Assembly: GCA_016214885.1 (NCBI GenBank)
Contig: JACRMP010000037.1
Span: 7,675 to 71,674 of the forward strand
DNA from: Candidatus Gottesmanbacteria bacterium
Lineage (GTDB): Bacteria > Patescibacteriota > Microgenomatia > UBA10105 > UBA927
Length of the DNA stretch: 64,000 nt
Direction: 5' to 3'
The position numbers were made by a program, and so were the translations under genes. Every line of letters begins with the position of its first letter. Positions within the stretch are counted from its first letter, which is position 1. The notes under the pieces are model-generated. The model did no database searches. It saw nothing but the letters and a program-made list of their open reading frames with translations, and was not told the origin of the DNA. Positions 1 to 64,000 of this stretch are shown piece after piece.

Positions 1-205
1 TTCAGGAGGTGCCCTACCTATGCAATATCTTCGACCTTTCGGTCGCCTTCTTGCATGGCAGCGTCATAAAGACGCGGGTTTCCCCATTCGGAAACCGCCG
101 GATCGCAGGATGTTGACTCCTCCCCGACGAATATCGCTGCCAACTACGTCCTTCTTCGGCACAACAGCCCAAGGCATCCATTATCGACTTGTAGCGTTGC
201 GGAGA
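1..205 (-). rRNA. rrl: 23S rRNA, 5' portion; gene continues beyond window start
   Basis: The reverse complement of ~30-200 contains ATGGATGCCTTGG, GAAGGACGT, CGGTTTCCGAATGGGGAAACCC and CATAGGTAGGG...CTGAA, which match conserved 5'-proximal 23S elements (E. coli-like GGATGCCCTGG / CCGAATGGGGAAACCC). The 5' end is estimated near 205. Confidence 0.7.
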
Positions 206-454
206 ACAAAAGATATCAGGGTAAAACCCTGATTCCCTGTCTCCTCGACAAAAAATGGCCACGATAAGTGGGAACATTCCCCCTTACGCGGCAACTACCT
301 CATACTTACTATCAAATTTTGTACAACAGGAGTTTCACCTATTCTGTACAAAAGTCATTTGGAAGTCATGTTAAAGAGCAACTCGCGCTCTTGTCGCGAA
401 GACGCCGGCTATATATAAATAGTAGGCTCCTTCGATACACGAGCATTTTCTTTG

Positions 455-527
455 TGGACCCGGGCGGAGTCGAACCGCCTGCCTCTTCATTGCAAATGAA
501 GCGTTCAACCAGGTAAACTTCGGGCCC
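455..527 (-). tRNA. tRNA-Ala (anticodon UGC)
   Basis: The reverse complement folds as a cloverleaf: acceptor GGGCCCG/CGGGTCC with a G3:U70 wobble (the Ala identity element), D-stem GTTT/GAAC with a GG-containing loop, anticodon stem CTTCA/TGAAG with loop TTTGCAA (UGC), T-arm GGCGG-TTCGACT-CCGCC and discriminator A. CCA is not encoded. Confidence 0.8.
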
Positions 528-602
528 TTCCCTACTCAGGGGGATCCGAAAGCGAACCTGAGCAGTTCTCTCCGTTGATCCAATTGTTAAATGTGCAAAA
601 AG

Positions 603-631
603 GGAATAAAAAATCCCGCCTTTATGCGGGA
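603..631 (-). terminator. Rho-independent terminator closing the minus-strand hypothetical-gene cluster
   Basis: Hairpin ATCCCGC-CTTTAT-GCGGGAT (612..631) is followed on the minus strand by a T-run (reverse complement of 601..611 = TTTTTTATTCC). It lies downstream of the last cluster gene (839..1723). Confidence 0.5.
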
Positions 632-838
632 TCAGGACTCTCTCCTTGTAAGAAGTTCTACATCACACGCAAACGTCGCCGGTTTCGGTTGGTTTTGTAT
701 GAAGTGGTGATTCTCATGAAAAAGAAAAGTCTTGCCTCCGCATTCCGTATCACCGAATTATTGGTGAACAAAGGCAAAAGGTATTGTACCTGCGTGATAA
801 TTTGCTGTCAACCCCCTAATCGGAGGAGAAGATGCGGC

Positions 839-1723
839 TTATGTTATTGATCTCGCGAGGAGTCCTGAAAGTTCAGCGCCATCCATTTTATCGGCCTCCC
901 GGTTATTCCGGATAAACACCCCAAGCCCCATGTAGAGCATCTTGCCGGTAGCAGTATGCAGCGATGATTTCTCCTGAAGCATAGAAAGGCGTGTCACCAC
1001 CTGCTCAAATAAGGCGCCTGCAATAGGCACCTGCGATATAATACGCATATAGCTTTCGAGGGTAGCTCCGTTTACCAAATCGTTGGTCTTTTCAAAACCT
1101 ACCTGCAGCGTATCAGCGCCTTTGTCGGCCACCTCGTGGATATAACCCCTCTTCCCTGAAAGATGTTCGACAAGCATATTACCGAGTGCGGTTGCATATT
1201 TATCATTTAATACCTCAACAACTTTTTTCATACCGCCAACGCGCGCATTGAAGCGCAAATCGTCAGGAGTCATGAGCTTGGCATCTTTCTTAACTACCGG
1301 AAATAGCTTTTCAAGCGGCTTACTGGTTGCATAATCAAATGCGGTAAAAAGCGCAATTACCCCGGAAAATGCGGCTACCCGCTCCAGGCGTTCTTTTGCC
1401 CCGCCGATGTCTTTGCCGCCGCGGAAGTCCGCGTCTATCTTGCGGACGTGCTGCCCCATATGAGATACAAAGCTACCCGGTTTATATATCGCTTCATACA
1501 GCGCTTCGCGGAGCGCATCAAACTGCGGAGGCTTCTTTTTTTTGTCATACGGGGAATGTTCACCAACCTGGAATACTTGCTCCCAGTGCTTTTTCCGGTC
1601 TTCCATATATGCCTTCTTCCATGCGGCTGCCCCATCACCTGAGGGCGGGGTTGCAGGCTTTACTGTTTCTGCAGTAGTGGGGTAAGTTACTTTTACTGAT
1701 AAGGTTTCGACAGTCATATACAA
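839..1723 (-). CDS. hypothetical protein (cluster member A8)
   Basis: 294-aa ORF with no recognisable catalytic motifs. Its N-terminal region carries a W..Y..E..H..KKKKPPQFDAL motif also seen in other cluster proteins. Confidence 0.55.
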   Translation of the reverse strand: MYMTVETLSVKVTYPTTAETVKPATPPSGDGAAAWKKAYMEDRKKHWEQVFQVGEHSPYDKKKKPPQFDALREALYEAIYKPGSFVSHMGQHVRKIDADFRGGKDIGGAKERLERVAAFSGVIALFTAFDYATSKPLEKLFPVVKKDAKLMTPDDLRFNARVGGMKKVVEVLNDKYATALGNMLVEHLSGKRGYIHEVADKGADTLQVGFEKTNDLVNGATLESYMRIISQVPIAGALFEQVVTRLSMLQEKSSLHTATGKMLYMGLGVFIRNNREADKMDGAELSGLLARSIT

Positions 1724-1809
1724 AAATGATGCCTCACTTAGGCATCAGCGACAGTATAGCATATTATTATCCTATAACAATATGTAGCAATAGCCTGTCC
1801 TGACGCTCT

Positions 1810-2535
1810 TTATAACGGTTTTATGTTTTTCCCGATGTGGAACCCGGTAATGGCTTTCCCAAAAATACTCTGACCGAGCTTTGAGGTAGCGGTTTCTAAC
1901 AGGTGGTCAGATTTTTCATGAAGCCAGGTAACTGCGCTTCCTACAATCGGCAACTCTTCGACAATACGGAACGCAGCTTCCACGTTTACCGGATTAAAGA
2001 AATCAGCTGATGCGTAGGCAAGCTTGATCTTGCCATAAGTTTGCGGCACGGTATGACCGTGATGTACTTTTGTTTTTCCGTAAAGCCGGTCGGCCAAGAA
2101 TACCTGGGATATCACATTCCCCCACTCCGCAAGGAACGCGGATGTTTCAGAAACATACTTTGCATCATCAACGCCGGTCATAGCGCGAACCCAGGCATTA
2201 GCCACGCTGGCATATATGCTGTCCGATGCCCATTCTTCCACAAATTCCAAAGCAAACTGCTTACCTTGTGCGGACTTAGCCGCTTCTTTAAACTGAGGAC
2301 CTTTAGCTTTAAGCTCATGAATGCGGTCATGCATCGGCTCACGGATTACTTTGTCGACAAGGTGGCTTTCTGCAAAATCAACTGCAGTGGCTCCCACGAG
2401 GATAGTCGTGTTGATTCCTAGCCGCTTAAGGCTGTCTCCAGGCTGGGATTCATGTTTTTTTTCGGGGATAAGCAGACGCTGGAACCCCTGTTCTGCCGGG
2501 GTATATGCTCGTGTTGGTGCTGCTTCTTTATGCAT
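1810..2535 (-). CDS. hypothetical protein (cluster member A7)
   Basis: 241-aa ORF, co-directional and tightly spaced with its neighbours. No known motifs. Confidence 0.55.
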   Translation of the reverse strand: MHKEAAPTRAYTPAEQGFQRLLIPEKKHESQPGDSLKRLGINTTILVGATAVDFAESHLVDKVIREPMHDRIHELKAKGPQFKEAAKSAQGKQFALEFVEEWASDSIYASVANAWVRAMTGVDDAKYVSETSAFLAEWGNVISQVFLADRLYGKTKVHHGHTVPQTYGKIKLAYASADFFNPVNVEAAFRIVEELPIVGSAVTWLHEKSDHLLETATSKLGQSIFGKAITGFHIGKNIKPL

Positions 2536-2627
2536 AGGTTATACAACAAACCCAAACACATAGTTTGGGAATAAAAGGAGTATACCACAAAAAGTGTCCT
2601 ATAGCAATAGCTACTTGGGGATGCCGC

Positions 2628-2921
2628 TTATACGGAAAGGAGGCCCAATCCGGCGTTAATCAAACCGAGTGATTCCTCATGCTTCTTTTTTTCTTCCAGT
2701 GACATATCTTTTGTTGTGTGGCCCAAAAGCGACCGAATCTGCTGGGTGTGTTTTGTAATGGCAGCCTGATACTCCCGGTCAAATGCATCAATCCCCGCTT
2801 CCAGCTGTGCTTTGTCTTCTTCGCTGGCTTCTGCCATAGCTACCAGCACATCGACTTTTTGTGCATCACTGAATAATTTGGTTGCCTGAATTTTTTTGTT
2901 AATCCTCAAGTCGTTCATCAT
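2628..2921 (-). CDS. small helical hypothetical protein (paralog family T, copy 3)
   Basis: Start placed at the internal MMNDL, preceded by AGAGGGGGT (Shine-Dalgarno). The N-terminus shares the pattern I.A.....FSDAQK..VL with copies at 3913..4227 and 5124..5381. Confidence 0.55.
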   Translation of the reverse strand: MMNDLRINKKIQATKLFSDAQKVDVLVAMAEASEEDKAQLEAGIDAFDREYQAAITKHTQQIRSLLGHTTKDMSLEEKKKHEESLGLINAGLGLLSV

Positions 2922-3876
2922 ACCCCCTCTTTTTATTGTATTTATTATAGGAATTGCCGTAATACACGTTCTCCCCTTTATTAGGGGCACCTGCTTTGCC
3001 GCCCGACCAATCCTTTAATTTTCTGGTCTGACGGAGCTCTTTGTAATTCTTAGCAAATGTCGATAACCCATTCCACATCATTTCTACACCCAGTTGGGTA
3101 ACGGGGTTTGAGAGATTAAAAATACTTCCGACCATTCCCCGCTCTGCAACAGATGTAAGAGTGCGTTTATGAAGTAATTGCTTTTGCCCCGGCTTATGAA
3201 TTCCTAATGCATCATTCATCTGCATAACAGACCCTTCGACGCCAAATGGATACTTTTTTGGCGCACGCTGTTTATTCCCCCGGTATCCACCCCGGTATTT
3301 CCACTTCTCCACCCGTTTCTCTTTAATACGGGAAGCAGCACCTTTCATTTCATCTGGAATACTCTGCACAAAACCGGCTTCAAAGGCATTCGCAGCCAAT
3401 GAACGCAAAACATGCGGTGATTCAACTTGGGTAAAAATTGGCTGTGACCGGTAAGCAATAAAGTTATATAACGCAGCGAGCGCCACATCCTGTGTTCCTT
3501 CTTTTACAAAATGGGATATACGCGGATGCTTTTCTGACAATGCAGCAAGTTTTTTACCGGCACTCTCCCCCATGACAAACCGTTCAAAAATGGGGCCTTC
3601 CCCCCGCCAGGCCTTACTGAACATATCATCGGTTGCCAACTCTAGCCCCGCTCCCACCGCTCCGGTAAGCGCCCCGCGGGCCACGCGCATCAGTGCACTG
3701 TCGCCGTCAAACTTCCGTTTTGCCATGTCATTTGCCGAACGGATGTCGCTCACCATATCTGCGGCGGCCTTACCCAATCGCATAAACAACGATTGCTCCT
3801 TGGTTATTTTTTCAGGCAAAGGAGCGGAAGCCTCTTTTGGCAGCCAATGTTGCGGTATTTCGGCATGTTGTTGCAT
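2899..3876 (-). CDS. hypothetical protein (cluster member A6)
   Basis: 325-aa ORF with a glycine-zipper-like segment (GALTGAVGAGLEL) and a Lys/Tyr/Asn-rich C-terminus. Confidence 0.55.
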   Translation of the reverse strand: MQQHAEIPQHWLPKEASAPLPEKITKEQSLFMRLGKAAADMVSDIRSANDMAKRKFDGDSALMRVARGALTGAVGAGLELATDDMFSKAWRGEGPIFERFVMGESAGKKLAALSEKHPRISHFVKEGTQDVALAALYNFIAYRSQPIFTQVESPHVLRSLAANAFEAGFVQSIPDEMKGAASRIKEKRVEKWKYRGGYRGNKQRAPKKYPFGVEGSVMQMNDALGIHKPGQKQLLHKRTLTSVAERGMVGSIFNLSNPVTQLGVEMMWNGLSTFAKNYKELRQTRKLKDWSGGKAGAPNKGENVYYGNSYNKYNKKRGYDERLED

Positions 3877-3912
3877 AGCGTTATTTAAGCGTATAGGAGT
3901 TTGACAGTCCCG

Positions 3913-4227
3913 TCAAACACCGTCGTGTTGCGGAAAAAACTCCGCTGATTGTTTTTTTGCCTTATCCAATACATCCCGTTTTTCATCTTCAGTTAAATCG
4001 CTCGCCGCTACTTCTTCCTCAAATGCGCGTAGCGCCTTCGCAAGATCAGTGCGTAATGCTTTTTCCCGGTACACGGAATGCGTATCAAACGCCTCAAGCA
4101 TGTCCTCCACCCGTTTTCGATAATCATCGGGAAGGGTTTCCGGCTGATCCAATAACTCCTTTTTCTGGTCATCAGATAACACCCTGCTTTTATTTACTGC
4201 AGTAATAAATGCTTGGATATTTGCCAT
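3913..4227 (-). CDS. small helical hypothetical protein (paralog family T, copy 2)
   Basis: Start at MANIQAFITAVNKSRVLSDDQKKELLD, preceded by a GGAGGG Shine-Dalgarno. Paralogous N-terminal motif as above. Confidence 0.55.
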   Translation of the reverse strand: MANIQAFITAVNKSRVLSDDQKKELLDQPETLPDDYRKRVEDMLEAFDTHSVYREKALRTDLAKALRAFEEEVAASDLTEDEKRDVLDKAKKQSAEFFPQHDGV

Positions 4228-4228
4228 A

Positions 4229-5107
4229 TTATGTATGCCCTCCGTTAGTTGAAGGAGTATTGAATTGTTTAGCAATCAGCATGTTGTAGGCTAAATTTGT
4301 CGCAAACGGCATAACTCCTTTAGCTTGGATAAGCTGCCTGTTTGCGCTTGCATACATGCGCTCGACGAGTGCTCCTACCACAGGAATCGCACCGCCGAAC
4401 CGGAACGCACTTTCTATAAAGCCGGGATTTACGAATGAATTTACTACCCGTATATTTTTGGTTCCTGCATCAAACATAACGCCAGTCGCATTCACTATCG
4501 TGTTGCCTACCGCAGCTATAGTCCGCGATAGCGGGGAAACAAATCCGATATTGTCCCGGTTTGTAGCGGCCCTGGTGGCCACATCGGCGGCAGACCCTAC
4601 CAGCGCATCCGTGACAAACTCCCAGCCTACTTCAAGCGCCGCTTTGTTGCCGCTTTCCTTAAGGTTTATGGGCTTAAAAGGCCACACCCGGGCGCTTTCC
4701 AGCTTGAACAGCTTTTTTTGTGCAATAAGATCCCCCATTCTATCTAATCCGAATGATCCTGCCCCCAACACAAAAAAGGTAAGGAGCCTTCCCAGCTTAT
4801 GCGGCAGCTCCCTCCCACGAAGCTTGGCATCCAGTGCATTCACGCGCTCACCCAAGCTCGCGAACGTCGTTTTTTCATTGACATTTTTTATGGTTTCGGC
4901 GGTCATCATGGCAAGATTTCCCTGTACCGCTCCCGCTTCTCCCCGCTCAGCTAATGCTATGGGGGCTGCGACATCAAACACCTCCTGTAAATACTTATGA
5001 AACAGCGTATCGGCTTTTTTCTCAGGGGTTTTGCGTTCTGCTGATCCCTTGCCGACGTACACCCAATCAGTCTTGCCGTGAAAATTCTGTGTAATACTTT
5101 CTGCCAT
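4229..5107 (-). CDS. hypothetical protein (cluster member A5)
   Basis: 292-aa ORF with a glycine-zipper segment (FFVLGAGSFGLDRMGDL) and an N-terminal W.Y...E..PEKKADTLF motif. Confidence 0.55.
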   Translation of the reverse strand: MAESITQNFHGKTDWVYVGKGSAERKTPEKKADTLFHKYLQEVFDVAAPIALAERGEAGAVQGNLAMMTAETIKNVNEKTTFASLGERVNALDAKLRGRELPHKLGRLLTFFVLGAGSFGLDRMGDLIAQKKLFKLESARVWPFKPINLKESGNKAALEVGWEFVTDALVGSAADVATRAATNRDNIGFVSPLSRTIAAVGNTIVNATGVMFDAGTKNIRVVNSFVNPGFIESAFRFGGAIPVVGALVERMYASANRQLIQAKGVMPFATNLAYNMLIAKQFNTPSTNGGHT

Positions 5108-5123
5108 AGTATGGGTTAATTGA

Positions 5124-5381
5124 TTATTGAGCCTTACCGCTCCCTATATACACTTTCTCACTGCCCCCGCGCTCAAGTTCGGCAAGCATAATGTCGAGTT
5201 TTTGTTTTACATCATCTTCGTTAGCGAGGATAAACTGCCGCTCCGCAGCAAAAAACTTCCCCAATGCATCCGTCTGGCGATCCGTTAAACCCGGCACCAA
5301 ATCCAAAAGCATTAATCTATCCTCATCGGACAAAATAATACTTGCTTCAATTAGCGTTACTAGTGCAATTTTTTTATTCAT
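5124..5381 (-). CDS. small helical hypothetical protein (paralog family T, copy 1)
   Basis: 85 aa, MNKKIALVTLIEASIILSDEDRLMLLD, preceded by an AGAGGG Shine-Dalgarno. It overlaps the upstream gene's stop by 4 nt. Confidence 0.55.
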   Translation of the reverse strand: MNKKIALVTLIEASIILSDEDRLMLLDLVPGLTDRQTDALGKFFAAERQFILANEDDVKQKLDIMLAELERGGSEKVYIGSGKAQ

Positions 5382-6439
5382 ACAGAAGCCCTCTGCGGCA
5401 TGGGTGTAAACACCTCAGCCGCTTTTGCCACCTGCGGATTCTTCAATTTATCTATTTTTTTACTGAAGTGCGAAACAATAATATCTTTGGCTTTCTTAGC
5501 CCCCTCAAAACTCATTTTTGTTTCTTCATACCGGTTATGAAGGTATTGCCACGCAGGAGGAATAAGCCCTGCCCATACTTGCCCGAATAATTCTGCTCCG
5601 AATGAACCAAACACCACAACACTGGGCACATCAGGTGTGGGATCAATAATAGGCCCCAACGAATGAAGGAGTGTATGCTTACCGGCAACTTTGAGTCTAT
5701 GTCCTGCTTTTTCCCCAAATGTTGTAGCCGTCACCTCTCCCCTGGCGGAAGATAATATTTTTTCTGCGTCCGTTAACGCTTTACCGCTTTTTACGGCTTT
5801 TTCATAATTTAATACATAATCAGCATCCCGCAGATCATGGACAATGTGCTTCCTTACAAACTGGGAAACCTTACCTTCGACGGCCACTCCTTTTTTAAGC
5901 CCCTTCTCTAGACCCGCTTTTGCCACTCTTGTCGCCTGGCTTGCCTCCTGTGTTGCTACTGCCAATGCTGCTTTAGCCGCATCTGCCTTTTGCCTGGCCC
6001 TCTCGCTTTTACTAAACCACCCCGCCCACCGCTCAGCCTTTGATGCTGTTTTTTGTGCTTTAATAGCTGCAGTTTCTGCGTAAGCTGCTTTGTTTACCTT
6101 AGAGGCTAAACTCTCAATCTTGGCTCCCCCTTTTGCCAGAGCTATCCCCTCACTGGCGAGCGGCACAAACGGGATTATGGCTAATGCAGCTTTCACATCC
6201 TTAAATGCGATCCCCATCCTTTTTTTGAACATATCCTTATACAACCCGCCGAGCGATGCCAGAAGGCTCATCTGTTCGGTATTGGTCGTCACGTCGGCAC
6301 CAATAAGCGCACGGTTTGCTTCTACAGCTGCTTTTGCATCACCGATATGATTCCCCAACTCCGGAGAAACAGACATTCTGTTCTCGAGGGTCTCAGGAGA
6401 AAAATCATTCATAGCTTCAGTATGGGGCGTTTCTCTCAT
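5378..6439 (-). CDS. hypothetical Ala/Lys-rich coiled-coil protein (cluster member A4)
   Basis: 353 aa with a long Ala-rich helical region and a glycine-containing hydrophobic segment (LLASLGGLY...IIPFVPLASEGIALAKGG). Confidence 0.55.
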   Translation of the reverse strand: MRETPHTEAMNDFSPETLENRMSVSPELGNHIGDAKAAVEANRALIGADVTTNTEQMSLLASLGGLYKDMFKKRMGIAFKDVKAALAIIPFVPLASEGIALAKGGAKIESLASKVNKAAYAETAAIKAQKTASKAERWAGWFSKSERARQKADAAKAALAVATQEASQATRVAKAGLEKGLKKGVAVEGKVSQFVRKHIVHDLRDADYVLNYEKAVKSGKALTDAEKILSSARGEVTATTFGEKAGHRLKVAGKHTLLHSLGPIIDPTPDVPSVVVFGSFGAELFGQVWAGLIPPAWQYLHNRYEETKMSFEGAKKAKDIIVSHFSKKIDKLKNPQVAKAAEVFTPMPQRASV

Positions 6440-6458
6440 TTTCGCAAGCGAACAGCCC

Positions 6459-8681
6459 TTATCGTTTTGGCCGGGCGATAGCCTCCAGCACCTGATGATC
6501 AGAAAGCGTCGGTTTCGCCCCTATTCGGGGAGCAGTATCCCGTATATTTATCTTCTCAAAATCAATAATTTTCTCGGAAATATTCTCAAACACCGGATCA
6601 TGGGTAATAGCTACTACCGTCATATCGGGGCGTTCCTTTCGCAGGCGCTGGATAATATCCATCACCTGTTGGGCTGATGCTTCGTCGAGACTCGCTGTCG
6701 GCTCGTCCAGCACCAATATTTTTGGATTCTTAAGCAGTGCCCGCGCAATCCCAATCCGCCGCAGCTCTCCGCCAGAAAAATGTTTTGTCGTAGTATCCAG
6801 ACGATCCTGCAAATGCTCTAAACGAAGGTCTTTAAGTATTTTCGTTATAACGGTATCGGGCACGTTTTTATGCGACCACAACAGCAGGTTTTCTTTAAGC
6901 GTCATCCCTTCCAGAATTTGCGGGTTCTGGTTGGCATACCCCACCATAGTAGCCAGCGCCTCAGGGCCGTATTTTTTGATACCATCAATGGGAATTCCCC
7001 CGATTGCCACTGTGCCTGATTCGGGGGTATAGAGACCCACAAGGTTGCGGATAAATGTTGTCTTACCTGTCCCCGATTCGCCTTTAATTGTCACAAACGA
7101 GCCTTGTGGTATATCCAGCGATACATTCCGTACTATCCCCTTGTAGGAAAGGTTTTCGATATGGATGTCCGTATTAGCTAATTTTGTCACGGGTATACGT
7201 GCCCGTTCTTTTGGACCATTGGGGCGGTCTAACGTATCATATTTCCCCAGAAGCTCTTCCATGCGCCGTATATCCTGGATATCCGGGATGATGTTGTCTA
7301 CATACATACGCGTGAGACCGGCAAATGCTGCTCTCATCTCCATCTGTTGGTTTTTGGAATTGATTACCCGGGAAAGCGCATCGACCCCGAAATTAAATGC
7401 GCCTTCTCCTGATAATTTGCCGGGCGGCCTTTTTTGATTAAATTCAATAGCTTCACTCATAAACGGCAGCACAACATCCATCGCATCAAACAACATATTC
7501 ATCTGCCGCTGGCTTGCGAGCTTTTGCCGGAGCCCCTTGCTTGCCACCGTGTCCCGTTCCGTCAATAAATCGAGCATACTATCAGCACCGCTGGTTGCAC
7601 TCCCTGATGTCCGGACGGATTCAAGGCCTGCTAGCGTTGTCATAAGCTTTGTGTTCACTTTATCCATTCTAGCCAGCTCTGCCGCTCTGTTCTTCTGCAT
7701 TAGTTTTGCGTTCTGTTCACTGCGCATCAGCAAAAACGGCATTTTAATAAGCGTCGAGGCAAACTCCAATTTTCCCGTCACATACTGTCTCGGCAACTGG
7801 CTGAGTATCGAAAACATGGTGGGCAAAAACTCGGTATAGGTAGTGCGGACAAGGTCAATGGTAGATAGCTTACCGTTATTAATAATCTCCATTATCTCCC
7901 CCGCCGGCTTATCGTGAAGAAACTCAAAATCCCGCATAAATAACGATTCCGCTATCCGGGTATTTACCGCGCGCTGCAGATTCTGCCCTTCACGAACAAT
8001 GAGCTTATGGGCAAATTTTTCGGCCTGCCTCCCCACAAACCAATGTGCGGTTCCCGCAACCCACGGCCAGGTAGCGGAAAGCAATAATCCCAGCGCCTTC
8101 TTTTTCGTTTCCCCGGGGAGACGCTTAAGCGTTGCTCCAAGCTCCTGTAATGGCGTTTGACGCGCCTGCAGGAGCTCCAAACCATTCTCTACCTTGTCGG
8201 TAAACGCCTTCCTGGCATCTTCACTTATCCATGGCTTCGTCTGATAGCCACCAATAACACTGCCTGCCAGGTCGGTGGCAGCGTATATGCCGGTTACTGT
8301 CTGCCAATTACCGCTGCCTAATTTATAGGTGGTGAATAACTCCCCCATTACATCACGGTATTCCTGCATATTGATAACAGTTGGAGATTCTGGGGAAGTT
8401 GAAGGTTCGGGAGTTAGGCCGCTTTTTTTCCGGGCATAAGCAGCTTCTGCCTGGGCCATAACCGCTTTGTAGTCGTCTTTGCCGGCAATCAAACCTTCGT
8501 TCATGAGGTCGTGACCCACTGAAGTCGTTAAATCTTTAAGTTCATTAGGGTCAGGTGATTCGTTCTTGGAGACTTTTTGCGCTACCCGCGCTGCAGAAAC
8601 TAATGTCTCGGGTGATATCGCAAAAGGCGCAACCTCGCTTTGGGGCTTTTCAATGCGTTTACTTGATACCTCTGCCGTCAT
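6459..8681 (-). CDS. atypical ABC transporter ATPase fusion protein (N-terminal ~480-aa non-canonical domain plus C-terminal NBD)
   Basis: C-terminal Walker A GESGTGKTT, ABC signature FSGGELRRIGIARAL, Walker B ILVLDEPTASLD and H-loop AITHD. The middle region has an ABC-exporter ICL1-like motif (FLHDKPAGEIMEII...D) but only 1-2 convincingly hydrophobic helices. An extra ~180-aa N-terminal extension is present. Confidence 0.75.
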   Translation of the reverse strand: MTAEVSSKRIEKPQSEVAPFAISPETLVSAARVAQKVSKNESPDPNELKDLTTSVGHDLMNEGLIAGKDDYKAVMAQAEAAYARKKSGLTPEPSTSPESPTVINMQEYRDVMGELFTTYKLGSGNWQTVTGIYAATDLAGSVIGGYQTKPWISEDARKAFTDKVENGLELLQARQTPLQELGATLKRLPGETKKKALGLLLSATWPWVAGTAHWFVGRQAEKFAHKLIVREGQNLQRAVNTRIAESLFMRDFEFLHDKPAGEIMEIINNGKLSTIDLVRTTYTEFLPTMFSILSQLPRQYVTGKLEFASTLIKMPFLLMRSEQNAKLMQKNRAAELARMDKVNTKLMTTLAGLESVRTSGSATSGADSMLDLLTERDTVASKGLRQKLASQRQMNMLFDAMDVVLPFMSEAIEFNQKRPPGKLSGEGAFNFGVDALSRVINSKNQQMEMRAAFAGLTRMYVDNIIPDIQDIRRMEELLGKYDTLDRPNGPKERARIPVTKLANTDIHIENLSYKGIVRNVSLDIPQGSFVTIKGESGTGKTTFIRNLVGLYTPESGTVAIGGIPIDGIKKYGPEALATMVGYANQNPQILEGMTLKENLLLWSHKNVPDTVITKILKDLRLEHLQDRLDTTTKHFSGGELRRIGIARALLKNPKILVLDEPTASLDEASAQQVMDIIQRLRKERPDMTVVAITHDPVFENISEKIIDFEKINIRDTAPRIGAKPTLSDHQVLEAIARPKR

Positions 8682-8811
8682 ATCACTATTGTAAACACAT
8701 TTGGATACGTTGTCATTTGACAGAGGTCATAGATACACCGTGATATCCCATGGGAAAACGGAACCCACCGATAAACCATACGGCCACAATACAGCGGTAT
8801 TTACTATAACG

Positions 8812-9660
8812 TTACTTTTTCTTTTTTTTTGCGGCGCGCTTTTTTATTGCTTCAATTTTTATCTGATATGCACTCTTCTGCCCTGCTTCTACCCCTCTCA
8901 ATCCCATCGCTTTTCTTGCTGCCAAAATCTCATGAAGACCGCTCTGCATTTCATTTCTTCGTCTTACCAAGTCATCCACTGGTCTCCCAGCTTTCATGGC
9001 TTCTCTAATTTGCTTAGATAATTCCTCCACTTTGGTCAGTTCAGGCCGCCCGGAAAGCAGCGTTTCAGCCCGAGGAAGATCTCTCATGGCAATAAGACGT
9101 TTTTCCTTCAAACGTATCAGCGCTTCTCCTTGGTATTTACCGCTTTTAATTGCCTGATCAAGCGCTTCCACCCGCTTCCTATATCCTGTTGCTGCTTTAA
9201 TAGATTCAGAAACAGCGTCCACATTAATTGGCCCTTTACTGCTTCCTTCCCTACGGAAGAAATTAAACTTCCCAACCATTGACCGGAGGCTATCGTGGGC
9301 GCGTTTTCCGGCATTTGCCATTTTTTCACCCATTCCGCCCATGCGACCAATCCTATCCCGCATGCCGCCGACATTGGTGATAAGTCCCCCGCCCAATCCG
9401 GCAACGGTGACACCCAAAACAGTCGCTCCCCAATGGGTGGCCACGTCAATTTTTGCAGATGAAAGTGCGTCCTGTTCAATCTGGGCAAATGCTGCCTGCT
9501 TGTCTTCCGGGGAAAGATTTGCCGTCGCCTTTGCAATAAGATCAGCGTTGTTCTGATAAAATTTCTCTTTGGATCCTTGGATGGTGAATGACTTGCGGAC
9601 TTTTTCTTTAAGCCCTGCAAACCAACCTTGTCGTTCTGGTGACATACCTGCTTCGGTCAT
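8812..9660 (-). CDS. hypothetical protein (cluster member A3)
   Basis: Start placed at MTEAGMSPE, preceded by GAAGGAGGTTGTT. The protein has a glycine-zipper segment (GVTVAGLGGGLITNVGG), a C-terminal coiled coil and a poly-Lys tail. Confidence 0.55.
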   Translation of the reverse strand: MTEAGMSPERQGWFAGLKEKVRKSFTIQGSKEKFYQNNADLIAKATANLSPEDKQAAFAQIEQDALSSAKIDVATHWGATVLGVTVAGLGGGLITNVGGMRDRIGRMGGMGEKMANAGKRAHDSLRSMVGKFNFFRREGSSKGPINVDAVSESIKAATGYRKRVEALDQAIKSGKYQGEALIRLKEKRLIAMRDLPRAETLLSGRPELTKVEELSKQIREAMKAGRPVDDLVRRRNEMQSGLHEILAARKAMGLRGVEAGQKSAYQIKIEAIKKRAAKKKKK

Positions 9661-9690
9661 AACAACCTCCTTCATGAACTAACTAAATTA

Positions 9691-10002
9691 TTATATATTC
9701 TCGTCTGTTAATGCCTTTTCTACGTTCTCGAGTACCCCGGTCATCGTTTCTTCTATTTCCTTCAGCGCTTCCCCATCCTTGATGGAATCCCCTATAAGCT
9801 TTGCATAACTTTCAACAGTCACGCGTGACTTCGGATCAGCTGCCAAGTACTCTAGGTCTTCTTGTGGCATATATTTTACCATAATCGGCCAAACAGTGCT
9901 CTGGAGGCCTTCGGAAATGAGGACATAGAGCTCATTTTTTTCGGATTCCGACAGCTGTGACTTCTCTATCCTTTCAACAATTGCCTTAAGTTTTTCTTCC
10001 AT
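9691..10002 (-). CDS. small hypothetical protein (paralog family S, copy 2)
   Basis: Start at MEEKLKAIVERIE, preceded by AAAGGAGGAAAT. About 65% identical to 10871..11200 across the motif GLQSTVWPI.VKYMP...L..LA..P......Y.KLI.DS.KDG.ALKEIE. Confidence 0.6.
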   Translation of the reverse strand: MEEKLKAIVERIEKSQLSESEKNELYVLISEGLQSTVWPIMVKYMPQEDLEYLAADPKSRVTVESYAKLIGDSIKDGEALKEIEETMTGVLENVEKALTDENI

Positions 10003-10030
10003 ATTTCCTCCTTTAATCACTATAGCACAC

Positions 10031-10834
10031 TTATTTCTTTACAAAATCCAATGGTGTGGGTTTTTTTGGCCATTTTTCATGCGGCAATGCAACCGTAAGC
10101 CGATGCCAATCATTCAGGGCTTTTTCATATGCGCGCTTCGCTTTTCCCTGCGCTCCCCGCTCTTGAAGTTTTTTTACGCCTTCACCTACTTTATTCTCAA
10201 CTGCTTCTAAATCTTTGTACATTGTATAAGGTAACTTAACTGCTTCCACCGCGGCACCCCCAACAACCTTTGCTGCATCAACCATTGCCGGTCCACCGAC
10301 AAGACCCCAAACGTATTTGCCACCCTCCCCCACCTTCCGGATCGGCCAAAACATAATTTTGGCTCCCCACTCAATGGGTGTTACAACTACTTTAACCCCA
10401 AACATCGCGACATCCATCCCGGTTTTAACGGCATTATAGGAAACATCCTTCACCGCCTGGAACACGGTCCGTGAACGGTTGTCTACCCGCATGCGCGCAG
10501 CGGCATTACGGCCATTTACTGCTATAGCACGGTCATTTAGCTTCCCATACACCGCCGCCCCTCCCACCAGGGCGCCGCCGGCAACGAGGGAATCAATGAT
10601 TACGGAGCCTACTGCCGCACTTTTAGATTGCTGCCTGAGCCGTAATTCGAGAAGTGCCATCTGGCTTTCAGTAATATCCTTGGGGAGATTTTCTGCGATA
10701 CTGTTGTATTTTTTAAGATAGATTTTATCCGCACGCCCGTTAAGCGTCAGGTTATCATGCGACCAGCTTTTAATGCGGTCGACAATTCCCTTGCCGGATA
10801 ACCCTTTCATTTCCCCATGTGGCCGTTGTTCCAT
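10031..10834 (-). CDS. hypothetical protein (cluster member A2)
   Basis: 267 aa with a glycine-zipper segment (VIIDSLVAGGALVGGAAVYG) and a C-terminal KRAYEKALNDWHRL...HEKWPKKPTPLDF motif shared with A8. Confidence 0.55.
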   Translation of the reverse strand: MEQRPHGEMKGLSGKGIVDRIKSWSHDNLTLNGRADKIYLKKYNSIAENLPKDITESQMALLELRLRQQSKSAAVGSVIIDSLVAGGALVGGAAVYGKLNDRAIAVNGRNAAARMRVDNRSRTVFQAVKDVSYNAVKTGMDVAMFGVKVVVTPIEWGAKIMFWPIRKVGEGGKYVWGLVGGPAMVDAAKVVGGAAVEAVKLPYTMYKDLEAVENKVGEGVKKLQERGAQGKAKRAYEKALNDWHRLTVALPHEKWPKKPTPLDFVKK

Positions 10835-10870
10835 AGTGTTTTATCCGCCGGACAGAAGGCGGTTCCCCTT

Positions 10871-11200
10871 TTATTCCAAAACCGGCGCCTGTGGCACCCC
10901 CTGCTCCGTTAATGTTTTATCAACGGCATCAAGGATTTGTTGCATAAGCGTCTCGATCTCTTTCAGGGCTGCCCCGTCTTTGACGGAATCTTCGATAAGT
11001 TTGCCGTAAGTTTCCAGGTTTACTTTAGAAGGATTTTCCGCCAGATCATCAAGCTGATCTTTCGGCATGTATTTAATGAGGATCGGCCATACCGTGGACT
11101 GCAACCCCTCGGCAAGCGCCGTATATACGTCCTCTTTTTCATTTTCCGCAAGCTTCGACATCTCGACCCTCGTTACCACTGCACGAAGTTTATCATCCAT
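10871..11200 (-). CDS. small hypothetical protein (paralog family S, copy 1)
   Basis: 109 aa, MDDKLRAVVTRVE, preceded by AAAGGAG. Paralog of 9691..10002. Confidence 0.6.
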   Translation of the reverse strand: MDDKLRAVVTRVEMSKLAENEKEDVYTALAEGLQSTVWPILIKYMPKDQLDDLAENPSKVNLETYGKLIEDSVKDGAALKEIETLMQQILDAVDKTLTEQGVPQAPVLE

Positions 11201-11226
11201 AAAAAACTCCTTTCACTAGAACACTA

Positions 11227-11862
11227 TTATGGCCTCGCCTTAAGCCTGGTGGGTTTTTGTTCCGCAAACGGACTTTTGATCCAGTTTACAACCCTATCGA
11301 CTTTCTTTTTGGTCATGCGTACGGCAATTTCCGGAGCGCTCATCACTGCTTCTGCCCCCGTCCGTACCGCTTTGACAAGCCCCAATTCACCGCGCATTAA
11401 TCCCGCTCCCGCCGCATGAAGTCCAAGCTTCACGTCAAATCGGGCAAGGGCAAGCCGCTTAAAGGCATCTCTTGGCGGACCAAACGGGGTTAATTTCCGG
11501 GGCAACCAGGTGAGAATGTTATAAGGAATATCCAAAGTAGCGGCTCCAAAAGAAACAACTGCCGCTTCGACACGTGCGCCGGTGCGTTGAGAAAATTCCG
11601 CTATCTTCCCTACCAGTCCAAGCTCTTTGCCTGCATACATATGATGCAGAATCTTGTCCATATTCTCAACGTAATGCTTGTACACCCCTTTTCCTGAGGC
11701 ATTCTTCCGCCCATCGATATCCTGACGGATCTCCCAATAATCTTTATTGGTTTGCTGTACTTCCCCTATTGCTCCCCGTACGGCTTTGCCGACGGCGCTT
11801 TCACTCATCGCTTCCTGGAACGTTGTTTTCTCAAATCCTTCAGCCATAATCCTCCCTTTCAA
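11227..11862 (-). CDS. hypothetical protein (cluster member A1, first gene of cluster)
   Basis: 211 aa, preceded by AAAGGGAGGAT. Glycine-zipper segment GLHAAGAGLMRGELGL. Confidence 0.55.
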   Translation of the reverse strand: MKGRIMAEGFEKTTFQEAMSESAVGKAVRGAIGEVQQTNKDYWEIRQDIDGRKNASGKGVYKHYVENMDKILHHMYAGKELGLVGKIAEFSQRTGARVEAAVVSFGAATLDIPYNILTWLPRKLTPFGPPRDAFKRLALARFDVKLGLHAAGAGLMRGELGLVKAVRTGAEAVMSAPEIAVRMTKKKVDRVVNWIKSPFAEQKPTRLKARP

Positions 11863-11884
11863 TTGAGGCAGTGTTTATATACCC

Positions 11885-11914
11885 ATACTAGGGGCGTTCT
11901 GCCTTCATTGTCAA
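11885..11914 (-). promoter_or_regulatory. candidate sigma70-like promoter for the hypothetical cluster
   Basis: On the minus strand, TTGACA-N18-TAGTAT sits ~25-50 nt upstream of the A1 start, in the 99-nt gap after gdh. Confidence 0.3.
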
Positions 11915-11961
11915 CTATATACCCGATATTATATACATAAATATCCTATAGGATCAAATAC

Positions 11962-13284
11962 TCAGCTCTTCATGGAAGCTAAAATCCTCTCCAGAGCCAC
12001 GACGAATGCCGCAGTGCGTAAATCAGTTTTATACATCACTGAGGCCTCCCAGACCGCTCCCGCCGCATCCGCCATTTTTTTGGCAAGTTTTTTATTTACC
12101 TGGGCTTTCGTCCAGTGGGCAGCTTTTCTATTCTGCTCCCATTCAAATGCCGACACCGTGACGCCACCGCTATTGCTTAAGATGTCCGGAATAACCGGGA
12201 TCCCCTTCTTATATAAAATAGTGTCCGCCTCCGGCGTGGTCGGACCGTTTGCCATCTCAAGCACCACCTTAGCCTTCACCTTCCCCGCGTTCTCGGCGGT
12301 AATGGCATTTTCGAGCGCCGCCGGCACCAGAATATCAACGGGCAGCTCAAGAAGCTCATTATTGGTCACCTGGCGTCCTTTTTTGAGATCACACACCGAG
12401 CCTGAGCAATAGCAACCCGCCAGATACCCATTCTTTTTCTTACAGTCCAGGGTGAGCGCTGGATTAATCCCTTCAGGCACATAAATGCCTCCTTTGCTGT
12501 CCGATACCGCAACCACCATTATCCCCGCTTCCTCCAGAAACTTAGCCACGTTATAGCCAACATTGCCGAATCCCTGCACTGCCGCGGTAAGCTTGCCCGA
12601 TAACTTAAGCTTTTTAATAATCGCCTGCAGCACAAACAGCCCGCCAAGTCCGGTCGCCTCTTCTCTCCCTTCGCTCCCCCCGTTGGTAATCGCTTTTCCG
12701 GTAAATGTACTTTTCAGCTTCAGGATATCTTTTTTGGTAAGTGTTTTACCCAATACTTTTGCCTTTATTTTTTGCGAAGCAATAAACTCCTCTACCATCC
12801 ATCCCATAATGACCCCGTTGGTGTTGACGTCCGGTGCCGGCACATCGGTATCAGGGCCAATTACATCTGCGATAGCTTTGCCGTATGCCCTACTTAACCG
12901 CTCAAGCTCACCCTGGGAAAGTGTTTTGGGATCGACGATAATGCCGCCTTTTCCTCCGCCGAGCGGCAAATCTGCCACTGCACATTTCATTGCCATCCAA
13001 AATGACAAAGCTTTGACCTCGTCGAGGCTCACATTATGGTGATACCGGATGCCCCCCTTATACGGACCCTTCGCGTTATTAAACTGCACACGGTAGCCCT
13101 GAAACAACCGCTGCGACCCGTCATCCATCATAACCGGAAGAGTCACATTTATAACCCGTTGCGGCTCCCGGAGTCTGGCTACCTTCTGGTCTATATTGCC
13201 CAATTTTTTCTTTGACCCGGCAAGCACCTTGTGTGCTTTGGCTAACTGCTTCATGGCTGACTCAAATGGATTGATAGCATTCAT
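11962..13284 (-). CDS. gdhA: NAD(P)-dependent glutamate dehydrogenase
   Basis: GGGKGG motif (LPLGGGKGGIIVDPK) and Rossmann GFGNVG. 440 aa. Confidence 0.85.
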   Translation of the reverse strand: MNAINPFESAMKQLAKAHKVLAGSKKKLGNIDQKVARLREPQRVINVTLPVMMDDGSQRLFQGYRVQFNNAKGPYKGGIRYHHNVSLDEVKALSFWMAMKCAVADLPLGGGKGGIIVDPKTLSQGELERLSRAYGKAIADVIGPDTDVPAPDVNTNGVIMGWMVEEFIASQKIKAKVLGKTLTKKDILKLKSTFTGKAITNGGSEGREEATGLGGLFVLQAIIKKLKLSGKLTAAVQGFGNVGYNVAKFLEEAGIMVVAVSDSKGGIYVPEGINPALTLDCKKKNGYLAGCYCSGSVCDLKKGRQVTNNELLELPVDILVPAALENAITAENAGKVKAKVVLEMANGPTTPEADTILYKKGIPVIPDILSNSGGVTVSAFEWEQNRKAAHWTKAQVNKKLAKKMADAAGAVWEASVMYKTDLRTAAFVVALERILASMKS

Positions 13285-13325
13285 ATATACCTCCTTAAAA
13301 AAAGTACTCAGTATTTATACTATGG

Positions 13326-14021
13326 TTAATAAAATAGCTCCGTTTTAATTTGCTCTTTCGGCACATGCCGCTCGATGAGACGCGCCCTCACCTCTTCCGT
13401 CATCGCCTTATTGCCACAGACGTAAAATTCTGATTGCGCCAAATCCCTTTCTAAATGAAGGACATGTTCAGTCACGTGTCCGGTAAGCCCCTGCCAGGCA
13501 GGGGTTGGCCGCGAAAGTATTTGCTTCCAGGAAAAAACCGGATGCGCCCCTGCGATCGCATCAAATTCATCCCGCCAATATATATCATGTTCATACCGCT
13601 GCCCCCAGTACAACACCATAGGCGTTTCATTCTTTTTTTCAAGCGCATCCAAAATCATTGAATGAAACGGAGCGATACCGGTGCCTGTCGCTACCATCAC
13701 TTTACGCTTCGGGGTATCAAGAAACGAAAGCACCCCTCCTGTTGGCGCGACGATGGTTGCCTGATCTCCCACCGTCAAACCGACGGTCCATTGCGACCCC
13801 GGTCCCATCGGACTCACATCATGCACCATAAGGATGTCGCTTGCCGATGGCGGACTGGCGATAGACATCGTGCGGTTCACTCCGGGAGCTATCATCAGCA
13901 TCATATTCTGGCCGGCACGGAACGAAATAATCGGCGGAGAAACCGGGCGGAACGTGACAAAAAACACTTTGTCGGTGACCTTCTCCTTTTTAAGGACTTG
14001 AAGCGTAATTTTAGCTGCCAT
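13326..14021 (-). CDS. FNR-like FAD/NAD(P)-binding oxidoreductase (ferredoxin-NADP reductase family)
   Basis: FAD-binding RAGQ..-like segment, and GTGIAPF in the NAD-binding domain. It overlaps the trxB stop by 11 nt. Confidence 0.6.
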   Translation of the reverse strand: MAAKITLQVLKKEKVTDKVFFVTFRPVSPPIISFRAGQNMMLMIAPGVNRTMSIASPPSASDILMVHDVSPMGPGSQWTVGLTVGDQATIVAPTGGVLSFLDTPKRKVMVATGTGIAPFHSMILDALEKKNETPMVLYWGQRYEHDIYWRDEFDAIAGAHPVFSWKQILSRPTPAWQGLTGHVTEHVLHLERDLAQSEFYVCGNKAMTEEVRARLIERHVPKEQIKTELFY

Positions 14022-14949
14022 GGGATTCTAAATATTTTTCTGCATCCATCGCGGCCATACACCCCTGGCCGGCAGCGACGATTGCCTGCCGGTACCGAGG
14101 GTCTACACAATCACCAGCAGCGAACAAGCCGGGGACATTCGTCGCAGTCTGCGGATCAAGCGGACTCATAGTCCGCTGTACCTTCACATATCCTTTGGGA
14201 TCCAGATCGACCAGGCCATTAAGAAACCCCGTGCTGGGTTTGTGTCCGATAGCTAAAAATACCCCCTGCGTCGGATAATCTATCACCTCATTGGTTTTGG
14301 TGTCGCGGATTCGGACACCGGTCACTTCAGTTTCTCCCAATATTTCCTCAATAATTTTATTGGTAAGAAACGAAATGCGGGGGTCTTTCCTTGCACGGTC
14401 AAGCATAATAGCCGAAGCGCGGAATTCATCACGCCGGTGGATAACCGTCACCTTCGGAGAAAATTTAGTCAAAAATGTCGCCTCTTCCATTGCGGTATCC
14501 CCGCCCCCCACCACAACAACAACTTTTCCCTTAAAAAAGAAACCGTCGCAGGTAGCGCATCCTGATACTCCCTTGCCACGAAGCTTCTCTTCGCTGGGGA
14601 GCCCTAAATACATTGCGGAAGCTCCCGTTGCGACAATCACTGTTTTTGCCTGATACGTAGTACCCGCGGTTTTTACGGTAAACACGTCCTCTTTCTCAAC
14701 GGCGGTTACAGCCTCCTGTTTGATTTCGGCGCCAAAACGCTCCACCTGACTTTTCATGTCAGTAACCAGTTTTGGTCCCAACACCCCCTCAGGGAAACCC
14801 GGAAAATTATCAACCTCAGTTGTAGTGGTGAGTTGCCCTCCCGGCTCAAACCCCGCCAACACCACGGTCTTTAAAAACGCACGGGACGTATATAGTGCCG
14901 CTGTATATCCGGCAGGACCGGAACCAATGATAATGACATCGTATATCAT
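14011..14949 (-). CDS. trxB: thioredoxin reductase
   Basis: N-terminal GSGPAGYTAA FAD motif, redox-active CATCDG, and a second GGGDTA NADPH motif. Confidence 0.85.
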   Translation of the reverse strand: MIYDVIIIGSGPAGYTAALYTSRAFLKTVVLAGFEPGGQLTTTTEVDNFPGFPEGVLGPKLVTDMKSQVERFGAEIKQEAVTAVEKEDVFTVKTAGTTYQAKTVIVATGASAMYLGLPSEEKLRGKGVSGCATCDGFFFKGKVVVVVGGGDTAMEEATFLTKFSPKVTVIHRRDEFRASAIMLDRARKDPRISFLTNKIIEEILGETEVTGVRIRDTKTNEVIDYPTQGVFLAIGHKPSTGFLNGLVDLDPKGYVKVQRTMSPLDPQTATNVPGLFAAGDCVDPRYRQAIVAAGQGCMAAMDAEKYLESHGS

Positions 14950-14969
14950 GTATGCAAATAACGAGCCGG

Positions 14970-15284
14970 TTACATGAGCTTAGTTAACTCACCCACCAAA
15001 ACATCTTTACTTGTTACGCCGATAAATTGCTTTGCAACAGCGCCGTTTTTGAAAATCATCATCGTCGGAATGCTCATAATGCCGAATTTTTGAGCGTACA
15101 CAGGATTTTCGTCGACATTCAGCTTTACCACTTTAACCTTATCACCGAGCGTTGTTGCAACGTCTTCGACAATAGGCCCCTGAATCTGGCAGGGCGTGCA
15201 CCATACCGCCCAAAAATCCACAAGTACCGGTACCGTGGATTTCATAACTTCTGCTTCAAATGTTTGATCTGTTACATCTGCCAT
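14970..15284 (-). CDS. trxA: thioredoxin
   Basis: WCTPC active site (FWAVWCTPCQ). Start at MADVTDQ with a GAGGAGG Shine-Dalgarno. The longer upstream ORF extension is rejected. Confidence 0.8.
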   Translation of the reverse strand: MADVTDQTFEAEVMKSTVPVLVDFWAVWCTPCQIQGPIVEDVATTLGDKVKVVKLNVDENPVYAQKFGIMSIPTMMIFKNGAVAKQFIGVTSKDVLVGELTKLM

Positions 15285-15410
15285 AGAGCCTCCTCGTAAA
15301 ATGAACAATATTATTTCGGATCCCCAGTATATCACCAGGTGTTTATCTGTAAACCCCGGCAAATATATAGCGTTTATACGCCCCAAACTCATTAGGGTCC
15401 GGCAAAAACA

Positions 15411-15617
15411 CTACTGCCGTAATTGGTATCCGGCCGCTTCTACCGCTTCTTTTACCGCTTTATCGGGAGCTTGTCCGTCCTCTGTATCTACTTCGAGTGT
15501 TTGTTTTGCAAAGCTGCACCTTCCCACTATCCCCCGGTCTTCCAACTCGCCTTCAATGAGCATGGCGCAACTAGCACAGTGCATCCCGTCTATCTGATAT
15601 GTTTTTTTTGTTTTCAT
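15411..15617 (-). CDS. copZ: copper chaperone, heavy-metal-associated domain
   Basis: GMHCASCA metal-binding motif. 68 aa. Confidence 0.8.
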   Translation of the reverse strand: MKTKKTYQIDGMHCASCAMLIEGELEDRGIVGRCSFAKQTLEVDTEDGQAPDKAVKEAVEAAGYQLRQ

Positions 15618-16645
15618 CGCAGGTAAAATGTACCACCGTACATCCCCATACTACAACTGAAGGCAAGCTCATCCGTATTTGTAGGAGCAGTAAAAGTAAG
15701 TGTTTTCGTTTCCCCGACACGGACAATTTCGGAAACCCCCAACGCGGGAATGGTGAACGCCTGTATGCACCCTTGTCCTGCAGTATTGGTAAGCGTAAGC
15801 GTTATTTCACTTCCTTTGGGAATTACAGGGTTTTCTATCTTGTACCCATTGAGCCAAAACGTAATGACCGGCGTAGTCGTGGGTGCCTGATCTGTAGGTA
15901 TAACTTTACAGAAGGTCACTGTGCAATATGCCGAGCGGACCAATGAGCCCATGGTGAACGGTGCACCATATAACCGGAGTGCGGCATTAAGGTTAATAAG
16001 CGCCAGAACCATTACCAACGATGCGGCCACAACCCCGAACTTTTCTTTGAGCGTAGCCTTGATAACGTCAATGGAAAGCCCCAATAGAAAAAATAGTGGC
16101 GCCGTTCCCAACACGAATACCGCCATCACCGCCATACCCCACCAGGGGCTTCCTGTTCCTGCCGCAAGTGCCATCATTGCCTGTGTAGTACCACATGGGA
16201 TGAAAATAGAAAGCAACCCGATCATAGCCGGAGCAAACACACCTCCCGCTTTTGCCTGCCCGCGGATTATCCGGGTAAGAAACCTCGGCGGCTGCACGAC
16301 AAAATACCGGAATATGGGGTGCACATTAAGAAATGATAACGCCGTCCCCATCATAAATACGGAAGCCAGTCCAATACCTATTGCCTGTGCTCGGGGGGTT
16401 AATCCGATAAGGGAACCTGCATATCCCAGAATTGCACCAAAAATCATATGCACGACCAGCTTTGCCAACAAAAACGCCCCCACTCCCATCACGCGGGAAA
16501 GCCGGGGGTGCTCTTCTTCTTCCTGGGTTAACGCAGTGGCAAGGATTCCTCCCTGTACCGCCATACAGGTAAGTCCCCCTGCAAATAATCCGGTAGTAAA
16601 TATGATCCAAAGATTTGGCATAACGCTTATGGAAATATAACACAC
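15614..16645 (-). CDS. polytopic membrane protein with C-terminal cupredoxin-like copper-binding domain
   Basis: Multiple hydrophobic helices. The C-terminal ~95 aa resemble 17017..17370, with C..MGMYGG compared to HCGMNMYHG. It sits in the copper locus. Confidence 0.55.
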   Translation of the reverse strand: MCYISISVMPNLWIIFTTGLFAGGLTCMAVQGGILATALTQEEEEHPRLSRVMGVGAFLLAKLVVHMIFGAILGYAGSLIGLTPRAQAIGIGLASVFMMGTALSFLNVHPIFRYFVVQPPRFLTRIIRGQAKAGGVFAPAMIGLLSIFIPCGTTQAMMALAAGTGSPWWGMAVMAVFVLGTAPLFFLLGLSIDVIKATLKEKFGVVAASLVMVLALINLNAALRLYGAPFTMGSLVRSAYCTVTFCKVIPTDQAPTTTPVITFWLNGYKIENPVIPKGSEITLTLTNTAGQGCIQAFTIPALGVSEIVRVGETKTLTFTAPTNTDELAFSCSMGMYGGTFYLR

Positions 16646-16739
16646 CGCTTGACAACAATGGTAAACATGATACGATCATTATATCCCCATAGGGGGGATT
16701 AAAGTCAACCCGGTATTTTCGGGAGTAAAACGGAAATAT

Positions 16740-17024
16740 ATGCCTAAAGGAACACCACGCAATCAATCCGTTCAGCTAAAAATACTTCACCGCATGAAAA
16801 TTGCGCGCGGACACCTTAACCGGGTAATCCGCATGATGGAGCAGGGTGATTATTGCGTAAATATCATCCACCAGTCGCTCGCTGTCCAGGCAGCGCTTCG
16901 GAGCACCGACCAGGAAATTCTCCGCAATCACCTAGTTACCTGTGTTGCAGAAGAAATAAAAAATGGAAATGCAAATGAAGTAATAGAGGAAGTTATGAAG
17001 GTTATGGAGAAGCAACATGGATAA
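16740..17024 (+). CDS. csoR: CsoR/RcnR-family metal-sensing transcriptional repressor
   Basis: DYCVNIIHQ...HLVTC pattern (Cys/His/Cys ligands typical of CsoR). 94 aa. Confidence 0.75.
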   Translation: MPKGTPRNQSVQLKILHRMKIARGHLNRVIRMMEQGDYCVNIIHQSLAVQAALRSTDQEILRNHLVTCVAEEIKNGNANEVIEEVMKVMEKQHG

Positions 17025-17370
17025 ACTAATCGTCACGCTGCTGGGAGCTACCGTAATAGGATTTATCTATTGGTTTTTCTTTGGAAAAAAAGATGAATTA
17101 GTGCAACCAAAAAACGTCTGGAGTGTTCTCGTGGAAGGCGGGTACAAACCGTCCACCATTACTATCCCTCGCGATAAACCGACAACGCTCACCTTTACGC
17201 GCACTGACGCCAACAGTTGTCTGGAAGAAATCGTACTGCCTGATTTTAAGATAAAGAAATTCCTACCACTAGATAAAGAGGTGGTAATAACCATACCCCC
17301 CACCAAACCAGGCATCTACACACTTCACTGCGGTATGAATATGTATCACGGAAAAATTATCGTTGTATGA
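17017..17370 (+). CDS. cupredoxin-like copper-binding protein with N-terminal membrane anchor
   Basis: N-terminal TM helix, beta-rich domain and an HCGMNMYHG motif. Lies immediately upstream of copA. Confidence 0.6.
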
Positions 17371-19628
17371 CAAAAACATCATTCCCCATTATCGGTATGC
17401 ATTGCGCCAGCTGCGCCCGGCTTATCGAACGCCAGCTCAAAAAAACACCAGGAGTGTCAGAGGCTGCAGTAAACTATGGTTCTGAACAGGCAAGCGTTGA
17501 ATTTGATGCCTCTGTGGCAACACCCAATGCTTTAGCAGGCGCCGTCGCAGCAGCAGGCTATAAAGCAATTATAGGGGACACACCCCAAAAAACTGCATCC
17601 GGTTCCGTTATGACACCCGACGACATTAAAGAAGAAGCCAAAAGCCGCGAACTTGCCGAGCTGAAAACAAAAGTCATCGTTTCGGGGATATTAAGCGCCT
17701 TCATTATGTTGGGGAGCTTTCCCGAGTGGTTTACCGGTATTTTTTCCGGTATCAGCTCCATCTATGCGTTTTTAGCGGCTCCCGCCACTCTACTCCTTCT
17801 CACCATTCCCGTGCAATTCTGGGCAGGTAAATCGTTTTATCAGGCAACATGGTCAGGACTCAAAAACAGAACGGCGAGTATGGATACCCTTATTGCGATA
17901 GGAACCACTGCGGCATTTGGCTATTCACTACTCACCACTCTATTTCCTGAGCCTCTGGAAGCGCTCGGTGTTCCCATGACCATGTACTATGACACCGCAG
18001 CCGTAATTATTACGCTTATTCTGCTCGGGCGCTACCTGGAAGCCAAGGCGAAAGCCCATACGTCTGATGCCATCAAAAAACTCCTTCATCTCCAGGCAAA
18101 AACAGCAAGAGTGGTTCGGGGCGGCAAAGAAATTGATATCCCCATAGATCAGGTAAAAAAGGGAGATAGTATCAGAGTGCGCCCGGGTGAAAAAATTCCG
18201 GTTGACGGCACCATTACCGAAGGATCAAGCTCCGTTGATGAATCTATGGTTACCGGCGAATCCATTCCGGTCGATAAAAAACAGGGAGATATTGTTATCG
18301 GAGCGACGATAAATCGAACTGGCACATTCCTCTTTACTGCAACCAAAGTCGGTAACGAAACCCTACTGTCTCAAATTGTCACGATGGTGTCGGAAGCCCA
18401 AAGTTCACGGGCCCCTATCCAACGGCTTGCTGACGTTGTTTCGGGTTATTTCGTTCCGGTGGTGCTCATGCTTTCCGTCGCTACTTTTGTTATCTGGTAC
18501 GACGTTGGCCTCCCCACCCAGGCATTTGTAAATCTTATTGCGGTGCTTATCATCGCCTGCCCGTGCGCCCTAGGGCTTGCCACACCAACTGCCATTATGG
18601 TCGGTACCGGCAGAGGCGCGGAGCGCGGAGTGCTTATTAAAGATGCTGAGGCGCTGGAAACTGCCCACAAAATCAGGGTTGCGGTCTTTGATAAAACAGG
18701 TACGCTTACCCGCGGTAAACCAACCGTCACCGATATTATTTCCGTCGCAAAAACAAGCGATGGTGAGGTGCTGTCACTTGCCGCTTCACTCGAAAAAGGC
18801 TCAGAGCACTCGTTGGCAGAGGCAATCGTAACAGCAGCCACGGAACAAAATCTGACGCTTACCAAACCTCACGCATTTCAGGCAATCGCCGGTCACGGCG
18901 TGACGGGAAGTGTTAACGGCAAATCACTCGCCCTGGGGAACCGACTACTCATGACACGCCAGTCAGTTATCTATAACACTCACGAAAAGAAAATTGCGGC
19001 GCTGGAAACACAGGGGAAAACCGTGATGCTTCTTGCATCAGAAAAACAGCTCCTCGGTCTTATTGCAGTTGCCGATACGCTGAAAAATGATGCTAAAGAC
19101 ATGGTTGTTGCTCTCAAAAAACTACATATAAGCGTCTGGATGATTACCGGAGATAACGAGCGGACTGCAAACGCTATAGCGAAACAAGCCGGCATCGATA
19201 ATGTACTCGCAGGCGTCCTCCCACAGGAAAAAGCACAAAAAATCAAAGAACTCAAAGCCAAAAATACATTTGTAGCTTTTGCCGGTGACGGTATTAATGA
19301 CGCGCCAGCTCTTGCAGGAGCAGACGTAGGGATAGCGATGGGAACAGGCACTGATGTCGCCATAGAATCTGCCGGCATTACGCTGCTTAATAAGGACTTA
19401 CGAAGCGTCGTTACTGCCATCAAACTCTCCAAAGCAACCCTTTCAATCATTAAACAGAATTTATTCTGGGCTTTTGCGTATAACGTAGTATTGATCCCTG
19501 TTGCCGCAGGAACTCTCTACCCTATCACCGGATGGCTTCTCAATCCTGCACTTGCCGCATTTGCCATGGCGGCCAGTAGCATTTCTGTTGTAGGAAACTC
19601 TTTGCGGCTCAAAAATGCGAAGATTTAA
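17367..19628 (+). CDS. copA: copper-translocating P1B-type ATPase
   Basis: N-terminal [11 protein letters not shown] ([12 protein letters not shown]), DKTGTLT phosphorylation site and [10 protein letters not shown] hinge. Confidence 0.9.
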
Positions 19629-20287
19629 CGGATTTCCGCTTTAAGTTTGTCGGGGTCTTTCACGATGAGCAGCCTTCCGCGGGTCGCAAGGAATCCTTTT
19701 TTCACCAGATTTTCTACCTGTAGACTCGCCGTCTCCCGGGTGGTGCCGATCCATGAGGCAATTTCCCGGTGGGTCAACGGGATGGAAAGTGCAATCCCTT
19801 TGGGGGTTACTTCCCCGAAATTTTCCGCATAATACAACAAGAGAAGAATTGTTTTAGTGTACGCGTCATCCAGCACCAGCTGCGCAACTCTACTTACAAA
19901 ACCGGAAAGCCCTAACGCCAACCGCTGGGTTGCATAAAAAAGCGCTTCGGGATGGTCTTTAAGAAATGTAAGAAATGCATCCTTCGGCGCACGCACTACA
20001 GAGACGGCAGTGATAGCTTCAAAATGATACACGTTCGGCGTGTCATTCAGTATCCAGGTTAACGGAAAAAATGATCCCGGCTTATAAATATGAACGATAA
20101 ACGTTTCCCCTGACGGCGAAAGCAGGTACTGCCGCACATATCCGGTTTTGAGGTAATACACGCCAAACGGCATATCCTCGGCGCGCAGAATAAACTCACC
20201 TTTTTTGTACGTCATGGACGAATAATGCGCGAAGAATCCGTCAATATTTTTGACTGCCTTAGGATCTGTGTTAGCCATATCTAACAA
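19625..20287 (-). CDS. Crp/Fnr-family transcriptional regulator
   Basis: cNMP-binding beta-roll plus a C-terminal HTH ([27 protein letters not shown]). Confidence 0.75.
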
Positions 20288-20314
20288 CTAGTATACACCC
20301 ATACGTCACAATTT

Positions 20315-20809
20315 GTGTGTAAGGTGTCTAACATTTTTTCTCCACAAAATATGTATACTTATACTATGCCTAAATCATCTTCAGAAACACGCATTCTCAT
20401 GCTTAATAGAATTATATTTTTCCTTTCACTCATTGGTATTGTCATCGCCATTTACGTCACCCAGAGTTTTATCCGGAAAACCGGCATCGTTTGTGTCACC
20501 AGTGGTTGTGAATTAGTGCGGAAAAGTCCCGCGAGCTACTTATTCGGCACTATCCCCGTTCCCGCAGTTGGACTTGTCGGCTATGCCGCTCTGACAACAC
20601 TGGCATTTCTCCGGACAGCCAAACGCAAATCCTGGATGCTGAAAACCATGTTGGGTGTAGCCACATTTGGCGTCTTATTTGTTTCGTGGTTTACCTACGT
20701 GGAGCTTACGGTGATCAAAGGAGTATGTACCTGGTGTGCCATATCGGCAGTCAACATGGTTATCATCTTTCTCTTGCTCCTCAAAAGTCATACACTGGAA
20801 AAAAGCTAA
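20315..20809 (+). CDS. VKOR-family (vitamin K epoxide reductase-like) thiol-disulfide oxidoreductase membrane protein
   Basis: Four predicted TM helices, a loop Cys pair (CVTSGC) and a CTWC motif in the last helix. The true start may be the internal MPKSS (20366). Confidence 0.6.
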   Translation: MCKVSNIFSPQNMYTYTMPKSSSETRILMLNRIIFFLSLIGIVIAIYVTQSFIRKTGIVCVTSGCELVRKSPASYLFGTIPVPAVGLVGYAALTTLAFLRTAKRKSWMLKTMLGVATFGVLFVSWFTYVELTVIKGVCTWCAISAVNMVIIFLLLLKSHTLEKS

Positions 20810-20829
20810 TTTAAAAAGGAGGAACTTGT

Positions 20830-21585
20830 ATGTTTAACCTTACCGGAAAAGTTGCCATAGTCACCGGAGCATCTAGCGGCATTGGAAGAGCAACAGCAAT
20901 TGCCTTAGCCTCCCAGGGAGCCAAAGTGGTTGCCGCCGCCCGCCGCATGGATAAACTGGAAACCCTCGTCGAAGAAATAAAACACCAGGGATATGAAGCG
21001 CTGGCTGTCGGCATGGACGTCACGAAGCGTGCGGATGTGGATAGAATGGTAACTCTTGCGGCTACTTCATACGGCAAGCTCGATATTTTGGTCAATAACG
21101 CGGGATATCTTGACTACTCCCCTTTCCTGGATATGAAAGAGGAAGCGTGGGACAAGGTGATGGACACCAACCTCAAGGGGTATTTTTATGCAGCGCAGTC
21201 AGCCGCCCGTGAGATGGCCAAAACAAAATGGGGACGCATTATAAATATCGCTTCCATTGCCTCAGGAGGGGTAGGTGTAGGCTTTCCGCAGATATCACAC
21301 TATGTAGCCAGCAAAGGAGGCGTCATCGGACTTACAGAGGCACTGGCAGGCGAACTCGGCCCCATGGGAATAACCGTTAATGCCATAGGTCCCGGCGGCG
21401 TAACAACAGAGATGACCGGAAATATGACAGATGCACAACTTACCGGTTTAACTGCGCGCCTCCCCATCAAACGAATGGGAACAGCGGAAGAAATTGCCGC
21501 AGCGGTTGTCTATTTTGCATCAGAGGAAGCAGCCTACACCACCGGAGCCACTCTGTATGTCGATGGCGGCTGGCTTACGACCTAA
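20830..21585 (+). CDS. SDR-family short-chain dehydrogenase/reductase
   Basis: TGASSGIGRA cofactor motif, and a catalytic YxxxK (HYVASK). Confidence 0.85.
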   Translation: MFNLTGKVAIVTGASSGIGRATAIALASQGAKVVAAARRMDKLETLVEEIKHQGYEALAVGMDVTKRADVDRMVTLAATSYGKLDILVNNAGYLDYSPFLDMKEEAWDKVMDTNLKGYFYAAQSAAREMAKTKWGRIINIASIASGGVGVGFPQISHYVASKGGVIGLTEALAGELGPMGITVNAIGPGGVTTEMTGNMTDAQLTGLTARLPIKRMGTAEEIAAAVVYFASEEAAYTTGATLYVDGGWLTT

Positions 21586-22265
21586 AGATAGAGAGCTACC
21601 GTCATATTCCAAAAAACGTGGACAAGTATCGGGGCGATCAGAGAACCGGTGTTATATAAAAGGAGCGCGTTAGCAAACCCCAATACAAAGTCGGTCACAA
21701 AAAACATAAGGAGTACCACTCCCGTTAACTTCGACGAAAACGCAAGAATCGGCACATGCAGTACGACAAACATAAGCGTAGATATAGCCGCGGCATAAAT
21801 GAGGCTTTTTTTTCCCTCAATGAGACGCGTGAATACAAATCCACGGCTTAATAATTCCTCGGAGAATGCAGTCGCGGCAGACAGCAGAAGCAGCATTCCC
21901 AATCCATACTCCTGGAATGCGGCAATGGGCATAATCTCGATTTTCCCGTACTTAATGGCGTTGGCAAACAATCCCTCTATCGCAAACACAAATCCAAAAC
22001 CTAAACCGATATATATGCTCGTAAACAAATTCTTCCCGGTTAATCCCACCGACGACAGTCCCCGCTTCTCACGGGTACGCACATACCAAATAACCGGAAG
22101 TGCAAATACCATGGGTTTAAATATGAACTCGTCCGCCCACTCCGGAAGCTTAAAAAAATACCGGTAAAGTGCCCATACCAAAACAATCCATCCCCACACC
22201 CGGTACATTTTTTCCGTGACACTAACGGTTTCCTGGCTGCCTTGGGCAGATATACTATTTTTCAT
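21582..22265 (-). CDS. CPBP-family intramembrane metalloprotease (CAAX protease/Abi)
   Basis: SEELLSRGF (EExxxR motif) and a downstream HVFWN His motif. Polytopic. Confidence 0.65.
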   Translation of the reverse strand: MKNSISAQGSQETVSVTEKMYRVWGWIVLVWALYRYFFKLPEWADEFIFKPMVFALPVIWYVRTREKRGLSSVGLTGKNLFTSIYIGLGFGFVFAIEGLFANAIKYGKIEIMPIAAFQEYGLGMLLLLSAATAFSEELLSRGFVFTRLIEGKKSLIYAAAISTLMFVVLHVPILAFSSKLTGVVLLMFFVTDFVLGFANALLLYNTGSLIAPILVHVFWNMTVALYL

Positions 22266-22297
22266 GTCTATAATTACGATACCCCGCCGACTAACCC

Positions 22298-22801
22298 CTA
22301 TGCAAGCGGCGCTTTATTATTTTTCCTCGGGCGGGTCAAATCAACGGCGTCCGTCATCGTTATGATGATCATATCAATAAGGTCTTTAGCCTCACTATGA
22401 CTTAACCGGCTCACATTATGGGGGAAATAATGGAACACAAGATTTCTTCCCGATTTCCATGTATTCCACAACGTATCAGCGAGAATTTTACCGTACCGCT
22501 TTGAGATGTGCCCGTATGCACTCTTCTCCCCCAGCCTCCGTACAAGATTCGGACTCAACACTTTCCCTACACGAAAGTGCTTACTCTGATACTCACGTTC
22601 AGTGATAACCGATAAATCGAGAAATAATTGCTTCAGAAAGCCCTCATACAACTTGGCAAAGGGAAACACGAGGTAGGAGTAGTCGCTGAGGTACTCATTG
22701 GGATGCCGCTCCCTATCTTCCAAAAGCAATTGCCCATCGGTTGCCAGCTGCTTTTGGGTAACACTCAGATACTGCCACAACAATGAGCCCTCGGGAATCA
22801 T
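22298..22801 (-). CDS. hypothetical protein
   Basis: 167-aa ORF with no recognisable motifs. Confidence 0.45.
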   Translation of the reverse strand: MIPEGSLLWQYLSVTQKQLATDGQLLLEDRERHPNEYLSDYSYLVFPFAKLYEGFLKQLFLDLSVITEREYQSKHFRVGKVLSPNLVRRLGEKSAYGHISKRYGKILADTLWNTWKSGRNLVFHYFPHNVSRLSHSEAKDLIDMIIITMTDAVDLTRPRKNNKAPLA

Positions 22802-22803
22802 AG

Positions 22804-23265
22804 TTAACGGATAAATATAAATGTTTCCACAAAAAACAAAACGGCAGAAATAATAATAATAGACCGTTGCGTTGCTACGGGCACAACGCCTGCTACCATA
22901 CGGTACCAGCTATCGGTATTTCCTTTCATGCGCCACTCACCCACCTGCCAAAGCAACATCTGCAGAAAAATAGATAACACAAGTCCGCTTCCTATTGTTC
23001 CGGTTGAACTGGTCACCACAAAAAAAGCAACTATAGCAAAGAGCGCTCCAAACACAACGGATCGGAACGGTGAAGGTTGAAGTGCAAAAAACACTTCAGC
23101 GGCATCCAGGAAAAAAAGCCCTATGGCTCCGCCCAAAAAGAACCATATCGCTTCAACAGATGGCTGGGTGAACCATTTAACAATACCGACGCTTAACAAG
23201 TAAACGAGGGTGATATGTATAAAAATCCTCGGTTTTTGCCGGATGATAGCCTTAATGCTCTCCAT
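22804..23265 (-). CDS. hypothetical membrane protein
   Basis: 153 aa with 4 predicted TM helices. Confidence 0.45.
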   Translation of the reverse strand: MESIKAIIRQKPRIFIHITLVYLLSVGIVKWFTQPSVEAIWFFLGGAIGLFFLDAAEVFFALQPSPFRSVVFGALFAIVAFFVVTSSTGTIGSGLVLSIFLQMLLWQVGEWRMKGNTDSWYRMVAGVVPVATQRSIIIISAVLFFVETFIFIR

Positions 23266-23277
23266 ATAATCATTGTA

Positions 23278-23535
23278 CTATTCGCTTTTTCTCAGCTCTT
23301 TCATTTTCCACATAAATAATTTTGCTTTGCTTGTGGCTCTGGCGTCTTTCACAAACGACAGTGCTTTTTCCAATATCGCCCTTGGCACGGTTTTTGCCAG
23401 ACGGATATAAAGTGATTTATGCTTATAGTCCCCTAGTGTTTCGGCAAGATATATCCCATACGCCTGAAACTCACGGGATATATATTTATCCTCAATAGGA
23501 TTAAATAAGGAGAGGATGGTGCTCACTTTTTGCAT
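23278..23535 (-). CDS. hypothetical small protein
   Basis: 85 aa, upstream of pth. Confidence 0.4.
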   Translation of the reverse strand: MQKVSTILSLFNPIEDKYISREFQAYGIYLAETLGDYKHKSLYIRLAKTVPRAILEKALSFVKDARATSKAKLFMWKMKELRKSE

Positions 23536-23537
23536 GG

Positions 23538-24128
23538 TTAGTTAAACCTATTCATTGCGCGGTCGATTCCCTTAAATAACCCCACCCGCACCGCCTCTAC
23601 CCCATGGGCAACCAAATGCTTAAATTCCCCCGCTTCACTTCTGCCAAACTTGGACAAGACAAACCGGATAACCGAAGACTGATGCAACTGCCGGTCAGCT
23701 GCCACCGTACCACCGCTTTTTACTTTTCCGATTCCTAATCTTACCCGCACGAACTTGTCACTCCCCAACTCTTTAATAATTGAGTCTATACCATGGTGAC
23801 CAGCCGAGGCGCCCCCCACTCGGATGCGGATTTTCCCCAGTGGAAGATCGAGGTCGTCATGGATGACCCAAACATCCTCAGGTTTCATTTTATAAAAATC
23901 AATGATTTTTCTCACCGCTACCCCACTTGCGTTCATAAATGTTGTCGGCTTAGCGAGCACTACTTCCCCTGTTTTAGCCATCTCTGCCACAAGCTTTTGC
24001 GATGTTTCCCACACCACATCGGCGCCCCCTAATTCATGGGCAAGCTTATCGACCACCATAAACCCCACATTATGACGGGTATCTTTATACTTGTCTCCCG
24101 GGTTTCCTAATCCGACAATAAGTTTCAT
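23538..24128 (-). CDS. pth: peptidyl-tRNA hydrolase
   Basis: MKLIVGLGNPG...TRHNVGF N-terminal signature. Confidence 0.9.
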   Translation of the reverse strand: MKLIVGLGNPGDKYKDTRHNVGFMVVDKLAHELGGADVVWETSQKLVAEMAKTGEVVLAKPTTFMNASGVAVRKIIDFYKMKPEDVWVIHDDLDLPLGKIRIRVGGASAGHHGIDSIIKELGSDKFVRVRLGIGKVKSGGTVAADRQLHQSSVIRFVLSKFGRSEAGEFKHLVAHGVEAVRVGLFKGIDRAMNRFN

Positions 24129-24760
24129 ACAGTATCCCCCTCTAATAATTGTACCACCTCACCGTCGGTGACCTGACCAAATTCTTCGTAGCAGCTCCCT
24201 ACGGACGAAAATTCTTTCATTTCATGCAAAATAATAAGTTCATCCACCTCCGGACGGAGTTTTGTCGCCACACTATGCGGTGCTACGGGAAGTGCCGCGA
24301 TAATTTTCTTCGCCCGCTTTTTCCTTGCCCAAAGTATTGCGGCCTCCATCGTTGCTCCTGTCGCGGCACCATCATCCACAATGATGATGGTTTTATCGGC
24401 AACTGCTAATGGTTTTTTATCCCTGCGATAAGCAGCCATCAGTCGCTTTACGTCCGCTGAAAGGTCATTAACCGCCTTCTTCATATATTCTTCATCTGCC
24501 CCCATCCTATGAGCGTCCTTCCAGTGGATTAGGCTTACATGATCGGGTGCCACTGCCCCAAGCGCGAATTCAGGATCCAATTTGCTTGATAATTTCTTAA
24601 CGACGAGGACATCGAACGCTACCCCCAGGACCCCTGATATACCCTTGGCAGTCACAAGACCCCCCTTGGCTAATCCCAAAATAAGAACAGGTGGCGTCCG
24701 ATACGCCAGTAGTTTATCGGCAAGAAGAATACCCGCATCCAGTCTGTTTTTGAGTAACAC
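24125..24760 (-). CDS. phosphoribosyltransferase-family protein
   Basis: PRPP-binding motif IIIVDDGAATGATM. 211 aa. Confidence 0.6.
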   Translation of the reverse strand: MLLKNRLDAGILLADKLLAYRTPPVLILGLAKGGLVTAKGISGVLGVAFDVLVVKKLSSKLDPEFALGAVAPDHVSLIHWKDAHRMGADEEYMKKAVNDLSADVKRLMAAYRRDKKPLAVADKTIIIVDDGAATGATMEAAILWARKKRAKKIIAALPVAPHSVATKLRPEVDELIILHEMKEFSSVGSCYEEFGQVTDGEVVQLLEGDTV

Positions 24761-24830
24761 GTGATTAGCACCCGTATCGAGTCACCTTGCTTTTTACCTG
24801 GTGCCAATCATGTGTTGATCAACACACAAC

Positions 24831-25160
24831 TTATTTTCCCATTTTGGAAAGCTGCTTTTCAGCAAGATCTCCAACATAAGGAACCTTGTACATTTCTCCC
24901 TGGAATGCTTTCCACATACACACGATCCACAGGATAAATGACGTAAAGCTCAACAATAACCCAAGGAGCCATCCGATTATCGGAAGAAATCCGAGCGCGA
25001 TATTTGCAACAAACACTCCACCGAACAACACGGTAGACTGCATTGCATGAAAGCGAACGAATTTACTCTGCTTTTCCAAAAGCAGCATGATAATACCGGT
25101 AACAAACCCCAAAAGGTAGCTAACTGCTGCCATCATGTTTTCATTTCCTTTATCTGCCAT
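24831..25160 (-). CDS. small membrane protein, DUF4870-like
   Basis: AAVSYLLGFVTGIIMLL...HAMQS pattern typical of this family. Confidence 0.5.
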   Translation of the reverse strand: MADKGNENMMAAVSYLLGFVTGIIMLLLEKQSKFVRFHAMQSTVLFGGVFVANIALGFLPIIGWLLGLLLSFTSFILWIVCMWKAFQGEMYKVPYVGDLAEKQLSKMGK

Positions 25161-25231
25161 CTAATATCACCTCCAATTCTTAACTCCACCATACCATGTT
25201 TTTTTTCGATGCGTCAATCACGCTGATATAT

Positions 25232-26569
25232 TTACACCGGTAACGCCAACTGCTCCTTGTCACCACTCACTATCTTCGACCCGTCAGAACCCCAAATTTT
25301 AACCACACCAAAAACCCCATCGTACCCCGGATCTATGACGAGCTTACCCTGCCGCACAAGATGTATCCCCTCGGCAACCCGCTCCCCTGCTATTTTTGCT
25401 ATATCGGGAAGGGAAGCCCGGAGCAAGACAAAAAACTCATTACCCACTTCACTCGTAAGGCGCTTGTACGGTAAATCCACTTTGGGGCTCGTTGCCGGTG
25501 ATCCCAGGGCTTCGGCTATTATCTCCACCAAAGGCACCAGCATCACAAACGGCGGCCGGCGGGGAAAGACCGTGCTTCCGTACATTACCGTATCAGTACC
25601 AAAGGGTGTGCGTGCAATAACCGAGAGTCCCACCTCAGCGTCGGTCCGCGCCGCTAAATCATCTACCCGGTGCATAACACCTACGGTAAGTGGCTTCCCA
25701 CATACGGGACAGGTAGCACCTTTTTGCCGGGTTTCATCAGGTGTTTGTCGCACTCCGCATGACCGGTGCCCCGTATAGTGATACTTCCCCTCCTCGGGAT
25801 AAAATTCGATGGTATAAGCAATTGATGAAGCGCCAAGCCCTCTGATAGCTTCGTAAACCGCTCGGTAAGAAAGATTCCCTACTATGGTAAAAACGGTCGC
25901 TTCCCGCCCCAACTTTGGGCCGCTGTGTGCATCGGAGAACGACACGATAGCCCGGTTGTCTAGCTCCTTAATTCGCCAGTTCATCGCCGGATTGCTCGAC
26001 AACCCCGTTTCGACAGCGTATATATTTTTAGCAAACGAACCGAATGCTTCATCTATGCTATTAAATCCACCCAAACTTCCATAGACGCTAAACCACGGCG
26101 TCCAGGCATGGGCAGGGATAATAAGCGCTTCCGGCTCTATCGCAAAAACCAAATCGGCAATCTGTATGCTCGTTAGGCCAACAATCGGCCTGCCGTCGCT
26201 TAATAAATTGCAGCCTCTTTTTGTCATCTCCTGGCCTATTTTTCTTGCCGAAGCAATACTTGGCACCCAAATTAGGGTGTGTACGCGGCGCACTTTCCCT
26301 CCCTGTGAATAAATGCAGGATACTTCAGTAGCCAACAAAAATAACGGATCCCCTTCTGTGTTATTTTTCAACGCAAGAAGCCCGTTACCAGCCTCCACGA
26401 GATCCCGTTCAATTTCCCTAAACCACATCGGGTGCGTCCAGTCACCGGTAGCGACCAACCCTATCCCTTTCCGGCGTGCCCACTGGGCAATAGTAGACAG
26501 AGTCATTGCCGGAGAAACTGCCCGGGAAAATCTGGAGTGCAACTGAAGATCAGCGATAACCTCCGGCAT
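25232..26569 (-). CDS. PHP-domain protein with zinc ribbon, EndoQ-like
   Basis: N-terminal DLQLHSRFS (PHP His motif), an internal C..C...CPVC zinc ribbon, and a length of 445 aa. The family assignment is tentative. Confidence 0.45.
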   Translation of the reverse strand: MPEVIADLQLHSRFSRAVSPAMTLSTIAQWARRKGIGLVATGDWTHPMWFREIERDLVEAGNGLLALKNNTEGDPLFLLATEVSCIYSQGGKVRRVHTLIWVPSIASARKIGQEMTKRGCNLLSDGRPIVGLTSIQIADLVFAIEPEALIIPAHAWTPWFSVYGSLGGFNSIDEAFGSFAKNIYAVETGLSSNPAMNWRIKELDNRAIVSFSDAHSGPKLGREATVFTIVGNLSYRAVYEAIRGLGASSIAYTIEFYPEEGKYHYTGHRSCGVRQTPDETRQKGATCPVCGKPLTVGVMHRVDDLAARTDAEVGLSVIARTPFGTDTVMYGSTVFPRRPPFVMLVPLVEIIAEALGSPATSPKVDLPYKRLTSEVGNEFFVLLRASLPDIAKIAGERVAEGIHLVRQGKLVIDPGYDGVFGVVKIWGSDGSKIVSGDKEQLALPV

Positions 26570-26578
26570 ACGTACCCG

Positions 26579-27730
26579 TTAGATAAGCTTTTTATAAAGG
26601 GTTTCCAATAACGTTAAGACCACCGGCTTATGATGGGCAAGACTTGCCGTACGGCTTTCCATCCCCATGTTTATCAGCTCTTTAGGATGTGCCGCAAAGT
26701 ATTCAAACGTATGTATGAGCCCGGTCACATCATATGTATCAATGAGCCGTCCGTTTTTACCGTTCACTAACTCCGGAAGCGCCCCTGAATTAGCGGCAAT
26801 AAGCGGCAACCCGCACGATATTGCCTGAAGCGCTACGATACTTTGCGTTTCCACGGGCGACATGATCACGAACGCATCTGCAAGCTGGTATAAATTAATA
26901 ATTTCTTTCTTATGGACTTCCCCTATCCAAGTAATATTTTTCATTCCGAGCGAGCGAGAGAGTCCCATAAGCTCTTCCCGCTGCTTCCCTACCCCCGCAA
27001 TAATAAGATGTATGGGAATTTTTACTCCCTTAGCAGCCCGGATAATTGTTTCTATATTTTTATCCCGGTCAAGTCGTCCGATATACAGGAATATCACCCT
27101 GTCGACGGGTAGCTTATACTTTCGTCGAAGAGCGGTGTATGAACCTTTTCTTGGAGCATACTCCGTTGTATCCACCCCGTTAGAAATCGGGTAAATGTTG
27201 TGGGATCTTCCCATAATTAAACCGAGCTCACTAGCCGCAGTTTTCGTAGGTACCATGATCGCATCATAAAATGCATAAAGAACACGGACATACAGCTTCA
27301 TGAACGGCACGCTAATCCAGCGGATAGCGGGAGGCGCCAGCTTTTCTATCTGCGACCAGGAAAAGTGCTCAGCTCCTACGGTGGGCTTACGGAACAGTTT
27401 TGCCAAAAACAGTGCGGTCACCCCAAGTGAACCCGGCTCCTGTATATGGACAATATCGATGCGTTTATGACGGAATGCCCGCCACAACACGCCAAAACCT
27501 AGAGGAAAAACGGTCATGGATTTATTCACGACAAGTGAATCGGTAACTCCCGGGGTAAAAAGTAGCTCCATACCCGGGACAAGACGTGGCGTATATGGGA
27601 TAAGGGGCTTTGGACAAACTACCGTCACGTGATGCCCTTTACCGGCCATATACCGGGCAATTGAGTCGGTTGAGGTGGCAACCCCGCTTACCGTCGGCAA
27701 ATACACATCAGAAACCAAAAGAATATGCAT
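26579..27730 (-). CDS. glycosyltransferase family 4
   Basis: GT-B fold and an N-terminal MHILLVSDVYLPTVSGVA. 383 aa. Confidence 0.75.
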   Translation of the reverse strand: MHILLVSDVYLPTVSGVATSTDSIARYMAGKGHHVTVVCPKPLIPYTPRLVPGMELLFTPGVTDSLVVNKSMTVFPLGFGVLWRAFRHKRIDIVHIQEPGSLGVTALFLAKLFRKPTVGAEHFSWSQIEKLAPPAIRWISVPFMKLYVRVLYAFYDAIMVPTKTAASELGLIMGRSHNIYPISNGVDTTEYAPRKGSYTALRRKYKLPVDRVIFLYIGRLDRDKNIETIIRAAKGVKIPIHLIIAGVGKQREELMGLSRSLGMKNITWIGEVHKKEIINLYQLADAFVIMSPVETQSIVALQAISCGLPLIAANSGALPELVNGKNGRLIDTYDVTGLIHTFEYFAAHPKELINMGMESRTASLAHHKPVVLTLLETLYKKLI

Positions 27731-27756
27731 GATGTGCAGTTAGTATATCACGGGGT

Positions 27757-28578
27757 CTACGCAAATAATTCCTTCATAAAGGATTGCAGTTTGTTCTGGT
27801 ATTTCTTGAGTGCAGATTTTTTGAGCGGCTTCTTCTTTCCATACAGCTGACCCCCCATAATATATCCCGGCATTTTTTTCATGGAGCGGTTAAACAGAAT
27901 GATGGGAAATAAACTGATAACATACTGATTTAACACCTTGAGCGTCCCCTCTTTGCGGAATCTTCGCAACGACCAGATGAAAAGTGTCTCTCGCAAAACA
28001 TACAGGGTAATACCTGCGGCTTTTAACCGTTGACCGAAATCGACGTCTTCATGGAACGCGTGCTCTTCGTCATATCCTCCCACTTCGCGGAACGCATCGC
28101 GCCGGACAATAGTGAGCGGACCGGGAGTGAGGGGTTTTTTAAAAATAAGCGTTGCTTCAACATAAACATTACCAAAAAGGGTGTAAACTCCGTCTTTCGG
28201 GTCATCGGTGTCGGAACGGAACCAAGTCGTAAAAAGCCGGGTGTCATGAGCCTCAATAAATGCCTTAGCCCTGTCGGTAAAATAAGGCAAAAATATACTG
28301 TCTGCATCGACAAACACATACCACTGTCCGTGGGCTACAGAAGCGCCCAAATTACGCTGAAGCGGTAAGCTGGGCTTTTTGGTCTGGATAATCCTTAAGG
28401 AAGGGAGTATGCGTAAGTATTTTTTGGCGACAGCAACCGTCTTGTCTTTGGAAGAACCATCGACGACGATCACCTCAAAATTTTTGTATGTTTGCGCGGC
28501 AAGCGACTCCAAAAGGCGCGGAAGGAACTTCTCCTCATTTAATGTCGGAATAATTATTGAAAATAAGACCTGCTTCAT
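27757..28578 (-). CDS. glycosyltransferase family 2
   Basis: SIIIPTLNEE...VIVVDGSSKD (GT-A DXD region). The start is set at MKQVLF. Upstream in-frame methionines are possible. Confidence 0.7.
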   Translation of the reverse strand: MKQVLFSIIIPTLNEEKFLPRLLESLAAQTYKNFEVIVVDGSSKDKTVAVAKKYLRILPSLRIIQTKKPSLPLQRNLGASVAHGQWYVFVDADSIFLPYFTDRAKAFIEAHDTRLFTTWFRSDTDDPKDGVYTLFGNVYVEATLIFKKPLTPGPLTIVRRDAFREVGGYDEEHAFHEDVDFGQRLKAAGITLYVLRETLFIWSLRRFRKEGTLKVLNQYVISLFPIILFNRSMKKMPGYIMGGQLYGKKKPLKKSALKKYQNKLQSFMKELFA

Positions 28579-28694
28579 AGGTAGTCGTCTCATCGGTATT
28601 ATACGAGGATTACGCATCTGGGGCAACCTTACCACCCTAGTAACGGGGCTTTCTGCCAGCACAAACACCATATAAACGGCATTACTGGCGCAGA

Positions 28695-30410
28695 TTATTT
28701 TTTAGTGTGATTCATCTGGTTATCAAACATCTGGGTAAGTTCTTTAACCGTTGTTACCTGAGCGGGTGTCTTATCCGTACGGATCTTAACCAGTCGCGGA
28801 AACCGTACCGCATACCCTGCCCCGTGATTTGGCGACTTGGTAAGGTCATCACCCGCAAGCTCAACCACTACTTGGGGGCTTACCCACACGTCAGGAATAA
28901 GTGCTTTATTCACTTTCGTGTACGCTGACGGCATTTCGCGGGTATGTATGGCATGCAGCTTCTTTTTGAGTTCTTTCCATAAATCATCACTGACTCCTGT
29001 GCCGATTTTTGTCACCGTAACAAACTGCTCTCCTGTACGCACCCCGACAAGAAGAGCTCCTATACCAAAACTTGTCCTTTTTCCTTCTCCGGCATAGTAC
29101 CCCATAACCACCGCATCGATCGTATCGGTTAGTTTACCCGTCTTCCCCTCTTCTTCTTTAAACTTAACCCAGCTGAATCCCCTCCGGCCTGGCTCGTAGG
29201 GACTATCCCATTTTTTAACCATGGCCCCCTCAAGTCCTTTTTTTAGCTGATCGTCATGATACTGACGGAGCTTCTGAGCGCTGTCAGTTACCATCTGTGG
29301 GGTAACGGCGAGGAGGGTTCCTGGTTTCACCGTAGCTTCCAGTATTTTGCGGCGTTCCGACAGTGGCACCTCAAGAAGATCCTCGCCATTTTTATAAAGA
29401 ATATCGAATATAAAAAACTTGAGCGGCACTGATTTACTGAAAAGTTCGATATTATGCTTTCTCTTTCTCGTAGTGGTCTCCTGGAACGAAACGGTCTTAC
29501 CGGTTGCGGGATCAAGCCCTACTGCTTCCCCATCAAGAATTACTTCGTCAGCATGTATTTCCTTACCTACCTCTGATAGTTCCGGAAACATGGCCGTGGT
29601 GTCTTCCAGATTCCGGGAAAAGGTCCGCACCCACTTACCCCGTTTAAAGTGAAGCTCAACCCGGACGCCGTCGTATTTCGGCTCCACAGCAACGGTTCCC
29701 ATTTTCTCGATCATCTCATCGGCAGTAGGAAGTCGTTGTGACAACTGGGAAAGCACCGGCGACCCGACGCGGGCACGCACGTGTGACAAGCCCTTTATTC
29801 CCTCCCGTTTAACCGTTTCTGCAATAAATCCTATATCGGGGCGTACGTTATATACCTCTTCAAGGCGCGGACGGAGCGACTTATTCCCTGCAAGCATCCA
29901 CGAAAGGCTGTCCAGAATGGTCATCTCAGAAAATCCGAGCCGCAGCTTGTCCAGCGGAATTCGGACGATATACCTGCTGCTCATCGCGTTTACGCGCTTC
30001 AACACGTCTGCAAGCTGGCCTATTTTTCTTTCCTGGGAACCAACACCCCCCGTCGTTGCCAGGTCGTAAAGCCTGACAAATACCTCACTGACATGCATAT
30101 CCGAAGCTCTTCCGCTATGAAGCGTTTCAGCAGCCTTGCCGATATCACCCAATTTTTTGAACTGATTTGCCACCTCATCAGGGTCAGTAGCATATGCAGA
30201 AGCTATTGCCCGGAAAATAAATTTCTCCGCAACGCCGAACTCAATTGCTTCATATAACGGACACACTCTCCCCTGCAACAGATAACAAAGTTTGCCGATT
30301 TCGTCAGCTTCTGCTTCAGCAAAAAGCGTTGCCAAAATCTCCGTTATCGCATTACGGGAACTCGTTTCTTCAAGAGAATTAAGATACGAAGCAAGCCTGG
30401 AAAACTGCAT
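28695..30410 (-). CDS. lig: ATP-dependent DNA ligase
   Basis: Adenylation motif KYDGVRV (EPKYDGVRVELHF). 571 aa, archaeal/eukaryotic-type domain order. Confidence 0.85.
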   Translation of the reverse strand: MQFSRLASYLNSLEETSSRNAITEILATLFAEAEADEIGKLCYLLQGRVCPLYEAIEFGVAEKFIFRAIASAYATDPDEVANQFKKLGDIGKAAETLHSGRASDMHVSEVFVRLYDLATTGGVGSQERKIGQLADVLKRVNAMSSRYIVRIPLDKLRLGFSEMTILDSLSWMLAGNKSLRPRLEEVYNVRPDIGFIAETVKREGIKGLSHVRARVGSPVLSQLSQRLPTADEMIEKMGTVAVEPKYDGVRVELHFKRGKWVRTFSRNLEDTTAMFPELSEVGKEIHADEVILDGEAVGLDPATGKTVSFQETTTRKRKHNIELFSKSVPLKFFIFDILYKNGEDLLEVPLSERRKILEATVKPGTLLAVTPQMVTDSAQKLRQYHDDQLKKGLEGAMVKKWDSPYEPGRRGFSWVKFKEEEGKTGKLTDTIDAVVMGYYAGEGKRTSFGIGALLVGVRTGEQFVTVTKIGTGVSDDLWKELKKKLHAIHTREMPSAYTKVNKALIPDVWVSPQVVVELAGDDLTKSPNHGAGYAVRFPRLVKIRTDKTPAQVTTVKELTQMFDNQMNHTKK

Positions 30411-30419
30411 ACGGGTATA

Positions 30420-30605
30420 TTACCGGATAAACAAAAAATACGCGGCAGCAATTAATACCAGAAGAAATGCGCCGAAACCGAACGCGACAGATCCGTCTTT
30501 CTCCGCTTTTGCCATTTTACTTATCCCCTGGAACATGACAGCTAAGGCAAAAAACGTCGGGATAACAAGCAATACATAGGTGATTGCGGGACTTGATATA
30601 TCCAT
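30420..30605 (-). CDS. small membrane protein
   Basis: 61 aa with two hydrophobic helices, immediately downstream of fic. Confidence 0.4.
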   Translation of the reverse strand: MDISSPAITYVLLVIPTFFALAVMFQGISKMAKAEKDGSVAFGFGAFLLVLIAAAYFLFIR

Positions 30606-30608
30606 ACC

Positions 30609-31652
30609 TTAGGTTCGGAGCACGTACCGCGCTCCTTTGGTAGATCCTTCTTTTTTGACTATACCTTTTTTTAATAAGTCCTTCAATTCACGTAAGACCG
30701 TGTCCTCAGAAACCTGGGGGAAAAGTTCAAAAAACGCTTTATTCTGCAAAAAGCCCTGCTCCTGCATAAACTCAATAATTTTTATCTGCCGCTCGGTAAG
30801 TGCTAATTGCTGACCGCCCAATGATTTTTTAATTTTAAGATCGGTCGAAAGCGACTTTACTTTATCTTTAATACGCGTGAGTTCAATAGCCAGCCCTTCG
30901 GTAAAATACTCCAGCCACGCGTTGAGGCTACCAGAAGATGCGCCAACACTCTGAAGCGCTTCGTAATAATGCAGAGGCTCACGATCATAATACTCCTCAA
31001 GCGAAAAAAATCGCTTGATGTCGTACCCCTCACAGAACAGGATAAGGGTAGCCACCGCGCGTGCCACCCTACCGTTTCCGTCTAAAAACGGGTGAATCCG
31101 CACCAGTTCATAATGTACAACGCCCGCCTTAAGTGCCGGATGGATATCATCACCATTCAGCGCGTTCACCCACTCCACAAAATCAGCCAGCAAAAACGGC
31201 ACCTCTACCGAAGGGGGTGGACGGAACGTTATTTCACCGGTCTGCGCGTTTTTGACGACAACCTGAGTTTTTCTATATTCCCCTACCTGATCGTCCGGAA
31301 GAATCCTGTGGGCGACCAATGCGTGCATGTGCTTGATTACTTCTTCCGTAATATTTTTTCCCTGAAACTCATTGATGAACTTTAAAACATTCCGGTAGTT
31401 TAATACCTCCTGAATATCCCGCTCCCGCCCGACAATCGTGTGTCCCGCCAACACTTTTTCCGCTTCTGATTTGGATAAGTCGTTTCCTTCAATGTGAGTA
31501 CCATGATGCACCGTACGCACCAGCGCATCTTCCCTGAATTTTGCCTCCCAGGCAGGAACGAGCGGGCTGTTTTCAATGACTTCTTTCGCGGCTTCGATGA
31601 TCCCTATGGTTTTAAGGATTTTATTGGTTATCGCAAATTGAGGTTGATACAT
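30609..31652 (-). CDS. fic: Fic-family protein (adenylyltransferase-type motif) with C-terminal winged-helix domain
   Basis: Canonical HPFLDGNGRVARA motif. An N-terminal THIEGN resembles the class II inhibitory helix motif. Confidence 0.8.
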   Translation of the reverse strand: MYQPQFAITNKILKTIGIIEAAKEVIENSPLVPAWEAKFREDALVRTVHHGTHIEGNDLSKSEAEKVLAGHTIVGRERDIQEVLNYRNVLKFINEFQGKNITEEVIKHMHALVAHRILPDDQVGEYRKTQVVVKNAQTGEITFRPPPSVEVPFLLADFVEWVNALNGDDIHPALKAGVVHYELVRIHPFLDGNGRVARAVATLILFCEGYDIKRFFSLEEYYDREPLHYYEALQSVGASSGSLNAWLEYFTEGLAIELTRIKDKVKSLSTDLKIKKSLGGQQLALTERQIKIIEFMQEQGFLQNKAFFELFPQVSEDTVLRELKDLLKKGIVKKEGSTKGARYVLRT

Positions 31653-31665
31653 AGGTAATCCGCGC

Positions 31666-31697
31666 TTTACATAATTCCCGCACTATTCCTGTATAAT
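31666..31697 (+). promoter_or_regulatory. candidate promoter (TTTACA ... extended -10 TGTATAAT)
   Basis: Seen upstream of 31769 ORF. The spacer is long (~20 nt), so confidence is low. Confidence 0.25.
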
Positions 31698-31768
31698 ACC
31701 CGCATTGCTACGCAAACGCAATACCGATTATTGGCATATGTGCACCCATACTTTACTCTGTTTATAGG

Positions 31769-32143
31769 GTGAGTTACTATACTTATATGACGGAATCCGA
31801 ACTAATGGATCAATCAACGCACGTCACCATCCCGAAGGGGCCGGGAAACGATGACCGCGTCCCCCCCTGGATGCTTATTACTTTAATTCTTGTCATTTGC
31901 ATTCCCGTACTTATTACCTTATTTTTCACCTACCGGAAGCCAATTCCCCAGCAACCTACCAATGTTGTTCTGAACGCTACCCCCACCGAAGTTCCCGTAG
32001 CATTGGGGTTTTCCGGCGATGAATTTATCAGAGGCTGGTATTGGGGAGAAACTAAAAAATTTAATGGCACGCCTACCAATTGGGAATATACGGAAATAAA
32101 CGGCAAACACTGTTGGCATAGTCCGCGGACTATGTGTAAATAA
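31769..32143 (+). CDS. hypothetical membrane-anchored protein
   Basis: 124 aa with one TM helix. Its 3' end overlaps nnr by 14 nt. Confidence 0.4.
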   Translation: MSYYTYMTESELMDQSTHVTIPKGPGNDDRVPPWMLITLILVICIPVLITLFFTYRKPIPQQPTNVVLNATPTEVPVALGFSGDEFIRGWYWGETKKFNGTPTNWEYTEINGKHCWHSPRTMCK

Positions 32144-32996
32144 AGAGCCTCCGCATGATTTTAGGTATCTGCGCCGCCAGGTCAGAAGCATTATAAAATG
32201 GCCCAACTGTTTTGTATAACGCATCTCCCGCCTGTTTATTTATGAAACTACCTGCCAGCACGGCAAGCACCGGGTCGTTATAACAACTTAGCGCCGCTAT
32301 TAGCCCCGCCAGGACATCACCCGTTCCCCCCTTGGTCATTCCTTCATTTCCCCCGTTGATGCGCACCACCTCACCGGGTACACAAACGCCCCCGTCACAA
32401 TCTCCCCCACTGCAAACAATATCCGTCATCCCCTTAAGGAGCACTACACAATGATATGTTTTGGCAAACGCTCTTACCTTATCTTCATCACTTTCTGCTT
32501 CCGCATATGGCGAACCCGCCTGCACCATTTTTTTCCACAGTCCGGCAAACTCCTGATGATGCGGGGTAAGAATTGCGTTCCTGGGAATATCAGATAGCTC
32601 CATCATTTGGAGAGCTCCGGCATCAATAACCCACTGCTTGTCGGGATATCGCGTGAGTAGTGAGTGGGTAAGTATTTTTGTCTCGTCATCTCTAACCATG
32701 CCGGGGCCGATCAATATACAATCATCCTCCGTAATATATGCATCGATTTCTTCCCGAGGAATGATAATACCGTTACGGAACTGTTTTTTAACGCTCATTA
32801 CAATCTCATTGTTTTCCGGCACCGATGAATAATGGACGAGATCAACAACGCGGGAGGCGACTTCCAGCGCCCAAATACTTGCAGCATGAAACAAATGACT
32901 CCCGCCGATAATAAGGAGCCTTCCGTTTTGCCCTTTATGGGATCCTGTTTTAGGAAGCATGAGTGAACGGATACCTTCGAAAGAAAGTGTTTTCAT
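32130..32996 (-). CDS. nnrD: ADP-dependent NAD(P)H-hydrate dehydratase (YjeF C-terminal domain)
   Basis: GGTGDVLAGLIAAL motif. Confidence 0.8.
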   Translation of the reverse strand: MKTLSFEGIRSLMLPKTGSHKGQNGRLLIIGGSHLFHAASIWALEVASRVVDLVHYSSVPENNEIVMSVKKQFRNGIIIPREEIDAYITEDDCILIGPGMVRDDETKILTHSLLTRYPDKQWVIDAGALQMMELSDIPRNAILTPHHQEFAGLWKKMVQAGSPYAEAESDEDKVRAFAKTYHCVVLLKGMTDIVCSGGDCDGGVCVPGEVVRINGGNEGMTKGGTGDVLAGLIAALSCYNDPVLAVLAGSFINKQAGDALYKTVGPFYNASDLAAQIPKIMRRLFIYT

Positions 32997-33017
32997 AAAA
33001 TACCGATGGCCTTCGCA

Positions 33018-34118
33018 TTATAACGCAACAATATCAGCAGATTTCCTTATGTGCTTAGGCACTGATTCAATGTCTGCGCTGGTAATCACGGTTTGCTGCC
33101 TATCAACAATATTTCCGACAAGCTTACGATGCTCTTCATCAAGCTCAGAAAATATATCGTCCAAAAGCAACATGGGGCGCTCCCCTGTTTTTTTCTCTAT
33201 ATATGAAAGCTCAGCGAGCTTAAGCCACAAAACTCCAAGGCGCTGTTCTCCGCGGCTGCCGAACTTATTCAAATCACGGTATCCACTTGTGAGCGTATGG
33301 TGCTGACTAAACAATCCGAAATCGTCCCGATGGGGACCGACGAGCGTTGATTTTGCCGCCACCTCTTCGTCCTTATACTGAAGAAGGCGGGCTTCAGAAA
33401 TAACACTCTTATCATACATAATCATAAAATGATGATCGGCGAGTGCCGTACTGTTTACAAATGTAATATATTCCCCTCTCTTTTGGGTAATATACCCCCC
33501 GGCGCGTATAAGTAGCTGATCCCAAAACAGCAACTGGCTCCGCGAAGCAGTTCCTTCATTGATGCTATCCAGCAGCCTATTCCTTTGACGCACTCCCCGC
33601 TCATAGGACAATAGGTTGCGGCGGTACTCACGGTCTACCTGCACAAGCACCGTGTCAAGGTATCTCCGCCGTATACTCGGACTGTCGGTTACTATCTCCA
33701 GATCCTCTGGCCAAAACAGCACCGCCCGTACGTTGCCGACAAAATCAATAACCCTGCGGGGTATCCCATTAACCAAATGCTTCTTAAGCGGGCTTTTCTG
33801 TCCAGACACGACGCCCGGGGTCAACACGATCTCAACTTTTTCGTCACCGGATTGCCCTATTACCCTCGCCACCTCCGACTCCCAGCGGATAACCTCGCGG
33901 TCAATACCAGCCCGGAAACTCTTGCCGGTTGCAAGGAGCATGATGGCCTCGAGCACGTTTGTTTTTCCCGCGGCGTTAGGACCCACGATACAGGTTACCC
34001 CCTGAGAAAATGCCCATGCTTTTTTGGTATAACTCCGGAAATTATGAAGTGCTAGAGAAGTCAACATGATGGGTTTACGTGATAGTCGTCCCCACAAACG
34101 CCCCGCCGTCAAGAGCAA
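33018..34118 (-). CDS. recF: DNA replication and repair protein RecF
   Basis: Walker A GPNAAGKTN and N-terminal LHNFRSY. 366 aa. Confidence 0.85.
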   Translation of the reverse strand: MLLTAGRLWGRLSRKPIMLTSLALHNFRSYTKKAWAFSQGVTCIVGPNAAGKTNVLEAIMLLATGKSFRAGIDREVIRWESEVARVIGQSGDEKVEIVLTPGVVSGQKSPLKKHLVNGIPRRVIDFVGNVRAVLFWPEDLEIVTDSPSIRRRYLDTVLVQVDREYRRNLLSYERGVRQRNRLLDSINEGTASRSQLLFWDQLLIRAGGYITQKRGEYITFVNSTALADHHFMIMYDKSVISEARLLQYKDEEVAAKSTLVGPHRDDFGLFSQHHTLTSGYRDLNKFGSRGEQRLGVLWLKLAELSYIEKKTGERPMLLLDDIFSELDEEHRKLVGNIVDRQQTVITSADIESVPKHIRKSADIVAL

Positions 34119-34776
34119 CCGCTAAATTTTGTAGATTCTTTCCGTTCACAATTTTCACCGTTATATCCAGATCCTGCGCCAACTTACTTGCGATAGGATC
34201 AAACGGCGCATTCATGCCGGGCTTCCACACGTCTCCCACCATTTTACGGTAATCTGCCCATGAAATATTGGTGATTGCTGTAGCATCCTTAAATTTATTG
34301 GGGTCCTTGTCATACACTTGATCGACATTTGTCATGTTTACCACCTGCGTAAGCCCATAATCCTGACAAACGGTTACTGCGCAATAATCAGTACTCCACC
34401 CCGGCTTCCAACCTGCAGCAATGGCCACCGGTGACTGGATTTTGAGAATAATCTCGTAGTGCTTAATCACCCGGGGATCTGCCAAATCCTGGAATATTGC
34501 CCTGATTAGTTGTGCATTGAGACGGGTGGCATGCACCCCCAGCCAATCAGCATCGGTATCACTTAAATCATGCTTCCTTACTTCACGGGCAGCCCGCTGG
34601 TAATCGCGGGTGATAGCGCCACCACCTACGGTTATAAAAAATCTCCTGTTTTTGGAGGAGACTTGTTCACGGATGAACTCATGGAAATCTTTAAGGAATG
34701 CGACGTCAATGCCCCCGTTGGGGACAATCAGTGACCCGCCTAATGAAAGAACGAAAACGTCAGGATTTTGTACCAT
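34075..34776 (-). CDS. pyrH: UMP kinase (archaeal-type amino-acid-kinase fold)
   Basis: LSLGGSLI ... ITVGGGAITR motifs. 233 aa. Confidence 0.75.
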   Translation of the reverse strand: MVQNPDVFVLSLGGSLIVPNGGIDVAFLKDFHEFIREQVSSKNRRFFITVGGGAITRDYQRAAREVRKHDLSDTDADWLGVHATRLNAQLIRAIFQDLADPRVIKHYEIILKIQSPVAIAAGWKPGWSTDYCAVTVCQDYGLTQVVNMTNVDQVYDKDPNKFKDATAITNISWADYRKMVGDVWKPGMNAPFDPIASKLAQDLDITVKIVNGKNLQNLAVALDGGAFVGTTIT

Positions 34777-34868
34777 CAGTAATACTCCCCTTGTTTAAAA
34801 ATGTCACTCGGTGGCTATTATGCTACCACACAACCAACAATTCTCAAAACAATATGCAGTCACACGGG

Positions 34869-35972
34869 CTACCGTTTAGCCCTATGTAACCTTACAAATT
34901 GTTCTATCTCCTGTACAAAACGCTCCCGTGAAAATTTCTGCGCCTGCGTTCTGCATACATGCGGTGAAAAGCGAATGTTCTGTGATGCTGCTATGGCACT
35001 CACCAGACTGGCGACGGTAGGCTTGTCAAAAAATACGCCTGTAACGCCTTCGATAACTGACTCACGGTATCCCCCTCCCCTGAACGCAATCACAGGAGTG
35101 CCGTTTGCCATCGCCTCTACCGGGGTAATGCCAAAATCTTCATCTGAAGACGTTGCCAAAAACGCACGAGCGCCCGCGTATAATCTGATAAGCTCTTCGT
35201 CCGAAACATGCCCCAAAAACTCGACCGTTTCCCCTGCGTGAGCGGTGAGCTTTTTTAGCTCGGAAGCGTAGCCTGCGGGAACACCCGCTATCTTAAGCCT
35301 GACCCCTAACTGGGTAGCTGCAGCAACAGCCAGCTCCAGTCCTTTGCCGCCCACAATGCGTGAAATCACCAGGTAATAATCTTCTTTTTTCACTTTTTTT
35401 TCCGGCGGTATCGTAACAGGAGGGTAAATAACGGCAGCATCCCTCCGGTAAAACTTGTGGATGCGACGAGCGGTATTTTGGGAATTAGCGATAAAATAAT
35501 CAACCCGCTGGGCTGCTTTCCAGTCATACTGACGCATAAAAAACCCCACAATCATTGCATACCACCGGACAAAGGCATGCTTCTGCCATTCAATACTCGT
35601 TGAATACCCATATAACCACCGGGGAGGCGTATGACAATAACAAATTTCTTTTGCGGATCCTTTTTTCACAAACCCCTTGGTGATATACCAACTCGCACTG
35701 CCCAGTATCACGTCATATCCGGAAAAATCGAAAGAATTCCAAATCAGAGGAGCCAAAAACCGGAGCGGACTATGGAGTTTTGTAGCAAAAAACGGTACGT
35801 AATGCGCCCATGAAACCCGGACATCTTTTCCTTTAAACCGGTTCCACGCTTCACCAGGACGCCAAAACGCTGTGTAAATAGGGGCATCGGGCCAAATACC
35901 GGAAAGCGCCTCCAACACGCGCTCTGCTCCTCCGTATTCACCTATATAATCATGGACAATAGCTATACGCAT
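34869..35972 (-). CDS. glycosyltransferase family 4
   Basis: [20 protein letters not shown]-terminus. GT-B. Confidence 0.7.
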
Positions 35973-35974
35973 AA

Positions 35975-36952
35975 TCAGAACAGCTCCTGCTGCTGTTGTG
36001 ACGTCTGAGGGTTATTTGCCTTATGTTTTTTTGTCATACTGGCTGCAACAGCCGTATCTGAACCATCACGGGCATACAGGCGCTTAATAAGGGAAGGAAA
36101 ACGGAACCGCTCCAGAACCAGGCGCACTTCCGGTGTAGCAAGGCTATTAATACGTGCGGCTTCGGGATCAAAAACGATCGGCGCATCTGTCCGTATAGTG
36201 GCCAGCGTTTTTCCGAGCAGCGCACTATCTTTCCCGGCAACCAGCTTAGCTTTTACATTTTGATTGGCTATTGCGTCAATATGTCGGTAAATCTTCTCTA
36301 CCGACCCATATTCAGTAAGCAGACGGATAGCAGTCTTGGGTCCGATTCCGGCAACCCCGGGGTAATTATCCGATGCATCCCCCATAAGCGCCTTAAGATC
36401 TATGATGAGTTTCGGCAATACCCCCATACGCTCCGCCACATCTTTCTCTCCATAAAGCCTTCCTTCGGAAAGCCCTTTGGTAGGCATATACACGAGCGCC
36501 TTGTCATCGGTCACCAGCTGCAGTATATCGCGGTCACCGGTCACGATAACCACTTGGTCGATGGAGTGCTGTTTACCCCCCTTAGAACGCACTACAGCGT
36601 CTGTAATGGTGCCAATCATGTCATCTGCCTCAAACCCGTCCATCTCAAAGATGGGAATGTGGAATGCGGCCACTGTTTCATGCACCAAAGGAATTTGGGA
36701 TATAAAATCATCTTCCATCTTTGGGCGCTGTGTCTGGTAACCGCTAAATAACTTTTCCCGGAACGTCGGTCCGGGGCGGTCAAAGGCTACAGCGATGTGG
36801 GTAGGCTTGAGAGCCTGAAAGATTTTAAGGATCATGGACACAAACCCATACACGATGTGTACAGGTTTTCCTTCAGGAGAAGTAAGCGGCGGAAGCGCAT
36901 GATATGCCCGGTGCATGACGGCATTACCGTCAATAAGTACTAATCGGTTCAT
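35975..36952 (-). CDS. 5'-3' exonuclease (FEN/Pol I N-terminal domain-like)
   Basis: [16 protein letters not shown] signature and a C-terminal H3TH region. Confidence 0.8.
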
Positions 36953-36966
36953 GAAGATACCTAAAT

Positions 36967-38844
36967 TTACAGACGCTTTTTATCCCCGCCCAACAGAGCA
37001 ACAAAATCATCACCTTCAAGCGTTTCTTTTTTGATAAGCTCTTCGGCGACTTTATCAAGATCCTTGCGGTGTTTTTTAACAAGCTCAAGCGCTTTTTCAT
37101 AGGCCGTATCCAAAAACTTTTTGACTTCACGGTCAATGGCTGACTGCATTTCCTGGGATATTGTCTGCTGTTCATAAAACGCCTTCCCCCACTCCGTCGC
37201 ATCTGTTTGGGGTCCGAAATTAATGGGCCCCAAGTCACTCATCCCGAACTCCATCACCATATACCGAGCAATGCGTGTTGCCTGATTAATATCGTTGGAT
37301 GCTCCGCTGGTCATTTCTTTAAATATCAGCTGTTCTGCAGCCCTGCCTCCCATGGTCATCGCCATCTCATCGATTAACCGTGATTTAGTCTCGTGCAGCC
37401 TGTCTTTCTCGGGCGGGGCCATAGTGTAGCCCAAGGCCATGCCGCGGGAAACAATACTAATTCGGTGTACAGGGTCAAGATGCGGGCTATAGTAATTAAC
37501 AATTGCATGTCCCGCTTCATGATATGCTGTCATTTTCCGGTCAAGATCAGTCTGCAACCGCTTCTTCTCCGGCCCCAATTTCACCTTAGTGGCTGCCTCT
37601 TCAATATCCTTCATATCAATCTCTTTCTTGGCACCACGGGCTGCATGTATTGCTGCTTCGTTAAGCATGTTTTCAATATCCGCGCCGGAAAAACCCACTG
37701 TACGTTTAGCCACCTTGTCCCAATCAACCCCTTTATCAAACGGTTTGCCTTGTGCATGAATCTTAAGAATATCTTTCCGCCCTTCCAGATCAGGAAGATC
37801 GAGTACTACCCGGCGGTCAAACCTCCCTGGTCTCGTAAGCGCCGGATCAAGCAAATCACCGCGGTTGGTGGCCGCCACAATGAGAACTGCAGTGCTCGGC
37901 TCAAATCCATCCATCTCGACCAATATCTGATTTAACGTTTGTTCCCGTTCATCATGACCGCCCATCACACCTACACTGCGCATTCTTCCAATCGCGTCAA
38001 TTTCGTCGATAAAAATAATCGCCGGTGCACTTTTTTTCGCCTGTGCAAAAAGATCGCGAACACGTGCGGCCCCCACGCCGACCAACATCTCCATAAACTC
38101 ACTGCCGGCTATGGAATAAAACGCCGTTCTCGCCTCCCCTGCCATGGCTTTAGCAAGAAGTGTTTTTCCTGTCCCTGATGGACCCACCAAAATAACTCCT
38201 TTAGGAGTACGTGCGCCGAGCAACTTATACTTTGCGGGGTTCTTAAGAAAATCAACCACTTCTTCCAGCTCTTTTTTCGCCTCATCAACACCAGCTACAT
38301 CCTTAAAGGTTACCTTGGGTAAATCTTTATTCCAAATCCTTGCCTTACTTTGCCCGAACTGGAAAATATTATCCTGCGCTCCCCTCGCCTGCCGGAAAAT
38401 AAACAGGAAAAATGCGACAGTCAGCACCAGGGGAAGAACATTGGCAATAATCCCCATCCAGATGGCTCCCGCCGAAAGATCCTTTACATTTATCTCTACG
38501 GATTTGGGGTCTACGCCTGATTTTTCAAGAAGGGTCACCAGTGAATCCTGGGATTCTTTTGTGGAAGTATACGTCGTGTCATCCTTGCGGGTGACCGTAA
38601 GCTTCGTGTCTTCGATATCAATCGTTTTTACTGCCCCCTCACGGACATCTGCAATCACCTTGGATAAGGGCTTTGCTTCCGACTGTGCAGCCTGATTACT
38701 CAAGCTCCCCAGCAAAGAAAAAGTAAAAAAGAGGATAAACAATCCGATAACTACGTTCTTGAAACTGAGTTTCATCGGAAACGGGAATTGCTTCTTGGAC
38801 TTCTTTCCGTTTTTCTTGCCGCTTACGGGGTGTATTTGTGCCAT
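36967..38844 (-). CDS. ftsH: ATP-dependent zinc metalloprotease FtsH
   Basis: N-terminal TM, an AAA+ Walker [12 protein letters not shown], and an HEAGHA zinc motif. Confidence 0.95.
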
Positions 38845-38940
38845 ACGAGCGACAAGTATAGCATGTTAATCATGACTATTCACCTCCCGGCAAATTGACT
38901 CTGGCAGTGTGCTGTTGCACAATCAAAAACGGGCGCCATT

Positions 38941-39345
38941 ATGAAGGACATGGTTGAAGGAGCACTGTACTTTCTTATTCATCCGCAACATCAGCATGAA
39001 GCGGGTACCCAGCAGGCCAGAACGCTGTGTTATTTTACTCGCGTTAAAAATCGCCTACAACGGCGCGACATATTAACCGAACAAGACGGTATGGTGACTA
39101 CTGCCGGTAGCACAAATCTAAGAAATAGCGCGGCCCTCACCTTTGAACGCGCCTCCGCCGAAAGCATGCAGGGAGTTTTTGACCGGCTCATGACACAACC
39201 GGGATTACATGACCCTCACCAATTTCTGATGACTATAGCGCGTCTCAAAGGAGTAGCCGAAAACTTACCTGAATCAGAAGCCGGTAACTTTTTTCGTGCG
39301 ATGATACGTGCAGAGGTTGCACACGGCATAGAAGGTGAAGAATGA
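38941..39345 (+). CDS. hypothetical protein
   Basis: 134-aa ORF filling the ftsH-trpS intergenic space. No motifs. Confidence 0.35.
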   Translation: MKDMVEGALYFLIHPQHQHEAGTQQARTLCYFTRVKNRLQRRDILTEQDGMVTTAGSTNLRNSAALTFERASAESMQGVFDRLMTQPGLHDPHQFLMTIARLKGVAENLPESEAGNFFRAMIRAEVAHGIEGEE

Positions 39346-39348
39346 TCG

Positions 39349-40749
39349 TTACCGTATTTTTGCGCCGACGGCCATTCCTTCTGCTGAAATAAACTGCGGC
39401 TTATTATCCACCCCGCCCGCTTCGCTGCGAGGCGAGTCCACGGCAAGGATCATCCCCTGACTTTCTTCATCCATCATTTTACGCGGCGCGAGATTGGTGA
39501 TAAAGAAAAATTGCTTCCCCGTAAAGTCGTCGGGAGTATAACCAAATCCCCGCACTCCGGTAAAAATAATCCGTTTACTATCTTCCCCCACATCTACGAC
39601 AAGCCGGATAAGCTTGTCGCTCCCCTCTTTGTTCGCCGCTTCCACTACATGCCCCACACGAATTTCAACCCGGGCAAATTCATCAATAGAAATATGTGTG
39701 CCTGAGGTAGATTTTTGGTATTCAAAAAATGAATATGTTGTTGTAACGCCGATGGCGTCCCGAACACCCTTCATCGTTTGTGTCGCAACGGAAAGTGCGC
39801 GTGCCTGACCGCTATGCAATATCTTCTTTACCAAAGTGGGGTTGTTTTTTAACTCTTCATATGCTGAGCGGGCCGGACCAAAAAATGACATGAGGCTTTT
39901 GAATAAGTACTCTTTCACTTCAACGTCTGACACCTTCCCTGCTTTATATTGCTCCTTAAGTGCTGCAACCTCAGTAGGGTGACCAAAAAACCCTAAATAG
40001 GTAAACACCATATTTCCCTCAATATGCCCCGGATCAGTTGCATGTTTCCTTGTGGGGTCAGTATATGCACCCATCACTTGTTTTCGTACCACATCTTCGG
40101 ATTCAAATATCGAAACTACATTACCTAGCGTCTTACTCATCTTCCGCTGTCCGTCAGTTCCCAGCACTACCGCCACCTCATCGGGGATAAAAGGGTCAGG
40201 CAACTTAAAAACATTTTTCTTATAAATTTTATTGAAGTATCCGGCTATGTCCCGCGTAATTTCTACATGCTGCTTCTGATCTTTTCCTACCGGCACCAAG
40301 TCCGCCTGATATAAAAGGATATCGGCTGCCATAAGCATGGGGTAACTGAACAAGCCAACATTGATATCGTCTTCCATCACGTCTTTTTGGAGTTTGTCCT
40401 TATATGCATGGGCGCGCTTAAGAAGACCCAGCGGTGTTACGTTGTTGATTATTGACTGGCATTCCGTATGCATGGGCACATCGGATTGACGGAAAAAAAT
40501 AATGTTATTAAACTCACTCTCCGTCATGAAGCCACGAAGCAGCGCTAACTCATTAAGCACCAGCGTTTCTATATTGTGCTGTAGCTTAAACTTATCCTGG
40601 ATGGTCGTTAACCCATGAAGATCCGCCACCATAAGAAATGTTTCATGGGACTTGGCCAGCTCAATAAATTGCCGGACTGCCCCAAGATAATTGCCTATAT
40701 GCAGTGATCCGTCCCCGCTTGGAGTGATACCTGATAATAATCGTTTCAT
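39349..40749 (-). CDS. trpS: tryptophanyl-tRNA synthetase fused to a C-terminal tRNA-binding (EMAP/Trbp111-like) domain
   Basis: GITPSGDGSLHIGNY (HIGH region) and KMSKTLGN. The C-terminal ~100 aa resemble the OB-fold tRNA-binding domain (GKQFFFITNLAPRKMMDEESQGMILA). Confidence 0.85.
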   Translation of the reverse strand: MKRLLSGITPSGDGSLHIGNYLGAVRQFIELAKSHETFLMVADLHGLTTIQDKFKLQHNIETLVLNELALLRGFMTESEFNNIIFFRQSDVPMHTECQSIINNVTPLGLLKRAHAYKDKLQKDVMEDDINVGLFSYPMLMAADILLYQADLVPVGKDQKQHVEITRDIAGYFNKIYKKNVFKLPDPFIPDEVAVVLGTDGQRKMSKTLGNVVSIFESEDVVRKQVMGAYTDPTRKHATDPGHIEGNMVFTYLGFFGHPTEVAALKEQYKAGKVSDVEVKEYLFKSLMSFFGPARSAYEELKNNPTLVKKILHSGQARALSVATQTMKGVRDAIGVTTTYSFFEYQKSTSGTHISIDEFARVEIRVGHVVEAANKEGSDKLIRLVVDVGEDSKRIIFTGVRGFGYTPDDFTGKQFFFITNLAPRKMMDEESQGMILAVDSPRSEAGGVDNKPQFISAEGMAVGAKIR

Positions 40750-40789
40750 ATGTTTCCTCCTTTTGATAATAGCATTACTTAGACTTCTT

Positions 40790-40818
40790 GGCGCCCCGTC
40801 AGAAAATGACGGGGCGCC
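40790..40818. promoter_or_regulatory. perfect 12-bp GC-rich hairpin between trpB2 and trpS
   Basis: GGCGCCCCGTCA-GAAAA-TGACGGGGCGCC, with no adjacent U-tract on either strand. Confidence 0.5.
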
Positions 40819-40832
40819 ATCGGTAAAACCTA

Positions 40833-42140
40833 CTACACCATTCCTCCTTCCAAAAACTCCTCGTATGCCCCGAGATCTAACAGCCCATGCCCAGAAAGGC
40901 TGAAAAGGATGGTTTTCTTTTTTCCTTCTTCTTTGGCACGATTCGCCTCCTCAATGACCTGCCGTATGGCATGCGCCGACTCAGGCGCAGGAATGATACC
41001 TTCGGCTTGTGCAAACTTCCTGGCCGCAGCAAAAACATCCCGTTGTCCGTAGGCTGTGGCCTCCATCAATTTTTTGTAATAAAGAAAACTCACTAACGGC
41101 GAATCACCATGGTACCGGAGTCCACCGGCATGAATTGGCGAAGGAACAAACCCGCTCCCCATGGTGTACATTTTCATCAGCGGCGTCATACCTGCCGTAT
41201 CAGCTGAATCATACCGGTACTCGCCTTTTGTAAGCGATGGACATGACTCTGGTTCAACCGCCACCACCCGGAGTGCGGACGCATTACCGGAAAGTTTATC
41301 CGCCAGGAATGGAAAACTTATTCCAGCGAGATTACTCCCTCCCCCGCAACAGCCGACCACAACATCGGGATACACTCCGCCCTTCTCCATCTGCCGTTTT
41401 GCTTCCAGACCGATAATAGTCTGGTGAGTCAGCACATGATTTAACACACTACCCAATGCATAATGGGCTCCGGGAGTAGTTACGGCTACCTCAATCGCCT
41501 CCGATATGGCCATCCCCAACGACCCCATAGTGCCCGGTAACCGGGAAAGAAATGCTTTTCCTGCCTGTGTTTCCACTGACGGACTTGCGATGACATCCGC
41601 TCCGTACAGGTGCATCACCGTTTTTCTGTACGGTTTTTGTTCATACGAACCTTTCACCATGAACACCTTGCACTTCATATTAAAAAACCGGCATGCAAGC
41701 GCAAGAGCCGACCCCCACTGTCCGGCTCCTGTTTCCGTAGTAAGCAGACTCACTCCTTCTTTTTTGTTGTAATATGCCTGCGGCAGCGCGGTATTGAGCT
41801 TATGACTCCCGACAGGCGAAGCCCCCTCGTATTTAAAATAAATGCTGGCAGGCGTTCCCAATATCTTTTCCAGACGGCTTGCACGAAGGAGCGGCGACGG
41901 CCGGTACGATGCATACAGCTCCCTCACCTCATCAGGAATCGGAATTTCTTTCTCCAAAGAAACCTCCTGCTTAATAAGTTCCAGGGGAAACAACCGCAAA
42001 AGTGCCTCCGGTCCTATTGGCTTCTTCGTTTTCGGATCAAGCGGCGGCTCCGGCAGCTCTCCCAAGTACTTATTCAGATAATAGGGCAGATTCAGATATG
42101 CATCCGGCATCTCCCGCTTTTTTAATATATTTTTTTTCAT
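40833..42140 (-). CDS. trpB: tryptophan synthase beta-like PLP enzyme (TrpB2 type)
   Basis: Length ~435 aa, with GGGSNLAGISFPF and a PLP-lysine region typical of TrpB2. The start is placed at MKKNIL. Confidence 0.75.
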   Translation of the reverse strand: MKKNILKKREMPDAYLNLPYYLNKYLGELPEPPLDPKTKKPIGPEALLRLFPLELIKQEVSLEKEIPIPDEVRELYASYRPSPLLRASRLEKILGTPASIYFKYEGASPVGSHKLNTALPQAYYNKKEGVSLLTTETGAGQWGSALALACRFFNMKCKVFMVKGSYEQKPYRKTVMHLYGADVIASPSVETQAGKAFLSRLPGTMGSLGMAISEAIEVAVTTPGAHYALGSVLNHVLTHQTIIGLEAKRQMEKGGVYPDVVVGCCGGGSNLAGISFPFLADKLSGNASALRVVAVEPESCPSLTKGEYRYDSADTAGMTPLMKMYTMGSGFVPSPIHAGGLRYHGDSPLVSFLYYKKLMEATAYGQRDVFAAARKFAQAEGIIPAPESAHAIRQVIEEANRAKEEGKKKTILFSLSGHGLLDLGAYEEFLEGGMV

Positions 42141-42247
42141 ACCATATTCCTTTCGATAAATGTTTAATACAATACCCAAAAAACAGCCTTGTGCCGCCAG
42201 TATTCCCTTCCTAAGCTTTTCCAAAATAAATAAATATACATACTGTG

Positions 42248-42649
42248 TTATGTCATTAAATCTGCTACCCGTATGAACAATACGCTTCGGCCTTTACCGA
42301 TAAAATGGCGCGTTGTTTTTGATGGAAATAGCATATGTGACCTTGCCCGTCTGATAACATAATCCTTTAGCATATCCATCAATATCTCTTTTCTTCGTAA
42401 ATAGACCTTTATCCTTGCGTCCTGATACCGAACATACATAACCGGTACGCGTCTTGCCCCCATCTCCTGCAACGCCCGAACACGGTGATGACCGTCCAAA
42501 ATAACTTTCGATTTTCTATCAACAATCACCGGTCTTCGAACCGCACCCCGTCTGCGAATTTGTGCTCGCACCTCGACAATACGGGCGCGGTCTGTCCGCT
42601 CATGTGCTACAAGTTTTTGTATATCAACCAATTGTATTTTTTGATGCAT
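42248..42649 (-). CDS. ParB/sulfiredoxin-like nuclease-domain protein
   Basis: VILDGHHR motif. Start at MHQKIQ, preceded by AAGGAGGAT. Confidence 0.6.
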   Translation of the reverse strand: MHQKIQLVDIQKLVAHERTDRARIVEVRAQIRRRGAVRRPVIVDRKSKVILDGHHRVRALQEMGARRVPVMYVRYQDARIKVYLRRKEILMDMLKDYVIRRARSHMLFPSKTTRHFIGKGRSVLFIRVADLMT

Positions 42650-43002
42650 AATCCTCCTTATCACCCACAAAAAAGCCCTTACAAATCCCCAAAGACATAC
42701 CTTGGAAATCTGCAAGGGCCTTTCCGCCTGCTGGCGGATGGCGGTGCCACCCTGCTATTTGTTATCTCAAAAAAAATGCTTCCCGAAGGAAGCACGTCAG
42801 CTGAGGATAACCTCATTCTTGACGAGCTCCGTTATATACACGACACTCGCTCCTGTCTTTTTACGGTTTCGGCTCCGTACTTGATTTAAGAGTCAGCTTT
42901 CCCCGGTTCCAACCCTCCGGATCAACGCTTTTATTAACTTGATGACAAGTATACCATAACGGGTCAATTCTCCGCCCGCAATGACTCTGCTACAATGTTT
43001 TT

Positions 43003-43296
43003 ATGGACATCGGAAAGCTCTCGTATTACAGCCGGAAAATCCACCGGCTCAGTCTATGGTTTGTCGTCACATTAGGACTGGTGCAGATGGCCACAGGACT
43101 CGCCATGAAGTATCCTCAATGGCTGGCCTTTTTTAATCAGGAAAGTATCCGGCTTCTTCATTTTCAAACTGCATCATGGTTTGCTATTGCCTTTGGAGCA
43201 CAGTTAACAACGGGAATGGTGATGTATTTTATTCCTATGATTATAAAATACAAACAAAAAAAACGTACGACAAATCCTCCGTCACCTCAGGAATAA
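43003..43296 (+). CDS. hypothetical small membrane protein
   Basis: 97 aa with 2-3 hydrophobic helices. Confidence 0.4.
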   Translation: MDIGKLSYYSRKIHRLSLWFVVTLGLVQMATGLAMKYPQWLAFFNQESIRLLHFQTASWFAIAFGAQLTTGMVMYFIPMIIKYKQKKRTTNPPSPQE

Positions 43297-44273
43297 AACC
43301 GCTTCAGTTCTTCATCGCTGGCGCCGGCGTCTGATCCAAGAAAACTCCGGCATAGACGGTACAATTTGGGGGATGTCCGGTATAAACCGATTTTAGCGCC
43401 CATCACCACCCTATCCCGCAATTTACTCGCGTTATAAAAATGAGCAGTGGCATTCTCACTAATTGCCCAGTCGCACGTCCGGCAAAGAGTGTCCACCCGC
43501 TCATCTTCTAACCCCTTTTTTACTACCATCATACCCGGGCTCGAAAAAAGTGATGCATAACTATCTTTACGGAGATTACCGATTATATGCTTCATCCCGA
43601 AATCCTGACAGCACACAAGCACATCACCTGAAGGTGTAAGAATATTACTGATTAAATGCAGCGGACACGACAGCCTGCCGCGGAGCCGTTTCACTTTCCG
43701 GCCACGGAGCATAGGATTAAGACCCGCCCGCGTGTGTATCGGCTGGTATTCAACCCCTACCTTCTGCAACACCGGTCTTAGCTTCGCGTGGACAGATTTT
43801 CCATGAAAATGAAAACTTACGTTTGGTGTCAGGTGCTGCACCGCTATCTCCATCACGCGAATTGCTGTTGGCGTTACCGGAATGCGCTCAATCATTTCAT
43901 CGGAAGATACATGGATAATGAGTTTGTCGGTGCCGTCTTCAGACAAGGAGAGCAGCTTAAAAAGCCTCACGGCTCCATCTTCGGTCAGCCGCGCTAATGT
44001 GGAATATACCGTAACCTCATGCCCTTTCTTTTTGACGTAAGCAATCATATCCAAACACCTGAGGTTCTGGAACGGCTCCGATAATCCTCCAAATCCGATG
44101 CGGACAGTCTTCGGCACCTTATCAACGCACTCCTTAAATACCTCATAGGTCATCATTAAAGGCGAATGAAGTTCACGGGACCGGAGAAGCGTTAACCGCT
44201 GGGGGCAAAACGAACAGGCATTTGAGCACCCTGCTGCAGTTGTTACTTCTAAATAAGGTTGGGTAACTGGCAT
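43287..44273 (-). CDS. radical SAM protein with C-terminal Cys-rich (SPASM/twitch-like) region
   Basis: N-terminal CSNACSFCPQ (Cx3Cx2C), and C-terminal CC...CRTC cysteines. Confidence 0.65.
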   Translation of the reverse strand: MPVTQPYLEVTTAAGCSNACSFCPQRLTLLRSRELHSPLMMTYEVFKECVDKVPKTVRIGFGGLSEPFQNLRCLDMIAYVKKKGHEVTVYSTLARLTEDGAVRLFKLLSLSEDGTDKLIIHVSSDEMIERIPVTPTAIRVMEIAVQHLTPNVSFHFHGKSVHAKLRPVLQKVGVEYQPIHTRAGLNPMLRGRKVKRLRGRLSCPLHLISNILTPSGDVLVCCQDFGMKHIIGNLRKDSYASLFSSPGMMVVKKGLEDERVDTLCRTCDWAISENATAHFYNASKLRDRVVMGAKIGLYRTSPKLYRLCRSFLGSDAGASDEELKRFYS

Positions 44274-44357
44274 AACGGCAAGTAGTTTTATTATACAGAA
44301 GGAGCTTCGTTACCAGAAGAAGTAAACAGCGATACGATAACACCAACACAAATTGTG

Positions 44358-44427
44358 TTGCGGGGCCGGGAATCGCACCCGGCCTAGGAGATTATGAGCC
44401 TCCTGTGCAACTTTACACTACCCCGCG
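44358..44427 (-). tRNA. initiator-type tRNA-Met (anticodon CAU)
   Basis: The reverse complement is CGCGGGGTAGTGTAAAGTTGCACAGGAGGCTCATAATCTCCTAGGCCGGGTGCGATTCCCGGCCCCGCAA. It shows a C1:A72 mismatch and a CGCGGGG...CCCCGCAA acceptor as in bacterial tRNA-fMet, and a CAU anticodon in a 7-nt loop. Confidence 0.7.
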
Positions 44428-44498
44428 GTTTTTAATTCACCAAACGGCTTAAGTATATCAGAATAAGCGCTTAGCCTCAAGCTGAGTATAATACGTCT

Positions 44499-44771
44499 AT
44501 GTGGTTTATTTATATTATTCTTTGCCGCGGCGATAGCCTATATACCGGAGTCACCAATAACCTTAATAAGCGCATGGAAACGCACCGTAAAGGGAACGGT
44601 GGCGCATACACTAAATCCCATATACCAATCCGCATTGTATACAGTGAACGTGTTCTGACCAAATCTGAGGCGCTGAAGCGAGAATATGAAATTAAGTCGT
44701 GGTCACGTAAAAAGAAGATAAACACGCTTCATCTGTCCATAAATACATCACCCGGAGGTTCCTCCGGGTGA
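44499..44771 (+). CDS. GIY-YIG nuclease-domain protein (UPF0213-like)
   Basis: IYIILC...LYTGVTNNLNKRMETH core. 90 aa. Confidence 0.6.
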   Translation: MWFIYIILCRGDSLYTGVTNNLNKRMETHRKGNGGAYTKSHIPIRIVYSERVLTKSEALKREYEIKSWSRKKKINTLHLSINTSPGGSSG

Positions 44772-44795
44772 TGTATTGTTATACGCGTGTAACAC

Positions 44796-45239
44796 TTACC
44801 AATCTCTTCCTCCGCGGTCATCACCACGGTTGTCGCGCCGGTCAAAACCACCGCCACGTCCACCGCGATCGTCTCGTCTTCCTCCTCCGAATCCTCCCCG
44901 TCCTCCTCCGCCACCTCGTCCTCCGCTGAATCCTCCACCGCCACCACCGCGATATCCGCCACCACCGCCACCACCGCGGTTTTCGCGGGGAGCCATTGGT
45001 TTAGCTTCATTTACCACGATTGATCTGCCGTCGAGTTGTGTTCCGTTCAAATCCTGGATAGCTTTCTGTGCGTCATCAGGATTTGTCATTTCGACAAAAC
45101 CAAATCCTCTGGATTTACCCGTAAACTTATCGGTGATAACCTGTGCACTTGCTACCGGTCCAACTTGCGCAAAATGATTGCGAAGTGTGTCTTCTGTCGT
45201 ATCCCAACTTAATCCTCCAACAAATAACTTAGCTGCCAT
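44796..45239 (-). CDS. RRM-domain glycine-rich RNA-binding protein
   Basis: RNP1 KSRGFGFVEM and RNP2 LFVGGL, with a C-terminal RGG/Gly-rich tail. A strong AAGGAGGTGA Shine-Dalgarno precedes the gene. Confidence 0.8.
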   Translation of the reverse strand: MAAKLFVGGLSWDTTEDTLRNHFAQVGPVASAQVITDKFTGKSRGFGFVEMTNPDDAQKAIQDLNGTQLDGRSIVVNEAKPMAPRENRGGGGGGGYRGGGGGGFSGGRGGGGGRGGFGGGRRDDRGGRGGGFDRRDNRGDDRGGRDW

Positions 45240-45379
45240 AAAAAAATTCACCTCCTTAAGGTATCCCCATCTATCGCGTACCTATCCTACTAAAGCAACA
45301 GAATACGAACAGAAAGGTTAGATGGAGTCATTATACCATTTGACCCGTCGGAAAGGTTCACCTACACTAAACTCAGCCT

Positions 45380-45952
45380 ATGAAACCACATCGATCAGCC
45401 GCGTTATTTTCTTATATCCCCGCATTCATTGTCTTTTTGTTTTTTAACGTTATAGTACTCGACGGCATATTGGTATGGAAATTGCTTCATACCGGCAATG
45501 TTCTCGGTACAACGACTGCCGATACATGCCCCGCCGCCTGTATTACCCGCATAAATCAAGTCGCAGGCAAAACAACAACCACTAGCGGTGTAAAGGAATA
45601 CTTTGTCCCGCTGGGATCGGGTACCAGTGCAGCAAGTGATTGGGCAGATGTAGCCGGAGCCAGCGCATATGTAGATACTTCATCCTATGGAAAAATGAAA
45701 AAAGTCACTTTCGAAGCGACTATCTCCCAACCGGTAAGCAGTCAGAAGGTGTGGATCAGACTCTTTAACGCGACGGATAAACATCCGGTATGGTATTCGG
45801 AAGTCGTAACCGACAGCGCAGGACCCATCCTTCTTATCTCATCCCCTATCACCCTCGACACGGGCAATAAGCTCTATCAGGTGCAAATGAAAACCCAGCT
45901 AAACGGGGTCACAAGCCTCAGCCAGTCGCGAATTCACATTACAACGCACTAA
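45380..45952 (+). CDS. hypothetical membrane-anchored/secreted protein
   Basis: 190 aa with an N-terminal TM or signal-anchor and a Thr/Ser-rich region. Confidence 0.4.
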   Translation: MKPHRSAALFSYIPAFIVFLFFNVIVLDGILVWKLLHTGNVLGTTTADTCPAACITRINQVAGKTTTTSGVKEYFVPLGSGTSAASDWADVAGASAYVDTSSYGKMKKVTFEATISQPVSSQKVWIRLFNATDKHPVWYSEVVTDSAGPILLISSPITLDTGNKLYQVQMKTQLNGVTSLSQSRIHITTH

Positions 45953-45997
45953 TCCCGTTGTTTTCCCCCCTCAATCTGGTAAAATACGATGACTTAC

Positions 45998-46069
45998 GCC
46001 AGCGTAGCTCAGTGGTAGAGCAGTGTCTTCATAAGGCATTTGTCGCAGGTCCGATCCCTGCCGCTGGCA
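45998..46069 (+). tRNA. tRNA-Met (elongator-type, anticodon CAU; a tRNA-Ile2/lysidine is also possible)
   Basis: GCCAGCG acceptor, D-arm TAGCTCAGTGGTAGAGC, anticodon loop TTCATAA, T-arm GCAGG-TCCGATC-CCTGC, and a CGCTGGC-A 3' end. Confidence 0.8.
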
Positions 46070-46075
46070 CCCGTA

Positions 46076-46426
46076 CTAAAAGAACAGGCTCCACCATTTT
46101 TTCCAGTTGGGTATATTTTTTTCCTCCCCGGATTCTCTCCCCTGAACGGCACCCTCAGGGAGCATAACGATGGTCTCCCCTTCTTTAATCATGCCCAGCT
46201 GATCTCTCGCCACACGCTCAACGTACGCATCGCTCCCCATATCTTTAAGCTTATCCTGTAAGGTATTATTTTCTGCCTGAATTTTAGCAAGTTCCCGCTT
46301 GCGGACATCCACAACATCCCTCCGCTGCCAGAGTTCTACTATCGTACGGCCGGCGGATATGGCCAACCCGAGGCTAATTAAAGCTACGGCAATCCGGATA
46401 GTATGGATAGGTGAACGCATCATCAT
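46076..46426 (-). CDS. ftsB: FtsB/DivIC-family septum formation initiator
   Basis: N-terminal TM, a coiled coil, and a C-terminal VERVARDQLGMIKEGE motif typical of the family. Confidence 0.6.
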   Translation of the reverse strand: MMMRSPIHTIRIAVALISLGLAISAGRTIVELWQRRDVVDVRKRELAKIQAENNTLQDKLKDMGSDAYVERVARDQLGMIKEGETIVMLPEGAVQGRESGEEKNIPNWKKWWSLFF

Positions 46427-46535
46427 ATTGTGTTTAGGTCTAGTATATGATATTATAGGCTTCTAGTAACAGGTTCCATACCCAAGCTCTTTTCTGCCTC
46501 AATTGAACTGTGTATGACACCCTGGATCACCTACC

Positions 46536-47396
46536 ATGACACTCGACCTGAAAACAGCTCATAAACAATTTGTGGAGTACCTCACCTCGAGGCGGCGTGC
46601 TCATGCTACCATCGTAGCATACAGCAAAGACATCGAGCAGCTTGTAGCATTTTTGGGAAATACCGGTAAAAAAGACATTACTACGATCACCAAGGAAGAA
46701 CTAGAAGCCTTTCTCAAGAAGCTTGCCGTCGACAGCTATACCCCGAAGTCCGTTTCACGGAAAATAAACTCTATGAAGACATTTTACCGCTTCCTCAAAA
46801 CAAGCGGCAGCATAACGGTAGATCCTGCAACTGACATAGAACACCCGAAATATGACGTCAAGCCGCCGCGCATTCTTTCCAAACTTGAATACCGTGCGTT
46901 ACGTGACGCGTGCCGCGGCGACATACGGACACATGCCATCGTAGAACTGTTTCTGCAAACAGGCCTCCGCATTGGTGAACTCGCTAATCTTGGGATTGCT
47001 GACGTTAAAGACACAGAGCTTCATATTGCAGCCCAAGAAGGCCACGAAGAACGCATGGTGCCACTCAACCGTGCCGCCAAAGAAGCACTCGACAGCTGGC
47101 TTAAAGTGCGAAGTAGCGAAGCTAAGTCACCTTCGCTGTTTATCACAAAAACCGGCCGACCCCTTTTAATCAGAAACATCCGCACTGCCATAGACCGGTA
47201 CTTTAAGGTGGCGGGTATTGAAGATGCAAAAGTGAATGACCTCAGGCACACATTTATCGCCCATCACCTCATGGCAGGAACAGCAATCACCACGATAAGC
47301 AAACTTGTCGGCCACAAGCGTCTTTCTACCACAGAAAAATACCTGGAGTTCATAACCGACAAACACGTCGAACACGTCAAGTTGGACGAGCTCTAA
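46536..47396 (+). CDS. tyrosine site-specific recombinase (XerC/XerD-like)
   Basis: N-terminal SAM-like domain, and C-terminal R...HxxRH...Y catalytic residues (LRHTFIAHHL...TEKY). Confidence 0.8.
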   Translation: MTLDLKTAHKQFVEYLTSRRRAHATIVAYSKDIEQLVAFLGNTGKKDITTITKEELEAFLKKLAVDSYTPKSVSRKINSMKTFYRFLKTSGSITVDPATDIEHPKYDVKPPRILSKLEYRALRDACRGDIRTHAIVELFLQTGLRIGELANLGIADVKDTELHIAAQEGHEERMVPLNRAAKEALDSWLKVRSSEAKSPSLFITKTGRPLLIRNIRTAIDRYFKVAGIEDAKVNDLRHTFIAHHLMAGTAITTISKLVGHKRLSTTEKYLEFITDKHVEHVKLDEL

Positions 47397-47404
47397 AAAG
47401 AGAG

Positions 47405-47592
47405 GTATACTATACGAAAGGCGATTGAGTCTGACCAGTCATCAGACGAGCTTCCTGATCAACATCTTTGAAAAGACTAATAATCAGGACGGGTTTGCCC
47501 GTAACCGCTATAAGTAAGAAGCAAGTAAGGTGGTACCACGAATTAGCGTTTTTGCTGACTCGTCCTTATAATCATATATAAGCGACGGGTTT
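47405..47592 (+). promoter_or_regulatory. candidate T-box riboswitch leader (Val specifier) for valS
   Basis: Stem GTCTGA/TCAGAC with loop CCAGTCA presents GUC followed by A (47437..47440). A downstream AAGTAAGGTGGTACCACG matches the T-box consensus AAUUAGGGUGGNACCGCG, with UGGU compatible with discriminator A. A U7 run lies just before the valS ATG. Confidence 0.5.
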
Positions 47593-47596
47593 TTTT

Positions 47597-49822
47597 ATGG
47601 ACAAAAACTTTGATCCGAAAACGACAGAAGAAGCAATTTACCGGATGTGGGAAACCGGCGGATTTTTTGCACCAAAAAAGGATAGCAACGGGTCCCCATT
47701 TAGCATTATCATGCCGCCGCCAAACGCGAATGATCCCCTCCATATAGGGCACGCGATGTTCATTACAATAGAGGACATTCTCATCCGCTATCACCGGATG
47801 AAAGGCGATCCCACTCTCTGGCTTCCGGGCACCGACCATGCCGGCATAGAAACCCAATTCGTTTTTGAGAAAAAGCTGGCTAAACAGGACAAAAGCCGGT
47901 TTAATTTTGACCGGGATACTCTATATAAAATGATTTGGGATTATGTACAGGAAAACTCCGGAGTGGCAGTAAACCAGATGAAAAAACTCGGAGCATCAGC
48001 CGACTGGAGTACATTCAAATTTACCCTCGATCCGGACATCGTACAAAGGGTGCTCGATACGTTTATCAAATTGCACCATGACCAGCTGATTTACCGTGGT
48101 CAAAAACTTATCAACTACTGCACCAAATGCGGAACCGGATATTCAGAGCTTGAGGTGGAGCACGTAGAGGAAACGACGAAGCTTTACTTTATTAAATACG
48201 GCCCGTTTGTACTTGCTACCACCCGACCGGAAACAAAGTTCGCCGACACAGCAGTTGCAGTACATCCCAAAGATAAACGGTATAAAAAGTATGTAGGCCA
48301 GGAAATAGAAGTCACCGGATTATTAGGCACCTTTAAACTGAAGGTTATCGCCGATGAGTACGTCGATCCCGAATTCGGCACAGGAGTTGTAAAAATTACC
48401 CCATACCATGACTTTAATGACTTTGACGTATGGCAGCGGCACCTTGATGAAATCCCCGCCCCCCAGCAGGTGATTGATAAACAAGGCAGACTTACGGCTC
48501 TTGCAGGCCCGTACGCAGGGATGAAAATTAAAGCCGCCCGGGAGCTGATTGAAAAACACCTCGACGAAAAGGGTTTACTGGCTAAACCCAGCGAAACCTA
48601 CTCCCACAATGTGGGAGTCTGTTACCGATGTAAAACCATTCTGGAGCCGCTTCCGCTTACCCAATTTTTTATCAAAACAAAGCCACTGGTCACAGGTGCA
48701 CTCAAAGCGCTGGATACCAAAGAAACTACGGTGATGGGGGCTGGTCAGGAAAAAATCCTCCGCCACTGGCTCAACAATATCCGTGACTGGAATATTAGCC
48801 GACAAATTGTGTGGGGAATACGGATACCTGTTTGGTATAACGTGAAGGGGCATGAGCATCAAATTACCGTCAGTTTTCTTGATAAGGAAAAAACGCAAAA
48901 ACACGGTGCGCTTTCGCAGTGGGTCAGTGAATTTGGGCTTGATCACATTAAAAATAATCTTCAGCAGATAGATGTCGGCACGTGGGCGGACGGGGGCGCA
49001 CCCTGGGTGGTGAGTGTGGATGAACCTAAAGCAGACGGACTATGGATCCAAGAAACCGACACCTTTGATACATGGTTTTCGTCCGGTCAGTGGCCAGTTG
49101 TCACACTTCAGGCCAATGGAAAATCCGCCTTTGACATGTTCTACCCCACCTCGGTTATGGAAACAGGCTATGATATTCTCCCCATCTGGGTCATGCGCAT
49201 GATGCTTCTTGGTATTTATGTTACGGGGAAATCACCGTTTGGGGTCGTTTATCTTCATGGACTCGTCCGTGACGAAAAAGGCCAAAAAATGAGCAAATCA
49301 AAAGGAAACGTTATAAACCCGCTCGATATGGTCGATAAATACGGCGCTGATGCTATACGTATCGCCCTGGTTATGAGCTCAACACCGGGTCAGGATAAAG
49401 CGGTTGGTGAAAGCACCATCCGCGGTATGCGTAATTTTTCCAATAAAATCTGGAATGCCGCCCGGTATGTGTATCTGGAGAGGCAGAATAACACCTCAGT
49501 TACTGACAAACCCGGTAATGAAGATGCACACTTTCTTATAAAACTCAATGAAGTTCATGAAAGTGTTACCCAATTATTGGATTCATTTAGGATAGGGCTG
49601 GCTGCAGAAACCACACACAATGAATTCTGGCATTGGTACTGTGACGTAGCTATAGAACAACGGAAAAAAGGAGAAATCTCGCTAGCTGCACTCGAAAAAG
49701 GGCTTACGGTATTTTTGACCCTCCTCCACCCGTTTATGCCGTTTGTGACCGAAGAAATCTGGGGGAAGTTAACAGAAAAACAAAATTCTCCTCTCATTAC
49801 TGCACCCTGGAAGACCTCATAA
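47597..49822 (+). CDS. valS: valyl-tRNA synthetase (short form lacking C-terminal coiled coil)
   Basis: HIGH region PLHIGHAM and KMSKSKGN. 741 aa. Confidence 0.9.
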   Translation: MDKNFDPKTTEEAIYRMWETGGFFAPKKDSNGSPFSIIMPPPNANDPLHIGHAMFITIEDILIRYHRMKGDPTLWLPGTDHAGIETQFVFEKKLAKQDKSRFNFDRDTLYKMIWDYVQENSGVAVNQMKKLGASADWSTFKFTLDPDIVQRVLDTFIKLHHDQLIYRGQKLINYCTKCGTGYSELEVEHVEETTKLYFIKYGPFVLATTRPETKFADTAVAVHPKDKRYKKYVGQEIEVTGLLGTFKLKVIADEYVDPEFGTGVVKITPYHDFNDFDVWQRHLDEIPAPQQVIDKQGRLTALAGPYAGMKIKAARELIEKHLDEKGLLAKPSETYSHNVGVCYRCKTILEPLPLTQFFIKTKPLVTGALKALDTKETTVMGAGQEKILRHWLNNIRDWNISRQIVWGIRIPVWYNVKGHEHQITVSFLDKEKTQKHGALSQWVSEFGLDHIKNNLQQIDVGTWADGGAPWVVSVDEPKADGLWIQETDTFDTWFSSGQWPVVTLQANGKSAFDMFYPTSVMETGYDILPIWVMRMMLLGIYVTGKSPFGVVYLHGLVRDEKGQKMSKSKGNVINPLDMVDKYGADAIRIALVMSSTPGQDKAVGESTIRGMRNFSNKIWNAARYVYLERQNNTSVTDKPGNEDAHFLIKLNEVHESVTQLLDSFRIGLAAETTHNEFWHWYCDVAIEQRKKGEISLAALEKGLTVFLTLLHPFMPFVTEEIWGKLTEKQNSPLITAPWKTS

Positions 49823-49830
49823 CAAGCTGC

Positions 49831-50805
49831 TTAAAAAGCTGATCGCGTCGCAGAAGGAGTGGCAGCGGGCAAGCTAATTGTTGGTGTGGGAACGCCAACT
49901 GCTGCACCCTTAAACGAACCGATAATCTCATTAAAAAGCGCATCGTCCGTACTGAAATTCGTAATAATTCCTGCAGGCGAAAAATGATTAAATTCAATAG
50001 CAAGCGTTTCAGAAACAGGCATTAAAACACCCCGGATAGCTGTGAATGTATATCCTCCGCCGGTGCGACCGGTAAAATTTCCGCTATATTCATAGGCATA
50101 GGTACTTCCAAACACTACCTGCTTCATCGTGAACTCACGCCCGGATGCATCGGTTAAAATTGCGCCCCGGAAGTCCGGCAACAATTGTCCCTTTCCTCGG
50201 GGTGCAACCGTAAACCGGGTGCCGCCGGGTAAATTTGTCCCCTGCGAAGAACAACCCGAACTATCGCAGGTGGGCGCCTTCACGGTTCCCGGAAGCTGAT
50301 AAGAGACACCGGGAATCGCTTTTTTGGTAGCTCCGCTTATTATCTCCATTGTTTGCCATTGGGCAACCCCCGGGGTACCTGAAACGCTTGCTGAGGGGGC
50401 TGTCACACTCTCGCCAACAGGCGTAGGATATGACGTGGGCACCACTACCTCATCACTGGGGAGAGGCGCAAAAAATGACCTGATTTGGCTGCTTAACCAA
50501 ATGCCCAATCCAAACAAAAGCACGACAAAAAGTAGGGTGCCGATATGCCGCGTTCCCTTTTTGGAACGGTTAGAGGCAGCGGGATGCTCCGGTATTGTTG
50601 TTTTTGGAGGTGCTGCCACCGTGGAGTCCTTCTCATTAAACAGCCGTGTGGCTTCAGGAATGACGGACTCACGATCATCGTTTTCAGGGCTAAATGCCCG
50701 TGGGTTCGTCGGAACACTGTCTTCAGCAACAGGCTCCAAAATAGGCGTTTCTTCGTAATTGAGCGACGGTTTTTTCTGCAGATCCTGATTAGGAGACTCG
50801 TCCAT
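49831..50805 (-). CDS. hypothetical membrane-anchored extracytoplasmic protein
   Basis: Low-complexity N-terminus, one TM helix (LLFVVLLFGLGIWL), and a Pro/Thr/Ser-rich exterior domain. Confidence 0.5.
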   Translation of the reverse strand: MDESPNQDLQKKPSLNYEETPILEPVAEDSVPTNPRAFSPENDDRESVIPEATRLFNEKDSTVAAPPKTTIPEHPAASNRSKKGTRHIGTLLFVVLLFGLGIWLSSQIRSFFAPLPSDEVVVPTSYPTPVGESVTAPSASVSGTPGVAQWQTMEIISGATKKAIPGVSYQLPGTVKAPTCDSSGCSSQGTNLPGGTRFTVAPRGKGQLLPDFRGAILTDASGREFTMKQVVFGSTYAYEYSGNFTGRTGGGYTFTAIRGVLMPVSETLAIEFNHFSPAGIITNFSTDDALFNEIIGSFKGAAVGVPTPTISLPAATPSATRSAF

Positions 50806-50825
50806 ACCACTTTATTGTACCCTCA

Positions 50826-52025
50826 TTACTTTCTTACAAACAAGATGGCATTCGGTATATTTCTCCCGGGTCCGACTTTATAGCCCCCGCTCCATAAAGC
50901 GGTTGACCCTCCGCTATCCAGGTTAAGGGCATTATCAAATCCCATTGCCTTAAGGACAAATGCCACTTCCGCAACCGACGCGTTATGGACTACCCCAATA
51001 TAGGCAATTGTCCCTTTATTCCCCACGAAACTTCTGCTTCCTTTGGATCCTTTTTTCGGATCACTGTCCCCCCCAAAATTATTATTTCCTCCTGACACCA
51101 GAAGCGGCTGCATAGCAAGCACCCCGTCAGGACCGGTATCCCTTCCCCAATCCATAGATCTGCCTACAAACCGCATGGAGCCCTGCAAAAATATGACTGC
51201 AGGCACGGTGCTGTACACATTGTTTTCTGAATTAAAATACACTTTGTTTTTATTCATAAGCAGCGTATCAAATGAATTTTTCTTATCAGCACAACTCGGA
51301 TAATCAGCAGGACAAAAATACGATCCGTTAATCCCGGCGTATGCCCCGCTTCTCCCCACATAGTCCGCCAAGGACAGTGCCGGACAATCCCTCGCACAGG
51401 TGCTGTCAGAGGCTGTGTCTACGATAATGCGCGTTGAGCCCATGTCTCCCGCCACAATATCTACAAGATATGTACCGATATCAGTTTTTACCGATTGCCT
51501 GCTAAATCCCCCGGAAGGCAGAGCGTTATTTTCCGGTACGTTCACCGGGATTACAAAGCTAGCGGCAATTTTTTCTTTCGCCGCGACAATATCTTTATTG
51601 AGAAGTGCCAGCTGTGAAGACGCAGTCGCCCAACTGCGCTGTGACAGCGTATGTAATGAGTCGGCCAAACGCTCTTCCAGCTTACCCGTATCACGGGTAA
51701 GTCCCCGCAGCTCTATAAGCGATTCATAGGTATTCACTGCCTGCTGATAGGTTGTCTGGATATTCTTAATTTCTAACGCAAGGGCATCATTCCGGACAAA
51801 CTGATCCTCATTTTTAATAGCCTGTAATTCTGACAGAAGCCGGTTGATTTCGACCTCTGTCTGCGTTTTCTGCACACGGAGCATGGCGCTTTGTCCCTGA
51901 AATACCCAAGTGGCAAATAGTGAAGCGCCCACGATAACGGCGATAAAAACAGAGAAAATAACAGCAGATGTAGAGACATGCCATCGAAACATCGGGGTCA
52001 GCCGCGGCGGCAAGCGTAACTTCAT
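50826..52025 (-). CDS. membrane-anchored phosphodiester glycosidase-family (DUF2233/NAGPA-like) protein
   Basis: N-terminal TM plus coiled coil, with a C-terminal GINGSYF...DSGGSTALW signature. Confidence 0.55.
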   Translation of the reverse strand: MKLRLPPRLTPMFRWHVSTSAVIFSVFIAVIVGASLFATWVFQGQSAMLRVQKTQTEVEINRLLSELQAIKNEDQFVRNDALALEIKNIQTTYQQAVNTYESLIELRGLTRDTGKLEERLADSLHTLSQRSWATASSQLALLNKDIVAAKEKIAASFVIPVNVPENNALPSGGFSRQSVKTDIGTYLVDIVAGDMGSTRIIVDTASDSTCARDCPALSLADYVGRSGAYAGINGSYFCPADYPSCADKKNSFDTLLMNKNKVYFNSENNVYSTVPAVIFLQGSMRFVGRSMDWGRDTGPDGVLAMQPLLVSGGNNNFGGDSDPKKGSKGSRSFVGNKGTIAYIGVVHNASVAEVAFVLKAMGFDNALNLDSGGSTALWSGGYKVGPGRNIPNAILFVRK

Positions 52026-52078
52026 GGGTTAAGTGTAATACAATTTACGCGGGGAACACAATTAAAATCAGGCACCAC

Positions 52079-52642
52079 TTATCCGCGCTCAAGATAAGAA
52101 CCGGTTTCAGGATCAATACCGATAACATCACCCTCTTTGATAAATAAGGGGACGGTGATAACCGCTCCCGTTTCAACAACAACCGTTTTCGTAGCACCCG
52201 TTGCTGTATTTCCCTTGGCCCCGTCGTCCGCCTCTGTCACTTTAAGCCAAACTTTTTTAGGGAATCTCACTCCCACAGCATCATCACCAAACACCAACAC
52301 CTGATAGGTGTCATTTGGTTTAAGGTATTTAATGAAATCAGCCAAAAGACTTTCGGCGATGTTGTACTGCTCGTAACTGAAATTATCCATAAAAACGTAG
52401 GAGTCTCCCTCTTTATATAAATATTGCATCTCTCTCGTATTTATAGGGAGTTCTTCCACTGATTCCCCGGATTTATAGGTGAATTCAATGACCTTGCCGC
52501 TTTTAAGGCTTTTCAGCTTTGCCCGAACAAATGCGCTTCCCTTGCCTGGATTTACAAATTGAAAATCCAAAATCTGGTTCGGCTCACTGCGGAATTCTAT
52601 AAAGTTGCCTTTTTTAAATTGTGCGGTGGTAATTTTTGCCAT
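52079..52642 (-). CDS. efp: elongation factor P
   Basis: MAKITTAQFKKGN...NPGKGSAFVRAKLK, with the conserved modifiable Lys in the PGKG loop. Confidence 0.9.
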   Translation of the reverse strand: MAKITTAQFKKGNFIEFRSEPNQILDFQFVNPGKGSAFVRAKLKSLKSGKVIEFTYKSGESVEELPINTREMQYLYKEGDSYVFMDNFSYEQYNIAESLLADFIKYLKPNDTYQVLVFGDDAVGVRFPKKVWLKVTEADDGAKGNTATGATKTVVVETGAVITVPLFIKEGDVIGIDPETGSYLERG

Positions 52643-52710
52643 AGGTTAAAAAATAAAAATCCCCCGTTGGGATGTGCCCATATTATCCCATAAACCGCCG
52701 CTTGAGGCAA

Positions 52711-53778
52711 TTATGCTCCGGTCTCAAACATTTCTTCGACGGGGAAAAATAATGTGTCCTGAATGCTCGGCGCATCCGCGAATAACATGACAAGCCGGTC
52801 AACACCAACGGCAATGCCGCTGCAGTCGGGTAACCCCACTTTCAGCGCTTCTATAAAATCATGATCATAATCATAGGTTGTTTTTCCGGTGCGTCTAATT
52901 TCTTTTAGTTCATCTTCAAACCTCGTTTGTTGCTCTTTCCAATCGGTAAGCTCACTGTAACAATCCCCCAGCTCAAGCCCCGAAATATAAAACTCGAAGC
53001 GTTCGGCAAACCGGGGGTCGCTAGCCTTTCTTCTCGCGAGTGCTGCCATGCTCCCCGGAAACTCATAGAGAATAGTCGGCCTCCCGCGACCCAAATGAGG
53101 TTCCACTTCGTTAAGAAAAATCTGGTTATATAACTCCTCCCATGTACTCTCTGGTGTTACCGTATACCCCTTCGCCATGGCTATCTTACCCGCATTTTCC
53201 CTATCGAGAAATTCTACAAAATCAGTACCTGCCCATTTGGCAAACGCTTCCGCCATGGTTAACCGCTCCCAGGCTGATTGAATGTCGACGCTTCTCCCCT
53301 GATATACGAGCGCATCCGACACCCCTGCTTTCTTTTCTTCAGACACCTGAATCTCATGATGAATAAAACGGATAAGTGCTTCACAATCGCTCATAATCTC
53401 CTTGTAATCCACGCCCACCCGGTACCACTCCAAAATCGTGAACTCGGGGTTATGGGTTTTGCTCTGTGTTTCCATATTGCGGAAACTCTTGGTTAAGGCA
53501 TAACAATTACCCAAGCCCGCTGTCATAAGTTTTTTGAGAGGCACTTCCGGCGATGTAGAAAGATAGCCTGGTTTTGCCTTCCTGTTCCGGTCCAAAAGCT
53601 TGGTTTCAAATACATCCAGATAGCTTTCGGCAGGAGGGTTGGCGATTAAAAGCGGCGTTTCCACCTCATGAAACTGGTGCGTATCAAAAAACGTTCGTAT
53701 TGCCCTCAACACCTTCTCACGGATGAAGTAGCGGTCCCAAAGTTCAGGGTTACGATAAAGTTTTTGCCAGGTTTTCAT
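52711..53778 (-). CDS. epmA: EF-P beta-lysine ligase EpmA (PoxA/GenX; LysRS-class II paralog)
   Basis: HEVETP, RSFRNME...HNPEFTILEWYR, RFEFYISGLELGD and LIEALKVGLPDCSGIAVGVDRLVML align with E. coli EpmA motifs. Lies adjacent to efp. Confidence 0.75.
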   Translation of the reverse strand: MKTWQKLYRNPELWDRYFIREKVLRAIRTFFDTHQFHEVETPLLIANPPAESYLDVFETKLLDRNRKAKPGYLSTSPEVPLKKLMTAGLGNCYALTKSFRNMETQSKTHNPEFTILEWYRVGVDYKEIMSDCEALIRFIHHEIQVSEEKKAGVSDALVYQGRSVDIQSAWERLTMAEAFAKWAGTDFVEFLDRENAGKIAMAKGYTVTPESTWEELYNQIFLNEVEPHLGRGRPTILYEFPGSMAALARRKASDPRFAERFEFYISGLELGDCYSELTDWKEQQTRFEDELKEIRRTGKTTYDYDHDFIEALKVGLPDCSGIAVGVDRLVMLFADAPSIQDTLFFPVEEMFETGA

Positions 53779-53830
53779 AGTACATACACTATTTTCTAGT
53801 TAAAAAAACGACATACAGAATACCCACCGC

Positions 53831-54085
53831 TTACTTTCGCCGGCGGAGAGATCTTTTGGAAGATGTGGTAAATACTTTTGCCACAAACATGAGGTAAACA
53901 AACTCAACTAATCCTGCGGTGTGTACAAATAGAAAAAAAATAAACCATCCCCTATCATTTCTTCTGGCAGCATGCCAAAGCGATAAACCAGCCCAAACCA
54001 AAGACCAAACAGTGAGAATCTCTAAGCCTACCCTCCATACATGAGGCAAATCACCTTGAGGGTTACCCAAATACCAGGGCATCAT
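53831..54085 (-). CDS. small membrane protein
   Basis: 84 aa with two TM helices. Confidence 0.35.
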   Translation of the reverse strand: MMPWYLGNPQGDLPHVWRVGLEILTVWSLVWAGLSLWHAARRNDRGWFIFFLFVHTAGLVEFVYLMFVAKVFTTSSKRSLRRRK

Positions 54086-54086
54086 A

Positions 54087-54767
54087 TTAGAGGAACTTCA
54101 TGACTTTGGATTTCTGACGGAGTTCCATAAACCATGGCTGTAGCTGTTCGCTCACCTGGTTACTTATAATAGCGCGCTTTGCCTCTTCCCTCAGCTGCGC
54201 GGGCTCTGTTGCCGTAAGCGTAGCTCCGCTTGTTGCTATATAATTATCAATGTCGCCATCGGTAATCACAAGATTCTTTGTAAGTAACCGCTCCACGGTA
54301 AGTTGAATTATCAGCTGTTGGTTGAAGTCAGATTCGGAAAGCCCCTGAAACTTAAGAAAATCCTCAAGGCTTACTTCGGTTCCCAGGCTGGAAAGTATTT
54401 CCTTTTGTTTGACGGCAATATCTTCTGCAGACACCTCGACTCCTGTCTTTCTCGCTTCTTTCTGGATTAGTGTCTCACCAATCATCCCCTCAAGCGTCTG
54501 CTGTCCATACCGCGTCCGCAATGTTGCGTTAAGCTGCCATGAAAAAATTGGCTGGCCATCTACAACAGCCGCTACAACCCAACCCTTGTTAACTGCGACA
54601 AGAACCAAAAAGAGGACAAAAAGTCCGCCAAGAATCCAACGCCAAGGGAAACTCCCCTTTACAGAAGGTGTTGACACCTGAGATTCATAAGAAGGAGGAA
54701 CGGCAACGACACTCTTTTTGTTTTGTGCTTTCTTTGTCATATCTATGGAGAATACCATAGTATTCAT
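54087..54767 (-). CDS. SurA N-terminal-domain-like chaperone protein, membrane-anchored
   Basis: N-terminal TM and helical SurA_N-like repeats. No parvulin PPIase domain is evident. Confidence 0.45.
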   Translation of the reverse strand: MNTMVFSIDMTKKAQNKKSVVAVPPSYESQVSTPSVKGSFPWRWILGGLFVLFLVLVAVNKGWVVAAVVDGQPIFSWQLNATLRTRYGQQTLEGMIGETLIQKEARKTGVEVSAEDIAVKQKEILSSLGTEVSLEDFLKFQGLSESDFNQQLIIQLTVERLLTKNLVITDGDIDNYIATSGATLTATEPAQLREEAKRAIISNQVSEQLQPWFMELRQKSKVMKFL

Positions 54768-54844
54768 GGCTCTTCAAGAAGAAACGCTGTTATCATTTGT
54801 ATACCTGATTTGATACATGTTGTGCTACACTACATGATAATCCC

Positions 54845-55342
54845 ATGACGAAACGGACCCCCCCAATTGAGACATCTCCGCCAGCGACGGCAGCCCCTGA
54901 GGAAAAGGGTTTATTCCCGCACTATACCCGATTATTCTCCGCAAGCCGATTTAGCCCGGTGATCAAGCTTGGCGGCAGACTCCTGTTATGGATAGTGCTT
55001 ATTGCCGGAATTGGCATAAATATAGCTGCCCTTCACCGTAACCCCGAAAATGTCCCGGCTTGGACAACCTTTGTTTCACGCGCGGCCGATGTTTTGGGAA
55101 CTACCGACTCAACGAATACGGACTCTGGGTCAAATACCAAAACCAATGAAGCAGAATATTCATTCTGGATCGAAGTAATAAACTCACATCCGGACTACCG
55201 GGATGCCCACGTTAACGCGGCAATACTTGCCTTTAAACTTGGACTGTTAAATGAAGCACGGTCTCACACCAATAAGGTAAAAGAACTAGACCCCAACTAT
55301 CCGGGAGTTATGCAACTGGAAGATTTACTGAGCAAAAACTAA
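54845..55342 (+). CDS. hypothetical membrane protein with TPR-like C-terminus
   Basis: 165 aa with one TM helix. Confidence 0.4.
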   Translation: MTKRTPPIETSPPATAAPEEKGLFPHYTRLFSASRFSPVIKLGGRLLLWIVLIAGIGINIAALHRNPENVPAWTTFVSRAADVLGTTDSTNTDSGSNTKTNEAEYSFWIEVINSHPDYRDAHVNAAILAFKLGLLNEARSHTNKVKELDPNYPGVMQLEDLLSKN

Positions 55343-55346
55343 ACAG

Positions 55347-56057
55347 TTATTTGCCTTCTGCCTTTTTCTCTTCATCAGGCTTCTTTTCAGTACCCGCTGC
55401 ATCAGGCGCTGATTCTACACCAGGAGTCGCTGCTTCTGCCCCCTCAGCTGAGGCTGCTTCTGCTACTGCGGCATCTGCGGCAGCCTGCTCCTCGGCAGCT
55501 TTACTAACAAGCTCGCCTACGCGCACGACAATAACGGCAAGATCAGTCAAAATAGTTACTGCAGACGGTACGTTAATATCCGAAACCTTTAATTCCTGGC
55601 CAACTTCTGCCAATCCACTCACATCAACATCAAGCTTCTCGGGCAAATCAGTTGGAAGTGCTTCAACCTCAACTTCAGAAAGAAGTGATAATACAACTCC
55701 GATTTTTTGAGCAACTGCAGGAGCTTCGCCGGTTACTACCAGTGGTACATTTGCGTGAACCTTTTCCTTAAGATCAACCTGATGAAACTCTACGTGCAGA
55801 ATAGAATCCTTTACCGGGTCTTTTTGTACATGATGAATTAGCACAGGTTTCATTCCGCCATCAATCACAAGCTCAACAAGGCCGGTCTCATGCGCTTCTC
55901 CATACACCTTTATGAAATCAGAAAGCTTAAGTGAGAGACTTTCGCTTGTTACTTTTTTTCCGTAAACCGTAGCGGGAATAAGACCTTCCCTGCGGAGACT
56001 GTCCGGTTTAATTTTTTTGACGTCCCGTTTTGAGCCCTGAAGGGTATGTTTTTTCAT
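55347..56057 (-). CDS. rplY: 50S ribosomal protein L25 / general stress protein Ctc, with Ala/Glu-rich C-terminal tail
   Basis: RREGLIPATVYGK signature and a beta-barrel domain. Confidence 0.8.
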   Translation of the reverse strand: MKKHTLQGSKRDVKKIKPDSLRREGLIPATVYGKKVTSESLSLKLSDFIKVYGEAHETGLVELVIDGGMKPVLIHHVQKDPVKDSILHVEFHQVDLKEKVHANVPLVVTGEAPAVAQKIGVVLSLLSEVEVEALPTDLPEKLDVDVSGLAEVGQELKVSDINVPSAVTILTDLAVIVVRVGELVSKAAEEQAAADAAVAEAASAEGAEAATPGVESAPDAAGTEKKPDEEKKAEGK

Positions 56058-58519
56058 AAGTTTTTGCGGAAGAGCATTCTGTATGACGCGTCTTTCGTAA
56101 GATCTGTATTGTACTCAAGTACACCCGGTTTTGCAACTCCCGCCTCGCTAACGACCCCCCAACTTTGGGGATAAGCAATAACCGTTTGCCAGGGAAACTG
56201 CGCTACACCCGCCTGCTTCCTCAAGGTGAACTGAAACGTTCCCTGCCCCTTAAATGCGACCGCTCCGGGTCGCACCCATCTGATCGACAACTGACGTGTT
56301 TGCCGTGGTACAACGAGAAATGGCACATGTATCACCCGCTGATCTCCAATCTGTTCGTTAATCCAATATGGTGCTGGTGGAGGCACCACACTCCCCAAAT
56401 CCCGGATAGGAACTTCGACCCCATCAAGCGCAATTGACCGAACCTGCGCATCCGAAGGCATAACTAACCGCATGTAACTCTGATACCCTCCTCCCCCGCT
56501 TTCCTGTGCATGCGCACTATTCCGTATATTCATGGTCAATGTATGATCAATGTCGCCATTCTCCATAATTGCTATCTGCGAAACTGCTTCTTTTGTGACA
56601 AAAAAATTACTTTTATTAATACTGAGGTTCGCGTCAATAACTCCAACACCATCACCTACACAATCCATATCTTTATACGGAGCCTGACACTCCTGGATGG
56701 CAACTCCGCCATTCCACCCCCACTGGGTTACCAGCGATTGCAGCTCTGAGTCAGGAAAGTAAAACTGCAAATCACGCGCTTGAATGGATTGAGTCAAAAC
56801 AGAAAGCAAGCCACCTGCAGATAACGATGAGTCGGTAGTAATTCTCGTCAACACCGCACTGATCAGAGCCCCCAAAAAATCTTTCTTTTGGGTGCTACCG
56901 GGGAAAAAATCCGTTTCCGTATAAAGCAGGGACTTTGCAAAAAAATTGTTTTCTGAAATACGCTCATTAAAATCCAAAAGCTCAATTGGTCCTGTAATCC
57001 TGAGAAGCTGGGTCACCATAGGAAGACTCACGGCGATAACGCCGTCAACAGATTGGCCCAGTTCTTTTTCATAAAACCATGCTGCCATTGCTCCGCTCTT
57101 CTCGAAATCAGGATCCCAATTACTATCACGCAAATACCAATGTTCCTGCCCGATAATTTCGCGGATAGGAAGCGGTGGGTCAACATGTCCTTTCAGTTGC
57201 CCGTCGGCGGTATACACATCCTGTACCTCTAATACATCAACCTTGCCGTCTATAAATGATACAACTAATAAACTGCCGATAAATCCTCCGGTCGGACGAA
57301 GCTCCATGCTGTTTTGAAGAAGAACCAGATATGTCTGTTTTTTTCGAAACCCCGCTATCCTTGGATACAGAGTAAGAAGCCGATCGGTATATCCAACTAT
57401 TCCTCTAAGCTCTGTCAGCTTAATCAGCCCCTTCGACATGTACGTCGACACGGTCTTCGTTTGAAAAGGAAAACGCTGAGACTGCGATAATGAATTTAAC
57501 TGCGCGGATATAAGCGCGAGATGTTGGGAAACACGCGAAACCTCTGTCGCCAAATTAATTACGTCGGAAACTCCCGCTTTCTGTGTTTTATCGTCGGGAA
57601 ACAAAACGCCGGCAGCAACAACCTTACTTGTTTGAAAAATTGTCAGCACTCCTGTTTCCGTTGATGCAATTTGCGAAAGAATAGATAGCAGTCTGTCCTG
57701 GTCTTCAACAATTCCGCTTTGTCCAATAAGCAGAAGCAACGGAGACCCCAACGCCAACAATCCCCTCGACGCCTGTAAATAGGTGTTGCTGTACGCTATG
57801 AGCGGAGGAGTAAATCGGGTATTCCCATCGGTTAGTGTTTTTCCGCTTAACGCCAACAACGTTACCGTTGCCACTACGGATAATAAATAGAATATAAAAG
57901 GCAGCAATACCGAAAAAATTAATACGGTAATAACAACGCCGACCCGTTGTATATTCATACTATTACTCGGCCTTCCGAGAAATTCCTTTTGCTGATAAAT
58001 TTGCCGCATAGCACTATCAACCCGCACACGGTCATTCCTCCCCCTTTTCTCCATGTCAGGCGACGGCTCACGTGGCGGTTCATGTGGCATTACACTAGCC
58101 TTTCTGGGGGCGCTGGGCTCTTTTCGGGCGTTTATACTATTGGCTTTCCCTGTGAAAAAATACAAAAATATTTCCTGCACTTCCTTCGGCGTTAGTTGCC
58201 TGGCATCAATATAGTACTGTTTAACATTGTGTGACTTAAGTGAAATCAGATCCTTCTCATCCCCTTCGTATACAATTGCCAATTTTTTTGCATTCCCCCA
58301 TGAAGGAGCATCGAAAAAAGATTTCACGAAGTCAGTGTCACCTACCCCGATCACATACCAAGGAGCACTGTTTGTTTCACGATTCACCGCCACGCGACAG
58401 CCATTCTGTTCCAGATATTCCCGCAAGGGTTGGACCCATGAAACATCCTGCGCCTGTATACGGGCCGATGGCGCGTTCGATTCAGCACTATCATTTGTAA
58501 ATTGAGCAGATGAGGTCAT
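56054..58519 (-). CDS. large membrane-anchored hypothetical protein
   Basis: 821 aa: an ~190-aa cytoplasmic N-terminus, 1-2 TM helices (VVITVLIFSVLLPFIFYLLSVVATVTLLAL), and a ~600-aa extracytoplasmic domain. Confidence 0.55.
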   Translation of the reverse strand: MTSSAQFTNDSAESNAPSARIQAQDVSWVQPLREYLEQNGCRVAVNRETNSAPWYVIGVGDTDFVKSFFDAPSWGNAKKLAIVYEGDEKDLISLKSHNVKQYYIDARQLTPKEVQEIFLYFFTGKANSINARKEPSAPRKASVMPHEPPREPSPDMEKRGRNDRVRVDSAMRQIYQQKEFLGRPSNSMNIQRVGVVITVLIFSVLLPFIFYLLSVVATVTLLALSGKTLTDGNTRFTPPLIAYSNTYLQASRGLLALGSPLLLLIGQSGIVEDQDRLLSILSQIASTETGVLTIFQTSKVVAAGVLFPDDKTQKAGVSDVINLATEVSRVSQHLALISAQLNSLSQSQRFPFQTKTVSTYMSKGLIKLTELRGIVGYTDRLLTLYPRIAGFRKKQTYLVLLQNSMELRPTGGFIGSLLVVSFIDGKVDVLEVQDVYTADGQLKGHVDPPLPIREIIGQEHWYLRDSNWDPDFEKSGAMAAWFYEKELGQSVDGVIAVSLPMVTQLLRITGPIELLDFNERISENNFFAKSLLYTETDFFPGSTQKKDFLGALISAVLTRITTDSSLSAGGLLSVLTQSIQARDLQFYFPDSELQSLVTQWGWNGGVAIQECQAPYKDMDCVGDGVGVIDANLSINKSNFFVTKEAVSQIAIMENGDIDHTLTMNIRNSAHAQESGGGGYQSYMRLVMPSDAQVRSIALDGVEVPIRDLGSVVPPPAPYWINEQIGDQRVIHVPFLVVPRQTRQLSIRWVRPGAVAFKGQGTFQFTLRKQAGVAQFPWQTVIAYPQSWGVVSEAGVAKPGVLEYNTDLTKDASYRMLFRKNL

Positions 58520-58649
58520 AGAAGGGGTTAACTACCGTTAACTGTATTATGACAAACAGCCGCACCGAAAACAACTGAAGCGATTAGACGTAAACGTGTA
58601 ATCACACGGATACATCACATGAGGCAGCATGGCTGGTGTGGGAATTGGA

Positions 58650-59096
58650 TCAGGATTCGTCAAGCGCTTTGTTCACCTGGAAATCGGCCGCGCTATTTTG
58701 TTCACGGGGTACCGCACCATAAGTAACATTTATCCCTAACTCCGATTCCAACGACCGCACTTTCATAAGCAGGTCGCGCAGGTGGGGCTGTTTAATTTTA
58801 TAGAGACCATTTAACTGGTTTACAACCAACGTTGAATCGAGATAAAAACTAACCGTTGAGCCGCTGTAATTTTTTCCGCTGTCTCGCAAATAAGTTAATG
58901 CTTCAACGACCGCTGTGTACTCTGCGGTATTATTAGTCCCCTCCCCTATTCGTTTACCAAAAGCGGCAATAAGCTTTTTATTTTTTTCGCCGCAATTACG
59001 AGGTGAAGCGCACGTACACTCTTCTATCACTACCCCGATACCGGAGGGGCCCGGATTACCTCTTGCTCCTCCATCGGTATGAATAACTAACTGCAT
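58650..59096 (-). CDS. rnhA: ribonuclease HI
   Basis: IHTDGGARGNPGPSG ... NNTAEYTAVVEAL motifs. Start at MQLVIH, preceded by AAAGGGGGATAGT. Confidence 0.8.
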   Translation of the reverse strand: MQLVIHTDGGARGNPGPSGIGVVIEECTCASPRNCGEKNKKLIAAFGKRIGEGTNNTAEYTAVVEALTYLRDSGKNYSGSTVSFYLDSTLVVNQLNGLYKIKQPHLRDLLMKVRSLESELGINVTYGAVPREQNSAADFQVNKALDES

Positions 59097-59212
59097 ACTA
59101 TCCCCCTTTATTAAATTCCATGGGCTAACGCCCATGATTTCTATAAAACTGATGAATTTCTCTCACCCCCTCCGCTGGCTGGCGGATGCGGACGATCATT
59201 CATCCGCGAGCT

Positions 59213-60520
59213 TTAGCTCATGGTTTTCTGATCGGTCAAATAAACACGCGGCAAAACATAAAATGACGTGGCGACCAGAACAAAAAACTCTGATCCAACG
59301 GTTATCCACGCCGCCGCCATATAACCGTATACCGGTATTAATACAATATTACCTATGATATTGGCAAGCATCGCTATACCGTGAATGATTAGCAATGCGA
59401 CTAGCTGTTTTTGCGCAATAATAAACCACATAAATAAAGCTGACACAAAAAAAATAGGAAGCCCAATAATCAATACGCGGAGTGGAGCCACACTTGCTGC
59501 AAAATCGGGTCGGACAAACGTCACAAGTGGGGCTGCAAACCATAACCCCAGAATAAGAGTAAGTGAACTCAGCAACAAAAACTGCAACGACCGAATAAAA
59601 ATAACCCGCTGTCCGCCGGGGTTACCTCCTTGTGCCTGCAAAAGCAAAGGGTATACAGCATTCATAAAAAAAATTGGGACGACAAGCGGAAGCTCGAAAA
59701 CTTTATATGCTAATCCATAAATACCTACCTCCTCGGTAGACCGGCTGAGCGCGAGGATGACACTGTCAGAGTGGAAGTATATAAGATTAAAAACAAGAGC
59801 CAACCCGAGTGGTGCACTTTCATTAAGTAATCCCAAAAATTGCCCAACGTTAAATGTCGGACGTATTACCGGTAACTTACGCTGAACAAGATACAAGGCA
59901 ACAATGGCAGTCGCCAAACTACCCATAAAAACAGAAACAACACCGAGCAGGGGTCCGCTTATGGGGGATAGAATCGTCAGCACTAAGGCGGTTGTGACCA
60001 AAAAAAATGACCCCACATTTTGTGCATTCGTAGAATAGTCATAGCGCAGCATCTTCTGAAACAACGCGTTGGTTGTCGTCGTTATCGCTTGGGCAATAAT
60101 AACCGGAACAAGCAAAATAATACCCAGGCGCACCAGGGGAGTATATCCCTGACCTAGGGTATGGGGGAAAAACGAAAGTATGACAAGCGCCACAACCACC
60201 AAGACCGCGCTTACGACAAGCCGCAATCCTAACAGAAGCCGCCACTGATCGGATGAAGTTTTGGATAGTGCGCCGTTTTTAGTAACAGTGCGCTGAAGAT
60301 AGACCGCATTAAGCCCAAAATCTGCAAGAAGATAAAAAAATCCGACGTACGTTGTTATTTTTACAAAATCCCCATAGCCCTCAGGACCAAATTTCTGAGC
60401 AATAAGAAGACTGACAATAACAATGGTAACCGAACTTACAATCCGTCCGATAAGCTGACTTACGGTGTTCCCGGCGATGACTCTCCGTAACGACCCCTTA
60501 GGAAACCAATCTTTCAACAT
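59213..60520 (-). CDS. polysaccharide/oligosaccharide flippase (Wzx/MOP superfamily)
   Basis: 435 aa with ~12 TM helices. Confidence 0.6.
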   Translation of the reverse strand: MLKDWFPKGSLRRVIAGNTVSQLIGRIVSSVTIVIVSLLIAQKFGPEGYGDFVKITTYVGFFYLLADFGLNAVYLQRTVTKNGALSKTSSDQWRLLLGLRLVVSAVLVVVALVILSFFPHTLGQGYTPLVRLGIILLVPVIIAQAITTTTNALFQKMLRYDYSTNAQNVGSFFLVTTALVLTILSPISGPLLGVVSVFMGSLATAIVALYLVQRKLPVIRPTFNVGQFLGLLNESAPLGLALVFNLIYFHSDSVILALSRSTEEVGIYGLAYKVFELPLVVPIFFMNAVYPLLLQAQGGNPGGQRVIFIRSLQFLLLSSLTLILGLWFAAPLVTFVRPDFAASVAPLRVLIIGLPIFFVSALFMWFIIAQKQLVALLIIHGIAMLANIIGNIVLIPVYGYMAAAWITVGSEFFVLVATSFYVLPRVYLTDQKTMS

Positions 60521-60551
60521 GGGGTCATTGTAGCAGAAAAGCTATAATGTA

Positions 60552-61850
60552 TTACGTCCGCCGTCCTAAAAATAAGGAAAGACAAAGGGTAAAAAGTAGT
60601 TGGCCCTGCTGAAGCGTCACCGGGTAATGATCAACAAATCCCAATAGATACATCCCTACAACAGGGAACAGTAGCACCACGTAATCACTTCGCAAAGCAC
60701 CGGGATGAAAAAACATTTGCATTAGCCTCTGTCTAAATAGCAAAAGAATCAGCAAAATGCCGAACACACCCATTAATCCGGTTTCCGCAAACCATAACAT
60801 ATATATATTATGAACTGGCTGTAAGAAGTTGCCGGCTCTGTTGGAAAAAACGCCGGGTAACGAAACAAGAAAATTTCCAAGCCCTACGCCGGTAATCGGA
60901 GAATACTGCCAAATAGCAACTGCTGACCGTTGTAATTCCTGACGTCTTACTATCGACTCGTCAGACGCCGCAGGAAAAAACAATATGAGGGTGATAACAA
61001 AAAAACAAACAAGCAGCAGGGGACTGATGTACTGCTTTATGAAAGAAAATGAGGTATCCAAAGATGCTTTCTTCCGAAGTATGGCATAGGATACGCCGCC
61101 GGCAAGCAGACCGACAAACCAGGCGCTTCTACTAAACGATATAAATAAGCCGATAAGCGCCACCAATACAACGGCAGTAGTAAGCCAGCGATTTTTTTTG
61201 TTATATACCAACGGGTAAACAAGATAGGGAAGTGTAACCGCAAGAAACCCCCCCAACACGTTTGGGTGTGGGAAGGTCGCATAAGGACGAACCAACATCC
61301 TGCAGGAATATTCATTGGGTAAACAAAGGGTAAACCGCGCCACTCCGGGCGTGTCCAAAACAAACGTCCGTTCGCCAATTACCCAGAATACTCCGCCTAA
61401 TGAATGCTGAAGAATAAATTGCCAAATGGCAAGTAAAGATGAAATCACTACAGCAATACTGATAGGTAATAGTATTGTAGATACCTTTACCCTTGAATGG
61501 ATAATATACCAACCCAAGCACAGATACTCGATGACTTTTGCCCATTTGTAAATAGCAATCTGCGGACTCTTTGCAAAATATATATTAATGAAGATAAGTG
61601 CCACGACGGCAATACCTATGCCGATAGACTTCCATGTGGGTAAATACAAAATCTGACGACGCTTTGGTAAACTTTCATGCCCCCAATAAATGAGAGTAAG
61701 AATAATAAGTATATCGGTGAAATAAATAGTCGGAGACAAATAATCTATGCGCCTACCCAACACATATGACCACTCAGGCCATACATGTAACCCTAGTTGT
61801 GTAGGAAGAAAAACTATGAGAAGAAAAAATAATTTCCTGTGGATTGCCAT
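60552..61850 (-). CDS. O-antigen ligase/polymerase-like (Wzy/WaaL family) membrane protein
   Basis: 432 aa, polytopic, with the large periplasmic loop typical of the family. Confidence 0.5.
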   Translation of the reverse strand: MAIHRKLFFLLIVFLPTQLGLHVWPEWSYVLGRRIDYLSPTIYFTDILIILTLIYWGHESLPKRRQILYLPTWKSIGIGIAVVALIFINIYFAKSPQIAIYKWAKVIEYLCLGWYIIHSRVKVSTILLPISIAVVISSLLAIWQFILQHSLGGVFWVIGERTFVLDTPGVARFTLCLPNEYSCRMLVRPYATFPHPNVLGGFLAVTLPYLVYPLVYNKKNRWLTTAVVLVALIGLFISFSRSAWFVGLLAGGVSYAILRKKASLDTSFSFIKQYISPLLLVCFFVITLILFFPAASDESIVRRQELQRSAVAIWQYSPITGVGLGNFLVSLPGVFSNRAGNFLQPVHNIYMLWFAETGLMGVFGILLILLLFRQRLMQMFFHPGALRSDYVVLLFPVVGMYLLGFVDHYPVTLQQGQLLFTLCLSLFLGRRT

Positions 61851-61976
61851 TACGGCTATTATAGCAAGAGAACAATAATTAACGGCTTATTGTTCGTTAT
61901 CGCAGCGATATACTGCCCACCGACCGTATTAGTTTTTGAAAGGGGTAAATAAAACGCTGCAGAACTAGACGGTATT

Positions 61977-62441
61977 TTATACTGCGTCTTCCAATTTTGG
62001 CTTAACAAGAAGCACCCGCTCATCACCCTCGCCGGATGATTCGGTGATGATGCGTTCATCACCTGACAAAGTTAGATGGATTATTCTCCGCTCAGCAGGG
62101 GACAAGCGGGAAAGTTCAACTGGTCTGCCTGATGCAAGCGCCCGTTCGGCTGCGCGCTGTGCCATATGCATAAGCGCTTCCTCACGTTTCTCGCGGTAAT
62201 CGCCGACGTTAACGTATGTCTTTACCCAACGGCCAAGTTTTTTGGACACAATAATTCCCAGTATTACCTGAAGGCTTTCCAGCGTTTTTCCGTGATGCCC
62301 GATTAACAACCCCGTCTCTTCAGTGCTGATATTTACACGGAACGCATCGGTTTCATCGGTGGTAACCGTAACAGTTCCCACTATTTCCAGCTTACCCAAT
62401 AGTTCTTCTGCGATACTTGTGACGGCTTGTATATCATCCAT
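61977..62441 (-). CDS. jag: Jag/KhpB-type RNA-binding protein (KH + R3H domains)
   Basis: C-terminal R3H (ERRIIHLTLSGDERIITESSGEGDERVLLV). Lies immediately downstream of yidC. Confidence 0.75.
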   Translation of the reverse strand: MDDIQAVTSIAEELLGKLEIVGTVTVTTDETDAFRVNISTEETGLLIGHHGKTLESLQVILGIIVSKKLGRWVKTYVNVGDYREKREEALMHMAQRAAERALASGRPVELSRLSPAERRIIHLTLSGDERIITESSGEGDERVLLVKPKLEDAV

Positions 62442-62442
62442 A

Positions 62443-63246
62443 TTATTTCTCCTTATTTATCTGGAGTTGTTGCATAATACCAAAAAGTCCGAAAACGTTC
62501 CAGTAGAGAGCTAAACCGAGCGGAAACTGGTAAGCGAAAATTCCGAACATGATGGGAGTAATCATCGCCATCTGCTTCTGCATTTCCGCTGCCGTATCTT
62601 CAGGCTTCTTCTCATCTTTGCCACTTACGACCAGCTTCTTTGTCGCCTCTGTCGGACTCACCTGCGGCATCATCAGCTTGCTCTGCCACCACTGAAGTCC
62701 TGCAGTAATAACCGGAATAAGCAGGAGCCAATACCCGTCTGACTGCCACTGGCTTGGCTTTATCCCGAGATTCGTACCAAAAAAAGATAAATCAAGCGTG
62801 CCGATTTTAAGAACGGGGGAGTACACCACCTGATTTATTTCCTGTGTCAGTTTAACAAGGTCACCGTTTTGCAGCACCTGATAAAACACGTTATAGAGTG
62901 CAATAAGCACCGGCATCTGGACAAGAAGGGGGAGGCAACCGGCAGCAGGATTTATGTTGTGCTGTTTATATAAATCCATTTGTGCCTGTTGAAGTGCTTT
63001 TTTATCATCTTTGTGTTTTACATTTATAGCATCGAGGTGCGGCTTGAGCTGCTGCATTTTCTTGGCTGATTTCATTTGCGCGGCCATAAGAGGATAAAGG
63101 ATGAGTCGTATAACTACGGTAAGCCCGATCACGGCAAAACCCAAAGGACCCGGAATATGCATCCATTCAAAAAACTTATACAGCGCGACAAGAAGGTTAA
63201 TAATGGGCCACACGAGTAACTGGTTCCAAAGAGTAGGGTTGATCAT
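62443..63246 (-). CDS. yidC: membrane protein insertase YidC (short Gram-positive/CPR type)
   Basis: Five TM core and a conserved PLGLALYWNV-like C-terminal region. Confidence 0.85.
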   Translation of the reverse strand: MINPTLWNQLLVWPIINLLVALYKFFEWMHIPGPLGFAVIGLTVVIRLILYPLMAAQMKSAKKMQQLKPHLDAINVKHKDDKKALQQAQMDLYKQHNINPAAGCLPLLVQMPVLIALYNVFYQVLQNGDLVKLTQEINQVVYSPVLKIGTLDLSFFGTNLGIKPSQWQSDGYWLLLIPVITAGLQWWQSKLMMPQVSPTEATKKLVVSGKDEKKPEDTAAEMQKQMAMITPIMFGIFAYQFPLGLALYWNVFGLFGIMQQLQINKEK

Positions 63247-63497
63247 AAATAGTATTTAGTGGGAACGGGATCCATTCCGCCCTTTGCCCAAGGATGGCAC
63301 CGGAGTATCCGAAGCATCCCTAACCACAATCCGTAGATTATACCATAGCGGCTAATGGCTTGATACATATATTCACTGCAGGTTGGCCGGTATCGGCATG
63401 CGCTATCAACAAGCCAAAGAGACTTAAGGATTCCTGTGTCAGGCGAAAGATATCGCTGATACCAGCGGATTGAAGCAAGCAATAGTTGTTTGATCAT
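63243..63497 (-). CDS. yidD: membrane protein insertion efficiency factor YidD
   Basis: CRYRPTCSEY...RCHPW signature. Confidence 0.85.
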   Translation of the reverse strand: MIKQLLLASIRWYQRYLSPDTGILKSLWLVDSACRYRPTCSEYMYQAISRYGIIYGLWLGMLRILRCHPWAKGGMDPVPTKYYL

Positions 63498-63829
63498 AGT
63501 GTTAGTAGCCCGGCCTTGCCAAACAGGGCAAAAAGTACGGGTTTCATCGTGACATAGGTCTCGGATGTTTTGGCTTTCACCACAACAACTGCATCAACGC
63601 AGTCGGCAATATGCGGCAATTCCCGGTGAACGACCTCACGGATCAACCGTTTTATTCGGTTTCTTACCGCCGCTCGTTTATCTACTTTTGTCGAAACAAT
63701 AAAGGCAAACCGTTTACCACCCTGATTTTTTTGGAAAATAATTTCCATTGATTCATTGCGCACCCGTTTGCCATGGCGCATGAGAGGAGCAATATGTATG
63801 GAAGGAAGACGCAGTTCTTTTGGAAGCAT
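63494..63829 (-). CDS. rnpA: RNase P protein component
   Basis: Start at MLPKELRL and the RnpA basic motif VRNRIKRLIRE. It overlaps the yidD start by 4 nt. Confidence 0.85.
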   Translation of the reverse strand: MLPKELRLPSIHIAPLMRHGKRVRNESMEIIFQKNQGGKRFAFIVSTKVDKRAAVRNRIKRLIREVVHRELPHIADCVDAVVVVKAKTSETYVTMKPVLFALFGKAGLLTL

Positions 63830-63836
63830 GAAAAAA

Positions 63837-63974
63837 TTAGACGGTAAGTTTTTTCCGTCCCGTCGCACGGCGGCGCTTAAGCACCAGTCTCCCTTTGACG
63901 GTTTTCATTCGCTCACGGAATCCGTGAGTTCGTTTTCTCTTAAGTTTTTTCGGCTGGTATGTCCGTTTTGGCAT
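63837..63974 (-). CDS. rpmH: 50S ribosomal protein L34
   Basis: Reverse-strand translation is [45 protein letters not shown]. This ORF is missed by the supplied ORF track. Confidence 0.9.
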
Positions 63975-64000
63975 ACATATAGTATATCGAATTAACCGGC

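Follow-up and report, generated by a model that had tools for sequence, protein, structure and literature searches.

A conserved fourteen-gene operon of Candidatus Gottesmanbacteria pairs small acidic with large helical proteins beside an exporter-type ABC ATPase

Several groups of described systems come close to the locus reported here. Type-IV-fold (ABCB-like) half-transporters for peptides or proteins, of the PCAT1, McjD, CydDC and T1SS HlyB/PrtD types, carry TMD and then NBD in one chain, with all ATPase motifs, six long helices and a conserved first coupling helix, and the ABC protein of this locus is built in the same way. It differs from them in that no segment attains TM hydrophobicity, in having a helical N-terminal extension of ~120 aa instead of a C39 peptidase or C39-like domain, and in that its cluster holds no membrane-fusion or outer-membrane partner; the presumed clients, helical proteins of 200-350 aa, are without double-glycine leaders or RTX repeats. 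The chaperone-client pairs of T3SS and flagella (FliS-FliC, FlgN-FlgK/L, class I/II), and the Eag chaperones of the T6SS, which sequester effector TM domains before secretion (PMC7773334), resemble the locus in their small, acidic, helical partners (85-109 aa here), encoded next to and translationally coupled with a larger presumed client, in putative substrates without cysteine or signal peptide, and in a dedicated ATPase in the same operon. However, the small proteins of the locus resemble no chaperone family in sequence or profile, its ATPase is of the ABC and not of the FliI/F1 type, and export-gate, needle and sheath genes are absent. Repeated pairs of small-helical and large-helical genes, with some members hypervariable, are also known from T7SSb EsxX/ExiAB, PE/PPE and Lap-LXG. 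In ExiAB-EsxX a membrane-active toxin is sequestered by small soluble proteins until secretion (PMC12744356), and the small proteins described below may likewise shield a membrane-active segment of the large ones before export. In contrast to these systems, the cluster has no WXG100, LXG, PE or PPE homology and no EssC/EccC FtsK-type ATPase, and most of its members are conserved orthologues, not polymorphic cassettes. The ABC protein has homologues of 720-840 aa among Patescibacteria ABC proteins that are themselves uncharacterised (e.g. HEY4482801.1 of Candidatus Paceibacterota). The match begins at the first coupling helix and extends to the C-terminus (profile about 225-720, 195-434 bits), and hydrophobicity is equally low (0-2 segments above KD 1.6), but these proteins differ in the N-terminal ~300 aa, in keeping weak Pfam ABC_membrane matches and in having a few cysteines.

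The window, the whole stretch of 64,000 nucleotides analysed, contains 14 real, co-directional minus-strand ORFs flanked by gdh and by tRNA-Ala/23S (Table 1), as an earlier note on this DNA had it. Its place on the chromosome, adjoining gdh and upstream of 23S, is stable, and housekeeping and redox genes surround it; a VKOR gene is also located near the cluster. Thirteen of the 14 proteins have no match in Pfam, NCBIfam, PHROG, PADLOC, PDB, phage or plasmid entries, in agreement with the claim that the gene content fits no named system, while the ABC protein alone has a family match (ABC_tran, residues 518-663). More than ten related metagenome contigs keep the gene order beside gdh, with one-to-one orthologues (loci L001, L029, L032-L036, L038 and L044 have the same order), across which ABC identity falls from 80% to about 40%, and this conservation is far above chance. 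The full set is restricted to a small subclade of the ultra-small Gottesmanbacteria; a reduced core of ABC protein, S-like protein and A2-like protein persists where the ABC proteins are only 25-34% identical. Where dS is unsaturated, dN/dS of 0.05-0.23 indicates purifying selection, and in 11 of the 14 genes divergence is close to that of gdh and the ABC gene. The operon is best read as vertically inherited and lineage-specific, coding for one multi-component machine, a real and conserved one that stands outside every named system.

Table 1. Features of the cluster and its flanks, in window positions.
Feature	Position	Strand	Remarks
23S	1-204		beyond tRNA-Ala
tRNA-Ala	454-527		flank of cluster
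Terminator-like hairpin, then T-run	612-633	minus	downstream of A8
A8	839-1717	minus	292 aa, basic; closes cluster
Span between two internal terminator-like hairpins	1727-2569	minus	
A7	1810-2535	minus	241 aa, pI 7.2
T3	2628-2921	minus	97 aa, mildly acidic; start preceded by AGAGGGGG
A6	2899-3876	minus	325 aa, basic
T2	3913-4227	minus	104 aa, acidic
A5	4229-5107	minus	292 aa, basic
T1	5124-5381	minus	85 aa, acidic
A4	5378-6439	minus	353 aa, basic
ABC protein	6459-8681	minus	740 aa
Promoter-like site, 10/12	8688-8716	minus	130-nt gap before ABC gene; consensus match only
A3	8812-9675	minus	282-287 aa (start 9675 or 9660), basic (pI 10.2)
S2	9691-10002	minus	103 aa, acidic; small partner of A3
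A2	10031-10834	minus	267 aa, basic
S1	10871-11200	minus	109 aa; small acidic partner of A2 (pI 4.4)
A1	11227-11847	minus	206 aa, basic (pI 9.9), no Cys; opens operon; unpaired
Two overlapping sigma-70-like promoter matches	11885-11957	minus	upstream of A1; consensus match only
gdh	11962-13284		flank of cluster

The note's term "island" does not suit a fixed locus by gdh and 23S with one-to-one orthology and genome-average G+C. That a prophage, plasmid or defence-island module came to lie beside gdh by chance is highly improbable and effectively refuted. Many small unknown genes on one strand, and an ATPase that generically matches the defence models mad3 and AriA, are what such a module might offer, but these PADLOC matches are confined to the generic nucleotide-binding domain. 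No match was found in PHROG, BFVD, INPHARED or PLSDB, nor any IMG/VR locus for the S family; G+C and skew are those of the flanks, the position is identical in all relatives, and we saw neither an integrase nor repeats nor a tRNA-adjacent attachment-site signature.

The small and large genes are paired as S1>A2, S2>A3, A4>T1, A5>T2 and A6>T3, as gene overlaps and matching evolutionary rates indicate. The S pairs had been proposed correctly, whereas the proposed T1-A5, T2-A6 and T3-A7 were out of phase because the T modules run large-then-small. A4 and T1 overlap by 4 nt (ATGA), the sole true 4-nt overlap within the window, where several had been claimed, and T1 translation is predicted to be coupled to that of A4 through it. 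T2 starts 1 nt past the stop codon of A5, within which its Shine-Dalgarno sequence lies, and T3 starts inside the end of A6 (23-nt overlap); in relatives, 4-nt overlaps occur in S>A as well as large>small pairs. Identities to the L001 orthologues run in parallel within pairs: 0.73 and 0.74 for A4/T1, 0.45 and 0.38 for A5/T2, and 0.71 and 0.65 for A6/T3. The earlier note would have taken absence of the S/T-A pairing from relatives as refuting its proposal; relatives do not refute it, for there an S-like gene does lie directly upstream of an A2-like gene beside the ABC gene, even at 25-34% ABC identity.

All five small proteins are acidic (pI 4.4-5.6), and the eight large ones are basic (9.2-10.2) apart from A7 at 7.2, an alternation also present in relatives. 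Cysteine is missing from all 14 proteins (none in 3496 residues, 24 expected; P = 4e-11), and none of them has an N-terminal hydrophobic signal, which bears out the reported lack of signal peptides. The large proteins, which are basic and helical and abound in Ala, Lys and Gly, form five families: A1, A2/A3, A4, A5/A7/A8 and A6, the last a separate family. They are not all non-homologous, as they had seemed at first glance: A2 and A3 have related N-terminal domains, and A5, A7 and A8 are paralogues (A5/A7 hhalign probability 94.7%). The shared motif of these three is C-terminal (N-P-x3-E-[SA]-x2-R-x5-P-[VI]-x-G); the previously described W..Y..E..PEKK motif was not recovered in profile comparison. 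S1, of the most conserved family of the cluster, and S2 are indeed paralogues, at 53% and not ~65% identity, while paralogy of T1, T2 and T3 is weak among the window proteins and supported by HMM cross-hits in relatives, T3 being a paralogue of T2. A moderately hydrophobic, Gly-rich stretch at residues 72-97 closes the conserved N-terminal domain of A2 (~100 aa), another Gly-rich stretch spans residues 82-104 of A3, and in A4 conserved N- and C-terminal blocks flank a variable Ala/Lys-rich middle. A5 is predicted to be an all-alpha bundle (AlphaFold2 pLDDT 76, pTM 0.74), and a structural search with this model gave no match.

The ABC ATPase is descended from ABC exporters, and all of its detectable ancestry lies among membrane exporters. 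Its six helices adopt a complete type-IV exporter fold (about residues 125-478) and are followed by a nucleotide-binding domain (residues 505-700) in which the Walker A and B motifs, Q-loop, FSGGE signature and H-loop are intact; the coupling helix carries an invariant motif. Nearest to this domain are ABCB, CydDC, bacteriocin and T1SS exporters, the top NCBIfam matches of the protein are bacteriocin, CydDC and T1SS models, TIGR03796 is collinear with it over residues 235-679, and its AlphaFold2 model aligns with PCAT1, CydDC and McjD over ~600 columns (Foldseek E about 1e-16). Pfam ABC_membrane gives no direct match in the window's protein and does match its relatives. No canonical TM helix was found in any of the 14 proteins by Kyte-Doolittle or a simplified Hessa-type sum, two scales on which membrane-protein controls scored as normal. 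The best 19-residue Kyte-Doolittle window (KD19) of the ABC protein reaches 1.15, against 2.2-2.9 in membrane proteins of the window, and its best Hessa-type sum of +6.0 falls in the soluble-control range, against -2.3 to +1.7. Low hydrophobicity is common to ~75 clusters (50% identity) of related ABC proteins, a group that appears to be spread across Patescibacteria.

These values are consistent with the main rival to an export or assembly system, a purely cytoplasmic machine in which the ABC protein is no longer embedded in the membrane and acts as a soluble ATP-driven clamp or cage for a complex of basic amphipathic proteins; it would assemble, remodel or store this complex, perhaps a scaffold associated with the nucleoid, the ribosome or the inner leaflet, with the acidic small proteins as charge-neutralising assembly chaperones. 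This reading, which we hold to be unlikely though a serious contender, is also consistent with the conserved polar or charged residues within the TM-equivalent helices (D137, D399, D402, E410 and R438), with the absence of signal peptides, with the exclusion of cysteine even from parts that are cytoplasmic under any model, and with the stable site amid housekeeping and redox genes. Against it stand the exporter ancestry of the ATPase, the stretches of intermediate hydrophobicity in A2, A3, A4 and A8 (Hessa-type sums of 3.3-5.8, soluble controls 6-9) and the hypervariability of A2, A5 and T2, atypical of an internal scaffold; we are aware of no description of a soluble ABC protein with the type-IV fold. 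The 'TM' helices of the ABC protein are amphipathic instead of hydrophobic, which, together with the composition of the A proteins and the apparent spread of the ABC group, would also suit a lipid or hydrophobic-cargo shuttle modelled on the loading of apoA-I by ABCA1. Here an ABC dimer, polar outside and apolar inside, would load host-derived lipids onto apolipoprotein-like A proteins for an organism unable to make its own, and Patescibacteria are generally held to be without complete lipid biosynthesis. Such a shuttle seems very improbable: neither 11-mer or apolipoprotein-like repeats nor homology of that kind turned up in the cluster proteins, and a general need for lipid uptake predicts a wider spread than the narrow distribution of the 14-gene set.

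Fast or mosaic evolution is limited to A2 (in its C-terminal half), A5 and T2, the last being the fastest-evolving gene of the cluster, so that a diversifying toxin-immunity island, to which the locus had been likened, is poorly supported. An interbacterial or host-directed arsenal, in which the ABC protein would export large membrane-depolarising or pore-forming toxins, with the small acidic proteins as cognate cytoplasmic immunity proteins or antitoxins, has in its favour the coupled acidic and basic partners and a precedent in ExiAB-EsxX (PMC12744356). A5 and T2, the genes that evolve fastest, co-vary, and A5 is mosaic, with two allele classes incongruent with the ABC/gdh phylogeny; the A2 N-terminus is conserved and its C-terminus swapped and unalignable, as in polymorphic toxins. 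Glycine-zipper-like segments had been ascribed to the large proteins in general; strict glycine zippers are enriched solely in A4 (z = 4.3), with no enrichment in A2, A5, A7 or A8, and the match of the A4-family profile to a fragment of the pore-forming Tse5 (8cp6_C; E = 0.04) is not significant and lies partly within Ala/Lys-rich low-complexity sequence. S1 and S2 are among the most conserved genes, and S2, downstream of hypervariable A2, behaves unlike a co-varying immunity gene, the reverse of toxin-immunity co-variation. With most genes one-to-one, at ordinary rates and in a fixed locus, no recognisable toxin domain in the cluster proteins, and neither orphan immunity arrays nor extra toxin cassettes seen, we consider an arsenal decidedly unlikely; of the toxin-immunity or chaperone-substrate proposal, the partner-pair architecture stands.

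Our preferred explanation, put forward tentatively, is that the ABC protein drives the export or assembly of amphipathic helical proteins, and that a small acidic partner holds each of them. The idea of partner pairs around a dedicated exporter-type ATPase is supported. The ABC protein, which would be a homodimer here (relatives have two or three paralogues), would handle the cysteine-free, mostly basic, all-alpha large proteins, five of which would be made together with their small helical partner through translational coupling. Much as a chaperone or pre-secretion antitoxin, the partner would prevent the large protein from acting or coming out of solution in the cytoplasm of the producer until ATP-driven closing and opening of the dimer releases, exports or inserts it at the cell envelope, and the variable parts (A2 C-terminus, A5) would face the outside or a host cell. 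Beyond the gene set, pairing, conservation, charge pattern, lack of cysteine, exporter fold and intact ATPase motifs, which are directly established, we infer that S:A and A:T complexes form physically, that there is transport and that its destination is extracytoplasmic. The exporter-type sequence, fold and ancestry of the ATPase argue for export or assembly, as do the conserved order, core set, charge pattern, coupling and matched pair rates, and hypervariable or mosaic A2, A5 and T2 are as expected of exposed or interface proteins. Exported proteins of Firmicutes are known to exclude cysteine (PMC2823432), and its absence here is counted on the same side; it is no clean export signature, however, because the ABC protein and the small partners, which would remain in the cytoplasm, are also free of cysteine and VKOR is encoded nearby. 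Against export or assembly, the membrane-crossing path is not evident in a cluster without a canonical TM helix, and the cluster shows no recognisable secretion signal and no accessory such as a C39 peptidase or membrane-fusion protein.

The promoter-like sites before A1 (11957-11928 and 11914-11885) each match 10 of 12 consensus positions, a consensus match only, and together with the hairpin at 633-612 agree with the note's candidate promoter and end terminator. Shine-Dalgarno sequences are strong in all five small genes, as reported (AAGGAG, AAGGAGG, CAGAGGG, CGGAGGG and AGAGGGGG). The ORF of A1 reaches a TTG at 11862, but its ATG at 11847 is preceded by AAGGGAGG. Terminator-like hairpins also occur before A7 (2569-2551) and before A8 (1747-1727), where they may be attenuators.

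The facts gathered on the 14 minus-strand ORFs of the region 839-11862, which are separated by short spacers, point to one conserved machine with an exporter-derived ATPase at its center. Its components are larger proteins (A1 to A8), small proteins (S1, S2 and T1 to T3) and a 740-aa ABC protein. The cluster is bounded upstream by gdh and is followed, directly after A8, by a tRNA-Ala gene and then by the 5' end of a 23S rRNA gene; its G+C content (0.47-0.48) and GC skew are the same as those of the flanks. Promoter-like hexamers are found, as consensus matches only, upstream of A1 and of the ABC gene, and a hairpin with a T-run lies after A8. Weaker terminator-like hairpins occur within the operon, and these may be candidate attenuators setting the stoichiometry of A7 and A8. 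No 16S gene is present upstream of the 23S gene, so that the latter is apparently unlinked from 16S in the window. In L045, one of the related loci retrieved from genome and metagenome searches (designated L), two LAGLIDADG endonuclease ORFs follow the A8-like gene, a region that probably represents a 23S gene with an intron.

Coordinates of the cluster genes and of other features in the window (gene starts taken as ATG codons after Shine-Dalgarno sequences)
Feature	Position	Strand	Remark
Redox/copper block	11962-20809		upstream of the cluster
gdh	11962-13284		glutamate dehydrogenase; Pfam ELFV_dehydrog, E = 3e-72
A1	11227-11847	minus	ATG after Shine-Dalgarno
S1	10871-11200	minus	ATG after Shine-Dalgarno
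A2	10031-10834	minus	ATG after Shine-Dalgarno
S2	9691-10002	minus	ATG after Shine-Dalgarno
A3	8812-9675	minus	ATG after Shine-Dalgarno
ABC	6459-8681	minus	ATG after Shine-Dalgarno
A4	5378-6439	minus	ATG after Shine-Dalgarno
T1	5124-5381	minus	ATG after Shine-Dalgarno
A5	4229-5107	minus	ATG after Shine-Dalgarno
T2	3913-4227	minus	ATG after Shine-Dalgarno
A6	2899-3876	minus	ATG after Shine-Dalgarno
T3	2628-2921	minus	ATG after Shine-Dalgarno
Internal hairpin	2551-2569		just before A7; consensus match only
A7	1810-2535	minus	ATG after Shine-Dalgarno
Internal hairpin	1727-1747		just before A8; consensus match only
A8	839-1717	minus	ATG after Shine-Dalgarno
Promoter-like site	811-783		strong, 11/12 positions
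Hairpin with T-run	633-612		after A8; consensus match only
tRNA-Ala	454-527	minus	
23S rRNA, 5' end	1-204	minus	
tRNA-Met (CAT)	44357-44427		
tRNA-Met (CAT)	45998-46071		on the strand opposite to the other tRNA-Met

The T genes had been arranged in the earlier note as T1-A5, T2-A6 and T3-A7 modules; however, the tight junctions lie on the other side of each small gene. A4 and T1 overlap in an ATGA, A5 and T2 are separated by 1 nt with the T2 Shine-Dalgarno sequence inside A5, and A6 and T3 overlap by 23 nt, while the gaps T1-A5, T2-A6 and T3-A7 measure 16, 36 and 92 nt. Relatives contain additional large>small pairs (upstream gene first) with 4-nt overlaps, and the identity to the orthologues in L001 is matched within A4/T1 (0.73/0.74), A5/T2 (0.45/0.38) and A6/T3 (0.71/0.65), a correspondence that is absent within the pairs first proposed. 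Because of these junctions, overlaps and matched identities, the arrangement A4>T1, A5>T2 and A6>T3 is favored. The S modules run small>large: their members overlap by 4 nt in L036 and L044, and L025 has an S>A2-like pair. The predicted pairs would be S1:A2, S2:A3, A4:T1, A5:T2 and A6:T3, with A1, A7 and A8 unpaired, and each paired large basic protein would be made with its cognate small acidic one by coupled translation. The C-terminus of T1 (5124-5150), (E)KVY(I/V)GSGKA, is similar to DWVYVGKG, the conserved N-terminus of A5 (5050-5107; hhalign E = 0.006), and the two may share a short recognition or strand motif.

Family relations were established by profile-profile comparison and by HMM cross-hits in relatives. 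S1 and S2 are related as claimed (probability 100%), although at 53% identity and not at ~65%. The larger proteins, described as non-homologous at first glance, include one family formed by A5 and A7 (probability 94.7%) with A8 as a more distant member, the three having a common C-terminal motif, N-P-x3-E-[SA]-x2-R-x5-P-[VI]-x-G, and a second relation between A2 and A3 over the first ~100 residues (probability 88.5%); A1, A4 and A6 are singletons. Of the three supposed T paralogs, T2 and T3 are linked through intermediates, whereas T1 is more distant. Homology between the S and T proteins found no support (hhalign probability <= 8%). The PEKK-type motif proposed for the larger proteins was not recovered at the N-termini by profile comparison, and glycine zippers, according to strict motif counts against shuffled sequences, are enriched in A4 alone and are not a general feature. 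The five small proteins (85-109 aa) are acidic (pI 4.4-5.6) and the large ones basic (pI 9.2-10.2, except A7 with 7.2), an alternation also found in relatives. In addition, the 14 proteins contain no cysteine in 3496 residues, whereas the window's 49 remaining ORFs would predict 24 (Poisson P = 4e-11), and the close relatives of the ABC protein are likewise cysteine-free; cysteine exclusion is a trait of exported proteins in Firmicutes (PMC2823432).

No Pfam family was found in the 14 proteins except the ABC nucleotide-binding domain, which was also the only domain detected in NCBIfam, PHROGs and PADLOC, each searched with 10 of the 14. A PDB profile search with the S, A2/A3, A4, A5/A7/A8 and A6 families returned sub-threshold matches only; these were with designed helical proteins and with a Tse5 fragment, Tse5 being a pore-forming toxin. 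The latter match, obtained with the A4-family profile (E = 0.04), falls partly in an Ala/Lys-rich region and may serve as a lead, not as evidence. Functional annotation is carried by none of the 28 proteins matching S1 and by none of the 74 matching the A5/A7/A8 profile. The literature on a Patescibacteria system of this kind offered only analogies and no described system. Judged from sequence, the 13 proteins other than the ABC protein fall outside all families described so far.

Among 5.8 billion proteins, only 22 match the first 500 residues of the ABC protein, one of them, annotated as Candidatus Gottesmanbacteria, being 100% identical. When 185,579 species-representative genomes were scanned with the full ABC protein, the system turned up in a single locus, L001, which lies on a contig of 990 kb and has 80% identity; the other 23 of the 24 loci were discarded as generic nucleotide-binding-domain matches to ABC-F-like or stand-alone ATPases, mostly of Gracilibacteria. 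The contexts of the relatives come from distant-homologue retrieval and a metagenome scan; contigs of this kind occur in samples of groundwater and sediment, for example in the assemblies ERZ761596 and Ga0172374. In L001, L029, L032, L033, L034 and L035 (ABC identity 58-80%) the gene order is that of the window, directly after gdh. In L036, L038 and L044 (~42%) three pairs of an S gene and a gene for a short basic protein (S first), together with two ABC paralogues in tandem, precede A4-T1-A5-T2-A6-T3-A7-A8. In the more distant L041, L045 and L046, large>small pairs overlapping by 4 nt come after the ABC gene, and an A8-like gene closes the series. In L025-L028, from Gottesmanbacteria RIFCSPLOWO2_01_FULL_49 (25-34%), the ABC gene is accompanied by an S homologue, which lies immediately upstream of an A2-like gene, and by a second A2-like gene. 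Since order and position are kept in relatives, the cluster is an old, vertically inherited operon and not an island of the diversifying kind to which the earlier note had likened it; the locus is syntenic in all relatives and made mostly of ordinary conserved orthologues. A mobile-element origin is extremely improbable, given that no relative of the cluster was found in PHROGs, IMG/VR (S family), BFVD, INPHARED or PLSDB and that PADLOC returned generic nucleotide-binding-domain matches only. Values of dN/dS range from 0.05 to 0.23 where dS is unsaturated, but are mostly uninformative because dS is saturated. Toxin-antitoxin genes adjoin two of the distant loci: an AbiEii-family toxin gene (2019-2783) lies next to the most distant variant of the system in L025, and ParE/PhdYeFM and HicB/PIN genes occur beside and upstream of the ABC gene of L045.

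Three genes evolve fast. A2 keeps its N-terminal 100 residues, while its C-terminal half is unalignable even with the closest relative, and T2 shares 38% identity with its orthologue in L001. For A5, identity reaches 63-66% with its counterparts in L033 and L034 but only 43% with those in L001 and L032, the reverse of the ABC order, which suggests allelic replacement. Two A5 allele classes can be distinguished, VVGAxxER (window, L033, L034) and GGGFIKE (L001, L029, L032); their distribution contradicts the similarity order of ABC and gdh, implying recombination or old balanced alleles. The toxin-immunity reading of the earlier note, in the form of a classical polymorphic arsenal, finds a parallel in A2, since polymorphic toxin cassettes also combine a conserved N-terminus with a variable C-terminus. 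Such cassettes, however, have a co-varying immunity gene and variable islands, whereas S2, the gene after A2, is 65-85% conserved, the S proteins show no co-variation with A2, and most genes of the syntenic locus are ordinary conserved orthologues; for these reasons the arsenal is considered unlikely. The co-variation of A5 and T2 is the sole cassette-like behavior in the cluster.

The identification of the ABC protein as an ABC ATPase was borne out. PF00005 (ABC_tran) matches with E = 3.7e-31, and GESGTGKT, NQNPQ, FSGGE, ILVLDEPT and ITHD do not vary across the aligned family, corresponding to the Walker A, Q-loop, signature, Walker B with catalytic Glu and H-loop elements of the superfamily; the nucleotide-binding domain is complete and catalytically plausible. 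It is closest to those of ABCB, CydDC, bacteriocin and T1SS exporters. Modeling with AlphaFold2 from 15 homologues (pLDDT 70, and 55-69 over residues 310-450) predicts a helical N-terminal extension of ~120 aa, six long helices and the nucleotide-binding domain, and Foldseek aligned the model over ~600 columns with PCAT1, CydDC, McjD and other type-IV exporters in the PDB (E ~1e-16). TIGR03796 aligns collinearly to residues 235-679, and the stretch SLFMRDFEFLHDKPAGE, the most conserved outside the nucleotide-binding domain, lies at the expected position of the first coupling helix. PF00664 (ABC_membrane) does not match the window protein itself. An exhaustive profile search of 1.84 billion representatives returned ~22 full-length family clusters and, in addition, ~50 clusters whose members, 720-840 aa long, match from around position 225 onward to the C-terminal end; sampled members of this second group, one of them from Candidatus Paceibacterota, have ABC_membrane matches (E 2.6e-9 to 6e-3), and given these the helical domain derives from an exporter transmembrane domain (TMD). 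With its six long helices, coupling helices and homology to ABC_membrane, the modeled protein has a type-IV exporter fold. Where the window has one ABC gene, L030, L036, L038, L041 and L044 have two paralogues in tandem and L039 has three, so that the motor may be heterodimeric in these relatives.

The most unusual feature of the locus is that this protein lacks transmembrane hydrophobicity. Its best Kyte-Doolittle 19-residue window reaches 1.15, against 2.2-2.9 for membrane proteins of the window, and its best Hessa-type sum, in a simplified, position-independent form, is +6.0, within the range of soluble controls (+6 to +9) and not of membrane controls (-2.3 to +1.7). The six hydrophobic membrane-spanning helices of a half-transporter are absent by both measures, and charged residues within the TM-equivalent helices are conserved. 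The extended group has 0-2 segments above KD 1.6, whereas classical ABCB matches have 5-6 per half. On its sequence features the protein is placed in the ABC exporter superfamily but fails to show the hydrophobic TM helices characteristic of it. Among the partners, A2, A3, A4 and A8 have intermediate stretches (Hessa-type sum 3.3-5.8), none canonical. The wider Patescibacteria group of 720-840-aa ABC proteins (P0148-P0208, e.g. HEY4482801.1 of Candidatus Paceibacterota) combines ABC_membrane homology with only 0-2 hydrophobic segments.

Comparison with known export systems reveals partial likenesses. PCAT/bacteriocin exporters have an N-terminal C39 peptidase and substrates with a double-glycine leader; here there is no Peptidase_C39 match, the N-terminal 120 aa being predicted helical, and no GG-leader pattern at the N-termini of the A proteins. 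Type I secretion adds an HlyD fusion protein and an outer-membrane factor, and its substrates carry a C-terminal signal or RTX repeats, whereas none of the 13 neighbors matches HlyD or OEP and RTX repeats are missing. No Pfam match to the T7SS components WXG100, LXG/Lap, PE/PPE or EssC/EccC was obtained, the sole ATPase being of the ABC type. The S and T proteins are similar to T3SS/flagellar chaperones, small acidic proteins encoded beside their substrates, in size, pI and adjacent or overlapping genes, but have no homology to CesT, FliS, FlgN, FliT or SycD in Pfam and NCBIfam, and the PDB profile search with the S family was negative. T6SS Eag chaperones shield effector TM domains (PMC7773334), and EsxX, a membrane-active toxin, is sequestered by the soluble ExiAB pair ahead of its T7 secretion (PMC12744356). 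The closest functional analogies would be Eag chaperones, ExiAB and the T3SS/flagellar chaperone-substrate pairs.

The redox/copper block upstream of the cluster comprises gdh, an FNR-like NAD_binding_1 protein, a TrxB-like reductase, thioredoxin, a DsbD_2-cupredoxin fusion, a CopA-type P-ATPase with an HMA domain, a Crp-like regulator and VKOR; its gdh/TrxB/FNR/thioredoxin part also precedes the cluster in L030, L032, L035, L036, L038 and L044. Export or envelope assembly of the large proteins is our preferred reading, though a tentative one, because of the ancestry of the ATPase, the lack of cysteine and the hypervariability of A2, A5 and T2. It is weakened by the lack of any canonical membrane segment in the cluster, by the fact that the would-be-cytoplasmic parts are also cysteine-free and by the adjoining VKOR/thioredoxin/DsbD-like block; these same observations leave a modest probability for a purely cytoplasmic machine. 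A lipid shuttle is very improbable, and the leftover probability goes to functions not yet conceived. It is also conceivable, if rather doubtful, that a new class of ABC proteins with polar 'transmembrane' helices, working as a soluble ATP-driven cage or as a channel in protein and not lipid surroundings, makes up, jointly with the 13 orphan proteins around it, a new apparatus specific to Patescibacteria, which would deliver or assemble amphipathic proteins or lipids at the host-cell interface.

Much of bacterial diversity belongs to the Patescibacteria, which apparently live attached to other cells. To our knowledge, almost nothing has been learned of the proteins used at this attachment interface, for which the operon offers a candidate that is compact, well delimited and under strong conservation, and we know of no classical specialised secretion system in this organism. 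The motor breaks the rule that relatives of ABC exporters have hydrophobic membrane helices; if soluble or protein-embedded, it would extend the range of the exporter fold, and should the large proteins be exported and act on membranes, the cluster would be a new protein-delivery route. Elsewhere in the window, the two tRNA-Met (CAT) genes lie within 1.7 kb of each other.

Follow-up and report, generated by a model that had tools for sequence, protein, structure and literature searches.

Although CPR bacteria (Patescibacteria) have small genomes, a large part of what is conserved in them lacks annotation, and a block of conserved hypothetical proteins in such a genome is by itself unsurprising. 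The locus considered here raises a more specific question: are three small genes that alternate with larger ones, T1, T2 and T3, copies of one gene, and with which of its neighbours does each of them work? We addressed this question in a window of 64,000 nucleotides (the whole stretch of DNA that was analysed; Candidatus Gottesmanbacteria bacterium, GCA_016214885.1 JACRMP010000037.1:7675-71674), for which an earlier note, made from the sequence alone, had proposed a threefold iteration of a two-gene cassette, a small protein followed by a larger one. A long-standing question is not answered by this work; it defines one such unannotated case, the T family, and yields concrete protein pairs and a 14-gene cluster with an odd ABC protein.

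Three conserved genes for small acidic proteins

All three open reading frames lie where the earlier note had placed them, on the minus strand, each behind a larger gene:

T1, 5124..5381, minus strand: 85 aa, pI 4.7; its start overlaps the g353 stop (ATGA)
T2, 3913..4227, minus strand: 104 aa, pI 4.8; it starts 1 nt past the A5 stop
T3, 2628..2921, minus strand: 97 aa, pI 5.6; its start lies 23 nt within the A6 3' end
g353, 5378..6439, minus strand: 353 aa, basic (pI 9.6); upstream partner of T1
A5, 4229..5107, minus strand: 292 aa, basic, all-helical; upstream partner of T2, paralogue of A7 and g294
A6, 2899..3876, minus strand: 325 aa, basic (pI 9.8); upstream partner of T3, unrelated to A5 and A7

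T3 would have 96 aa if its second ATG (2918) were used. We show that T1, T2 and T3 are conserved coding genes under purifying selection, with dN/dS values of 0.05-0.22 against two related genomes; selection is strong on T1 and T3, and T2 is the copy with the fastest evolution. T1 has a conserved C-terminal motif, VY(V/I)GxGK(A/P), and T2 carries a second LS/T-[DE]-x-[EQ]-K motif near its C-terminus. The acidic and helical character that had been ascribed to the three proteins is borne out by their pI values and by the AF2 model of T3, which is all-helical with five helices (pLDDT 91.5). The proposed common N-terminal pattern is found exactly in T1 and T2, while T3 fits it only in part (LFSDAQKVDVLV).

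T1, T2 and T3 are distant members of one family

Compared as single sequences, the three proteins resemble each other marginally: T1 and T2 align with a Smith-Waterman z of 4.0 (equalled by 2 of 1000 shuffles; BLASTP E=0.009), T2 and T3 in the same register with a z of 2.4 (equalled by 28 of 1000 shuffles), and T1 and T3 out of register. Thin profiles of 3-7 close sequences each gave hhalign probabilities of 1-25%. The final profiles, which comprise 13-18 orthologues per T gene, including more distant loci, gave a clear signal for T1-T2 (probability 91%, P = 1e-6, z=10.9), T2-T3 (56-68%, P = 1e-4, z=7.6) and T1-T3, the least similar pair (27%, P = 7e-4, z=5.7). In all pairs the alignment runs collinearly over about the first 50 residues, and for no pair did any of 200 column-shuffled controls equal the observed score. 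The comparison with shuffled controls, on which the earlier note had staked its claim of similarity, is thus marginal for single sequences and clear with profiles.

T family HMMs, run against every six-frame ORF of the window, recovered the other copies: the T1 and T3 models both found T2 (E=7e-4 and E=4e-4, respectively), and the T2 model found T1 (E=0.013) and T3 (E=0.049). The sole other entry was a weak match of the T2 model to S1, a gene of the same cluster (E=0.17). Against a mixed profile, T3, T2 and T1 scored 122, 88 and 69 bits, and sequences that bridge the subfamilies are known: one (P0186, locus L023) scores 36 bits with the T2, 26 with the T3 and 19 with the T1 subfamily HMM, another (L033) 70 bits with T1 and 26 with T2. 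Profile scores, collinearity and bridging sequences agree with the three-copy paralogue family that the note had described, with members that are distant from one another. Judged by sequence, the three proteins are paralogues that have diverged within one previously undescribed family. That the similarity is a chance or compositional likeness of unrelated charged helical peptides, as the weak single-sequence and thin-profile scores might suggest, is barely credible, since the hhalign scores climb steadily with each addition of orthologues, the signal persists under a composition-preserving null, the alignments run collinearly from residue 1 and, apart from S1, the six-frame cross-matches are confined to T genes.

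Breadth of the T family

We defined T family members as proteins of 70-130 aa that score significantly with the mixed profile and whose N-terminal module aligns collinearly with the pattern h-x-x-h-x-x-[ST]-x-h-h-[ST]-x-x-[EQD]-[KR]-x-x-h-h ... h-x-x-h-h-x-x-[FY]-[DE]. As a second criterion, the start codon overlaps the stop of an upstream gene of 190-450 aa or is no more than about 12 nt away from it. Both features are present in T1, T2 and T3 of the window. The profile search beyond the window that the note had suggested covered 1.84 billion proteins and returned T relatives that form at least 162 clusters (50% identity), nearly all of 67-130 aa. All named genomes with the cluster belong to the Patescibacteria; where the organism name of a related locus is informative, it points to a Woesebacteria, Gottesmanbacteria or 'Patescibacteria group' MAG. 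This fits a CPR host (Patescibacteria, Microgenomates-type), which the note had implied by calling for a search of CPR genomes.

T relatives were absent from Pfam, NCBIfam, PHROGs, PADLOC and PDB. No Pfam family at E<=1 was accepted as a relative of T1-T3, and a Pfam scan of 148 members of the T superfamily gave no recurrent family, only scattered noise (RRF, apolipoprotein). An RRF identity (Pfam E=0.035, PDB 1eh1 E=0.013) was rejected as noise from long charged helices. Profile searches of PDB sequences gave no significant match, and Foldseek returned nothing at E<0.6 for the T3 model against PDB and BFVD or for the A5 model against PDB. Natural fusions of a larger protein with a T protein were not found among the best 150 of the 162 representatives. 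RNA genes were likewise looked for 3' of the distant T genes and not found, and a full-text literature search retrieved no description of the T family or of the cluster.

Each T gene is coupled to the larger gene upstream

The start of every T gene is preceded, at a distance of 4-11 nt, by GAGG or GGAGG, and the corresponding sites lie within the upstream genes:

T1 Shine-Dalgarno, 5389..5394, minus strand: AGAGGG, within the g353 3' end
T2 Shine-Dalgarno, 4238..4243, minus strand: GGAGGG, within the A5 3' end
T3 Shine-Dalgarno, 2923..2930, minus strand: AGAGGGGG, within the A6 3' end

The T3 site is kept as a purine-rich GGAGG-type sequence at all orthologous loci. Strong Shine-Dalgarno sequences had been noted as unusual for this genome, and they are indeed scarce elsewhere: GGAG or GAGG occurs at -22..-4 in all five small cluster genes, compared to 9 of the 55 larger genes of the window (hypergeometric probability ~4e-4). 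Since the ribosome-binding site of each T gene is located within the end of the upstream gene, both proteins would be made together and in coupled amounts.

The spacing of the genes points in the same direction. The junctions between the larger upstream genes and the T genes measure -4 nt (g353-T1), +1 nt (A5-T2) and -23 nt (A6-T3) in the window. Across 14 genomes they are always tight (-26 to +12 nt overall): -4..+12 nt for g353-T1, with the exception of one GIY-YIG-like mobile insertion (L016), -8..+10 nt for A5-T2, and an overlap of 8-26 nt in every case for A6-T3. In distant genomes, a T-like gene follows a protein of about 186-280 aa with a gap of 1-4 nt in six loci and of 50 nt in L023, and the next gene is convergent or unrelated (for example in L026, L027 and L033). 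L030, an isolated two-gene operon of a larger protein followed by T, shows the minimal unit. The distant upstream partners (L024, L026, L027, L030), compared with A6, A5 and g353, have a faint C-terminal likeness to A6 only (P=0.04). By gene arrangement, every T gene shows translational coupling to the gene for the larger basic protein directly upstream, not to the one downstream, and the functional unit is likely this basic protein with the small acidic T protein encoded behind it.

The earlier note had paired each T gene with its downstream neighbour instead (T1-A5, T2-A6, T3-A7) and had called these neighbours non-homologous. The latter holds for A6; A5 and A7 are homologues (BLASTP 6e-9; hhalign probability 97%), both of them related to a further gene, g294:

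A7, 1810..2535, minus strand: 241 aa; A5 paralogue, with no T gene after it
g294, 839..1723, minus strand: about 292 aa, probable start ATG 1717; third member of the A5/A7 family

Two paralogues among three downstream proteins are what a threefold duplication of T with its downstream partner predicts. The C-terminus of T1 (VYVGxGKPS) moreover resembles an N-terminal motif of A5 (VYVGKxEAPKP), a common VYVGxGK motif that hints at a possible link between T1 and A5; the T1-to-A5 gap is -1 to 17 nt in 9 of 13 genomes, and in L032 a gene of 223 aa lies 14 nt past a T1-like gene. We nevertheless consider it unlikely that T works with the downstream protein. The gaps between T genes and downstream genes vary up to 96 nt (they are 2-17 nt in some genomes), in contrast to the tight upstream junctions, and distant genomes retain the upstream partner, with a convergent or unrelated gene downstream. 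T1 and T3 are the least similar T proteins, although their downstream genes are paralogous, and a terminator-like hairpin (2569-2551) separates T3 from A7. Co-variation argues likewise for T2 and T3: in the distance-matrix (mirror-tree) correlations T2-A5 exceeds T2-A6 and T3-A6 exceeds T3-A7, A5 is the best correlate of T2, and T3-A7 and T2-A6 correlate poorly. The signal is weak, derives from 11 genomes and may be due to recombination blocks, and T1 co-varies closest with A6 and the ABC protein of the cluster, not with its own neighbours. What stands of the proposed threefold iteration is the repeated alternation of small and large genes; the two-gene unit of T and its downstream neighbour does not.

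An own leaderless promoter for each larger gene, which would make every large-plus-T pair a separate transcript, was also considered and is not supported for A5, A6 and A7; a -10-like box 3-10 nt 5' of the start was found at the ABC gene and g287 only.

The pairs are embedded in a conserved 14-gene cluster

The T genes and their partners occupy one half of a cluster that continues upstream of g353:

ABC-type ATPase, 6459..8681, minus strand: 740 aa, ABCB-like nucleotide-binding domain; centre of the conserved cluster
Upstream cluster half, 8812..11862, minus strand: g211, S2 (10871-11200), g267, S1 (9691-10002) and g287

In the upstream half, basic larger proteins alternate with a second family of acidic small proteins (S). 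In all close and distant relatives the locus lies between a glutamate dehydrogenase gene and the rRNA, with conserved gene order, and g294 is the last cluster gene before a tRNA and the 23S rRNA. Synteny of the whole cluster is kept down to an A5 identity of 39%. The cluster contains several sets of paralogues (three T, at least two S, three A5-like and up to three ABC proteins), and short motifs recur in different cluster members. Between close strains, T2 (57-76%), g294 (52%) and g267 (42-64%) vary strongly; A5 is 94-96% conserved among three close strains. Several larger proteins possess Gly/Ala-rich hydrophobic segments, of which g353 has one (residues 77-102), and the A6 tail is rich in Lys, Gly, Tyr and Asn.

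When the T, S and larger proteins were searched against Pfam, NCBIfam, PHROGs and PADLOC, the ATPase domain of the ABC protein was the sole match. This domain is of the ABCB/bacteriocin-exporter type, and the overall length of the protein corresponds to that of PCAT1. The protein has no hydrophobic transmembrane segment (best 19-residue Kyte-Doolittle mean 1.15), the same is true for 19 homologues (1.06-1.79), and its ABC_membrane match has an E of 0.16.

A possible role as acidic partner of a basic protein

The two proteins of each pair differ consistently in charge, with orthologue median pI values of 4.6, 5.3 and 5.6 for T1, T2 and T3 and of 9.6, 8.7 and 9.4 for g353, A5 and A6, respectively. 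Six of seven distant upstream partners have a pI of 8.6-9.4, and one distant T1-like member is itself basic (pI 9.0). It is quite possible, if a little short of an even chance, that T proteins are acidic helical partners or chaperone-like subunits of the basic proteins encoded upstream. As the second cistron of the pairs g353-T1, A5-T2 and A6-T3, each T protein would bind the basic, partly hydrophobic helical protein that is made just before it; we infer such physical binding and a role as dedicated partner, adaptor or chaperone-like subunit. The common scaffold could be the conserved helical module at the N-terminus, some 50 residues long, and the divergent C-terminal half might confer partner specificity. 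The pairs may act together with the ABC-type ATPase, A7, g294 and the S family pairs as one conserved 14-gene system.

We also regard as conceivable, if rather improbable, a more specific form of this idea, in which the cluster encodes a Microgenomates-specific multi-subunit machine. Its core would be an ATPase that is derived from an ABC exporter and lacks hydrophobic membrane helices, accompanied by at least five pairs of basic client and acidic adaptor (three T, two S) and by A5-type paralogues. If this were true, the T and S proteins would represent a novel type of dedicated adaptor or chaperone without counterpart outside the CPR. A core function beyond the standard machinery of these reduced cells would then be possible, for instance in interaction with a host or in the handling of envelope or membranes.

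Alternatively, pairwise specificity may be absent. The T, S and larger proteins could all be stoichiometric subunits of one assembly driven by the ABC-type ATPase, with a gene order that reflects the order of assembly or expression. The conservation of the 14-gene order over divergent genomes, the several paralogue sets in a single cluster and the motifs that recur among its members would suit this explanation, and the gaps of only 2-17 nt between T genes and downstream genes in some genomes mean that all genes may encode subunits of one operon-encoded complex. We deem it rather unlikely, since isolated pairs of a larger protein followed by T occur in L030 and L033 with no ABC or other cluster genes nearby, so the pair can stand alone.

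The type of the ATPase domain and the PCAT1-like length of the ABC protein could suggest that it is a PCAT-like bacteriocin exporter whose substrates are T or the larger proteins, with the LSDxxK motif as leader. The consensus of double-glycine leaders is LSxxELxxIxGG, which the N-terminal LSxxxK..LL of the T proteins vaguely resembles. Such export is very unlikely: the ABC protein and all of its 19 homologues lack hydrophobic transmembrane segments, no C39 peptidase domain was found on the ABC protein, no GG cleavage site follows the motif in the T proteins, the motif lies inside a confidently predicted folded helical bundle, and isolated pairs exist without any ABC gene.

A bicistronic unit of a small acidic and a larger basic protein with translational coupling is also reminiscent of type II antitoxins and small immunity proteins, and T could accordingly neutralize a basic, membrane-active toxin. 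The strong variation of T2, g294 and g267 between close strains and the Gly/Ala-rich hydrophobic segments of several larger proteins would be in line with toxin-antitoxin or toxin-immunity pairs. Such pairs are most unlikely here, because no toxin, antitoxin or defence family was matched in Pfam, NCBIfam or PADLOC, A5 is well conserved among the three close strains, T1 and T3 are under strong purifying selection, and the locus is, unlike mobile modules, fixed, vertically inherited and syntenic beside housekeeping genes in every relative examined.

Comparison with known small partner proteins

The proposed role of T as a dedicated partner has parallels in bacterial secretion. WXG100/EsxA-like and Lap proteins (the latter with LXG toxins) are helical, about 100 aa long, and occur in several paralogues as dedicated partners beside larger helical proteins. 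T proteins are like them in size, helicity, copy number and neighbourhood. However, no match to WXG100 or related Pfam families (including DUF3130 and DUF3958) was obtained among 148 family members; T1-T3 contain no tryptophan and hence no WxG motif, and the T3 model has five helices and is not a simple hairpin. The cluster proteins that were scanned include no FtsK/SpoIIIE (EssC/EccC) match, their sole ATPase being of the ABC type, and, unlike the gene order in type VII secretion, T comes after the gene of its partner.

Class I chaperones of type III secretion (CesT/SycE type) have a mixed alpha/beta fold. Like T proteins (85-104 aa, pI 4.7-5.6), they are small and acidic (pI 4-5) and encoded next to a basic protein, or in their case also a hydrophobic one, to which they bind; small size, acidity and such a location are generic features. 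The all-helical T3 model, the lack of type III secretion genes and the lack of any sequence or structure match set the T proteins apart from them.

In its N-terminal half, the T3 model can be superposed on the Z domain of staphylococcal protein A and on the XD domain of paramyxovirus phosphoprotein over about 47 residues with an rmsd of about 2.5 Å. The target-normalised TM-score for these generic three-helix protein-binding bundles is about 0.6, and the Foldseek E values of 1.8-8 lack significance; with so simple a fold, this likeness does not imply common ancestry or function.

The S family resembles the T family

A conserved STVWP(I/V) core sets the S proteins apart from the T proteins, which do not have it, and hhalign gives a probability of only 8-22% for a relationship of the two families, with the S N-terminus matching the C-terminal repeat of T2, out of register. 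The S proteins share with T their size, their acidity, their alternation with basic larger proteins and the motif hxxhxxSxL-S/T-[DE]-x-[EQ]-K, located at residues 17-22. The best non-S match of the S HMM in the window is T2 (E=0.005).

The T protein family

T is a real, previously undescribed family of small proteins, present here in three diverged copies (T1, T2 and T3) within a vertically conserved 14-gene cluster. It is a diverged paralogous family of acidic helical proteins. The whole region lies on the minus strand and reads from 5' to 3' as listed, where S1 and S2 belong to a second small acidic family (S) and the g and A handles denote larger cluster proteins.

Gene order of the cluster and its flanks
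11962-13284 (-), glutamate dehydrogenase gene
(-), between glutamate dehydrogenase and S2, g211
10871-11200 (-), S2
(-), between S2 and S1, g267
9691-10002 (-), S1
(-), between S1 and the ABC-type ATPase, g287
6459-8681 (-), ABC-type ATPase, 740 aa
5378-6439 (-), g353
5124-5381 (-), T1
4229-5107 (-), A5
3913-4227 (-), T2
2899-3876 (-), A6
2628-2921 (-), T3
1810-2535 (-), A7
839-1723 (-), g294
455-527 (-), tRNA
1-204 (-), start (5' end) of the 23S rRNA

Pfam, NCBIfam, PHROGs and PADLOC, each searched with some or all of the cluster proteins, gave no family for them except the ABC ATPase domain.

Judged from single sequences, the similarity among T proteins is marginal: the T1-T2 Smith-Waterman score (z=4.0; BLASTP E=0.009) is reached by 2 of 1000 shuffles and that of T2-T3, aligned in the same register, by 28 of 1000 (z=2.4), and the T1-T3 alignment is out of register. 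Profiles from 3-7 close relatives only gave hhalign probabilities of 1-25%. Related loci found via the well-conserved neighbour A5 provided 13-18 orthologues per T gene, and profiles built from these yielded probabilities of 91% for T1-T2 (P=1e-6), 56-68% for T2-T3 (P=5e-5 to 1e-4) and 27-29% for T1-T3 (P=6e-4). All three alignments run collinearly over residues 1 to about 50, and 0/200 column-shuffled target alignments reach the observed scores (z=10.9, 7.6 and 5.7, respectively). As a control within the window, we ran each subfamily HMM against all its stop-to-stop ORFs of 40 aa or more, in six frames. Non-self matches were the other T genes only, plus a weak match of the T2 HMM to S1 (E=0.17), and the count of three copies in the earlier note is exact.

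A mixed profile retrieved 162 clusters at 50% identity (E<=1e-3) from 1.84 billion proteins, nearly all of 67-130 aa, with 68 T3-like, 53 T1-like and 25 T2-like. Some members bridge the subfamilies, scoring with the HMMs of two or three of them, such as P0186 (T2 36, T3 26, T1 19 bits) and a tandem T1-like protein. At the profile level, the similarity therefore withstands the shuffled-control test that the earlier note set as its refutation; resemblance by chance is scarcely credible.

T lengths and reading frames are kept in every relative examined, and comparison with two related genomes gives dN/dS values of 0.05-0.09 (T1 and T3) and 0.22 (T2). Informatively named related loci belong to Candidatus Woesebacteria, Candidatus Gottesmanbacteria and 'Patescibacteria group' MAGs. 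The Gammaproteobacteria label on several third-party (TPA) assemblies with related loci is probably a placeholder, and the CPR assignment is correct. No library searched contains a relative of the T family, nor is it described in the CPR protein-family paper, which lists 35 Microgenomates-enriched, mostly hypothetical families (PMC6744442).

The T3 AlphaFold2 model, computed from a 70-sequence family alignment, is confident and has five helices (2-13, 19-29, 34-70, 75-80, 82-96; pLDDT 91.5). Its N-terminal half resembles a generic three-helix bundle, and Foldseek returned nothing significant from PDB or BFVD.

Coupling of the T genes to their upstream neighbours

Translation of each T starts from a ribosome-binding site that lies within the 3' end of a gene for a larger basic protein. 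The Shine-Dalgarno sequences of T1 (AGAGGG), T2 (GGAGGG) and T3 (AGAGGGGG) end 4-11 nt ahead of the start, and S1 and S2 have AAGGAGG and AAGGAG. GGAG or GAGG occurs at -22 to -4 in only 9/55 larger window genes, against 5/5 small ones (hypergeometric ~4e-4, our own calculation), which confirms the strong signals reported for the T genes where many genes lack one. Every orthologous locus keeps the T3 site, but only some keep the T1 and T2 sites.

The earlier note had read the T genes as a three-fold two-gene cassette, each T placed 5' of its partner. Junctions in 14 genomes and in distant loci instead place the coupling with the upstream gene. Across the 14 genomes, g353-T1 junctions measure -4 to +12 nt, barring one locus with a GIY-YIG-like insertion, A5-T2 junctions measure -8 to +10 nt, and A6 and T3 always overlap, by 8-26 nt; the distance from T to the downstream gene varies, up to 96 nt. 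More distant genomes carry a T-like gene behind a protein of 186-277 aa, for which Pfam gave no family; the gap measures 1-4 nt at six loci and 50 nt at L023. What follows the T-like gene is a convergent gene in L026, L027 and L030 and an unrelated housekeeping gene (NDK) in L033, and L030 is an isolated two-gene operon with a divergent gene on one side and the convergent gene on the other. A crude mirror-tree analysis of 11 genomes agrees with this: the best correlation of T2 is with A5 (r=0.63; residual +0.40, versus -0.11 for A6), and T3-A7 correlation is poor (r=0.15; residual -0.58).

Median pI across orthologues is acidic for the small proteins (T1 4.6, T2 5.3, T3 5.6, S 4.5) and basic for the upstream partners (g353 9.6, A5 8.7, A6 9.4); distant upstream partners have a pI of 8.6-9.4 in 6/7 cases.

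Possible role of the T proteins

The reading that we tentatively favour is that each T protein would bind the product of the gene directly upstream, either as its dedicated partner or as a chaperone-like subunit. The common N-terminal module would be the scaffold, with specificity conferred by the divergent C-terminal half. One large complex, with no pairwise specificity, seems unlikely. The T-plus-downstream cassette is decidedly unlikely in view of the junctions, but two observations favour it, namely a VYVGxGK motif common to the T1 C-terminus and A5 N-terminus, and the paralogy of A5 and A7. These two (BLASTP 6e-9) form with g294 a family of ~240-295 aa, all-helical, mostly basic proteins (hhalign probability 95-97%, reciprocal HMM matches), to which A6 and g353 are unrelated. 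The earlier observation is largely right, except for the orientation of the cassette and the description of the downstream proteins as non-homologous. A5 is 94-96% identical among three close strains, and its relatives number at least 41, down to ~35% identity; its all-helical model is of moderate confidence (pLDDT 66) and found no structural match.

That the T proteins, or the larger proteins, are cargo for export by an ABC transporter of the bacteriocin-exporter (PCAT) kind is improbable, since neither hydrophobic helices nor a peptidase domain occur in the ABC protein or in 19 homologues from 13 genomes: the highest Kyte-Doolittle mean over 19 residues is 1.15 in the former and 1.06-1.79 in the latter, with no hydrophobic segment. 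Toxin-antitoxin-like pairs are no more probable, as the locus is fixed and syntenic and toxin domains are absent. T7SS WXG100/Lap proteins likewise place a small acidic helical partner beside a larger protein, and T3SS chaperones and antitoxins are similarly arranged, but T lacks the testable defining features of all three. It would be more interesting still if the whole cluster, with its apparently soluble ABC-exporter-like ATPase, were a lineage-specific machine.

Further features of the cluster

In the ABC protein, the ATPase domain is of the ABCB/bacteriocin-exporter type and the total length is that of PCAT1; the 'transmembrane' region gives a weak match to ABC_membrane (E=0.16), and some genomes have two or three tandem paralogues. 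TACAAT lies 6 nt upstream of the ABC gene's start. In 10/55 genes a TAnn[AT]T box of the -10 type ends 3-10 nt ahead of the start codon, versus 5.5% at all ATGs, which suggests that some window mRNAs, such as that of the ABC gene, are leaderless.

The motif [VI][YF][VL]Gx[GA][KE][AP] closes T1 (VYIGSGKAQ; 5124-5150) and recurs near the N-termini of A5 (VYVGKGSAERK; residues 15-26; 5030-5065) and of other larger cluster proteins in other genomes (PVYEGVGRPE, PHFVGSADA; recurrences outside the window at L015, L018, L020, L024 and L026). It may be a shared recognition peptide. The sole interruption seen at the g353-T1 junction is an 89-aa ORF starting MFFYVYVLESLRYKQLYIGSTRNLVRRVKEHN (L016, 9441-9710), GIY-YIG-like by eye.

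A near-consensus sigma-70-type promoter (TTGACA-17-TACAAT, 11/12; 783-811 (-)) directly follows the cluster, ahead of the tRNA and 23S rRNA 5' end; the cluster-then-rRNA order is kept in related loci reaching far enough. Terminator-like hairpins with T-runs lie between T3 and A7 (2551-2569 (-)) and between A7 and g294 (1727-1747 (-)), so transcription of the cluster may proceed in several units.

S1 and S2 share 53% identity. Related loci hold up to four or five S copies (sites at L015 3732-4370, L018 1981-2763 and L005 19473-19787), two genomes have S-S fusions in tandem, and one copy lies beyond the rRNA genes. S and T proteins share an L-S-[DE]-x-[EQ]-K motif (residues 17-22), and T2 is the best non-S window match of the S HMM (E=0.005); the S and T families may therefore be distantly related. 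T2 residues 66-90, near the C-terminus, hold a second helix-cap motif copy (AFEEEVAASDLTEDEKRDVL) that is similar to the N-terminal motif of T2 itself as well as to the N-terminus of the S family, and may be an internal repeat.

Identity among the window and the close strains L005 and L006 is mosaic (regions 839-1723, 10031-10834 and 11227-11862). For window-L005, window-L006 and L005-L006, respectively, it is 92%, 61% and 58% in g211, 64%, 42% and 43% in g267, and 52%, 53% and 92% in g294; the neighbouring A5 and S proteins keep 89-97% across the same strains. This looks like recombinational allele replacement, or diversifying selection on some cluster members.

What the first reader, a model, noticed from the sequence alone, without database searches (positions are those of the whole stretch)
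9691..11200. Tandem duplicated module: two ~65%-identical 103/109-aa proteins, each preceding a glycine-zipper protein
S1 (10871..11200) and S2 (9691..10002) share the motif GLQSTVWPI(L/M)(I/V)KYMP..(Q/E)(L/D)..LA..P......Y.KLI.DS.KDG.ALKEIE and nearly identical MxxKL(K/R)A(I/V)V.R(I/V)E N-termini. The downstream proteins A2 and A3 have diverged far more, which is the signature of partner-protein conservation with effector diversification. Both small proteins are predicted all-helical, with a central conserved Trp.
Basis: seen in the sequence. Interest (0 to 1): 0.55.

Follow-up and report, generated by a model that had tools for sequence, protein, structure and literature searches.

The report
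Repeated small-partner/variable-protein gene modules in Gottesmanbacteria
The two small look-alike proteins are real: they belong to an undescribed family found almost only in one group of ultra-small bacteria, where each copy sits directly in front of a larger, fast-evolving basic protein, but what the pair does is still inferred, not shown.

Summary
S1 (10871-11200, minus strand, 109 aa) and S2 (9691-10002, minus strand, 103 aa) are clear paralogues, but at 53% identity (E 2e-40), not about 65%. Each precedes a basic protein, A2 or A3. A2 and A3 share a conserved N-terminal region of about 100 aa with a Gly/Ala-rich, only marginally hydrophobic segment. Their C-terminal regions are highly variable.

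The S family is narrow: 99 clusters at 50% identity among 1.84 billion proteins. It has no Pfam, NCBIfam, PADLOC, PHROG or PDB relative and was not found in viral contigs.

In 23 non-redundant loci (mostly MAGs named Ca. Gottesmanbacteria or Patescibacteria), 42 of 44 S genes with a non-S gene downstream are followed by an A-type basic protein, often with a 4-nt overlap. The position is fixed: Trx-TrxR-FNR-GDH-[S/A array]-ABC ATPase-second array.

S is more conserved than the neighbouring GDH (97-99% against 94-95% in the closest relative), while A2 and A3 are about 70%. dN/dS stays far below 1 for all of them.

S1-type and S2-type domains are fused in several species. My best reading, at confidence 0.4, is that S is an acidic cytoplasmic partner or chaperone, possibly acting as a dimer, for conditionally membrane-active A proteins. 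The function is unproven.

The parts
11885..11957 (-). Two sigma-70-like promoter matches in the GDH-A1 intergenic region (11957-11928 TTGATC-18-TATAAT; 11914-11885 TTGACA-18-TAGTAT). This is the candidate promoter of the A1-S1-A2-S2-A3 operon.
   Evidence: These are consensus matches only, and their overall number is not above shuffled expectation.
11227..11847 (-). A1: a 206-aa basic protein (pI 9.9) and the first gene of the array. It is an A-type protein distantly related to family c29, which follows S genes in other species.
   Evidence: ORF. Start at ATG 11847 with a GGGAGG RBS, and orthologues of 204-211 aa. hhalign A1 against c29 gives 93.7% over 185 columns. No Pfam or NCBIfam hit.
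10871..11200 (-). S1: a 109-aa acidic (pI 4.4, net charge -10) helical protein, the S1-type member of the S family.
   Evidence: dN/dS is 0.01 against L028.
10031..10834 (-). A2: a 267-aa basic protein (pI 9.9). It has a conserved N-terminal ~100 aa containing the [FL]T[LVI]xG[RAS]xxK motif and the Gly/Ala-rich segment 77-95, followed by a variable, mosaic C-terminal half.
   Evidence: It is 70% identical to the L028 orthologue where S1 is 97%.
9691..10002 (-). S2: a 103-aa acidic (pI 4.4, net charge -11) helical protein, the S2-type member of the S family.
   Evidence: RBS AAGGAGG lies before ATG 10002. dN/dS is 0.02.
8812..9660 (-). A3: a 282-aa basic protein (pI about 10.2; 287 aa if started at ATG 9675). 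Its N-terminal domain is homologous to that of A2, with a Gly-rich segment WGATVLGVTVAGLGGGLIT. Its C-terminal half is Lys/Arg-rich (net +22) and variable.
8688..8716 (-). Sigma-70-like promoter match (ATGACA-17-TACAAT) in the 130-nt A3-ABC gap. This is the candidate start of a second transcription unit.
   Evidence: consensus match only.
6459..8681 (-). ABC-type ATPase, 740 aa. It has an ABCB/exporter-like nucleotide-binding domain at residues ~500-710 and a ~490-aa N-terminal region with no TM-grade hydrophobic segment. It is conserved directly downstream of the S/A array in most species, in 1-3 copies.
839..6439 (-). Second alternating array: B1 (5378-6439), s3 (5124-5381), B2 (4229-5107), s4 (3913-4227), s5 (2628-2921) after B3 (2899-3876), then B4 (1810-2535) and B5 (839-1723). 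Large, mostly basic proteins alternate with small acidic helical proteins. It is syntenic with the S/A array in most species.

Best explanation
The region holds two ancient copies of a two-gene module inside a vertically inherited, Gottesmanbacteria-specific operon (A1-S1-A2-S2-A3). Each module has two parts. The first is a small, very acidic, all-helical, extremely conserved cytoplasmic protein (S). The second, immediately downstream and often translationally coupled, is a basic A-type protein. The A-type protein has a conserved N-terminal helical region, one marginally hydrophobic Gly/Ala-rich segment, and a rapidly diverging C-terminal half that is sometimes exchanged as a cassette.

Most likely mechanism (inferred). 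S, possibly as an S1:S2 or S:S dimer, binds the conserved N-terminal or Gly-rich part of the A proteins in the cytoplasm. It would act as a dedicated chaperone or adaptor, keeping this aggregation- or membrane-prone part soluble until the A protein is delivered to its site of action. That site would be a membrane, its own or a host cell's, perhaps reached with the help of the adjacent ABC-type ATPase and the second array of small and large proteins. The variable C-terminal half would carry the lineage-specific activity or interaction surface.

Shown: homology, module structure, synteny, adjacency and coupling, charge complementarity, the rate contrast, N-terminal conservation with C-terminal variability, S-S fusions, and the narrow taxonomic range. 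Inferred: the physical S:A interaction, membrane activity of A, and any link to the ABC ATPase.
For: (1) S1 and S2 are paralogues (E 2e-40). A2 and A3 are paralogues through their N-terminal domain (hhalign 97.5%). So the unit that duplicated was S plus A.

(2) In 23 non-redundant loci there are 45 S genes. Of the 44 with a non-S gene downstream, 42 are followed by an A-type gene (A2, A3, c23, c29, c63 or c64) and 42 of 44 downstream proteins have pI above 8.5. The median S-to-A gap is 3.5 nt, with many 4-nt overlaps, against 26.5 nt on the upstream side. In six species the array starts with S right after GDH and ends with A. Eighteen further metagenome loci show the same pattern.

(3) Clades in the S tree correspond to position and neighbour, which points to ancient co-duplication and co-inheritance.

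(4) Charges are complementary. S is -10/-11 with pI 4.4; A proteins have pI 9.9-10.2.

(5) The rate contrast is strong. S is 97-99% identical against ~70% for A2/A3 in the closest relative. dN/dS is 0.01-0.02 against 0.09-0.19. The variation in A is confined to the C-terminal half, including cassette replacement.

(6) The Gly-rich segments of A2 and A3 score between true TM helices and soluble controls from the same window. Hessa sums are +3.3 and +4.9, against -2.3 to +1.4 for TM proteins and +6 to +9 for soluble proteins. This fits conditionally membrane-inserting proteins that would need a keeper. A2 alone does not give a confident fold (pLDDT 40).

(7) S has no signal peptide or TM segment.

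(8) Natural fusions of S1-type and S2-type domains (L016, L017, L038, L040, P0029) indicate that the S paralogues act together.

(9) The family is narrow and unannotated: 99 representative clusters among 1.84 billion proteins, with no Pfam, NCBIfam, PADLOC, PHROGs or PDB hits and no viral contigs.
Against: Known secretion chaperones are usually poorly conserved, whereas S is more conserved than GDH, which suggests additional or different constraints. S conservation does not track A2/A3 divergence, so S cannot recognise the variable part.

No recognisable secretion machine sits in the locus. The ABC protein lacks TM-grade segments, and only 2 of 21 orthologues hit ABC_membrane. One species (L001) lacks the ABC gene altogether. 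A proteins have no recognisable toxin or enzyme domain. The fixed chromosomal position in every species looks more like a core cellular function than an effector island. dS is near saturation, so the dN/dS values are only rough.
Confidence: 0.4

Rival explanations
1. S and A proteins are stoichiometric subunits of a lineage-specific housekeeping structure, such as a membrane-associated or envelope/cytoskeletal complex. That complex would also include the ABC-type ATPase and the B/s3-s5 proteins. S1 and S2 would form a conserved heterodimeric core, and the A proteins would be peripheral subunits whose C-terminal halves are under weak constraint. No chaperoning or export is involved.
For: The locus is at the same chromosomal position (Trx-TrxR-FNR-GDH-array-ABC-array) in all 22 species genomes found, consistent with vertical inheritance. 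All genes are under purifying selection. S is more conserved than metabolic neighbours, as expected for a core subunit with many contacts. S1-S2 fusions exist. The ABC protein has no TM-grade segments. No viral or defence-system hits were found.
Against: S copy number varies from 1 to 4 per locus. A-type families are swapped and the C-terminal cassette of A2 is replaced between species, which is unusual for a fixed-stoichiometry machine. The ABC gene is absent from one species and tripled in others.
Confidence: 0.25
2. The modules are toxin-antidote pairs. A proteins would be membrane-depolarising glycine-zipper toxins, and the acidic S proteins would neutralise them as immunity proteins or type II-like antitoxins.
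For: A small acidic upstream gene and a larger basic downstream gene with overlapping stop and start codons resemble type II TA operons. Glycine-zipper toxins with small protective partners are known, for example EsxX (PMC12744356 abstract) and TelE (PMC10434224 title). The C-termini of A are polymorphic.
Against: Immunity proteins normally co-diversify with their toxins, but S is nearly invariant while A changes. S has no DNA-binding or known antitoxin domain. The locus is not patchy or mobile; it is syntenic in all species found and absent from viral contigs. An unpaired A1 precedes S1, and fused S-S proteins serve a single A-type gene.
Confidence: 0.12
3. The adjacency has no functional meaning. 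S would be a small regulatory or metabolic accessory protein, for example linked to the upstream redox/GDH genes. The A proteins would be unrelated, fast-evolving orphan genes that happen to be co-transcribed.
For: No interaction evidence exists. S always lies downstream of the Trx-TrxR-FNR-GDH block. The A2 model is essentially unfolded, as for many orphan or disordered proteins.
Against: The S/A alternation is repeated 1-4 times per locus. S-to-A translational coupling is frequent, and S and A co-duplicated. The N-terminal domains of A are conserved with invariant residues, so they are not junk ORFs.
Confidence: 0.1

Closest known systems
PE/PPE gene pairs of mycobacteria (type VII/ESX substrates); comparison from my own knowledge, not tested by homology here
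   Same: A small (~100 aa) conserved helical protein is encoded directly upstream of a larger protein. The larger protein has a conserved N-terminal helical domain and a hypervariable C-terminal region. The pairs are duplicated many times as two-gene modules, and the two proteins form a heterodimer.
   Different: There is no sequence or profile similarity; Pfam gives no PE, PPE or WXG100 hit. No ESX/EssC ATPase is in the locus. S is acidic with five predicted helices rather than a two-helix hairpin. The lineage is different (Patescibacteria). Here the copies sit in one fixed locus rather than being dispersed.
LXG toxin modules with small helical Lap/DUF partner proteins (T7SSb), including the glycine-zipper toxins TelE and EsxX (PMC10434224, PMC12744356, PMC12482557)
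   Same: Small alpha-helical partner proteins are encoded just upstream of a polymorphic protein. That protein's N-terminal domain is conserved and its C-terminus varies. Some of these C-termini are glycine-zipper membrane-depolarising toxins.
   Different: No LXG, Lap/DUF3130/DUF3958 or WXG100 hit was found. No T7SS genes are in the window. In A2 and A3 the Gly-rich segment lies in the conserved N-terminal part, not the variable C-terminus. No downstream immunity gene is evident.
T6SS Eag (DUF1795) or DUF4123 chaperone-effector pairs
   Same: A dedicated cytoplasmic chaperone gene is adjacent to an effector whose N-terminal hydrophobic segments must be shielded before export.
   Different: No homology was found. 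Patescibacteria lack T6SS (own knowledge). Eag proteins are beta-rich, whereas S is all-helical.
Glycine-zipper bacteriocin systems exported by ABC/T1SS transporters (for example Caulobacter CdzC/D with CdzAB; own knowledge)
   Same: Gly-zipper-like proteins are encoded next to an ABC-type ATPase with an exporter-class NBD.
   Different: The ABC protein here has no TM-grade helices, no C39 peptidase and no MFP partner. A proteins are 150-290 aa with no double-glycine leader. The partner S protein has no counterpart.
Type II toxin-antitoxin operons
   Same: A small acidic upstream gene and a basic downstream gene with overlapping stop and start codons.
   Different: No TA family hit was found. 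The locus is vertical and syntenic, not mobile. A proteins are larger and their N-termini are conserved. S lacks a DNA-binding domain.

Membership tests
WXG100/Esx (T7SS small substrates) | Match to the WXG100 profile (PF06013) and a central W-x-G turn motif | tested here: not met
   No Pfam hit at E<=1. The Trp is in V-W-P-I, with no Gly at +2, and is not conserved family-wide.
WXG100/Esx (T7SS small substrates) | Two-helix hairpin fold of ~100 aa | tested here: inconclusive
   The AF2 model has five helices at pLDDT 72.8. There is no significant PDB fold match.
WXG100/Esx (T7SS small substrates) | Genomic association with an FtsK/SpoIIIE-type EssC/EccC ATPase | tested here: not met
   None is present in the window's large ORFs or in the related loci. 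The only ATPase in the locus is ABC-type.
LXG toxin / Lap partner modules | LXG domain at the N-terminus of the large protein; Lap-type (DUF3130/DUF3958) small partners | tested here: not met
   No Pfam or NCBIfam hit for A1, A2, A3, S1 or S2.
Pfam glycine-zipper families (Gly-zipper_Omp, Gly-zipper_YMGG, Gly-zipper_OmpA, Rick_17kDa_Anti) | Profile match; tandem GxxxG zipper in a hydrophobic segment | tested here: not met
   No profile match at E<=1. The strict [GAS]xxxGxxx[GAS] pattern occurs in the A3 segment but not in the A2 segment. The label 'glycine-zipper-like' is descriptive only.
ABC exporter (type I secretion / bacteriocin exporter) as the cognate export machine | Six TM helices (ABC_membrane) fused to an exporter-class NBD | tested here: not met
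   The NBD is present (ABC_tran 3.7e-31) and the best PDB hits are ABCB-type NBDs. No 19-residue window reaches TM-grade hydrophobicity: KD maximum 1.15 and Hessa sum +6.0, the same range as soluble controls. ABC_membrane is hit in only 2 of 21 orthologues.
ABC exporter (type I secretion / bacteriocin exporter) as the cognate export machine | C39 peptidase domain or MFP/HlyD partner | tested here: not met
   No such domain was found in the ABC protein or in neighbouring genes.
Type II toxin-antitoxin | Recognisable toxin/antitoxin domains; patchy, mobile distribution | tested here: not met
   No Pfam, NCBIfam or PADLOC hit. The position is syntenic in 22 species genomes. Absent from viral contigs.
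Type II toxin-antitoxin | Toxicity of the downstream protein neutralised by the upstream protein | not testable with these tools
   This needs expression experiments.
Acyl/peptidyl carrier proteins (small acidic helical proteins with a conserved Ser) | PP-binding profile with DSL/GGxS phosphopantetheine site | tested here: not met
   No PP-binding hit. The invariant Ser15 sits in an E-x-S-x-L-x-[DE]-x-[DE]-K context that looks like a helix N-cap, not a DSL motif.
S family itself (new, unnamed) | About 100-110 aa acidic helical protein with consensus M..E..L..I...IE.S.L....K..LY..I...L...V.P.L.K..P...L, followed by an A-type basic gene | tested here: met
S1 and S2 match the family profile at E 1e-50 to 1e-60.

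The most novel reading that the evidence does not exclude
The whole ~11-kb locus may encode a previously undescribed, Gottesmanbacteria-specific apparatus. The locus comprises the A1-S1-A2-S2-A3 array, an ABCB-type ATPase that has lost membrane-grade helices, and the B1-s3-B2-s4-B3-s5-B4-B5 array. In this reading, families of small acidic escort proteins (S and s3-s5) hand marginally hydrophobic, Gly-rich basic proteins to an ATP-driven machine for insertion into, or attack on, a membrane, possibly that of the host cell of these presumed episymbionts. The exchangeable C-terminal halves of A2 and A3 would set specificity. That would be a new protein-delivery or effector system of CPR bacteria with no homologue among known secretion systems.
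Probability: 0.15. Interest if true: 0.8.

Novelty: new variant of a known kind. Interest (0 to 1): 0.45.

Why it matters
Patescibacteria (CPR) make up a large share of bacterial diversity, and most are thought to live attached to other cells. Very little is known about the proteins they use at that interface. This locus is a compact, lineage-restricted, vertically inherited set of about 14 genes with no annotation. It has a clear internal grammar: an acidic small partner, then a basic protein with a conserved N-terminus and a variable C-terminus, repeated and linked to an unusual ABC ATPase.

The work defines a new protein family (S) with a reproducible genomic partner. It yields concrete, cheap experiments: co-expression, pull-down, toxicity and localisation. 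If S proves to be a chaperone or adaptor for membrane-active proteins, this would be a CPR analogue of PE/PPE or Lap/LXG modules that arose independently. If not, it still marks a core, unexplained cellular structure of Gottesmanbacteria.

Tried and rejected
- **S1+A2 complex model with a linker and paired alignment.** I tried AF2 on a linker-joined S1+A2 with a 28-row paired alignment.
- **In-frame read-through reference.** I tried window:10031-11200, since S1 and A2 share a frame.
- **AF2 of A2 alone.** With 24 A2/A3 sequences the model had pLDDT 40.3 and was unusable, so I ran no fold search on it.
- **Fold and sequence searches.** The S1 model gave nothing below E=1 against PDB or BFVD. 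The S and A2/A3 profiles gave nothing significant against PDB sequences.
- **Homology of S to s3/s4/s5.** They share an N-terminal h-x-x-h-E-x-S-x-L-S-[DE]-x-x-K motif. Against each family separately hhalign gives 11% probability or less, and 58% against the merged family. This is inconclusive, and I do not claim it.
- **P0059.** This is an S domain with a 125-aa extension carrying a Gly-rich hydrophobic segment, a possible S-A fusion. The extension has no detectable similarity to any A family, so it remains only a lead.
- **Metagenome scans with diverse S alignments.** I tried these to reach distant lineages. The final scan with the close family added 18 loci with the same architecture.
- **Positive selection on A.** Not supported: dN/dS is 0.09-0.19, and dS of 0.6-2.5 is close to saturation.
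- **Other 109-aa and 211-aa ORFs.** The ORFs at 24831-25160 and 24125-24760 have the same lengths as S and A1 but show no similarity.
- **Considered and rejected.** Carrier protein (no PP-binding hit), pilin (no prepilin motif followed by a hydrophobic helix), phage or defence origin, and WXG100.
- **Literature.** A search for this cluster in Gottesmanbacteria found nothing.
Full report
**1. What is there.** All genes in the region lie on the minus strand. In transcription order they are:
- glutamate dehydrogenase (11962-13284)
- A1 (11227-11847, 206 aa)
- S1 (10871-11200, 109 aa)
- A2 (10031-10834, 267 aa)
- S2 (9691-10002, 103 aa)
- A3 (8812-9660, 282 aa)
- a 130-nt gap
- an ABC-type ATPase (6459-8681, 740 aa)
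- a second alternating series: B1, s3, B2, s4, B3, s5, B4, B5 (839-6439)
- a tRNA and the start of 23S rRNA

Ribosome-binding sites support the ATG at 10002 for S2, 11847 for A1 and 9660 for A3. Promoter-like hexamers lie upstream of A1 and upstream of the ABC gene. Terminator-like hairpins follow s5, B4 and B5. These are pattern matches only.

**2. Check of the observation.** S1 and S2 align over 103 residues with 53% identity, 81% positives and E 2e-40. The paralogy is real, but the '~65%' figure is too high. The quoted motifs are present. tblastn finds no further copy in the window. An AF2 model of S1 from a 17-sequence alignment has pLDDT 72.8 and five helices.

A2 and A3 show no BLASTP similarity (E 0.49). 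Profiles built from their orthologues match at 97.5% probability over the N-terminal ~110 positions. That shared part carries a [FL]T[LVI]xG[RAS]xxK motif and a Gly/Ala-rich segment with invariant D81, G87 and G92 in A2 numbering.

The Gly/Ala-rich segments are only marginally hydrophobic. KD-19 values are 1.78 (A2) and 1.51 (A3). Hessa-scale sums are +4.9 and +3.3. Genuine membrane proteins of the same window score -2.3 to +1.4, and soluble enzymes score +6 to +9. No Pfam glycine-zipper model is hit. 'Glycine-zipper protein' is therefore a description, not a family assignment.

**3. The S family.** No Pfam, NCBIfam, PADLOC or PHROGs model matches S1 or S2. Neither the S profile against PDB sequences nor the S1 model against PDB and BFVD folds gives a significant match.

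The word-indexed search of 5.8 billion proteins finds 28 clusters. The only informative source label among them is 'Patescibacteria group bacterium'. The exhaustive profile search of 1.84 billion representatives finds 99 clusters at E<=1e-3, of which 75 are at E<=1e-10. Apart from about ten long multi-stretch proteins at marginal E-values, a few short fragments and a few fusions, they are stand-alone proteins of about 100-113 aa.

Family-wide, only K22 and P39 are nearly invariant. The Trp is a feature of the close subfamily. A scan of 185,579 species genomes finds 22 loci. Those with informative names are labelled Ca. Gottesmanbacteria, Ca. Woesebacteria or Patescibacteria; several TPA records carry an 'uncultured Gammaproteobacteria' title. 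No relative occurs in IMG/VR viral contigs.

**4. Genomic grammar.** In all these genomes the locus sits at the same place: thioredoxin, thioredoxin reductase, an FNR-like protein, GDH, then the S/A array. Next come usually one to three ABC ATPase genes and the B/s array. The number of S genes per locus ranges from 1 to 4.

In 23 non-redundant loci there are 45 S genes, one of which is followed directly by another S gene. Of the other 44, 42 are followed by a member of the A-type families (A2, A3, c23, c29, c63, c64), and 42 of the 44 downstream proteins have pI above 8.5. The median S-to-A distance is 3.5 nt, with many 4-nt overlaps, whereas the median upstream distance is 26.5 nt.

In six species the array begins with S directly after GDH and reads S-c23-S-A2-S-A3. 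This fixes the module as 'S, then A'. Eighteen additional metagenome loci follow the same rule.

The A-type families are linked by profile comparison: A2~A3 97.5%, c23~c29 96%, A1~c29 94%. A neighbour-joining tree of S domains splits into clades that correspond to position and neighbour. The window's S1 and S2 therefore belong to two old, orthologous lineages. They are not a recent tandem duplication.

**5. Evolutionary rates.** The closest relative is L028/L030, where GDH is 94-95% identical and the ABC protein 93%.

| Protein | Identity to L028 |
|---|---|
| S1 | 97% |
| S2 | 99% |
| A1 | 86% |
| A2 | 70% |
| A3 | 71% |

At greater distance S stays at 53-90%, while A2 and A3 fall to 25-41% or become undetectable. 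Nei-Gojobori dN/dS is 0.01 (S1), 0.02 (S2), 0.09-0.10 (A2) and 0.19 (A3). dS ranges from 0.6 to 2.5 and is close to saturation, so the ratios are rough. Nothing suggests positive selection on whole genes.

Alignments show that the N-terminal ~100-130 residues of A2 and A3 are well conserved. The C-terminal half is mosaic, and in L006 and L031 it is replaced by unrelated sequence.

**6. Physical properties.** All five small proteins of the locus are acidic, with pI 4.4-5.6. All large ones except B4 are basic, with pI 9.2-10.2. S1 and S2 carry net charges of -10 and -11. The positive charge of A1-A3 is concentrated in the C-terminal part, at +12 to +22. None of the proteins has an N-terminal signal-peptide-like start.

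**7. Fusions.** S1-type and S2-type domains are fused into one polypeptide in L016, L017, L038, L040 and P0029. They are adjacent without an intervening A gene in L009 and L035. In each case where the contig continues, a c29-type gene follows. By Rosetta-stone reasoning the two S paralogues probably act together, for example as a heterodimer.

**8. The neighbours.** The ABC protein has a typical exporter-class NBD, and its best PDB matches are ABCB1 and ABCB4 NBDs. The preceding 490 residues contain no TM-grade segment in the window protein, and at most one or two in the 31 orthologues examined. Only 2 of 21 orthologues hit ABC_membrane. It should not be assumed to be a membrane exporter.

The second array repeats the grammar. 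s3, s4 and s5 are mutually related (hhalign 69-93%, and s5 matches family c18 at 99.8%). B2, B4 and B5 are paralogues. The identities of each small protein and the large protein that follows it co-vary in the window-L028 comparison: s3 98 with B2 97, s4 83 with B3 75, s5 91 with B4 92. Whether S and s3-s5 are one superfamily is unresolved. The best result is 58% hhalign probability, driven by a shared N-terminal motif.

**9. Interpretation.** The data establish a duplicated two-gene module (S+A) embedded in a vertically inherited, lineage-specific locus. My preferred mechanism is that S is a dedicated cytoplasmic partner, a chaperone or adaptor and possibly a dimer, for the conserved N-terminal or Gly-rich part of the A proteins. 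The A proteins would be conditionally membrane-active and would carry variable C-terminal functional regions. Confidence is 0.4.

This reading explains the adjacency and coupling, the charge complementarity, the conservation of S together with the N-terminal half of A only, the marginal hydrophobicity, and the failure of A2 to fold alone in silico.

The main rival, at 0.25, is that S and A are co-subunits of a housekeeping complex peculiar to this lineage. The fixed chromosomal position, the purifying selection and the unusually strong conservation of S favour it. A toxin-antidote reading (0.12) fits the operon layout, but it conflicts with the invariance of S against variable A and with the non-mobile distribution. 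Pure coincidence of adjacency (0.1) is unlikely given repeated co-duplication.

**10. Relation to known systems.** By architecture the nearest analogues are mycobacterial PE/PPE pairs and firmicute LXG toxins with small helical Lap-type partners. The latter include the glycine-zipper toxins TelE and EsxX (PMC10434224, PMC12744356). Membership in these or in the WXG100, glycine-zipper Pfam, T1SS/bacteriocin-exporter, Eag-chaperone, type II TA or carrier-protein families was tested where possible and not met (see the membership table). The module therefore 'may work like' a partner/polymorphic-protein pair, but it is not a member of any described family.

**11. Verdict.** This is a real, non-chance feature. 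It is a new, narrow protein family with a reproducible genomic partner in an unannotated CPR-specific locus. The function remains inferred. Interest is moderate at 0.45. It would rise sharply if an S:A complex and membrane activity or export were demonstrated.

Noticed in passing
window 839-6439 (minus strand): A second alternating array lies downstream of the ABC gene: B1-s3-B2-s4-B3-s5-B4-B5. Small acidic helical proteins (85-104 aa) alternate with large, mostly basic proteins (241-353 aa). s3, s4 and s5 are mutually homologous by hhalign, and B2, B4 and B5 are paralogues. Identity to the closest relative co-varies within small-then-large pairs (98/97, 83/75, 91/92). None has a Pfam hit.
   Followed up: partly
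window 6459-8681 (minus strand): The 740-aa ABC protein has an ABCB/exporter-type NBD but no TM-grade hydrophobic segment in its 490-aa N-terminal region. The same holds in about 30 orthologues, and only 2 of 21 hit ABC_membrane. It is present in 1-3 tandem copies in other species and absent from L001. It may be a soluble or degenerate-TMD ABC ATPase.
   Followed up: partly
L016:9527-10309, L017:9671-10309, L038, L040; P0029: These are natural fusions of an S1-type and an S2-type domain into one protein of 212-260 aa. Each is followed by a c29-type gene. In L009 and L035 the two S genes are adjacent but unfused.
   Followed up: partly
window 10031-10500 (C-terminal half of A2); L006, L031, P0129-P0135: The C-terminal half of A2 is mosaic. 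The window, P0128 and P0129 share one tail, P0130-P0135 share another, and P0131 looks chimeric. L006 and L031 carry an unrelated C-terminal cassette. L028 and L030 have identical neighbouring genes but different called A2 lengths (263 vs 271 aa). The difference lies at the N-terminus, so it may reflect start-site calling (my own ORF call gives 271 aa for both). The pattern suggests recombination.
   Followed up: partly
P0059 (223 aa, from the representatives search): An S-family domain (residues 1-96) is fused to a 125-aa extension containing a Gly-rich hydrophobic segment (KIAGFICRTALGIGSGTVV). This could be an S-A type fusion, but the extension has no detectable similarity to any A family.
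   Followed up: yes
window 10031-11200 and 8812-10002 (minus strand): S1 and A2, and likewise S2 and A3, are in the same reading frame, separated only by 2-3 stop codons and 12 or fewer sense codons. This is probably trivial, but stop-codon read-through would produce S-A fusions.
   Followed up: no
window 1-204 and 455-527 (minus strand): The 5' end of a bacterial 23S rRNA gene and a tRNA lie immediately downstream of the locus. No 16S is adjacent within the window on this side.
   Followed up: no
window 25232-26569 (minus strand): A 445-aa ORF has no Pfam hit at E<=1e-5, and an 821-aa DUF4012 protein lies at 56054-58519. Both are further uncharacterised large proteins in an otherwise housekeeping context.
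   Followed up: no
L007-L011, L015, L016 and other loci: Many GTDB species-representative MAGs carrying this Patescibacteria-specific locus are titled 'uncultured Gammaproteobacteria bacterium' in their TPA records. This looks like a mislabelling of the submitted bins.
   Followed up: no
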